DNA of 45,362 bases, counting the filler, from Catajapyx aquilonaris (Eukaryota), in NCBI GenBank assembly GCA_000934665.2. It is 2 parts of 2 records of this genome, joined end to end, with 100 filler letters (N's around TTAATTAATTAA, not from the genome) between each part and the next. Parts side by side here need not be neighbours in the genome. Positions count along the whole stretch, not along the records: positions 22,735 to 45,362 come from JYFJ02005838.1; 1 more part is not named here. One strand, 5' to 3'. The notes below the pieces were generated by a model that was given only the letters and a program-made list of their open reading frames with translations, had not been told where the DNA came from and searched no databases. How positions within the stretch are numbered: position 1 is the stretch's first letter; every line of letters begins with the position of its first letter. Both the position numbers and the translations under genes were made by a program. Positions 1 to 45,362 of this stretch are shown piece after piece.

Positions 1-266
1 AGTAAGACCTATGGTACAGCTTAAATCAATTGGTGAAGGTCTTACGTGCGCCTGCCTTGTTTCAGTACTTTTATTCCGCCGCGGAGGTCTTACTTCTCTT
101 TTTTTTACTGAAGGAAAGTTTTTGATATAATAAAATATATAGAAACCTGCAATATATTTGCGGGGTTAAACTGCACCGAAGCCCAATTACATTTACTAAA
201 TATTTTCAGGTTAATTATGAGCAATTGGTATAAATGAATGAAATGCAGACTGTAATAATATGTTAA

Positions 267-900
267 AAGATCTCTTCCATGATTGCTTTTGCAATGACTC
301 CATAATTTTAGTCGTTTCTTATCATATTAGGTGAAAGAGTTTTTTTTTTCCTACTGACATTCCCAGCTAAGAAATTTGGTTTTGAAAACTAACGTTTTCA
401 AACTTCAAATGGCCACAGGTGTTTGAAGAATTTGAAAATCGTCATTGGATTTTTTTTACAGAAGTGTTAAATGATGACCAATTTTTAAAGGCTGCAAGTT
501 GTCCACTAAAATTCATACTAATGGAGTTAAATTGTGTGAATTATTAATAGTTTCCCATTGAAAATTGACCCATTTTAAGGGTTGCCATATTATGCAAACA
601 AGGTTTATAAAATATTACTTTTTCTGAACAATATATGCAACTCAAAAAACAGAAGAAAATTAAAGAAAAAAAAACAGAAGAATTTGTATATTAAAAAATC
701 TCCAAGATTCCAACCCTTTCTGTGGCCACATGAAGTGGGAATAAAAATGGCAAAATTGTGATTTTCAAATCCAAATTACTTGGTTGGGGATCAAATTCGG
801 CGAAAACTGAGTTTCGCATTTTCCTCTAATATTAATTAAAAATAACTTTCACAAAAATTATTTTGGGTCACCTCAAAATCAATCCTGCATGATATTTCTT
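267..900. mobile_element. Degenerate TTAA-flanked MITE with long imperfect TIRs (Kolobok-like)
   Basis: TTAA at 263-266 and 901-904. Left AAGATCTCTTCCATGATTGCTTTTG..ATAATTTT resembles the reverse complement of the right end; inner arm 358-420 matches 720-792 inverted. Superfamily inferred only from TTAA TSD plus purine termini. Confidence 0.45.
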
Positions 901-1592
901 TTAAATTTCTGACGGAGTAACTTTTTCATTGTGTTCATGAGTGCATTTCAAAATTATTATGCAATTTTGAAATAATTTATTAATTAAATTTTGGTAACCT
1001 GTGCATATTTCCAATCTAACTTCACTTCGGTTTTATCGCCAAATTCGGTTTTAGTCCAGGTATGGATGCAGAACTTCAGTTTGGTTCAGTTACAGATCCG
1101 ATTCAACCACGATAAAAACTATTTATAACACCGATTCATATTTCCGGCAAGACTCTCGGGGTAACACGACCTCGCCAAAAAAAATAATACCCCAAATTAA
1201 TTTGATTGGCTACTCGATACTGATATCTGACGTCAAGTGTGACTGTTCTCTTGAATGGTATTAAAGTGGCCTGCATGACAGATCGATGACGCAGGCGTAC
1301 CAGCCCTACGCTTCAAAATACGGATCCTAACTAACTTTACCCTTCAGGATTATGATACCACTGAAAAGGCAGGTACTGGGTACAGAGTAACTCATTAGCC
1401 CTAACATGTCAGTGTCAATTTACATCAATTATTAACAGGTACTGAAAAGCCCGCGAGAAAATAGATATCAAAACACTGTCCATCTGATCCCCATCCTCAT
1501 GAATGGATGATTTCTTAGAATGGGACGCACACAGTAGGTCATGGAGTAAGGTAATTTAAAGGCTTGTGTCACCTCGTTCTCCACTTACTCAC

Positions 1593-1745
1593 CATGAAGA
1601 ATGCAGTTGATACCAGGCGACTCGGAATCAAGGGATATCCGTACTCCTGCAGATGAAATTAATTCATGAGGACCCAGCCTTTTTTGTTGTTGTTGAAAAT
1701 ATAAATAAATATAACTAGGTGTTTACCTGATCCTGCTTCAGCCAT
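1593..1745 (-). CDS. Possible first two coding exons of a downstream gene (MAEAGS-GVRISLDSESPGINCILH...)
   Basis: ACC-ATG-G at 1745; donor G|GTAAAC after 1727; acceptor TGCAG| before 1646; donor G|GTGAGT after 1593; phases compatible. No continuation or homology recognised. Confidence 0.25.
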
Positions 1746-2170
1746 GGTTGCTGCTATGCCTTCTGCAAATCAAATCCAGGTATAATGCACCAGAGCTTTA
1801 GGCACTGCTCATATTCGTTGGAAACTGACCTGCCTCCTGTGCCGCTTGCCTCTTTCTGGGGGCCATCTATCCCAAATTCAGCGATCTCTACACTCCCTCT
1901 AAAATCGATTTTCCAACCCTGCGCGATTCTCATACATTCCATCCTCTCCCCCACACCCCCACAGCATCCGACCCTTCAACCCGGTCCTACCCTAGTACCT
2001 GATCCATATCCCCCTGTTTAGTTCCATTTATCTGGTTAGCTTAATAGATTGGTCCCGCCATTCTATGGAGCCGTTATAAATAATTTTTTTTAAACAACGT
2101 GCGAAAGTGTTACGAACTATAAACTAATTCTGACTAGCTCTATAAATATCACAGTCACCATTTAATAGCA

Positions 2171-5100
2171 TTAAACAATAGGATCGGTATTGGCAGGCGA
2201 TGCTTGCATCTTCATGCTGACATACACATATCTGAAATAGAATTTTTTTGATGTAATGCACTGGGTGACAATATTAAGAGAATAATGACTTACCCAAACA
2301 AAAAGAAAACAACTGCATATACGCCTGCAGATACTGCAAGAAACGTTCCTGGAAATATGTCCAGGGTATAGTTGTAGATAGCAGTGTATAAAGGCGTGGC
2401 CACTATAGGTAATGTCGATTCCAATGAGGCGACGAAGGAAAAGACTTTACCTGGGAGAAATCAATTTTTAGACGATGGATCAAGTGGCGTAATTGTGAAC
2501 GGTCGTTACCTAACTCGTTGCCATCTACTATCTTTGAGATCATAGACCTGAGAACAATGAGACATATCGCGCTGAAGACAGAGAGAGAAGAACCTGTTAC
2601 AAAGAAAAACGACTTTGTATTTGTCGTTTCCGCCAATAAGAATTGATTATCCCTAATCAAACATTTCATAGAGTACTTTTGTTATGAAGACTTACCCAAA
2701 TACAGCATCCACCCGGTAGTAGAAAGGGCCATGACGATGCAGGAGGCGGCTTTGGTTGACGTGCTCAAGAATCCTAGAACAGGATCAGGCAGTCGTAACC
2801 ATCGACTTAGAATAGGGACACCCACTACTGTTCCGACAATAGTGACAGTGGAAGCGAAGGTGGTGAACGTAGTATAAGTAACGGTATCCCACAACAACTT
2901 CTTGATCGTATATAAATACACCAGTTTGGAGTCACCTACCGGAAAAAAGTGAATTGTTGGACTCCTAATGGCTCTACTAATAATGGGACAAGTTATTACC
3001 AATGAAAGGGAAGACCTGGAGGAAGATTCCTAAGCAGAGAACGACGATCCAAATCCTCTTGGATCCTTCTCTGCGTTTGAAAGTAGTGGCAAAGACATCT
3101 CGGATATTTCGGATGTCCACGAGATCAGCGCAACATCCTCTCTCGTGTCTATTGTCAATCACAACACTCTCACGTACTACAAACACAGTGTAGACAGCCG
3201 CAACAAGATTGATAGCAGCACTGATGCTAAATACGACCACGTATCCGTAGGTTTCGTAGAGGATTCCGCCGAAGAAGAGTCCTAATGGCAACCCCATATA
3301 GAACGAGACTTGTAAGATCGCCATTCGAGTGGTCCTCTCAGCTTCCGTGGTTACATCCGATATGTAGCTATTGGCTGCCATAACCTATGAAGAACAATGT
3401 GGTACTTTGCATTAGTATTCAGACACAGGCATGAGCAAGGGACATCCCATGTTGTCTCCATGGTCACAGCGAAACGGCATCGAAAAGGTTACACTAGCGA
3501 AATTCCCTTATCTATAACCTCTTACAGGGACCTTAAGACGGTATTAAAGGCAGTAAAAATATTAAGGCGATTAAGGAAGCTAAGACGTGATCAATGGGTG
3601 CAGCATTGTTGTGGATAAGAACCTAAAGTACCCCATTTGCTGCTTGATACTATACTGTCGTGGTGTGACTGAAAACATCGGATCATTCTGAGAAATAGTA
3701 TTTTCGTCCACGTCTTTTTATGTGCGGAAAACCTCTATTTGGAGATCTTCACGCCTACGCGCCCGATTCTTCTCTTCAATGGGAAGGATGATGTAACACT
3801 GGAGGAAACCTTTTCCGTTTAGTATACTAATCATTATATCCGATTTTGTGTGACGCTTCCTACGGCTTCCGTCATTCATAAAAAGCCGCTGTGCTAAACT
3901 GTTGGAACTGTCCGTCAGTTACGATGAGAATATTAATTTTTACTGGAAGAGTTTAAAGTATTGTTTTATTCAAAATAGTGAAATCAGCTAAACGAGCAAA
4001 TAGATTACTGGACAAATTTTAATTGATCTATACATCGTGGCATGTAGACTATTAATTAGCATATTTTCATATGTAAAATGGAATGAATTAAAAGGAAACC
4101 TACTGCATGATTCGTGGAAGCCACATTATGGTGCTTGCATATAAATATTTGGTACAAAGGGTCATGAGCAATCAAGACCTTTGATGTGGTCTTATCTGAT
4201 AGAACTTGGCACTGGTACCCCAGAGTTAGCTTTTTCATTCATACTATCTGATTCACTCATACTCGAGTCGCGACGTCTAATATACGGACTGTAATGATTT
4301 ACAACAAACTTCATTATCGCGAAACCATCATGAGCAAAAATCTGTCACATCTCTTTGACGTCGCGCTTCCCAGTCCAGTTAATATATATCATCGTGACCT
4401 TTCACAGTGCGAGTTTTGCAGTTGAACTATAGGTCTGTAGTATAGCGACCTTCATTTTTTATTTAAAGGAACCGACTCGTGTGAAAAGTTAACTTTAAAT
4501 AAAAGTTCATTGTGTTGGACAGATGAGCAATAACGTGCGCCTGAGCTCACTAACCATAAAAATACATTTGGCGATGATCACCATCATTATAGTAAATCAT
4601 GTAAATCCACTCTCAATATGACTGATGACTACTGCTGCGATTGCTTTTTGAACACGTGAGAGGGATACAATCAGACCCTATAAACAACCGGGCGCTATGA
4701 AGGTCTATCTGATGTGGATAAGTGGTCCGAGATAAGAATAAGAAGAAAAAAAACGCCTGAAAATACTGTTCGACATAAATAACATTTGTTGATCACGAGC
4801 ACTTAGACACTCCACATGTGACGAGGCCATTATAATTGGACCTGGTAAGAGGAAAATGTGTAGGAAATCCCCATTCCCCATTGAGATAAAGAGTCATGCC
4901 ACTCAGTGCTGCTGACATGTCCTATAAAAAAGAGAAAATTATTTGTCACGAACGTTTTTTTACGCCCTCCTTGTGATAAAGGGAAAGAAAATGGAAGACG
5001 CGAGATTGGTAGGGTCAGGTGAGGAGGGGAATTACCACGGATACTGGTTACGTAATTATTATAGCGTCTGGCATATTGTTTACTACACGCTGTGTCGCCG

Positions 5101-7195
5101 TAAACAAAGGTCCGGACATTTTTGTCACGCATGGATGTTCCAACTTTCCGAAATTCTTGAAAAACTCTGGGGAGCTTGTAATTATTGCATAACAGATAAC
5201 GGTTAGTTTCATTCCGTACCATAATTAGGCTACTTGAGAGGTGTGGGGGAAAAACATGATTACTGACAAAAGAGTAATTTTTCAGGAGAGCGAATTGAAG
5301 TTTGAATTTGCTTAACAAATCATAGGGAATGCTGGTTTTGATCTAGTCCGTGTGGCCGTCTCATGCATGATACATGAACTTGGAGTATACCAAACTGTTT
5401 GTCACGTCTTATACATAGTTGCTAGGTGTTTAGGTCAAAAATGACAGTTATCGTGTTTTTCCCCCACAGCCCTCACTTCATAACATCATTAGACAGCATT
5501 AGAGACGTAGCGGTTTTCTCGAAAGATTGAGAGCAAGAATAGGGAATAGCTTTGAGAGAGGCTGGAAAAAATTAAACTTATTTTTGTTACAGCAGGTCCC
5601 TATATCTTCTGAAATATTTAGCTCCACTCTCTTCACTAACTCGATACAGAAAAATAGGTGTTCAACAATTGCGGGAACTCTGTTACATCATAATATTACG
5701 CCAACTTTGCCTGGAATTCCTGTGACATGTTCATATGCAATCTGCATGCTACACCAAAGTTACGAGATTCTCACAGGATGTATTTCATCTTCGTTAGTTA
5801 TTTTGATTGACACAAATGAAATATTGCAAGTGACACTAGCTATTTGTAAGAGCAATAGTGATAATATAGAGCAGATGGATGAGGCAATGCGGAAATTGCG
5901 TGCTACAAAATTAACGGTGATTACGGTTGGACTGTCCAAAGATCAAACGTAATTGCCATAATTATGCAGTTAAACTGGGTGAGGGAGGGACAGATAATTA
6001 AGTGGATGTTCATATGAATCGGTGGAACAATCGCACTGATATCCTTTCTATTTCTAAATATAGTAGCTGCAATGGGGTGTCACTTTCAGTTCCTACTGGC
6101 CAACTGGCGCATAAAAGCAGATTGGATACAGATTTATTGTAACTTATCATTAATGTCAAGGAAGTAGATATGCGCATAATGCACTTTCACGGCACATAGA
6201 ACGATAATGTACGTATCATATAAAAATAATTGTGCACTATACACACTAGTGAAAAAAACATATCGTACATCATTTAATCAGCGCCTAAAAGGTCATTACC
6301 ATTGAATGTGATTATCTACATAATAAATTATTCCTTGGGCATGGACAGCATCGGGAATAAAATTTCGTACATATACTGTATGTGAATTTTTCCCCACATA
6401 TTTACAACTCTGCCTTCAAGTTTACAACTGTCCTGTTTTTGCAGCGCGACTATTTGAAAAGCACCTGATAATTCTAAAACGGTCCTATGCAGCTGTAGTA
6501 AACACAAAGTACGTCACTGACACACATGCAAATACGATAGTTCTTACTAGGCATATGATCCCTCCGGACACTGCCACCGGAACAGACGCCACTAGTAGAT
6601 AGGCTGTTGGCACATGATGCAGATAGGCCAACAAGGCCAGCACCATGAAACTAAGGGCATAGCCAACCTGGGGAAGAAGCAATGGAACCTTCCTTCCGTG
6701 TCTGTCGCTCCAGGGGCCCACGAACAACGCAAAGAAGACGGACACACATGACTCGATCAAATTCCCGTAGACCATGTACACCGACGCTTCTTTTTGGACG
6801 TCGCTTTCATCTGTCTGATGGATATAAGACCAACTCATCTAAAAACCTTGACCGATGACCCAGGAGGAACAAGAACTTACCGGATCGGATGTAATATTGC
6901 TGCAATCTATTTCGGCATTGTCCCGACTCATAGCATGACAGATAGTGTCCAGATACAAATTCTGGGACACCACTGCACTCATGCTGTAGCTGAGCATCAT
7001 CAGGAATGTCGGTGGTTCTACAGAGACAGTGGACAAGAACCTTCTTATTTGGAAACAGCATGGCTTCGGAGGCGGTGGTGATTCTTCTTCTCTTTCCGAA
7101 GGGCTCCTCTTCCGGGTTTTTTCCGGAATCAACCTCTCAGTGGTACTAGTGTTGATAGACATGTCGCCAGACGTGTCTTCTTCGTCGCTCGACAT
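2171..7195 (-). CDS. SLC46 family (proton-coupled folate transporter-like) MFS transporter, 7 coding exons, 502 aa
   Basis: join(complement 7195-6881, 6814-6548, 3384-3000, 2935-2696, 2593-2510, 2450-2294, 2231-2171) = 1509 nt, all GT-AG and phase-consistent, ends TAA. MFS motif A (GPWSDRHGRK) and SLC46-typical segments VEPPTFL, SYISDVT..ERTTRMA, LRSMISKIVDGNELGKVF, PLYTAIYNYTLDIFPG. Confidence 0.9.
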
Positions 7196-9314
7196 GGTCA
7201 ACTCTTACGCTTATTCATGAAAATGGGGGATCCAAAAATACTTTAAGTTTAATGCCCTCCAGATGAGTCGCGGCAATTATTTTTAGGACCCATGGCACAA
7301 TCGACTACGTAGCAAAACAGGTTTACACATGAAACCAAGAATAGATTGACAAGACGCAATCAATAAAAATGCCTTCTACAGAGTCGGTGCAAGAATCGAA
7401 AATAGACTCGTGTATGTCAGTAACCCTCCCGTTTACAATACAGTACGGTACCTGTACTGGCTTCTGGAACTGGACCCAAACAACCTTCTAACCTAAGGCT
7501 TTAACACCCCAGTCCACCGTAAATAATGACTGATTATCAAATTATCTATCACGTGATCTGCTATTAATCCACTCGCGTCTTTAAGGGTGCTGTTGCTATC
7601 ATTAGATTACGTAACAGTGCAAATAGCATAGCTCCCAAAATTCACTTTACAATCTGCAGATTGTGCCACACAATGAACAACTGCCTATTATGCCATTTTT
7701 TGGACAGCACTTATCACCCTTATCGTGTTATTATGTAGACACATCCCACAGCTTTTCTCCAAGTATATATCACAAAACACTACTGCTTGCAAACAAATGG
7801 CTAGTCACACTGTTGTGCACTTTTTACGAGCTACTTTTTGCACACAACACGTGACTTTCAAGGTTGACATGCATGGCCTTGATACAGCATGTGTAGGAAA
7901 ATTTTTCTGATAAATTCTGACAACATTCTGCCTAGCACAGCTGAGCATGCAATATTTCCCGAGCAATCCACTTGTCTATATAATGGAAGCCTGTTGATCA
8001 GAATATTGCAATGGTGATGGGAACAAATGATTAAAATGAGAGGGTGAGTCATGTGGACGGTCTGTGACCCAACAGTGGAGTTATAAAGCTCACTCCCTCT
8101 AAAAGATATCTGTTATGCAATCTGTAGCTTGATATCACTGGTGTACCAAAATAAACCTTGGGGTTGACCTTTCAGATCTATACAACCACTTGGGAATATG
8201 TAATAATTTACAAAATTTATTTATGTACTTGCATGGATACAACGACAGTAAAAGTGGAAAAAAACATGCACACACACAGAGAGATCTTCTTCACGTACAC
8301 TTGTACAAGTTCTTACATAATTTTGAGATTTCATTGGAGGATTTTACTTAGCAATATATTTTTACTGGAAAATGTGAAATGAACTTCGGCAAATTCAATA
8401 TAAATGATATGTACATATTAGCACAAAGAAATGGTCTGCTGCTGAAAACATTTATGGCCCAAGCAGTTAGATTTTATTGAATAATAAAGTAAAATGCCAC
8501 ATTAAAAACAAAACAAAACAAATTCTGTAAAAAAAGAGAATCTTCCAAATGCATTATGGTGCTACACAACCAACAGCACTCATGTTTGTTTCCCTGTTCA
8601 GTTTTTCATTGATAGAGTGCTGACAGCTGTGTAGTGGCAAGATATGTTTGGTCGAAGCTTGAGTGTGCTATCTGGCAACGAGGTGAAATGGCAAGGTATG
8701 CTATTAATCTGTGTCCACATTTTCTGCTCTTGAATATTGTTTTGGCAAATAGAAAACCCTGTTTTGTGTGTTGAGCAATATAAGTTGTGCTTCAAGGTTT
8801 TCCAAGGGGGACATAATTATGAGGATGTTAGAAAGAATATCAATACCAAGCCTTCATACATTTGACTGTCAAGGCAGTCCTTATGAGCCATTTATCAAAT
8901 GGGCATAAAATACTGCCTCATCTCAAAAACAGAAGGCGCCACAAGACTCAAATCATCATTTCTCGGCTGCCATCTACCACCTTTTGTTCCCAACATGAAT
9001 TGCAAAAGTAAATTCCCAATGTTTCCCAATGAAATCTTCCAATACTAGGCTAAATTGTCTTATATGTAATGAGAGGAATCTGTATAAAATGAGAAATACT
9101 TCCTTCAGAAAATGCACTGAACATACTGCTTCATTCAACATGGTCAAGTGAGATTTTTAAATAAGAAAGAATGATAAGAAGAAGAAAAATCAAACATCTT
9201 TGAACTTTCACTGTTACCAAAACCTGCCTTGATATTCTAAAGGACATTCTGTATAATTACTGAAATAACATCAACCTGAGTAAAATAAAATACTTCACAG
9301 ATGCCATAGTTCGA

Positions 9315-9380
9315 TTACAGCTTTGGTATTATCTCCACAAATACGAAGCCTTCTTGCTGGTATGCATTGCGGAGTGTGTC
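9315..9380 (-). other. Putative terminal exon (DTLRNAYQQEGFVFVEIIPKL* if coding in phase 0) followed by a long TE-free 3' UTR-like tract
   Basis: Strong acceptor TTTTTCTCTTCCTCCAG| before 9380; TAA at 9317-9315; minus-strand AATAAA near 8473-8478; upstream partner exon not proven. Confidence 0.4.
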
Positions 9381-9467
9381 CTGGAGGAAGAGAAAAACAA
9401 ACACATATATAATAATTCCTAACATGACTGAGGGGCTACAAAAAATCCTTATGCAATTTTCCACATA

Positions 9468-9888
9468 CAGGGTGAAGGCAAACTTGCGCCCAATTGCCAG
9501 GTAGGCTGATAGTACTCGCAAAACTAATATAGGGATGTGCAATTAGTTTTGGGCGCCAGTGCGTAGTTAATGCGTACAGCACCTTTAAAGTGACGTCTCA
9601 TCCGCTCCGCCAGTTTCAAAGAAGCAAAAGCCCGCTCGAGGGCCTCTGAATAATCTGGCCTTGGTCCTCTAACGCATCGTCCATGTGCAATAGGTGATCG
9701 AATCCCGGTGCGACACCCATGCACTTTGTCGTTTTACCTCATATTTTACTACGTGGCCCTCTACGCTTTGAAGGTGCCATACGCATTAACTACCCAACGG
9801 CGCCCAAAACTAATTGCACATCCCTATATTAGTTTTGCGAGTACTATCAGTCTACCTGGCGATTGGGTGCGAGTTTCCCTTCACCCTG
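9468..9888. mobile_element. Tc1/mariner-type MITE, ~125 bp TIRs
   Basis: TA-CAGGGTGAAGG ... CCTTCACCCTG-TA; arms match in inverted orientation through AGTACTCGCAAAACTAATATAGGGATGTGCAATTAGTTTTGGGCGCC. Confidence 0.85.
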
Positions 9889-10472
9889 TATAAGACCTGT
9901 TTCTACCCCTCCCCCCCTCCCCATGTGTAATCTAGTACAGGGCAATTCCACGGCAACAGAGACATAATCCAAAAATGAAGTCACATATTGTGGGGTGGTG
10001 ATGGATTATTGAAAGCAAACCATTCCGTCATTATGCCACATGAAGTAGGTGTAGCAACTTTCTGCTACCAGATAGCAGCAGAGCCATGGAATAGTCATAA
10101 CTGACGCAACTTTCAACTGTTTGTTGCGTCAGTTACGTTAATCCTAATTTCTCCTGAAAACATGAACAGGTGTGGTCTAAAATAATCACAAAATTTCTCC
10201 TGAGAAGTAGATTATATATCAGTTGTTAACATTACTTCTAAACACATTCAGCTCACAGGGTTTCACATCACTACAGCACCCCCCAAAGAGCTTGTCTTTT
10301 TCATGTTGCGTCAGTTACATTATATTAATATTTTAGAGAGTCAATTCAAGTAACTGTTGCAAAATTCTAAAAATATGGCAATAAGCTACCAGGAAGCAGC
10401 CACATGGGAATAATTTTAAATTCCTTCTCCATTAACAGTTGCCATTGCAATCAATATAATTACAGCATGTAT

Positions 10473-10748
10473 CGTGGGCGACACGGTGGTGTAGTGGTTA
10501 GCACCGCAGCCTTCCACCTCTGAGGTCCCGAGTTCAATCCCCGGGTAGGACGGAGGATACTTATGTGGACAGAGTTTCAATGGGTTCTCTCTGGGTTCGT
10601 GTGGGTTTTCTCGGGGTTCTCCCGTTTCCTCCCACAATCAAAATTCATCACAGCGCAGGCAATGATTAAATATCGTTCATGAAAAGACGATCCCCGAAGA
10701 GGCCCAAGGAGGCCTATCATGGGGTATCCATTGTTATTGTAATATTAT
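10473..10748 (+). mobile_element. tRNA-derived SINE (family 1) with V/Meta-SINE-like central domain
   Basis: A box TGGTGTAGTGG, B box GAGTTCAATCC; central GTGGGTTTTCTCGGGGTTCTCCCGTTTCCTCCCACA; AT-rich tail; TSD ATTACAGCATG(T/A)AT on both sides. Confidence 0.85.
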
Positions 10749-10797
10749 ATTACAGCATGAATCCCTTCCAAATGTTGCATCAGTTACGCTGGAATTA

Positions 10798-11147
10798 AGA
10801 CCCATTCACACTGGCGTCGACCGTCTTGTCTTTGGTCGTGTTGATGCCGCCGACCAATCAGTGGGCCCTGAGCGCCCACTCTGATTGGTCAAGGGCAAGC
10901 TGCTGTTTACACATTTCAGTTCCTCAGTTGTATGTTTACATGACCGTTGCATCAGTATGCACGCGCTCTGCCCAAAAGCATCCTCCTATTGGCTGGTCGC
11001 AGTTTGAGATCGACCGAGACCGCAACAAAAACAGATTCAACAGATTTTGTTGACGATCGTCTCTTCGACCGTAGGGCCCGCTCTGATTGATCGGCGGCAT
11101 CAACGCGACCGAAGAAGAGATGGTCGACGGCCAGTGTGAATATCCCT
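10798..11147. mobile_element. PIF/Harbinger-like MITE
   Basis: TTA TSD at 10795-10797 and 11148-11150; ~70 bp TIR AG....ATTCACACTGGC.GTCGACC...GTTGATGCCGCCGA.CAATCAG. Confidence 0.75.
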
Positions 11148-11403
11148 TTACCCTACAAATAACCAAGACCCTCTATATCTCAACAAATCAGGGTATGGCT
11201 CTCATTACACTTTTTATGAGATAATAGTGCATGACTACAAATGCAGTCATATACTCCACATCCCAAAATCAGTTCAGATCTGCATTGATGGCAATCTCAC
11301 ATGCTTTCCTTCTGACTCACACCCAGCCCCCTGCCACTCCTACCCCAGCTTTATGGACACCCCCATTCAGGTAGCTATTGTGGGGGTGGTAGTGTAGAGT
11401 GTG

Positions 11404-11765
11404 GTGTAGAGTAAAAGGTGTGAGCACAGTCTTAAAACATACAGGTCTGGTCACTCCCCCTCTTATTGCATTCAGTTAGATGCTGTGGGTGGTAGTGCAT
11501 GGGATAGCCATTACAGCACTGCTCTGGCCTACTACCTGTCACGATCCTACTAGGCGATTCTGCCTTTAGTAACATCCACCTCTTATAACATCGATGCAAA
11601 ATGCAAAAGGCAGAATCGCCTGGTAGGATCGTGACAGATAGCAGGCCAGAGCAGTGCAGTAATGGCTATCCCATGCACTATCACCCACAGTAACTGAATG
11701 CAATAAGAGGCGGAGTGACCAAACCTGTATATTTTAAGACTGTGCTCACACCCTATACTCTTCCA
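11404..11765. repeat. Foldback inverted repeat, ~165 bp arms with short spacer
   Basis: GGTGTGAGCACAGTCTTAAAA...GGCGATTCTGCCTTT is mirrored by AAAGGCAGAATCGCC...TTTTAAGACTGTGCTCACACC. Confidence 0.8.
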
Positions 11766-11968
11766 TGCTTACTACAGGGTGAGTCTCTAGAATGGAAACC
11801 CAAACATTCCTCAATAACTTTTTAACTATTGAATGCTTCCCGATGAAAATTGACACGTACTTACCTTGTCTGTTGCCAAACAAGGTCTGCCTAGAGAATA
11901 TACCAAAAATGGTCCCCTCCAGCATCCAAGCACTTCTGTTTGCAAGTCAGCATATTGGAGTATATGTA

Positions 11969-12056
11969 CTATGGGCGCCAAAAGAATTGACCGGAATTGA
12001 TGGGTATATAGCGCCATATACCCATCAACTCCGGTCAATTCTTTTGGCGGCCATAG
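11969..12056. mobile_element. 88-bp hairpin MITE with TA TSD
   Basis: TA-CTATGGGCGCCAAAAGAATTGACCGGA...TCCGGTCAATTCTTTTGGCGGCCATAG-TA, near-perfect hairpin. Confidence 0.7.
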
Positions 12057-12484
12057 TACAAGGACTGTCCAAAAAGTATACGACTTTTATTTTTTCATGG
12101 AAACAAATGAAGAGTGGGAGGTGTCCTGTGGTGAGTACTGTGGTGAGTAGGTAGGGAGTACCTTCATGAGTATTCGTTAATTTTTTCGAGCCACCAGAGA
12201 GAATCAGTCACTGGCAGTCAGACTGTCTGACCGAGGGTACTTAGGGGGGGCACTAGTAGGATTTTTCATTTTCCAATAAAAAGACAGAACCACTTGAACA
12301 GAAGTGCGGCATCAGATTTTGCATTCATGTCTGGCAATACTCAAGTGGAAACCATTCGGAAGATTCAGCAGGTTATCGGTGACGATGCAATGGGCATCAC
12401 ACCCTTTCAAAGATGGCTGAACGTGGAGACTCACTTTCCAACAGGCCCTCAACAAGCCTATATGACAATGTCACTAACCAAGTG

Positions 12485-12739
12485 TGGAGCGATAAAGCAA
12501 AACCCGCAAGATCCATCACAAACTTTTCTATTGATCTTGCTGGTTTTGCTTGCACTGTGCTGCTGGATCTTGCAGTATTTGCTTGAATCGACAGTTTTTG
12601 GGCTCATATACTATGGAACTAACACATTTTGCCCGACCAGCTTTTAACACCGCATCACAACCTATGTGATGGACAATATGCCATGCCTAACTCGTTTCCC
12701 GCCAACATTGGATCTTGCGGGTTTTGCTTTGCCGCTCCT
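12485..12739. mobile_element. MITE with ~30 bp TIR and 6-bp TSD, superfamily unassigned
   Basis: CAAGTG-TGGAGCGATAAAGCAAAACCCGCAAGATCCA ... TGGATCTTGCGGGTTTTGCTTTGCCGCTCCT-CAAGTG. Confidence 0.7.
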
Positions 12740-13165
12740 CAAGTGCTGACTTTGGTCATGCAGGAGTGTTATGTCACAGTCTGAGAACTTGCTGATGAGG
12801 TGTGGATAAGCACTGGTTTGGTTGAATTTCATTTTGAGGAAGGATTTGGCCTTGCAGAGTGTCCGTGAAGTTCGTGCAGAATTTTCTGACAGCAGGAGCA
12901 GAAGGAACTTCGCCTGGAAGTCTTTCAGGACATGTTGGACTCCTCAAACGGTTACCCCGACTTCTGGAACACCGTGATGACTGGTGACGAGTTGTGGGGT
13001 CATATTGCTGTTCAAGTGGTTCCGTCATTTTCGCAGAAAATGAAAACCCGACGGAGGCTTAATACCGCCAGTCACTTAGAGGCTGACTGTCAGCGACTGA
13101 TTCTCTCTGGGGGCAGGAAAAAATTCATGAATAATCATGAAGGTACTCCCCACCTACCCACCATA

Positions 13166-13457
13166 ATAATAATAATAATAATATCATACCCCGTTATCAG
13201 CCGGCGGCTCTTTAGGGGGGAATTTTGTTTTGTCTGGAACTCCTTCTTTGCATTTTCCTTCGCTTTTTGGGGATAGGATAGGGAAGGAAGGAAGCGGCTG
13301 TGCCCTATTATTTTAGGAAACAAACCAGGCATTTACCTGGAGGGACCGTGGGAAACCACAGAAAACCACGGTTAGGGTTGCCGGCCCCGGGGATCGAACC
13401 CAAGACCTCCCGATTAGCAGTCGGATACCATATCCCCTCCGCCACCACTGCTTCGGT
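13166..13457 (-). mobile_element. tRNA-derived SINE (family 2), copy 1
   Basis: B box GGTTCGATCCC on minus strand, (TTA)n tail, 13-bp TSD CCTACCCACCATA; homologous to 40658-40938. Confidence 0.85.
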
Positions 13458-15970
13458 CCTACCCACCATAGGACACCTACACTTCATTTGTTTCAGCGGG
13501 AAAAAAAAAGTCAGATAATTTTTGAACAGCCCTCATATGTGCTAATGTGACAACATAATGGCACAAACTCCCGCTGTATCGGTTCTAGAGGGAGTCAATT
13601 GTTCTGGTATTAATCGTGTATGTGCGGCCCTTCAGTAAATCCCATCAGAAGAAATCAGGTGGTGTCAGGTCTGGTGATCTTGGCGGCCACAGGTTTTTCA
13701 AAATTAATTGGCCACCGAAGGTCTGGGCTCAGATCACCAGACCTGACTCTTCAAACCTGACACATGATTTCTTCTTGTTGGGTTTACTGAATGCCCGCAT
13801 ACGCAGGAGTAAGCCCAGAACAATTGACGCCCTCTGGCCCGAATATGGAGGGAGTTTGCTGCCATTGTGATGTCACATTAGCACATATACCCTCCGCCCA
13901 AACCAGGGTGTGTGCGGCGGCATCATGTGTGAAGGCCTCCCGCCAGTCATATATGCCAATATGCAGACTCACAAACAAAAGTGCTTGGATGCTGGAGGGG
14001 ACCATTTTCGGGAAGGAGTAGGGAAGAGAGGCACCGTAGAAGTCGGGAGGGCGAGTAGTGGACGGGGGCAGTGGCTGTGTCGCTGACGCAAAGCTCCAAG
14101 TACTGATTTTTCGGTTTTTGTAATGACAGACCGAATGTGGCAGGGGTATGCTGTACCAACCTAACCTTCTTCCTTGTGGATACAGACCTATCTTCAGCGG
14201 ATACACGCTTATTCTTCAGCCTGCCTGATCCGTTTTTGCGACACAGGCACTGCCCCCAGTCAACATCAACCCCCCGGCCGTCCGTGGTGCCGCATTAACC
14301 TAAGAACTCTAGCCTTTTCGGTAGATTCTCTAGGCTTCTCTAGGCAGACCTTGTTTGGCAACATGCAAGCTAAGTATATGTCAATTTTCATCAGGAACCA
14401 CACCATAGTTAAAAAGTTATTGAGAAATGTTTGGGTTTCCATTCGAGAAAATCACCCTGTATAACACGTCAGGTATAAATTCATATTGGCAGATCTAGTA
14501 AGCTTAGTAGCAACATTGTATGTGGAAAAAGCTCGGTTACATGCCCATATCCACTTTGTGCTTGTAAGTGTGAGTAAACCTCAAAAAGACTAAAATATAA
14601 TGTAATAAAATCTGACACCATTTTAAATACGTTTTAAAATATGCTGTGAAAATTTTGGCTTCAGAAAAGCTCTGCCTGGTTCTCCTAATCTATGTTTCAA
14701 TGTGTGCAATTGTTTTACACTTTAACCCTCTGTCTCCCACTCGATGATGCACTCTTTTGGTGAGGGTTTAACAAGAGCGCCCTAGGTGAAGATCACTGGA
14801 TCTGGTACTGTTGGTTTCGCTCTCGATTCATGCACAAGAGGGGGCTGAACATTGCAAGACATGTCACCCAGCGAGGTTCGTATATAATGCACGTGCTAGT
14901 TTAGACAACTGTGCTCTTGGAACACCTGACACATGCTCAAAGATTTTGCGACTCATTTTCACCTGTTTGTAAATAATGTTAACTCTGCATAAAAGAATCG
15001 CTGACTACGACAGTTTTCTGCTGATGCAGCGGTGCAGTTGCAAGGGATGCATTGCGTCATCATTCGCACCTGCACGCACGTGCACTACTTGCGACATGTG
15101 TCTCGCAGGTGTCACAGCCTGTTTTTACGCGTCAAAAGGGCATTTTTGCCACTATATAAGACTCACCGTTTCACCTCTCCCTCTCTCTCCGGAACCACAT
15201 TGTGACGCCTACACAGCATTAGTAAGTTGGCCATTGGGTCATTCTACGCCAGATCCCCTGATTTTTTAAATGTTCAACCGTGCTCTCACCTCTCAGATAT
15301 ATTTCAAAATGTTAACATTAGTTACTTATGAGATAACACCAAATTATTTAATTCAATTTTTTTGAGCCAAAACTGGGTTCAGGATTTTTTTTTTGAAAAT
15401 GTCAATTTTGTTGTGATTTAAGCTGTCACATTTTCTGCATCAGTTTCGAAAAATTCTTGTATTTTTCTTATTTTTTCACCAATTGGGCTAATTTTGGTAT
15501 CAAATTAAAGCATTTTCTTATCTCTTTACAAAGCATGTATAAAAGTTGTGCCAACTGCTGCGGATAATTACCACTGTCCAAGTAAAGTGAATTTTAGTAA
15601 CATTATACCTTGGTCAGTTCGACAAACCACAACTACTAACCCATGTATGAATTTGTTTCTGTAGAATGAGCTAACCATGTACTTGTTATATTTAAAATAT
15701 AAGGAGGGTGTTTGTTGTGGTTATCAAATAAAAAATTAATTTGTTTTTGGTATAGGCAAATTAGGAAGGATTTTTTTTTTTTGAAAGCTAATTTTTGTTT
15801 TAAAACATTCTTTGGGACCCCTGTACCTCGAGTGAAAAGTCCTAAAAGATCCGGGCTGGGCAACCTATTTAAATTGTGACAAAATGTACACCATTTTGGA
15901 AATTTCAAAAAAATCGTGGTTTTATGAGTATGGTAGGCCATATGATGCTGCTTTCGCTATTTTACTTTAA

Positions 15971-16440
15971 CCCTTAAGTACGTAGGTGGGCAAAACACCT
16001 TTAACTACGTAGGTGGAGCCTGAGAGGCTCCAACGGTATATTTAAATTTATGCTTATCAACTAAATTGTTATATTGGACTTTTCACATACAGAAAGTGCA
16101 GTTCAGATCATTAGGCTTCCGAAAACGTAAAAATCACACGCTGAGTCAGCATATTCTGTCGGGGAAAAATTTTTAATTAAAAGGTTACATCAACAACTTT
16201 GAGCCGCTCTGGCTTCACCTGCATAGGGATAGCCTGAGTGGTTAGAGGGACCTGTTCCTCGTTACGAATTTTTTTAAACCAAAGAATAGGGACTAAAAAT
16301 TTTTTTCTTTCCTTTTCATGCTTAGGAAGGTTTTTCTGACAAAGTCACATAAAGAGAGTGGAAAATAAAATTCAATGAAAAAGTTACATGCGTTTAAATA
16401 GTGCTTGGAGCCTCTCAGGCTCCACCTACGTAGTTAAGGG
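15971..16440. mobile_element. piggyBac-like MITE
   Basis: TTAA-CCCTTAAGTACGTAGGTGG ... CCACCTACGTAGTTAAGGG-TTTAA; absent from the mirror arm of the host foldback. Confidence 0.7.
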
Positions 16441-16776
16441 TTTAATGCTTTCTAAAACTGAAACTTATAATGACGGACTTAATGATTTAAAAATATCTAC
16501 TATACTATAACTATATTCTTCACGGCCTCGATCCCTGCTTTAAGGGGTGGCCAGCGATAGCCAGATACATGCATCTGACCATCTCGTTTGACCAATACAA
16601 TGAACCGTCTGGTGACTGGTCAGGTCACGCATTTAAAAATATATAATTTTATTTATATAAATGTGCCCAAAATGCATGACTCAAGGTGTCAAATATTTCG
16701 ATATTCTTGGAAAGTCATAAAACCTGCTCTGGCCTATTGAAATCCAGCTTAGGGAAGAAATTACAGGGAAGAATTA

Positions 16777-17094
16777 CAGTTGAATTCCATCAGTCACTGA
16801 TATAGCACGAGCCAAAAATTTCAAAATCATTCTTTTTCTGGTATATTTGGCAAGGGCCAGATGGCAGAAGAAAATGATGGATTGTTTTTGGTCCTGCCTA
16901 AGTTATGGGTGAGCTAATGTGGCATGTTTGTGGGTAGTTTTATTAATCAGCATGCAGTAGTGTGCATTATAAATATATGAAAGCAGAAAACCTGCACATT
17001 CATTGCAAAAGTGGTGATTTGGCTATAACAGACTTCAGTTATAACAGACTGATTTCATTGGTTCCGTGAAGTCTGTTATATCTGGATTCAACTG
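16777..17094. mobile_element. pogo/Tigger-like MITE remnant
   Basis: TA-CAGTTGAATTCC ... TGGATTCAACTG-TA with subterminal GTTATAAC-type repeats. Confidence 0.55.
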
Positions 17095-18317
17095 TAATTA
17101 AAACTGATTTCTTCCCTGAGCTGGCTTTCAATAGGCCAGAGCAGGTGTTATGACCAAAGATACTGGTACTTTCCTTAGTATTTTTGGTTATGACTTTCCA
17201 AGAATATCATAATATTTGACACCTTGCATCATGCATTTTGGTAACATTTATATAAATAAAATTAGATATTTTAAAATCATTAAGTCCGTCATTATAAAGT
17301 ATTAGTTTTAGAAAGCATTTCAAGTAAAATAGCGAAAGCAGCGTCATTTTATGGCCTACCATACTCATAAAACCACGATTTTTCGAAATTTCCAAAATGG
17401 TGTACATTTTGTCAAAATTTAAATAGGTTGCCCAGCCTGGATCTTTCAGGACTTTTCACTCGAGGTACAGGGGTCCCACAAATGTTTTAAAACAAAAATG
17501 AGCTTTCAAAAAAGAAAAAAGAAAAAAAGAAAAAGTGAAAAACAGGAAAACAGGAAAACATCCTAATTTGCCTATACTAAAAACAAATTAATTTTTTATT
17601 TGACAACCACAACAAACACCCTCCCTATTTTTAAAAGACAACAAGTGCAGGGTTAGCTCATTCTACAATTACAAAATAAATAAAAAATCATACATATGGT
17701 AGTTGTGGTTTGCAAGCAGTGGCTTTTCGAACCCGCCGAGGTATATGTCACTAAAATTCACTTTGCTTGCGCAGTGGTAATATTATCTGCAGTAGTTGGC
17801 ACAACTTTTATACCTTATTTGTAAAGAGATAAGAAAATTCTTTAATTTGATACCAAAATTAGCCCAATCTGTGAAAAAATACGGAAAATACGAGGATTTT
17901 TCTAAACTGATGCAGAAAATGTGACAGTTCAATCACAAAAATGGACACTTGCAGAAATTTCTCCTGAACACAGTTTTGACCCAAATGAATTGAAAGAAAT
18001 AATTTGGTGTTTTCTCATAAGTAGCTGCTCATGTTAAAATTTTGAAACATATCTGAAGATGTGAGAGCACATGGCACCAGGTGATCTGGCGTGGAATGAC
18101 CCCAATTTGTTATATTTTCCATTAGGAACATTCTTATGTTCCTTTTCTTTTGACATAATTGTTAAAAACCTGTATCTCATTCGGATTAACTGGAACTACA
18201 AATAAATTAATGTGTTATTACTGTTATACTGGTGTATTTCTTACTCTCTGGGCCTGATCGTCGGAAAACTTGAACGTCAACTAGAAACCTGGGTGAATCA
18301 TATTTAGGTTGAGGACA

Positions 18318-18335
18318 TGGTGCCGAGACCAGGAT
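18318..18335 (+). promoter_or_regulatory. Primer-binding site, probably tRNA-His
   Basis: TGGTGCCGAGACCAGGAT directly after the LTR CA; resembles the complement of the tRNA-His 3' end (TGGTGCCGTGACCAGGAT, from memory); tRNA-Phe is the alternative. Confidence 0.7.
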
Positions 18336-18365
18336 TTAATTGCGATTAACTTTAATTGTGATTAA

Positions 18366-19160
18366 CCCCTTCGGCCCCAGATCGGCCCGAACCACACAGT
18401 TTTTGGCTTACGCGTACTCCGAAGATACGGACAAGCTATTTTGCAAATAATAACAGCTATACTTACGAGATCTGGGAAAACCCTATGAATGTGTCTGGAA
18501 CCATTTTACTCGTCTAGAAGTCCCTAAATTAATTTCCAAAAAAGGGTTATAATAACTCGAAATTGGACTACTACCGCCCAACTTTTAGGCTGATTTAATT
18601 ATGAAATGCATGAAAATATGCAGAATAACAACCTTGAGAACCATGCCAGAGGAATTTGCTGAAATCGTCGTGCTTTGCGAGAAATAAATTAATACTTATT
18701 TGCGGCTTTCTGGCACTTCGGAAAACTTCGGAAAACTCCCAAATTTGTTTCTCATGAAGTACGACGATTTCAGAAAATTCACCTCATACTCATTTAGGAG
18801 TTTTCCTAAGTGCTAGAAAGCCGCAAATAAATATTAATTTATTTCTCGCAAAGTATGACGATTTCAGCAAATTCCTCTGGCATGGTTCTCAAAGTTGTTA
18901 TTCCGCATATTTTCACGCATTTCATAATTAAATCCGCCTAAAAGTTGGGCGGCAGTAGTCCAATTTCGAGTTATTATAGCCCTTTTTTGGAAATTATTTT
19001 AGGGACTTCTAGACGAGTAAAATGGTTCCAGACACATTCATAGGGTTTTCCCAGATCTCGTAAGTATAGCTGTTATTATTTGCAAAATATCTTGTCCGTC
19101 TCTTCGGAGTACGTGTAAGCCAAAAACTGTGTGGTTCGGGCCGATCTGGGGCCGAAGGGG
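18366..19160. mobile_element. piggyBac-like foldback MITE, ~360 bp TIRs
   Basis: TTAA-CCCCTTCGGCCCCAGATCGGCCCGAACC ... GGTTCGGGCCGATCTGGGGCCGAAGGGG-TTAA; highly similar arms. Confidence 0.85.
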
Positions 19161-19376
19161 TTAATGCCAAAAACGTTTTCCGAGACCAGCCTTAGGCAAG
19201 AGAAGTTATATACGCACATTGTTAGTGATAAATACTTGTTAGTTCGACACTGTGGTTATAATTATATGTCAGAAAGTGACAGGGAAAGCGAATTAAAAAC
19301 CACTGAAAACATATTAGGACAATATAAGGAGAAAGTGGTAGTTTTGGCATCCTTGTTGGAATGTGAGTGAGAGTTA

Positions 19377-20662
19377 TTGTCTCATTTAATAGCAACCATG
19401 ATTGCCAAAGATGTAAAACCTGGTTGTAGCACTGATACCGATGTACAGGAGCGGGTAGTCTGGTTTAACAGCGGGCTGCTTATGACAATCCCATATTATG
19501 AAGGCCGTGCGTCCGAATCACCACTACAATTCTTACCCCACACAGAGATGGCTGGTCAGATGTTGCAGTGGTCCGATTTAGAAAAAATAAACGACTTCAA
19601 ATTACAACTGCGAGACCCGACCTCCACACAAGTCATGCTGTCAGCCAAGTTCAAGAACATAATTAACTGGGAATCTTTCAAGAAGCAGTTGCTAGAACAG
19701 CGGTTCCCAACCTGGGGGTCGCGAAGCCTTTTCCGCGGGGTCGAACATGGCCGCGGTAATTTTTATAAGTGATTTTTTTTCTTCAAACTTTTTAAATAGG
19801 CAATTTCATCGTGAAGGTTTTTTTCAACACCTACTAACACTTGGGGAGGGGAGGGGGGGGGGGNGGGTTGCAGGTTACTTGGCTATCATAAAAGGAACCC
19901 GAAAAAGGTTGGGAACCACTGTCCGAGAACATTTCAGTAGTACTCGCAACTACTGTGAATTAATAGGGAAAATGCAAAGTGTCTATCAAAAAGACACGGA
20001 AAGTGTACAGGACTTTGTAACGCGAATCAGACGGGTGAGATATTACATTATGACTGATACAACCGATAGTCGACCAACTTACTTCATCTCAGTTTCCTTC
20101 AGGGGTCTATTCAAATGGAATTAAGAGAAACCTGGCGATCCTCAAACCAAAGACATTAGATGAGGCATTAAAACTAGACTTGGAAGAGGAAAGGCGTGAT
20201 GGCAGAAATTTTTACCGTGACAAGAAGCCCAAACATGGGGTCTTCGTTATACAGCCGTAGGATGATACAACGGCGTCATTAGCCAAAAAAGTGGCCTCTT
20301 TGACTCATCAATTGGCTAGATATCAGCGCGAAATCGAGAGAAATACACAAGAAGCCAGAGTGGCAGTTAACCGACCTCCCCCAGTATTTCCTAATCAAAG
20401 GGGCAAGACAGAAAATTTTGCGTCTCGAATTCCCTCTTGCCCATTGTTGAAATGCTTCCGGTGCAATAGTGATCAGCATTTGATTGTGAGGTGTCCCATA
20501 AGCAACCTCCCCCCCCAAGCCCATGGCACCAGTGTACGGGCTGGCACTGGAGGCGCAATTGTCCATTTAATAGCTCTGGAATGGCCCAAGGTAGCCAAGA
20601 AGGAGAGACTAGGAATCAGACACGTCAAACGGCCTTTCACAACAGGTCAGGTCATAAGTTGA
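19377..20662 (+). pseudogene. Disrupted retrotransposon gag
   Basis: IPYYEG..SPLQFL, WESFKKQLLEQ, QKDTESVQDFVTRIR (major-homology-like) and CFRCNSDQHLIVRC (CX2CX4HX4C, 20453-20494) in separate frames; stops, frameshifts and a hAT insertion. Confidence 0.8.
19698..19921. mobile_element. hAT (Charlie-like) MITE inserted in gag
   Basis: TIR CAGCGGTTCCCAACCT / AGGTTGGGAACCACTG; 8-bp TSD TGCTAGAA / TCCGAGAA (6 of 8 match). Confidence 0.75.
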
Positions 20663-20996
20663 AAATTATTTATACAAATCTTTGAGTGCCGTCCATTTCC
20701 TTCCCTTCTTGCTAAAAGAAATGACATAATAACCGGAAAGTGGACTCTGTAGGGATGCTACCCATCAGCAATAGCCAATCAGACTATAATATTTTATTAT
20801 GAATTCTGCTCCTTTTCTGGCTGGCTAACATCCGAGTGTCAGTTTTCAGCCAGAAGGAAATTAGTACCAGGAATTTGTAAAAATTGTGGTGGTCATCATT
20901 TCATGCCAGCCCTATGGACAATGTCTGTTCCGTGCTTTTGTCCAGTGGGTTCTCAGCACTTCACCAGAACGGTTCTCTTACACCTTTACGCCAGTT

Positions 20997-21710
20997 ATGG
21001 AGTCGCCTAATCCCGTCACTCTCAGGAACTTGTTTCCGATCTTTGAGGACTACGCACAGGCCAATGGACCTGTGCTCACCTACGTGCTTCCGAAGCCGGT
21101 GGTGGATGAGACACCCTCCCTGACGACGCTGCAGCTGAGTGGCCACACCATACCACATGGTTCTTTGATCATCTGTCCGGAACCCTTCAGCGGAGGGATG
21201 GAAATTTTGAGAATCAATAACGACTGGATCTCTGACTGGAGATGGTTGTCACCAGAAGCGACCATGGTGGTACAGCCCTGGCGTCCATCCATTTTCAACA
21301 GTCCGATGCAGGAGTGGAGATTGGAGCCCCGTGACATACCCACAGTCGTGCATGAGGCACTGGAAGCCAGCCCAATGAGCAACGCCGCTTCTGGAGCATC
21401 TCATAAGAACGACCCTACCTTGCCCACACCAACACCTGGGAGGAGCGTCGATTTTCGGACCATGGCGTCAAAGTGCCCTCGCCATCAGGTTGACTGCGAC
21501 GTACCGGCAGTGAAACCTAGTGCATTGGCAACCAGCCGTGGCCAGATGGGGGACATCGCTTCCGGGGCGTCTAACAAGACCGCTACCTTGCCTACTTCAG
21601 CACCGAAACGCTCCGTTCTTCGAGCCGAGCTGTTGAAGCCCCCTCAGGACATTCTGAAGATTCGCCCTAACGGGAAACGTAGGAAGGCGTCCAAACGCCC
21701 TGAGGTTTGA
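20997..21710 (+). CDS. Unknown accessory ORF of the LTR element (237 aa from ATG; frame open from 20886)
   Basis: Longest ORF in the supplied track; sits between gag and the PPT; no RT, RNase H, integrase or TM motifs; Pro/Ser/Thr-rich tail with basic C-terminus. Confidence 0.5.
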   Translation: MESPNPVTLRNLFPIFEDYAQANGPVLTYVLPKPVVDETPSLTTLQLSGHTIPHGSLIICPEPFSGGMEILRINNDWISDWRWLSPEATMVVQPWRPSIFNSPMQEWRLEPRDIPTVVHEALEASPMSNAASGASHKNDPTLPTPTPGRSVDFRTMASKCPRHQVDCDVPAVKPSALATSRGQMGDIASGASNKTATLPTSAPKRSVLRAELLKPPQDILKIRPNGKRRKASKRPEV

Positions 21711-21918
21711 ATCGATCCACAGCCAGTACCAGTCCCAGATGGTAGTTATTCATGTAATGGAAACCACAAGATAGTTTGTTTGCTTATATTGTTGGGATTC
21801 TAACTCACCCAATGGCTTGTTTCACTGCAACTCACAATGCAGCATAGACCCTTGCACTGGTAATCACTTTGCCAGTAGTTTATTAAATTTTTCAAATTTT
21901 CTGAAGGGAGAGGTGAGT

Positions 21919-22487
21919 TGTCACCCAGCAAGGTTTATATAATACATGTGCTAGTTTAGACAACTGTCCTCTTGGAATATCTGACACCTGCTCAAAGATT
22001 TTGCGACTCATTGTAACCTGTTTGTAAATAATGTTAACTCTGGATAAAAGAATCGCTGACTACGACAGATTTCTGCTGATGCAGCGGTGAAGTTGTGAGG
22101 GATGCATTGCATCATCACTTGCACCTGCACTACTTGCGCCATGTGTCTCGCAGGAGTCACAGCTTGTTCTTATGCGTCAAAAAGGCATTTTTGCCACTAT
22201 AGAAGACTTGCCGTTTCACCTCTCACTCTCTCTCCTGAACCACATTGTGACGCATACACAGCATTTGTAAGTTGGCCATTCTGTTATATTTTCCGTTAGG
22301 AACATTTTTATGTTCTTTTTCATTTGACGTAATTGTTAAAAACCTGTATCTAATTCGGATTAACTGGAACTTCAAATAAATGTGTTATTACTGTTATACT
22401 GGTGTATTTCTTACTCTCTGGGCCTGATCATCTGAAAACTTGAATGTCAACTAGAAACCTGGGTTAATCATATTTAGGTTGATGACA
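21919..22487 (+). repeat. 3' LTR (569 bp, intact)
   Basis: TGTCACCC...GATGACA, preceded by the PPT and followed by TSD GACA. Confidence 0.9.
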
Positions 22488-22634
22488 GACATACCAACCT
22501 GCATTGCATATCGAGGGAGGGTATCAACCGCTTCATATACGAGGGAGGGTCAAAAAGTTATCTACCTAGGTATGAAGGACATGTGTTACAACTCTCACAA
22601 TGTCATTTTTTATCGATGTGATCTCCCTTCATCT

Positions 22635-22734
22635 NNNNNNNNNNNNNNNNNNNNNNNNNNNNNNNNNNNNNNNNNNNNTTAATTAATTAANNNNNNNNNN
22701 NNNNNNNNNNNNNNNNNNNNNNNNNNNNNNNNNN
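22635..22734. other. Assembly gap (100 nt) with artificial TTAATTAATTAA spacer
   Basis: 44 N + TTAATTAATTAA + 44 N; true distance unknown. Confidence 0.95.
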
Positions 22735-22930
22735 CCGAGCGCCATCTATCAACAAAACAGTCCGCTCGCCTAGCGCCTCCCGCGTGACATGTCTGAGCCC
22801 ACCCTGTTCCTTGTCTATGAACCCCCTCTTGATGGCGTTTCCGACCCCGGGTGCATTGGTCAAAACTGATTGTCTCTGCCTCCCCTACACACCCTAGCAG
22901 TTTGTAAAGATAGCTCAGAAACACCCTGTA

Positions 22931-23460
22931 TAAGGTTCATTCAAATTAAAATGAGCCAAGGTCATAGCAAATTGCCAAATAAGATTCTTGTGGCATCTGC
23001 AGCACAAAACAAAGGTGGCACCAATGTAGTATTATGACACAATGATGTTGGCCATTTCATCACTGGACAAAGTGGCAGTGTGCCTTTGTTCAGAAAACAC
23101 ACACCCACCCCGTCAAAACAACCAGTCAGATATGGAAGCAACTACTGTTGAGAAGCGAGCGGGAATCCGTTTTTGGACCACAGAAAGTGTCAGGAACACA
23201 GAAATCCATCACCATATGAGTACTGCATACTAAAACTGTATGTCTTTGTCACATGTTCTGTATGTCTTTCTCACATGTTAGAGCCTGGAGTAAGTGGTTC
23301 CAAGATGGGTGGTTGTCGTTGACTGATTACCAGGGCAAGCAAATTGCTTACTCCAGGCTCCAATAAGTGACAAAGACAGAGTTTTTGTACATGGTACTCA
23401 TACAGCAATAGATTTCTGTCAGTACTCCCAACACATTCCATGGTTCAAAAATGGATTAGC
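22931..23460 (+). mobile_element. Mariner 5' remnant with local inverted duplication
   Basis: MEATTVEKRAGIRFWTTESVRNTEIHHHMSTAY resembles the mariner N-terminus (EQRAVIRF...EIH..M...YG); 23345-23450 is an inverted copy of ~23170-23295. Confidence 0.55.
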
Positions 23461-23527
23461 CTACTGCTTGCTGCCCAACATCGGTCTTTTATATGGGACC
23501 TTGGTTCGTTTTCATTAATGACTTATA

Positions 23528-25334
23528 CAGGGTGATCCAACTTTATGGCACCAGTAGTTATTGAAAAAATCGCGCAAGCTGCTTGTTTATAAGCAGGTCG
23601 TTGCTAAGAGATGCTTTCTGGCTCTTTCTGGAGAATCGGGAATAGCACCTGCTGATATTAGGTCTAATGCCCATGTAACAAAATTAATGAGGGAAAAAAG
23701 GGTCATCCGTGGGAAACAGGCCTGTTCTGGTGTTCGCTAGAGGGTTTCACATGAGGTAACTAGCTGCCAAACCACAGGCCTAATCCGTCGAAACTGGACA
23801 GACCCGGGTGTGTCAATAAATAGGCCTTCTGGTCAGTTCATTGTTGGCCGCAGTTGGCGCAACTGAGACAGGTCAACAGGCAGCGTTGTTTAGTTACCAG
23901 TCTTAGCACCTGCTGATATTAGGTCCAATGCCCATGCATGTACCAATTAATGAGAGAATGCCCAATGCAGACTGTACTGTTAGAACCCTAGAAGCCCTTG
24001 GGCGGCCCTCAAACAGGCCCCCTGAGTAAGGCATGTCCTGGTCCTGACTCTACAAGAACTATTTATTTACTGGTAACTAAACAACGCTGCCTGTTGACCT
24101 GTCTCACAAGGGAAGGTCACGGGTTGATAATGACGGATCTTGATGAAATTGATCATGCTAATACAGGACAATATATGATACCCAAAAATGAAATATCTCG
24201 TGCGGAACCCCATATTTGCAGAAGTTATGACGTCTGAAAGTTCCAAAAAATAATACATTTTCATACCATACTCCATGGGATGACATTAGCGATCACATAT
24301 AATGACATTGAAGTGTGTAATCTGTTTCTAGACCTTTTCTCATCGGAAAAAAGTCATGCGGAACGGCTCTGGCCGTCCGTCTGTGGACAGGTATCAAGGC
24401 CTAAACCGTAAGAGATAGCGACAAACGGTTTTCATATTCGGATTGAGCGTGACCAAAATAGGCTTCATGGTCAACTTCTGGTGACCCGCCACTTCCGGTC
24501 TTCCGGGTTCACTCTATCCGCACAAGTCTACTTTACGGGCGGGTTATCGTTGGATTTCGAAGTTATTTTCCGTGTATGCCTGACCGTGTTTTTCGGGGAT
24601 TTACTCCGGGTTTTACCTGACTCTCTGGCACAGGGGCTGTGAAATTTATTCCTGACGTTGGACATGTTTGCAATGAGAGTCATCGGCCGCCATGATGTTA
24701 TCGCCCAAGCCGATACTGGAGTCTATATGTTGCCTAGGTTTCGATATATCAATGCATATGCTCCCTGAAAGAATGAGAAAAGGTCTAGAAACTGATTACA
24801 CACTTCAATGTCATTATATGTGGTCGCTAACGTAATCCCATGGAGTATGAAAATGTATTATTTCTGGAACTTTAAGACGTCATAACTTTTGCAAATATGG
24901 GGTTCCGCACGAAATATTTCATTTTTGGGTATGATATATTGTCCTGTATTAGCATGATCAATTTCATCAAGATCCGTCATTATCACCCCGTGACCTTCCC
25001 TTGCGCCAACTGCGGCCAACAATGAACAGACCAGAAGGCCTATTTATTGACACACCCGGGTCTGTCCAGTTCCGACTGATTAGGCCTGTGGTTTGGCAGC
25101 TAGTTACCTCATGTGAAACCCTCCAGCGAACACCAGAACAGGCCTGTTTCCCACGGATGACTCTTTTTTCCCCTCATTAATTGTTACATGGGCATTGGAC
25201 CTAATATCAGCCGGTGCTATTCCCGATTCTCCAGAAAGAGCCAGAAAGCATCTCTTAGCAACGACCTGCTTATCAACAAGCAGCTTGCGCGATTTTTCCA
25301 ATAACTACTGGTGCCATAAAGTTGGATCACCCTG
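23528..25334. mobile_element. Large Tc1/mariner-type foldback element
   Basis: TA-CAGGGTGATCCAACTTTATGGCACC / GGTGCCATAAAGTTGGATCACCCTG-TA; arms 23528-23862 plus 24107-24345 mirror 24773-25334; extra 38-bp IR at 23864-24108. Confidence 0.85.
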
Positions 25335-25413
25335 TATAAGGAGAACTGAAAACTGCAGGTAGCCTTGATATCATAGTCAAGTTACCAGGCACATAAAATG
25401 GCAAAGACCTATA

Positions 25414-26069
25414 CAGGGTGTAACAAGACCCCATGCATAAATTTTAAAGGTGGGTAGGGGACCCCAAAACAAACATTTTTGACCAATGAACCCACCCTCT
25501 AAAAAAATTACCCACCCTCTAAAAAATCATCAAATTTACTGAAATCGATAACTTGTTAGTACCTGTGGTACAGTAACAGTTATGTGGTTTGCTGCTACTC
25601 TATGGTAGCGTTGTCATGGTAGTGTTGACAAGTAATTGTCTGGTACAACACAACAAGTAAAAGTCTGGAAAATAAACAATTCAGTGTTGTTCCAATCAAC
25701 TCGGGAATCTCTTGTGCGTCGTTGTAGGCTGTGTGTACAAGTGGCTGGACGACACTTTTAGCAGCTCCTTTGATTACAGTTTTGTGTTGGGTGCAATAAA
25801 GGTGGTGGTGAGTTTCATGCCAGCTTTCATTGATTTGTGGTGGTGATGACTTTTTACAGTACTGTACTGAATTGTCAACACTATACCATGACAACGCTCC
25901 TGTTGAGTAGCAGCAACCACATAACTGTTACTACAGGTACTAACGACCAGTTAGCAATTTCAGTAAATTTGCTGATTTTTTTAGAGGGTGGGTTCATTGG
26001 TCAAAAATGTTTGTTTTGGGGTCCCCTACCCACCTTTAAAATTTCTGCATTGGGTCTTGTTACACCCTG
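25414..26069. mobile_element. Tc1/mariner-type MITE family X, copy 1 (656 bp)
   Basis: TA-CAGGGTGTAACAAGACCC...GGGTCTTGTTACACCCTG-TA, ~210 bp TIR; near-identical to 39525-40178. Confidence 0.9.
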
Positions 26070-26212
26070 TATAGAAACTGCACCGGTGAAGCTTAGCTGC
26101 TAAGCATAACAAATATAAGTACATAATTTGTAATGGCAAGTCTATAAAAAGTCTTCAAAGCAGGATGTAATTTGCTTACAAGGCCAATGCCTAAGGACTG
26201 ACCACACTCCCA

Positions 26213-26416
26213 TCATATGCCAGACATGCTCTCATCATCACAAAATTTAATTTCAGGATGGTACTGGCTGTAATAATCTAGCTGCTTAGTGATCTCATCA
26301 CTATCACTGGACATGCTTTCAACGTCAAAATGCTCCTCCTCATCTTCTAGGTCGTCAATGTCTTCATCTTGAATCTCTCCGGCTTCTTCTTTCTGACGTT
26401 TGACACGTTCTGACCA
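26213..26416 (-). CDS. Last coding exon of the ANK gene: acidic tail
   Basis: Acceptor ATTTTACAG|TGG; WSERVKRQKEEAGEIQDEDIDDLEDEEEHF...ESMSGI*. Confidence 0.65.
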   Translation of the reverse strand, partial: WSERVKRQKEEAGEIQDEDIDDLEDEEEHFDVESMSSDSDEITKQLDYYSQYHPEIKFCDDESMSGI

Positions 26417-29400
26417 CTGTAAAATGTAATGCAAAAGCTATTAATAATTGTAATTGGCAATCTACAACAATCTACATTATTCTGCATGCCTAAACAAATA
26501 ATGTCCTTACAATCATTCCTTCATTTCACTCACGGGACATTCCCAAATCCTTACCTTTTTCGGGGTTTTTTAGAACCTAAAAGTCCGTTCTTTACTTATG
26601 TATAATACTCGTATAATGCACACTACGGCATTTATTAAGGAACTATTCACAAAAATGCACAATTAGCACACCCGAAAATTAGGCAAGACCAAAATAATCC
26701 AGAATTTTCTTCTATCGTCTCCTTGTTGCCAAATATACCCGAAAAAGTATGATTTTGAGTAACTTAGATAAGTGACAGATGCGAAAATCACCCCCCTCCA
26801 ATATTCTCTGCCTTCCTGCCCATCCGAAAGGATGTTGAATAATTAAACAAGATTAGCAAATCATGTGAGTGTGATTAAAGTAGACTTCTTATGTTTACAG
26901 CTATTGTCCCCAACGTCCATCACAGGACTGGGACTGAAACTGAAACCACCCACAACTCATTTTTGGCCAAAAGAGGACTTACCCTTTTCCCCCTCCCTCC
27001 TCATACCCCCACCTCCTCCTACCCCCAGACCACCCCTTTCCCCTTCAAAAAATATATTCTAGCAAACCCATATTTTAGACCTTTTCTCATCCATCGAAAA
27101 AAGTCTTTTATGGCTGTCCGTCTGTCGACAGATATCAAGTATGAGGGGATAGGAGGAGGGAGGAGGGAAATGGTGATCTGGGGGAGAGGGCAGTGGGGGG
27201 ACTGGGAGGTAAGGGGGAAAGGGACGGTCTGGGGAAAATGGGCAGACAGGGGGTGGTGGGGGAAAGGGGGGGGGGGTGCAGCAGGGGGAAGGGGCGGATA
27301 GAGTGAACACGGAACCCGAAAATCGAAAAAAAGTCTTACAGCATTGCTCTGTCTGTCTGTCTGATTCCTGTCCACAGACAGACAGACAGCAGAGCCGTTC
27401 TATAAGACTTTTTACTCTCGAAACCCCACCGAGGAGCCAAAAAATGGTGGTATAGCCAAGGTGGGGTGAAAATGAGTATGTTATATCAGGAGTAAAAATA
27501 AACAGGGTCTTATGGAAGTATGCCGGGACCGGCCTTTCAAGTCTTGTTATAACCAAAAGTCCGTTATAACCGAGGCTGTTATATCCGGAGAGTTGGTTTG
27601 GTTTATTAAGAAGAAGCTAAAGCAACTATAGCTATATGGCTATAAGAAGAAGCAAAGGTGGGACAGATGGAGAGGGAAACGAAGAGAGTCAACTGTATCT
27701 CAGTAGTTTCTCCTAGAGTGGACCTGGACCACTCTACCCTCGAGGTCTTCATTTTTTCCTAAGATCTCTCTATTGACATCTTTCCATGGTTTTGCAACAG
27801 CCCCTAAGTCAATGCTTTACGACTGTAAAAAACATTTCAGACTGTATGTTTAATAATTATGGGTGAAATTTTTGCCCTAATGCTAATAAATTTCTGCTAG
27901 AAGGTTGCTACTGCTAATCAGAATTCTTTCATTTAAGTTTTTTCATTGGTTACCATGGTTATCAGTTGCTGACATTTATTTAGCAGTAACTAGCAGTAGG
28001 AGGGAGTGCACGGTGGTCTAGTGGCTTACTGGCCAGCCAAGTGGAGGTCCAGGATTCAAATCCTGTCCCCATCACCCTTGCTTTGTTAAGTCTTTTTCCG
28101 CTTCTTCACCCTTCACAGATTGAAGCGAGAGGGATGCCTTGAACGCAAAACCCACAGAACTCCCAAAAATCTAACAGAATAATGGCATCAAAAAGGTGTA
28201 AATAGGTGCAAATAGGCACTAATAGGCCATTTAGGTTCCAACGCGTGAAATTGGCAATTTTAAGTTTCATAAAACTATGATTGTTGAGGCACTTGTGTTA
28301 TACTGCAAATATTTTGGTTCCGGTGTTCTACCTAGAGAATAAAAAGTAGGTAAAAATCTAGAAATCAATTCTTTACTAATGGCTTTCACCAATGAATGTG
28401 CAACTTAGTGTACAGCCGCGATCATAAAGATAATATATTATGGATGGAAGTACTCCCCTTGCTATTAGAGAAGCAGCAAGTATCATCATTACATAATCAA
28501 CATTGGTGTTCTCGGCATGTCCTAGACTTAGACTAGTAGTCCTACCCTGGTTCCGTTATTGAGGGGGGGGGGGGGGGGNAGAAGTCAAGCAATAAGCCCC
28601 CAAGCAGAGGAAGAACTCTGGTATATCATCTACATATTTCTGCTCACGTCTGTACTATACATAGTTTTCAATCCAATTGGTGGTGATCACCTTTGTGCAA
28701 TATTCGGAAAGTCTATTGTTTATCCGCACCTAGCGATGTGGCGGGCTTGGGAGGGCGTGGTGGGCTCCAAACATGTTGGCTACGGGTCGCAAACAACCGG
28801 TTGCCGGAAGAGCACAACAAAGGGCGCCTTCTTACCCAATGCCACGCGAACCGATCAGACGAGTGCTAGGACCACAGTATTAATGAAAGAGGTGGGAAAT
28901 ATGAAAGCCATGATGGTTGCTGCAGTCCTTTAACCCAAAGAACAACATGATGTCACACCAGCTGTGTTTTCTGAGCGTGTGCAGTAGTATGCCTGCAGAG
29001 TGAGTCATGGGCATGATTGGAGGGGAGAGCCGGGTGGAGGCGGGCGGATCGTGACGTCATGTCGTTCGTTGGTTTAACAGACTGTGTGAAGGTGTATTTC
29101 ACGCTTGGCAAAGCCACAATAGCATTTGTTGGCCTGCTGCGCACAATGAGGACCGCATTGTATGCATATACAAACCCACAATAAGTGCCCAGCTCCACTT
29201 TCGCTCCGCAGGGCCACAACCATGTACAGTACTGTTGCAGTAACAAAAAGCCATACAGCAACACCAAGACAAAGGGCTATTCCATCCACTTAATCACCTC
29301 ATAATCCCGAATTGAATCCCCAAAAGCCCGAAAAGAAGAATAAAGCACAGTTCCATATTGTAACCGTGCAGCAGTATCAATAGGCACCCGATTGTTTGCA

Positions 29401-32400
29401 ACGCAACGTTGCCAACCATCGGGAGGCCCCCCGCCCGCCCAACCCCGACCGTGTTGTTAAGGTGCGGATAAACAATAGTTTATCCCAATATTCTTACCTG
29501 TCGCAGATACCGACAGATGTCTGGATTTTGTGCCATGTCAAGAGGGGTCATTCCTCGACTGTCTTTTGCCAGGGGGTCAGCTCTCTCATGAAGAAGGTAA
29601 ATGACTACCTTGAGTCTGCCTCCATAAGCAGCAAAGTGAAGGGGTGTTTCACCCCACTCTCCAGTGATGTTGACAGTAGCACCAGAACGCAGGAGGAGCT
29701 TCACGATCTCCAAGTGGCCCTCTACTGATGCTATGTGCAATGCTGTGTATCCATCCTGGTTCTTCAAGTCCAGATTTGCTCCCCATCCAAGCAAGTCTGC
29801 ACACAATGAGATGTATCCCTTTAGAGATGCACAATGGAGAGCTGTCTGGCCATCCACACTCATCTGGTCCACTGGCCAGCCAGTGCTCAGCAAGAAGGTC
29901 ACCATCTTCGAATACCCATGCTTTGCTGCAATAATTAGGGCAGTGTCTCCAGAATGGTCTTTTTCCATCAGAAGCCATCTAATCCCTCTTCTCTGCACAA
30001 GTTCTTCCACCCTTTCCAAGCAGCCTTTCTCACAGTCGCTCAGGAAAGTCTCTGTACTTGCCTGCTCAAATGGATGTGAACAAAAAATCATAAAAATTAC
30101 GCTATGCCTTATGGTTTCTCTACAATGTGCATTAATCATTGTTCATCTAACAAAAGGGCGAATTCAATGTTTACTTAATATTAGAGAACAAGAGCCAAAA
30201 TAAACCTGCAAATCGCCATGCAAAAAAGGAGGATCACATTTTGATTTCCCACTCCAACTCCAGGGGACGAAATAATCAAATGCAAAGGTGCAATTTGCAA
30301 TGCAAAATTGTTATTTGTACTCCAGCTTTTTCTTGTGGTGCACAGCCTTTATGGTCAGGTCTCTGTAACTCACAACCAAACTAACTATTTTTACCCTCCA
30401 AAATTTCGAAATTTATGGGATTTTCACCTCTGCTGCTAATTTTCACGTCAAAATACAAGGCAAAAGGTGATATACCAAAGCCACAACACTAGCAGCTTGT
30501 CGCGGGTCGCAGGTCCCCGGTCGCTGCAACTGTAGCTCGCTCCAGAGTGGTGCGAAACGAATAGAATAACCCCTCACATGCTTCGAAATCAATTTTATGT
30601 AGCAATTTATGATTCAAGTGTAATCAATCATTTACATATCACTGATATCAGTCACAGCGACCTACGACTGGCCAGCCGGGACAAGCGACCGGATGCACTG
30701 GTGTTGTGGCTTCGGAATATCGCCTTTTGGCTTGTATTTTGACACTGCTAATGTGAAAATTAGCAGCAGAGGTGATGTTTGCACAACACTATAGGCCAAG
30801 CAGAATTAGAAAATGCAAAAACTTTCATAATTTAGGAGGGTAACAAGAGTTAGTTTGGTTGTCAGACAAAAAAAAACTCCAATTTGTTCTGCATTTTACC
30901 ATGGCTGAACCCAGTAATTAAAGATTAATCACTTGAAGTAAGTAACTCTAGATGAAAGTCTGGAGTGCAACTTTTACATGTGCAGCAAAAATTTATGATT
31001 CAACACCTGCAACGCTGACCTCGTTTGCCCATGAGTTCGCCGTTTTGTCAGCATGCAACGCAACACTGATGTTGCTGGCATGTGCTGTAGATGAAATGTG
31101 CCTAATGTGGAATACTTGCCTAATGTAGAATACCGGCTTATTTAAAAAAACTATACTGCACATCACCTGTCGACGCTTTGACAAAATATAGTTCTACAGG
31201 GTGTCCCACAAATTACGCTACCCAGAATTACATTAATAACTGTAACACAAATAAAGATATTGCAACGGAATTTGAACTCAAGCAATCTCAACACGTGAGA
31301 AAGGAATTGGAATGGGTCTGTCAAATGTGGGTGCTGTAATACTGACGCTGGAGCGACGAATTGGCCAGACGACACCTGAGCAGTGCGTGGCTGGATTTGA
31401 CTTTCGACTGGATATTTTCAACAGGATGGGGCGACATGCCCCACATCACATGTCAGCATGGCCGAAATAAAGTCCTCCTTCGGCGACCAAGTCATTTCGA
31501 AGGGACTGTGGCCAGGGAGCTGTGGCCCCTGCGGTCGCCTGATCTTACGCCACCTGATTACTTCTTATGGGGCTTTCTGAAAGGAAGAGTGTACCGCAAC
31601 AATCCACGGTCCAACCAGGCCTTGAAGGACAACATCGTCCAGGAAATTCAGGCAGTACCGCAGGATATGCTGACCAAAACATTCCAAAATAATATGTCGC
31701 GCCGTGTTGACACCTGCCTGGCTGCTAATGGTGGCCATTTCTAACACATGTTGTGATGCCATTTCAAATCACACATGACAAGGTTAGTTCAGTTCAAATT
31801 TCGTTGCAATATCTTCATTTGTGTTGAGGTTAATTCCATAACTTCAACACAAATGAAGATATTTCCAGAATTATTCTGGGTATCATAATTTGTGGGACAC
31901 CCTGTATTTATAGAGCAACACTAGCGACGGTGTAGAGAAACGGTCAATCACTTAACATTTCTAGCAAAACAGATTAATCACTTTTGCCGACCACATGCAA
32001 AAAGTTTTTGATCGAAGATATCAACGTCTATTGCTGTCTTCGTATTACACAGCGCAAAATTGTTATCAAGACCGTCACCAGCAAGGTCTGCAGAATCGGT
32101 GCAGGTAAAAATTATAACTAAGTATTTCAATATTATTATGCAATGGAAAAATTGATCACAATAATTATAATGACATGCATTGTATGCCTAATGTGGAATA
32201 CATGGACTTGCCTAATGTGGAATACTATTCCACACAAGGAACACAACTTATTGAAAGTCAGTGTCACAGAATGCAATTTATCACATAATACTCTCATCAA
32301 AATGCCACTGACTAAATGGGTGAAAGAGAGGCAGTAGAACCCTGACCAGATGTCTAAAGCCATAATTGCTGCTGTATGCAAGAAGATGGGATACGAGGGA

Positions 32401-35400
32401 TTATCAGTAATGTACAGGGAGGCGAAGTGGCGCTGCCGCTGCGGCAACGTATGTGCCCACGGATGTTAAGGTCCCGGGTTCGATCCCAGCCCGGGGACAC
32501 CCCCTTCATCTCGTGCAGAGTTCAGGGTCACCTCTGGCTTCGTCTCGGGTGGTATTTACTATAGACTAAACCACCTGGGGGAGTTCACTAAAAATGGCCA
32601 CATAATGACATTGCACTGTACCTTGCACATCCCCTCCTGTCATCCTGCCCATGGGCCCAGGCGTTACGTATAAAGGCTCCAATGTACAAGACATAATAAA
32701 AATAAATGTCCGTGCTATATACCTCGGATAGGTCAGCACTACCCCGGATTATTATTATTATTATCATCATCATCATCATCATCATCAGTAATGTATGTAG
32801 TGCCTGGCACAATTCTGTCTCACTTACTAAACAATGAAGGTGATATGAGTGCTGAAACAGCAAAAAGAATACCCCTTACACCCAATATGTATGTGATTTC
32901 TGTCAATACAGGAGGTATTCCACATTAGGAACACTTTTTTGAGGGGTCATTTTCGTAAGGTTTCAGAAAAATGTGTTTATGAAAAAAACTATGCAACTGA
33001 TGGTAATTTTCTTTCGGGATCTAAGTTTTTCCAATCAAATTGTAAGTTTTAGACAGTTTCATTTATTTTTGCAATCTGTAGAAGCTGAAACATATAATGG
33101 TATTCCACAGTAGGCACATCTCCTCTAATCCTAACTGAGCAAAAATTTTGAATTTGGCCATTTGTCAGATTAATGACGTAATCTTTCGCAAGTGACTTCA
33201 TTATTCAAAATTACCTGCTGGTAATGTTCCACTCCTCATTTTAACAATTCCTTATACAATATGAAGCTCCATTAAGCACCAAACATCATCAAGAAACTTC
33301 CAGAAAAACAATTCTCTTGAAAATCCACATCTTAAAATTGAAGTGTTCACTGCCATGGCACTCCCTTTCCAAGGTTTCGATCACCATGACTAGACCTGAC
33401 AATTTAATAGATATTTGATTGTAATCTGCCTCAACAGTAATGGACATTGCAACAAAGAATGAAAGAGGATTCCTTGTGCCACTTCTACCTGAACACTGCC
33501 CCCAATAAAAATGCCTGTAGTGAACATTTTTTCTACTTCAACGCAAGACAAAGAACCAAACATGAGAAATAAACAAACTAAAAATTTCCTATTGTGCATG
33601 AACAGACCTGCACACATACGAGAAAGTGCAAGTCAAAAGTGGCTATCTTTGCCGAATTTCATTACATGAGAAAACACCACTTTTCTGTTACGATTTGTGT
33701 ACTTGCAAATGGGATTCCCATATTTCTTCCTCTTATATCTTTTGTCACAGTAACAATTGTTATGGTGCCAAAAAATATATAGCTCATTGCGACATGGGTC
33801 TTTGTCTCACTAGGTCCACCTTTACTTAAAGATTTTAATGGCAGTGCCAGCTCAAAAACAACAACAAAAAAAGACTAAAAGAAGATAGCCACTTTTGACT
33901 TCCACCTCCTCATATAATGCCTCCTCTCTGACCTTGAGGAGAAGAGAATGCATCTCTTCATCTTGTGCCAGATCAAGAGGAATGTTTCCTCTTCTGTCCT
34001 CAATCAGAGGATCGCTTCCCTCTACCAATAGGTGACAAGCCACTCTCAGCTCGTTATAACAGGCTGCAAAATGCAGAGCTGTCCGGTCACTCTCGCCGCG
34101 GATGTCCACATGTGCTCCTGACTTCAGGAGGCGTTTCACCACATCCAAATCCCCTGCCTTCACAGCAAGGTGTATGGCAACATTCCCAACTCGGTTCTTG
34201 ATGTTGACATCAGCTCCACATTCAATCAGGGCAATGCAGGATGCCAAATCGCCTCGTTCAGCACTACAGTGAAGAGCTGTCTGGCCTTCCCAACTTGTTT
34301 GGTTTGCTGGCCATCCAGAACCTACAAGGCAAGCAACTACACTTGGCCACTTCCCTTTGGCTGCCACAATGAGTCCACTGTCTCCTGATTTGTCCGTTTC
34401 TGCAACCAACGTATTGATCCCTCCAGCACGCTGCACGAGGTTCATTACTCGATCATGTCTGCCAAGTTTGCAGTATTTCAGAAAACGCCTTCCATCCACC
34501 TGTGCAAACATATATTTCAGTCATAAGAAGAGGCAGGTCTGCATGTGAAATTGTAAGATCCCTAGCTTACAGTGTATCACCATTTTCTGCAAATGAGATT
34601 CCCCAATCTTGTTCAGCCATGCTTACAAAGTTCTCGAAGGTTTGCATGAAGGTCTAAGCAGGAAGTGTTATGCACTACCTCAAAAATACATTACCATGCT
34701 TACACACGATAATGCAGCCAAGTTATAATGAAGCTGCATGGTCTTTGGTGCAAAGAGACAAATGCTACCTTATACGAGAACAAATCAAAAAGTAACTAAC
34801 AACTTTTTAAATCCTGAAGCTTCACTACAGGAACTCACACTGACATACACGCATGAAAGGGCAAGTCTGTCTCTAAGTTTCAAAGTAGTCACCAAAAGCA
34901 TTGATGCACTATCCCAATGGGATACTAATTGTTCCATGCAACTGCAGAAAAAGCATCAGGTTGGCTGCGAAGCCAGTGATGAATTTCACTCGACTCGTCG
35001 CTGAAGTGTTGACCTGCCAGGTGCTTCTTCATTGGTCCAAAGAGATTGTAATTTTCATTTGGGTTCAATTCAGGGACATCCTCAGGCCTGAATCTTCCGT
35101 CACAGTATGCGCTACAAGAGGACAAGGTAGGCCCTATGCCATAGAGAGGAACAACATCAGTCATGTTCATTTATGGCGAATTGTTGCACTGAAGTGAGCC
35201 CAGGTGCCAGATGCTTTGACTGAGTAATAAGGACTGACCTGACCAATGCTGCAGACTTGAATATTTTCAAAGGAGGGGAATCTGCATGCTTTCACACTGT
35301 ACTGCTGCAGCACCTACCTTACAACCCTGACTTGGCCCCAAGTGATAATCACCATCTCTTAGGACCAATGAAGAAGCCTGGTCGGTCAAGACTTCAGCGA

Positions 35401-38400
35401 CAGTGCAGGAATGAAACGAGCCGTCCACCACTGGCTGACACTTTTTCTGCAGTTTCATGACAAATTAGCGTCTTGGTGATGTAAGCGCATCAATGTGTAT
35501 GGTGACTAGGTCGAACAGTAGAGAAAGACTTGTCCTTTCATATGTGTATGTCATTTTGAGTTTCTGCAGTGAAGCTTCAGAATTTAAAGCAGTTGTGAAT
35601 ATTACTTTTTGATTTACCCTCCTAGTAAGTCATATTAAAGGGCCATCAATGGATCCTTTCAGATTGCAGAAAAAACAGGAATTCTTCTTGTTAAACAACA
35701 AAAATCCATGCAAAAATGTCATCATACTCACTTCAAATGAATCGGGAATATGCTGAGGATGTACACGTTCTACTCCAACTTGACGTGCTGTCATTCCAAA
35801 CGCATCCTTAGCCATCGAGTCTGCACCATTTTCCAGAAGATATTCGGCCAGCTGCAACTTACCACCAATCATGGCTTGGTGAAGTGGGGTCCTATGTCTA
35901 TATCCTCCATCCATTATGTCTGCCCCACACCTCAACAGGAGGGAAACAGTTTCTATGTGGCCACCAAATGAAGCAAAATGTATGGAGGAATCGCCGTAGG
36001 CATCCTTGCTCCCAACACTTGCCCCTTGACTCAACAAAACCTCAGCTGTTGAGTAGTGTCCGCTCTGAGCAGCATAATGAAGTGCTGTCTTTCCATCTGT
36101 ACTCCTCTGGTCCACAGGCCACCCCCAACTCAAAAGGCAGGCAACAGTGCCTTTCCTTCCGCCCCAGGCAGCCAAGTGCAGTCCGCTCATCCCATCTTGG
36201 TTCTCAAGACTAATCAGAACTGCAGTGCAACCTCTCCTCTCCATGACATCTCTCACATCGTCGATTCTACCCTCCAAACTGGCTTGGAGGAAGTACGACT
36301 GGTACAGCTGTGCAAAAATTATGTGTGCGTGAACAAGCTTAATGTAAAATGTGCATGCAACTGCAACACTGCAAGTCCCTGTTGTACAGTGTGTACAGAA
36401 TGGCAGCGAGCATGTGCATCTCCTCTCAGTCTTGTTTAGGTTCATTTTGAATGTCTATGATGAAAAAGGTCTAGTTGATTTTTGTTATTGCAACTCCATT
36501 AGTATCATGATTTTCATTCCAATACATAAGCAAATCTGAAGAACTATCCTGCGGATTACCATGCGTCATCAAGTAGTCTAACCATCAAGCTATTCCCAAA
36601 CACATTGAATGGTACAAGCCCTTCCTCAAAAAAATTTGGACACCTCGAAAATTGGCAGCAGGGGTCGGAAAAAATGCCCTGCTGCTCATGAAAGTGGAGG
36701 TTTATTGCAGCGAAAGGGATTAAAATACACAAAGGGACATCTAATGCTGTGATGAGATCAACTATGATGCATTTGGCACACTCAGGTCAAAGATTATATG
36801 GGTAGGTGAAAATGCATGCCGCGATGCGTAGATGTTCAGACACCTTGTGAGCTGAGTCATATTGTTTGGACAGCTCCCATATTTCCAGCACAAGTGTGCA
36901 TACCTTCCCCGTGGTTGTTGGGAGGTCTGGTCAGGTACAAATGCTCACACTTTGCTGCACTCTTGTGCAATCATGGATCTGTGCGAGGTGATTGTGAAAA
37001 CCCAAACAGAAGTGAGGTCTGTACCTGTTATTGCATGTGACATGAATGTGCCACACTCCACCGTTGTTGACATTATTCTTTGCCCATCTCGGATATGGCC
37101 CACTGTCCTATTCATCGACAAATCCAGCTTCGAGCTAAACCTTGAAGGTAAATGCATATGAGTATATTCTGCATGAAGGAGGAGGGATCATTAGATCCTG
37201 ATTAGTTAGTTTTGATTCTTCATGCCTGATGGTGTGTAGGGTTGAATGGGATGGAATACCATCGCTATGCTGCACATGATAGAAGGCAGTCAACACAGGG
37301 AAATATCAGGCATTCAGTGGAACAGCTTGCTACTGTCCATTATTGGTGCTACATCTCTGGGATATCATGTTCCAGCACGACGGCATGACCTGCCACATTG
37401 CTAGGACTAAGAACTGGCTCTCTCGGGACAACACTGAGATACTGCCATCGAAAACATTTTGGGGGACATGAAGCGGTGTGTCTGCAGGTATTAGCCTCAA
37501 ACCATGACCTGCTTACAGAAGCTGCTGCTTGAGATATGGGTCAAGATCACCCCTTCCGACTGTGCGGCTCAATATGACACCATCCCTGCTGGACTCCAAG
37601 CTGGGGTTGCAGATAGGGGCGATGTGACAAAGTACTCATGAAAGGACTACTGCATTCATATTTATATTTTCTGAGTGTCATCTTTTGCAATGTTGCTGAC
37701 TCTTGAAATAAACCTAGTTTGCCAGACCTCTGCCATTCATTTGAAGGGGTTCACTGGCAGTTATGGGACTGAGGAAAAGGTTCTTAGATGCAGGACCAAC
37801 GTGACCAAGATATTGGCAAGAAATCAGCAACAAAAGTACCGGTAATGCTGTCCGAACATTCACTTATCTTGGCAAGCATTTTCACCGACCCATAACCTTT
37901 GACCTGAAGTGCAAAACACATTATTATTGGTGTCATTGCAGATCTAAATGTCCCTTTGTGTATTTTCACACCTCTAGCGGTAATAAATCATGTTTTTTTC
38001 TGACCCCTGCTGCCAATTTTCAAGGTATCCAAATTCTTATGCAGAAGGGCTAGTAGGTATCTTGGGTTACTTTACAAGATTTAACCTTCTTCCCCTTAAA
38101 ATGTCTGAAATTGGCTGAAATGGTCAAACGTCATTACAGCATATCATAATTAGAAGATTGAAAGAAACAGAGCAAATATCATTATTTGATGCTTTGGATC
38201 AATTAATTATCAGGACTTGCTGTAGTTGCAATGTGACAGGGGATCAAGACTTACCATTTTCATTGTCTGGGCCATATGCAAATCACCAGCCTCCTCTGCA
38301 ATGCTCAGGGGAGACCTCTCATTGCTGCCAACAATCAAAGGATCAGCACCCTTTGACCCAAGAAATTGGACCACATTGTGGCGGTGTTTGTATGCAGCGC

Positions 38401-38830
38401 AATGCAAGGGAGTCCAGTTCCCCTGGCCCTTGTCATCAAGCCGGGCCCCACACTGGAGGAGCAGCTCCACCACTTCAACAGAGCCACCCCAAGCCGCGCG
38501 ATGTATGGCAGCATCTCCAAAAGAATCCCTGGTGTTCACCTTGGCCCCTCGTTCAATCAGCATCTCACAAGTAGAAAGATAGCCTCCCTCAGCTGCTTGG
38601 TGCAGGGGAGTCCTTTCATCCTGGCCCTTTGGATCAATGGGCCACCCCTCTTGCAATAGGTAGGAAACCACCAGGGACCTCCCTTTCTTGGCAGCCCAAT
38701 GAAGACCACCATCACCCCAGCTGTCCCTCAGGTGGAACAACTGCCGAACTCCTCCTTTCCGCCCCATACACTTCTCTACTTCACTCAACTTGCCTTCCTT
38801 GCACGCTCGAAGGAAGTCCATCGTGCCCAT
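26213..38830 (-). CDS. Multi-module ankyrin repeat protein, ~828 aa if all exons are included
   Basis: join(complement 38830-38255, 36307-35732, 34499-33933, 30061-29498, 26416-26213); every junction GT-AG and phase 0; canonical G.TPLH.AA..G...V..LL..GA repeats; exon connectivity inferred. Confidence 0.8.
27070..27420. mobile_element. (GTCY)n-containing interspersed repeat, possibly DINE-1/Helentron-like, with G-rich tract
   Basis: TAGACCTTTTCTCAT..GAAAAAAGTC..GTCCGTCTGT.GACAG also occurs at 24328-24395; GTCT/AGAC inverted microsatellite at 27347-27390. Confidence 0.35.
29498..30061 (-). CDS. ANK module exon D (188 codons)
   Basis: TTTGAGCAG|GCA ... CAG|GTAAGA; four ANK repeats plus caps. 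Confidence 0.85.
30372..30862. repeat. Degenerate foldback / old MITE
   Basis: ACAACCAAACTAACT..TCACCTCTGCTGCTAATTTTCAC..GTCAAAATACAAG is mirrored at 30700-30862. Confidence 0.6.
31197..31904 (+). mobile_element. Internally deleted rosa/DD41D-like Tc1/mariner transposon
   Basis: TA-CAGGGTGTCCCACAAATTA / TAATTTGTGGGACACCCTG-TA; FQQDGAT and WPLRSPDLTPPDYFLWGFLKGRVY...ANGGHF catalytic-domain remnants. Confidence 0.85.
32415..32783 (+). mobile_element. tRNA-derived SINE (family 3)
   Basis: B box GGTTCGATCCC; (ATT)n(ATC)n tail; 12-bp TSD ATCAGTAATGTA. Confidence 0.8.
33933..34499 (-). CDS. ANK module exon C (189 codons)
   Basis: TTTGCACAG|GTG ... AAG|GTCAGA (donor less certain); four ANK repeats plus caps. 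Confidence 0.8.
34775..35622. mobile_element. Palindromic mariner derivative (two 3' ends)
   Basis: TA-flanked long IR; HLPYNPDLAPSDNHHLLGPMKK on plus and NYNLFGPMKKHLAGQHF..WLRSQP on minus. Confidence 0.75.
35732..36307 (-). CDS. ANK module exon B (192 codons)
   Basis: TTTTTGCACAG|CTG ... GAA|GTGAGT; four ANK repeats plus caps. Confidence 0.85.
36615..38053 (+). mobile_element. Degenerate Tc1-like transposon
   Basis: TIR CAAGCCCTTC..GAAAATTGGCAGCAGGGGTC / GACCCCTGCTGCCAATTTTC..GAAGGGCTAG, TA-flanked; remnants WPTVLFIDKSSF, FQHDG..CH and IENI. Confidence 0.75.
38255..38830 (-). CDS. ANK module exon A (192 codons, contains start codon)
   Basis: TATAG|GT-ATG-GGC start; ATG|GTAAGT donor; four ANK repeats plus caps. 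Confidence 0.85.
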
Positions 38831-39306
38831 ACCTATACTGGTAAGGACACAAAATGTTAGCTTGTATGCATTCCTTTATTGAGTGACGTAGTAGGTGAGT
38901 GATATATGTCTCTTTGTAAACATTTGTGCAGTGTGACCCAAAATACTTGTCTGAAGGATATGGCTATTTGTTGGCACTAATAAGCTGCTCATTTTTAACA
39001 GTTACTTTGGCAGTGTTACTTTGAGTGGTGAGCAAAAGTATTAGCTGCTAATAATACCAAGCTAAATCATCCATTCAAGCTCTGAACTGCAGAGCATTCC
39101 TGATTAAGTGATTAGAAATGTGCCACTGGAACAATTGGCATCTCACACTAATGATGGAACCCACTTTGTACAGGCCAGACCCCCTTGGAGGATTTCAAAT
39201 TAATGAGGTACACTCAACCTAATATTAGCAGCTAAAATTTTGATAACCATGGAAAGTATGCAAAACTAAGTGCTTAAAAATAAGTAGCCCAGTGCCAACT
39301 ATAGTA

Positions 39307-40325
39307 CTGTCTGATTTATTTCACTCACAACCGACGTCACCCAGCCCCCTTCTCTTCCACCCATCCACCCCTTCACGGACTGTACTTGTTACCAACCTAA
39401 CCTCACGCATATGTGGTATCACAAACAATGTTGTAATTAAATCAGACTGCATACATTTGTTCATTGACACTGCACAATTCCCTTGTCATGGACATGAAGG
39501 AACAGTGTTGGCTACAGCTGTATACAGGGTGTAACAAGACCCAATGCATAAATTTTAAAGGTGGGTAGGGGACCCCAAAACAAACATTTTTGACCAATGA
39601 ACCCACCCTCTAAAAAAATCACCCACCCTCTAAAAAATCATCAAATTTACTGAAATCGATAACTTGTTAGTACCTGCGGTACGGTAACAGTTATGTGGTT
39701 TGCTGCTACTCTATGGTAGCGTTGTCATGGTAGTGTCGACAAGTAATTGTCTGGTACAACACAACAAGTAAAAGTCTGGAAAATAAACAATTCAGTGTTG
39801 TTCCAATCAACTTGGGAATCTCTTGTGCGTCGTTGTAGGCTGTGTGTCCAAGTGGCTGGAGGACACTTTTAGCAGCTCCTTTGATTACAGTTTTGTGTTG
39901 GGTGCAATAAAGGTGGTGGTGAGTTTCATGTCAGCTTTCATTGATTTGTGGTGGTGATGACTTTTTACAGTACTGTACTAAATTGTCAACACTATACCAT
40001 GACAACGCTCCTGTTGAGTAGCAGCAACCCCATAGCTGTTACTACAGGTACTAACCAGTTAGCAATTTCAGTAAATTTGCTGATTTTTTTTAGAGGGTGG
40101 GTTCATTGGTCAAAAATGTTTGTTTTGGGGTCTCCTACCCACCTTTAAAATTTATGCATTGGGTCTTGTTACACCCTGTATATTGCATTAATGGTGACAG
40201 CTGTGACCATGTGTGTGAGGTTAGGTTGATAACAAGTACTACAGTCTGTGGAGGGGTGGATGGGTGGATGGGTGGAGGAGAAGGGGATTTGGTGACGTCG
40301 GTTGGGAGTGAAATAAACCAGAGAG
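39307..40325. mobile_element. Older TA-flanked MITE hosting MITE X copy 2
   Basis: CTGTCTGATTTATTTCACTC..ACCGACGTCACC..AACCTAACCTCAC is mirrored at 40208-40325. Confidence 0.65.
39525..40178. mobile_element. Tc1/mariner-type MITE family X, copy 2 (654 bp)
   Basis: Same TIRs and internal sequence as 25414-26069, same orientation, TA TSD. Confidence 0.9.
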
Positions 40326-40657
40326 TAGCAGTAGGCCTATTAGTGGGACAAGTATTTTGGATCACCCAGTATATCCTGATCCATGTAACTTCAAGCATTT
40401 CTCTGCCAAGACTTCGCCTAGGTGGAAGGTGGCATTGCAAAATAGCTGCACATTTTTCATTGTACAGTAGTTAGAAGTCTTTACACACAATGAATCAAAA
40501 TTTTCAAAACATGGGACATTTTCAGAATTCTTTTTTCATAGGCATGGTTTGAAGTGACAAACTGGAAAGTAGTGCAGGACTAATTGCTTGCATTTGTCAT
40601 TGAGCAACCTGCACCATTACCCGTTATTTCATATTTTGCATACACTCACACTAATAA

Positions 40658-40938
40658 TAATAATAATTCATACCCCGTATCAGCATTGGCTCTTTAGGGG
40701 GGAAGTTTTGTTTTGTCTGGAACTCTTTACTTTCATTTTACTGCGCTTTTTGGGATAGGATAGGGACGGGAGGAAGCGGCTGTGGCCTATTAATTACAGA
40801 AACAACTCCAGAATTTTCCTGGAAGGACCGTGGGAAACCACAGAAAACCACGGTCAGTGTTGCCGCCCCCGGGATTTGATCCCAGGACCTCCCGATTAGC
40901 AGTCGGACACCATATCCCTTACTCCAAACTGCTTCGGT
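40658..40938 (-). mobile_element. tRNA-derived SINE (family 2), copy 2
   Basis: Homologous to 13166-13457; 15-bp TSD CACTCACACTAATAA. Confidence 0.85.
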
Positions 40939-41267
40939 CACTCACACTAATAAACTTACATATCCAGCAACCACAAATGTAGTCCAAATCATTGAAATAT
41001 TACTCATAAAATTTCAACCAACCAAACCACATGTCAGTTGAATTTCATGGAATTGGCACTTGTACAAACTTCAGCACATTCCAGGTCAAATCAATTAGCT
41101 CATGAAAATTGGTAATTTACCTGCAACAATTATGCATTATTACAAGTTGCTTCTTATATTGCCACCTGCTGTTACACTGGGCGGTTATTATACTAAGACC
41201 AGGTTGTATCATCACAATAAATTACATTTACTGTATCCCATGTGCTTCAGAACGGAACCCACATTCT

Positions 41268-41297
41268 TCATCATCATCATCATCATAATTAATAATT

Positions 41298-41367
<70 letters not shown>
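41268..41367. repeat. (CAT)n-(AAT)n microsatellite
   Basis: About 20 uninterrupted AAT units preceded by CAT units. Confidence 0.95.
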
Positions 41368-41407
41368 CTCATTTCATTTACATGACTTGCATTTTACAAG
41401 CCCTTAC

Positions 41408-41640
41408 CTTATGGATGCCTGCTCGTATCTGATCGAGTCCGGCTTGCTGGCTGCCCCTGGACTAATCCCCGGGGGCCGCCCCTGCTCTTCTTTCAATGCA
41501 ACAATGCAAACTACGAAGCGCAACTGGGAGCAACTCTCACGCCGACCCGACTCCTTCTCCCGACTGACACCACACTGGCACTCTGGCCGTCTGGCACACA
41601 CATGCTTAACACACATGGCCGCTGGGCCCGTATCAAAGCA
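41408..41640 (-). other. Probable 5' UTR exon of the ANK gene
   Basis: Acceptor TTGTTGTTGCGCAG| and donor AAG|GTAAGG; joined to 38832 it reads TAA-GGT-ATG, placing an in-frame stop just before the ATG at 38830. Confidence 0.5.
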
Positions 41641-41833
41641 CTGCGCAACAACAACAACTGCGTATTATCTCAAACTAATTTAAAACTGCTTGTTCACACA
41701 TGATCCTGATACCATAAATCAAGCCTGCAACAGTTGACTTAAAATTTAAAGTGTAAAATTTAAAATTCATGCGTAATTGTGATTAACAGGTTGAAAAATT
41801 CTGCATTTGAGAAAGACTATTGGTCCAGAGCTG

Positions 41834-41845
41834 CAAGATGGCGGC
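41834..41845 (+). promoter_or_regulatory. YY1/Pho-type motif CAAGATGGCGGC
   Basis: Exact match to the long YY1 consensus, near the 5' end of the ANK gene; function not shown. Confidence 0.35.
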
Positions 41846-42576
41846 TTCCTGATGTGCAAGTGGGGGGCGCCATGTCTACTGGCTGTTGAAATAAATATTG
41901 TTCTGGCACCTGTTAGTACACCAATCCAAATTATTTTCTGGAGGTTTATTACTTAATATTTTTAGTATACACTGGATTTATCGAGGATTTATAATCAATG
42001 GGACTGTCATAAGGACTTTTGAAATTAATGTAGATGCAGATTTATGGCCAAGTCTACACCTGATTTATGTACAGTACCGTAGTTGTCATTCCATATAGAG
42101 GCAAATGAATAACGACAAATGGACTTGCAAATGGACGTCGGAATAAAGAACAAAGTTCAGAGGTTTCCGTGGTATGCAGTGATATGTGGAAATAAGTCGG
42201 ATGACTCGGATCTAATGTGTGTGTGGTAAGGCTACTCGACTGCACTACCAGTACCGGTACCTGCCGGTACGTACTGATAATATGCCACACCTTTCAATTA
42301 TGGCTCCCCCGTTGCAATCAGCAACAATGGGGCAACAAACAACATGGACTGAAAGGCCTTGTGGGAGGTTGCCTCGGAGATTGCAAGGACCACGAGATCC
42401 AAATGGTTGAGAATAGGGTGCGTGGCACTGGGGTACTGGTGTCAGTGAAAATGGGCAATACTCTTGGCCTCATACTTGTGATCCCCCCTTCCCACCAGCA
42501 AAGATGTTTGGGTAACTCGGGGTAACCGGGGTATCCTCTATAGGGTTGATTTATTAGCTCTATAGATCGCCATAAT

Positions 42577-42624
42577 CCTCCTGAGACCTGATGTCCAATA
42601 TATTGGACATCAGGTCTCAGGAGG
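42577..42624. repeat. Perfect 48-bp loopless palindrome
   Basis: CCTCCTGAGACCTGATGTCCAATA|TATTGGACATCAGGTCTCAGGAGG. Confidence 0.95.
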
Positions 42625-43209
42625 GAGGAGGATATGTACAAGAATTAGCCATTATATCTAAGATTCTGATTAATTTGCTGTTGGGTTGTCTAGCGTCAGT
42701 CCATGACCGTTGGTCACTGCACTGACTGGTGTGAATAAAAATTCTAGGCTATGAGCGGCTATATGGGTTATTAGTACAGTATAGGGCTACAGTACGAACA
42801 CAAAATCTATAGCCTATAAATAAAGCCGTTTGTGACTCTGTCGTAATTAAGACACGGGTCATGAACCAGATGACAGGGCGAAGTGTCTTTGTGTCAATGG
42901 CCTGTCAGCGAGAAATTTGAAAGAAGCCTATTCACCAGGTTACAACAATAATTTGATGCGTGAAAAAATTAATGTCCCAGTTGTCATGTTGATGAATCCT
43001 TTCTATTGCTATAGAGAGAGCAATAAAATAATGCCTGGCTCATCCTTCATAATTTTAATCAATTAAAATTCAACATCATAAAAAATTATTAGCGTCTTCT
43101 CAGGGAGTATTGTCAGACCTTCTCTACTGTATATTGGTGATGGTGGCAACATTTGTCTATCACGTGTAGTATATGATCTGGAAGGCAGAACGATCAGTCA
43201 CACATTGGA

Positions 43210-43301
43210 ATTATTTTGAAACATGCATGTTTCAAAATAATCTCATTCAATCTTCAATCATCAAACTCGCATGCGAGTTTGATGATTGAAAATTGAATGA
43301 G
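43210..43301. repeat. Two abutting loopless palindromes (32 bp perfect; 60 bp with one mismatch)
   Basis: ATTATTTTGAAACATG|CATGTTTCAAAATAAT then CTCATTCAATCTTCAATCATCAAACTCGCA|TGCGAGTTTGATGATTGAAAATTGAATGAG. Confidence 0.9.
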
Positions 43302-43795
43302 GCGCATTTTTAAAACATTGCTCGGTAACCGCGATTTTGGAAGTTGTTCATATCATAATTCTCGAATTCTTATTCAGGCTGCACTCATCGCCTCGCTTGT
43401 GGGTTTTAATATGAAAAATCATATTTTTATCCTTAGAACTAGCCTATGACGACCTTCAGATGATGACGCATAGCTTTTTGTTTGATCAGTTTTCATCCCG
43501 GGGGGCCATGACTCAGGAGGAACGACAGGAAGTTCCAGTCGAGCTACCTGGAGTTCCAGATCACTTCCAGGTGCAACTTAATTGGGTGTATATACATATG
43601 TGGCACACTCTACTGCTAGTCGGTGCGGTGGTAGGAAATTTTCTGGGCAGCCACATGGGGCTTGCTGATAAGGATGGCTCTTTTGTGTGAGCGAGGTACT
43701 GTACACACATGTGCAGGACCATTTCCGCTAAATGTCGCGTGATTTTTAGAAGCGGGTTGTCTTAATGTTTTTTTTTCCCCCTTTTTAAATACTGA

Positions 43796-44150
43796 CTAGA
43801 TGCGGCACCCGGCGTTGCCCGGGAAGAAATGAATGTATGGAAAACACCTGCCAGTAGCCCCGTAAAAATTTTCACGCACAGAGAGACGGGCCGTGACAGT
43901 TTTCCCAGCTCCGTTTTGGACTTGGCAAAAAGTCGACTTTTGCACGTGTCCATCTGCTCCTCATTAAGCCGCCGGAGAACAATAGCATATCTCCGGCGCG
44001 GCCTCCCCCCACTTGCTAACAAAGTGGATACGCTAATCCCACCTGAGCGGCAACCCCTCCCGTTCCTTCCCACCCGGAGCACAGATGGTCCAAGGCAAAT
44101 CACGGTTGGCAAGCGGACAGACAGACAGACGTAAAAGACACACTTCTGCT
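43796..44150 (-). mobile_element. Non-autonomous Helitron (3' end at 43796)
   Basis: Minus strand CCCGGGCAACGCCGGG hairpin, then CTAG followed by T; (GTCT)n microsatellite near the 5' part; 5' boundary approximate. Confidence 0.65.
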
Positions 44151-45272
44151 GTTGACCACTTCTACTGCTTGGGCTATTACCTAACTTGACCTGTATTCAA
44201 TTTACAGTCCATTGATCCCGTCAAATTTATTTATACGGTCGGGACCGAGGAATCAAATCACAGACAACACTGATAGACACGCAACTATAATCCCAATAAA
44301 ATCTGTCGTCTTCCTCACATACAGATGCCTGGTTCACTCAAGGCCTTTGCCTCCACCTTTGACATTATAACTTACCAGCCCAGTGATGGGTTCCAGACTT
44401 CAAACAAGTAACTATTTTACAGCCTGTTTAGATCATGCACCAGTGTTACGTCAACTTACGCCAGGTGTTTATTGCCTTGATATTAACACTACAATCCAAT
44501 CACCACATCGCATCGGCGTGGTAATGGTTGTAGCAGCTTACCCTTTTTTTTGATTGCTGAATTTAATGGTGGCTAACTTTCGCAGGACAATGTTCAGTTC
44601 TTGCGATGTAACCAAGATTATGGATGTAACCATATGCTTTCAAAGTCATTGACGAACCAGATATGACAATAAGATATTTATTGCAAAGGTCCGATGTATC
44701 CAAAACTGATCGTTATTACCTGAGAAATATGGAATTTGATTTTAACAGACGGAAGTTCTCTTAATTAGTTTATTGCCCAGTTTGACAGCAGTGAACAGGG
44801 GGTACTTTAAAAACATTTTGCAAATTTCCAAATTTACAGAATTTCACAAATGCTGACTGAGGGAGAAAGGCAGTGGCAGTTGAGCGCTCAACTACCTCTC
44901 CCTGCTTCTCTCAAAAACCATTGTTAAATGCCTGCATCAGTCCAGGTTCGCAGCCACACATGCAATAGACCAGGCAATATTTCGGTATATACTCTTATAC
45001 AATGTGTATCTTGTTAATGGCGAATCCTGGGAGTCTCGATCATCACTGCTAACACGATCTGAAAATACAAAATAGTATTAGTTACGTGTACTTTTATAGT
45101 CAGCGTGACAATTACATACCGCACGTGATGCACATGATTCCTTGTTGCTCCATTGGTTTTTTTAAAATTTTAAAATCCTCATTAACCGAGAACGATTGTT
45201 GATAAAATCAGTTTAAAAACTGAAATTCCTTCCTGATTGACAGCATCTGAAACAATGCTAGTTTAGTAACTA

Positions 45273-45362
45273 CTAGCAGGATACCCGGCGTTGCTCGGGT
45301 TATGAAAGACTTTTCCATAGGAGTGACTCATTGATTTAGTAGTAACCTTTGCAATAATTATG
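45273..45362 (-). mobile_element. Helitron 3' end, running off the window
   Basis: Minus strand ACCCGAGCAACGCCGGGT hairpin, then CTAG-T; same terminus type as 43796. Confidence 0.6.

What the first reader, a model, noticed from the sequence alone, without database searches (positions are those of the whole stretch)
29498..38830. Array of four self-contained, splice-interchangeable ankyrin modules, one per exon
Seen: four homologous exons of 192, 192, 189 and 188 codons, each with FL at positions 6-7, an N-cap, a first repeat ending in an unusual GWP, three more repeats and a C-cap. B, C and D are phase 0 at both ends and A ends in phase 0; all are open despite TE-riddled introns. Established: capped ANK stacks are autonomous binding domains (the DARPin principle), and tandem duplicated symmetric exons often underlie cassette or mutually exclusive splicing in arthropods (Dscam, Mhc). 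Inference: either a beads-on-a-string tetravalent scaffold or a splice-generated repertoire of up to 8 A+(B/C/D) combinations.
Basis: partly seen in the sequence, partly recalled or inferred. Interest (0 to 1): 0.75.

Follow-up and report, generated by a model that had tools for sequence, protein, structure and literature searches.

The report
Ankyrin gene with four duplicated exons
An animal gene is built from four old tandem copies of one large exon, each encoding a complete six-repeat ankyrin binding domain; this is an ordinary way for repeat proteins to grow, and nothing yet shows that splicing swaps the copies.

Summary
Four homologous minus-strand exons of 192, 192, 189 and 188 codons (38830-38255, 36307-35732, 34499-33933, 30061-29498) carry GT/AG signals at homologous, phase-0 positions. 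They are 37-47% identical, and F6-L7 and a rare G-W-P are invariant. AlphaFold2 folds modules D and B as compact stacks of six helix pairs (pLDDT 94.9 and 93.4); B's C-terminal cap is weak. A 67-codon acidic tail exon (26416-26216) fits in phase 0, which gives an ankyrin-only protein of about 828 aa.

The splicing idea could not be tested: no RNA run was listed and no genome is held. Phase symmetry is a precondition for in-frame exon duplication, not evidence of alternative use. Introns are 1.2-3.9 kb and show no shared docking/selector complementarity. No close orthologue appeared in any protein or metagenome search.

Best reading: one gene, grown by ancient tandem duplication of a whole-domain exon, encoding a multivalent ankyrin scaffold comparable in layout to tankyrase's ankyrin repeat clusters. 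It is a new member of a known kind and of low to moderate interest.

The parts
38255..38830 (-). Exon A / module A: 192 codons, begins with the ATG (second in-frame ATG at codon 4), ends in phase 0 at donor GTAAGT
35732..36307 (-). Exon B / module B: 192 codons, phase 0-0. The last half-repeat is degenerate and predicted with low confidence.
33933..34499 (-). Exon C / module C: 189 codons, phase 0-0. It has the weakest donor (GTCAGA). In-phase alternative GT sites lie after 33906 and 33900.
29498..30061 (-). Exon D / module D: 188 codons, phase 0-0. It is closest to C (47% identity).
26213..26416 (-). Candidate last coding exon (inferred): 67 acidic, serine-rich codons plus a stop (26215-26213), behind a phase-0 acceptor ..ATTTTACAG. 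No Pfam family and no Atlas hit.
36308..38254 (-). Intron A-B, 1947 nt. It holds a foldback element with arms at 36613-36842 and 37849-38055.
34500..35731 (-). Intron B-C, 1232 nt. It holds a foldback element at 34773-35624 (arms about 300 nt, 76% identical).
30062..33932 (-). Intron C-D, 3871 nt. It holds a TIR element at 31195-31906 (34-nt ends, 94% complementary) around a decayed ORF at 31346-31744, and a second foldback at 30369-30865.
26417..29497 (-). Intron D-tail (inferred), 3081 nt. It holds a TIR element at 28699-29492 whose end lies 5 nt from exon D's donor.

Best explanation
This is one protein-coding gene on the minus strand. It grew long ago by tandem duplication of a single large exon that encodes a whole ankyrin domain.

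Each domain has a hairpin-less N-terminal helix pair, four full 33-residue repeats (the first ending in G-W-P) and a C-terminal half-repeat. The main transcript joins A-B-C-D and probably a short acidic tail exon. That gives an ankyrin-only cytosolic protein of about 828 residues.

The protein acts as a multivalent protein-protein interaction scaffold. It has four compact binding domains with differently diverged recognition surfaces, joined by linkers of about five residues. The B-C junction is probably the most flexible.

Shown: the exons, their homology, the splice signals, the fold of modules D and B, and the divergence of surface positions.
Inferred: the joining of the exons, the tail exon, constitutive inclusion and the scaffold function.
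For: - Four homologous ORFs with Pfam Ank/Ank_2 scores far above cut-off.
- Consensus donors and acceptors sit at homologous phase-0 positions, exactly where inter-module similarity ends.
- Only A has an ATG at the module start.
- G-W-P is invariant in all four modules but occurs in 1 of 5974 instances in other ankyrin proteins. The duplicated unit was therefore the whole six-repeat module.
- No intron similarity is left beyond the splice signals, and identity is 37-47%, so the duplication is old and all four frames have stayed open.
- AF2: module D has pLDDT 94.9 and pTM 0.89 with six helix pairs. Module B has 93.4 and 0.90.
- Foldseek top matches are DARPins and gankyrin, TM about 0.9.
- Recognition-surface columns show 16% pairwise identity against 49% for the framework. 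None of 10,000 random column sets was as low.
- The tail has a phase-0 acceptor, 67 codons and a stop.
- None of the 132 other minus-strand ORFs scanned reached a Pfam cut-off, so the protein is ankyrin-only.
Against: - No transcript evidence of any kind: no RNA run was listed and no genome is held.
- No orthologue was found to show conservation of the exon order, the module number or the tail.
- The window's own protein is not in the protein collections searched.
- Each of B, C and D has an in-frame ATG 4-47 codons upstream in its open frame, and a stop 5-33 codons past its donor. Independent translation is therefore not excluded.
- Exon C's donor (GTCAGA) is weak.
- Internal exons of about 570 nt flanked by kilobase introns are, from my recall of the exon-definition literature, more prone to skipping.
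- The tail exon has no support beyond its open frame and acceptor.
Confidence: 0.55

Rival explanations
1. Cassette-exon repertoire: B, C and/or D are skipped in a regulated way. One gene then yields up to eight in-frame proteins carrying different sets of binding modules.
For: - All internal exons are phase 0-0 and divisible by three, so every skip stays in frame.
- Each module folds on its own.
- Recognition surfaces differ between modules.
- C has a weak donor.
- The exons are long (564-576 nt) and lie between 1.2-3.9 kb introns.
Against: - Symmetry is required for any in-frame exon duplication, so it carries no extra weight.
- No junction data exist.
- The abstract of PMC9741552 (seen in the listing) calls tandem-duplicated exon substitution events rare.
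- Two earlier notes of this scan on other genomes with the same first-reader idea ended as ordinary constitutive repeat genes (unchecked here).
Confidence: 0.2
2. Strict mutually exclusive splicing of B, C and D (Dscam or Mhc type): each mRNA holds A, exactly one of B/C/D, and the tail.
For: Tandem homologous exons of nearly equal length and equal phase. The genome is called arthropod-type in earlier notes (unchecked), and such clusters are common in that group according to the introduction of PMC9013439.
Against: - All 17 inverted-repeat pairs of 20 nt or more in 26000-39200 are intra-intronic. None shares an arm between introns, as a docking site with selectors would.
- Introns are far too long for steric exclusion.
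- Including two or more exons stays in frame, so nonsense-mediated decay would not enforce exclusivity.
- The exons encode whole autonomous domains rather than alternative versions of one part of a fold.
Confidence: 0.04
3. Four separate small genes or transcription units: each module is expressed on its own as a protein of about 200-240 aa. It would start at an upstream in-frame ATG and read through the 'donor' to the next stop.
For: In-frame ATGs lie 47 (B), 4 (C) and 10 or 25 (D) codons before the module start. Stops lie 14, 33, 26 and 5 codons after the donors.
Against: - Similarity between modules stops exactly at consensus acceptor and donor sites in all copies.
- The extensions share no similarity and look non-coding (cysteine- and phenylalanine-rich).
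- B, C and D have no ATG at the position where A has one.
Confidence: 0.08
4. Unexpressed or decaying gene: an intact-looking relic in a transposon-rich region.
For: No RNA holder could be listed and no relative was found (see Tried and rejected). Transposon-like elements lie in every intron, and one is 5 nt from a donor.
Against: Four frames of about 190 codons remain open, and all ankyrin framework positions are kept after divergence to 37-47% identity. AF2 confidence is very high. Old copies without selection would carry stops and frameshifts.
Confidence: 0.08

Closest known systems
Tankyrase ankyrin repeat clusters (ARCs)
   Same: Tankyrase is a chain of discrete ankyrin sub-domains, each an autonomous peptide-binding unit (abstracts of PMC6439159 and PMC6911004, listing). 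A profile of the four modules hits four tankyrases five or six times each, in register with their roughly 150-residue periodicity, and the hits end at the module's C-terminal cap.
   Different: The modules are one repeat longer: ARCs align only to profile positions from about 38 to about 190. No SAM or PARP domain lies in the window. Similarity is at the generic ankyrin level. The ARC peptide-binding residues were not examined. One domain per exon is, from recall, not the tankyrase gene layout.
DARPins and gankyrin (single capped ankyrin domains)
   Same: The fold and size of one module match: TM 0.90-0.91 and rmsd 1.4-1.5 A to N4C/N5C-type DARPins, and TM about 0.9 to gankyrin.
   Different: Those are single domains. 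Here four are chained in one gene. The N-terminal repeat has an extra short helix, and the first full repeat ends in G-W-P instead of the usual G-A-D/N.
Mutually exclusive exon clusters from tandem exon duplication (Dscam1, Mhc, 14-3-3 zeta)
   Same: Tandem homologous exons of equal phase and near-equal length (introduction of PMC9013439).
   Different: No docking/selector complementarity was found. The exons encode whole domains, joint inclusion stays in frame, and no transcript data exist.
Repeat-protein genes that grew by duplication of symmetric exons (one module per exon)
   Same: In-frame tandem duplication of a phase-symmetric exon lengthens a repeat protein. About 10% of animal genes hold tandemly duplicated exons (introduction of PMC9013439).
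   Different: The unit here is unusually large (about 570 nt, six ankyrin repeats) and is a complete capped domain rather than one repeat.
IkB-type proteins (six ankyrin repeats followed by an acidic PEST tail), from recall and not tested
   Same: Six-repeat ankyrin stacks and, if the tail exon is real, an acidic serine-rich C-terminus.
   Different: There are four stacks instead of one. No specific sequence similarity was seen in any search.

Membership tests
Ankyrin-repeat superfamily | Match to the Pfam Ank / Ank_2 models above the gathering score | tested here: met
   All four modules: Ank 82.6-125.1 bits (cut-off 21.1) and Ank_2 85.9-176.8 bits (cut-off 27.3)
Ankyrin-repeat superfamily | Stacked helix-turn-helix repeat fold | tested here: met
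   AF2 models of D and B show six helix pairs, pLDDT 94.9 and 93.4. Foldseek gives TM about 0.9 to solved ankyrin domains
Tankyrase | SAM domain and PARP catalytic domain behind the ankyrin clusters | tested here: not met
   None of 132 minus-strand ORFs of 45 aa or more flanking the modules reached any Pfam cut-off. Two of the 134 ORFs, those with N runs, were left out
Tankyrase | Discrete ankyrin clusters of five repeats that bind the tankyrase-binding motif | tested here: inconclusive
   The periodic layout is comparable, but the modules have one more repeat. The motif-binding residues were not compared
Canonical ankyrins (ANK1-3 type) | 24-repeat array followed by ZU5, UPA and death domains | tested here: not met
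   There are four separate six-repeat units, and no ZU5 or death domain in the window. Hits to ankyrin-1/2/3 are generic, at 29-41% identity
Mutually exclusive exon cluster | Tandem homologous exons of the same phase and similar length | tested here: met
   192/192/189/188 codons, all phase 0-0
Mutually exclusive exon cluster | Exactly one exon of the cluster in each mature mRNA | not testable with these tools
   No RNA run was listed, so read laying could not be used
Mutually exclusive exon cluster | An enforcing mechanism: competing docking/selector RNA structures, steric hindrance, or a frame shift on double inclusion | tested here: inconclusive
   No inter-intron complementarity of 20 nt or more (seed 12) among 17 inverted pairs. 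Introns are 1232-3871 nt. Double inclusion stays in frame. Short imperfect selectors would escape this scan

The most novel reading that the evidence does not exclude
B, C and D are regulated cassette exons. One locus would then produce a small combinatorial set (up to eight) of scaffold proteins, each carrying a different selection of autonomous ankyrin binding domains with distinct recognition surfaces. That would be a natural, splice-encoded counterpart of mixing DARPin modules, in a lineage-restricted gene with no detectable orthologue.
Probability: 0.12. Interest if true: 0.6.

Novelty: new member of a known kind. Interest (0 to 1): 0.25.

Why it matters
As it stands, this is a clean example of a repeat protein that grew by duplicating a whole-domain exon. 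Its layout parallels tankyrase's ankyrin clusters, but the protein has no enzymatic domain and no detectable orthologue. It would matter more if transcripts showed module choice by splicing. Whole binding domains would then be the unit of alternative splicing, and the four diverged surfaces would define a small programmable adaptor family. Without RNA or comparative data it remains an ordinary, unannotated ankyrin gene.

Tried and rejected
- RNA evidence: the look-up of sequencing runs on 29450-38900 listed no RNA holder (none was listed, which is not the same as none exists). That used the only search, so read laying could not be run.
- Whole genome: none is held.
- Orthologue searches:
  - Module D against longer proteins: 1516 hits among 2395 candidates. 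All 120 listed are generic ankyrin arrays of 1020-1987 aa, at most 43% identical.
  - Profile of the four modules against longer proteins: 5942 hits among 8000 scored, swamped by ankyrin-1/2/3.
  - Exhaustive phmmer of D against 1.84 billion representatives: 470,786 hits. The top 150 are all 1065-6572 aa arrays at 28-48% identity, so a single-module or self hit of about 390 bits would fall below the listing.
  - Module D against proteins of near length: 30 hits among 250 candidates, best 118 bits at 38% identity.
  - None of the 388 proteins then fetched showed the four-module G-W-P pattern.
- Metagenome scans: with the single protein, none of 40 pattern matches was confirmed. With the alignment, 487 of 596 were relatives, the 80 kept were at most 45% identical, and none carried the G-W-P signature in an ankyrin frame.
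- PDB sequence search: only generic ankyrin proteins.
- ESM Atlas: no usable hit for the tail. Only MFS clusters for the neighbouring gene, which gave no help with taxonomy.
- Earlier notes of this scan: nothing near, by sequence or in relatives.
- Literature: 0 papers hold 'ankyrin repeat', 'tandem exon duplication' and 'mutually exclusive' together. A looser search gave nothing on ankyrin exon modules.
- Intron flanks: they share no similarity beyond the splice signals.
- Not attempted: a fold of the full spliced protein and a two-module complex prediction. The first needs a joined sequence, and I make no binding claim that would justify the second.
Full report
**What is there.** On the minus strand, four stop-to-stop open frames (38210-38875, 35630-36454, 33852-34520, 29480-30142) are the only long frames in 28-40.5 kb with a recognisable family. 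All four match Pfam Ank, Ank_2, Ank_4 and related models far above the gathering scores.

Consensus splice signals sit inside the frames at homologous positions:
- Exon A runs from an ATG at 38830 to 38255 and ends at donor ATG|GTAAGT.
- Exon B is 36307-35732, with acceptor ..TTTTTGCACAG| and donor GAA|GTGAGT.
- Exon C is 34499-33933, with acceptor ..TTTGCACAG| and donor AAG|GTCAGA.
- Exon D is 30061-29498, with acceptor ..TTTGAGCAG| and donor CAG|GTAAGA.

The lengths are 192, 192, 189 and 188 codons, and every boundary is in phase 0.

tblastn of each module against the window finds the other three at E 1e-28 to 1e-47 with 37-47% identity. C and D are the closest pair, and there is no fifth copy. 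In the four-way alignment, 39 of 192 columns are invariant, among them F6, L7 and G62-W63-P64.

**Anatomy of a module.** Read against the 33-residue ankyrin consensus, each module has three parts:
- four full repeats;
- a final half-repeat.

AlphaFold2 on module D, with the other three as its alignment, gives pLDDT 94.9 and pTM 0.89. The model has six helix pairs plus an extra short helix in the first repeat. Foldseek puts it on N4C/N5C-type DARPins (TM 0.90-0.91, rmsd 1.4-1.5 A) and on gankyrin (TM about 0.9).

Module B folds equally well (pLDDT 93.4). Its last twelve residues drop to 67-71, and the second helix of the cap is missing. 'A C-cap in each' is thus only partly true, and the B-C junction is probably the most flexible.

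The G-W-P that ends the first full repeat is unusual. All four modules share this rare signature in the same repeat. The duplicated unit was therefore the whole six-repeat exon, not single repeats.

**Age and selection.** The 120 nt of intron on either side of the exons share nothing beyond the splice signals. Protein identity is only 37-47%. The duplications are therefore old, yet all four frames are open and the framework positions are kept.

I took the positions randomised in DARPin libraries as a proxy for the ankyrin recognition surface. These positions are recalled from the design literature and come from no call. Across the 24 such columns in the four full repeats, the modules are 16% identical pairwise. 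Across the 108 framework columns they are 49% identical. None of 10,000 random 24-column sets was as low. This fits four domains with different binding surfaces, although relaxed constraint on exposed residues would look the same.

**Rest of the gene.** Downstream on the minus strand, the frame 26216-26437 holds a phase-0 acceptor (..ATTTTACAG|) at 26416. It is followed by 67 acidic, serine-rich codons and a stop. This frame has no Pfam family and no Atlas hit. I take it as the likely last exon, and this is inferred only.

None of 132 other minus-strand ORFs of 45 aa or more between 7.2 and 29.5 kb and above 38.9 kb reached a Pfam cut-off. Two of the 134 ORFs, those with N runs, were left out. 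There is thus no SAM, PARP, ZU5, death or SOCS domain. The predicted product is an ankyrin-only protein of about 828 residues.

The introns measure 1947, 1232, 3871 and 3081 nt. Each holds at least one foldback or TIR element, so 'TE-riddled' is fair.

**The splicing hypothesis.** I could not test it directly.

The indirect evidence is weak and mostly neutral:
- Phase 0-0 and lengths divisible by three are what an in-frame tandem exon duplication must have to survive. They do not point to alternative use.
- All 17 inverted-repeat pairs of 20 nt or more in 26000-39200 lie within single introns and look like transposon arms. None has one arm shared between introns, as a docking site with several selector sites would. 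This scan would miss short imperfect selectors.
- The introns are far too long for steric exclusion. Joint inclusion stays in frame, so decay of double-inclusion products would not enforce exclusivity.
- In favour of some skipping: exon C has the weakest donor, and the exons are long for internal exons between kilobase introns. That such exons are skipping-prone is my recall, not a result.

The literature seen here says the following:
- Tandemly duplicated exons occur in about 10% of animal genes and have often been linked to mutually exclusive choice (introduction of PMC9013439, read).
- Substitution events are rare (abstract of PMC9741552, listing).
- No paper in the library combines 'ankyrin repeat', 'tandem exon duplication' and 'mutually exclusive'.

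**Relatives.** No close relative was found:
- Module D against longer proteins gave only generic ankyrin arrays of 1020-1987 aa, at most 43% identical among the 120 listed.
- The four-module profile was swamped by ankyrin-1/2/3.
- Exhaustive phmmer returned 150 giant arrays. Its listing cut-off of 423 bits would hide a single-module hit.
- The near-length search gave at best 118 bits at 38% identity.
- Two metagenome scans gave nothing closer than 45% identity and no G-W-P signature.

The window's own protein did not appear in any listing. The gene thus seems unannotated and lineage-restricted, within the limits of these tools. No eukaryotic genome collection was searchable here.

I did not establish the taxon. 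Earlier notes of this scan call the genome arthropod-type, and I did not check that.

**Comparison with known systems.** The closest known layout is the tankyrase ankyrin domain, a chain of autonomous ankyrin repeat clusters that each bind a peptide motif (abstracts of PMC6439159 and PMC6911004). A profile of the four modules hits four tankyrases five or six times each, in register with their clusters. It uses only profile positions from about 38 to about 190, so the module is one repeat longer.

This gene is not a tankyrase, because it has no SAM or PARP domain. It is not a canonical ankyrin either.

Verdict: a real, intact-looking gene and a new member of a known kind, grown by exon duplication. 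The scaffold reading is plausible. The splice-repertoire reading is open but has no positive support.

Noticed in passing
window 25410-26073 and 39521-40182: Two direct copies of a 665-bp element, 97.3% identical, bracket the whole ankyrin gene. One lies about 140 bp past the tail's stop and the other about 700 bp upstream of exon A's ATG. Each carries internal inverted arms. They look like a young foldback/MITE family and could mediate deletion or duplication of the gene.
   Followed up: partly
window 28699-29492: A TIR element (33-nt ends, 88% complementary) ends 5 nt from exon D's donor. The start of that intron could therefore pair with a site 728 nt further in.
   Followed up: no
window 36613-38055 and 34773-35624: Introns A-B and B-C each hold a large foldback whose arms lie 100-300 nt from the splice sites. 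If the arms pair in the pre-mRNA, most of the intron would be looped out. They are probably transposon arms.
   Followed up: no
window 2977-3384, 6485-6838 and 6839-7204, minus strand: Exons of a neighbouring major-facilitator-superfamily transporter gene (MFS_1, E 6e-14 and 2e-6).
   Followed up: partly
window 12231-12647 (+) and 31195-31906: Decayed mariner-type elements. One ORF has a sub-threshold match to the Mos1 transposase HTH domain (22.2 bits, cut-off 24.1). In intron C-D there is an element with 34-nt inverted ends around a transposase-like ORF remnant.
   Followed up: partly
window 20261-21710 (+): Two long open frames (133 and 281 aa), the first with a cysteine/histidine knuckle-like stretch. 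They may be a retroelement gag remnant. No Pfam match.
   Followed up: partly
window 22635-22678, 22691-22734, 19864, 28579: N runs and single Ns (90 in all), which are assembly gaps. None touches the ankyrin exons.
   Followed up: yes
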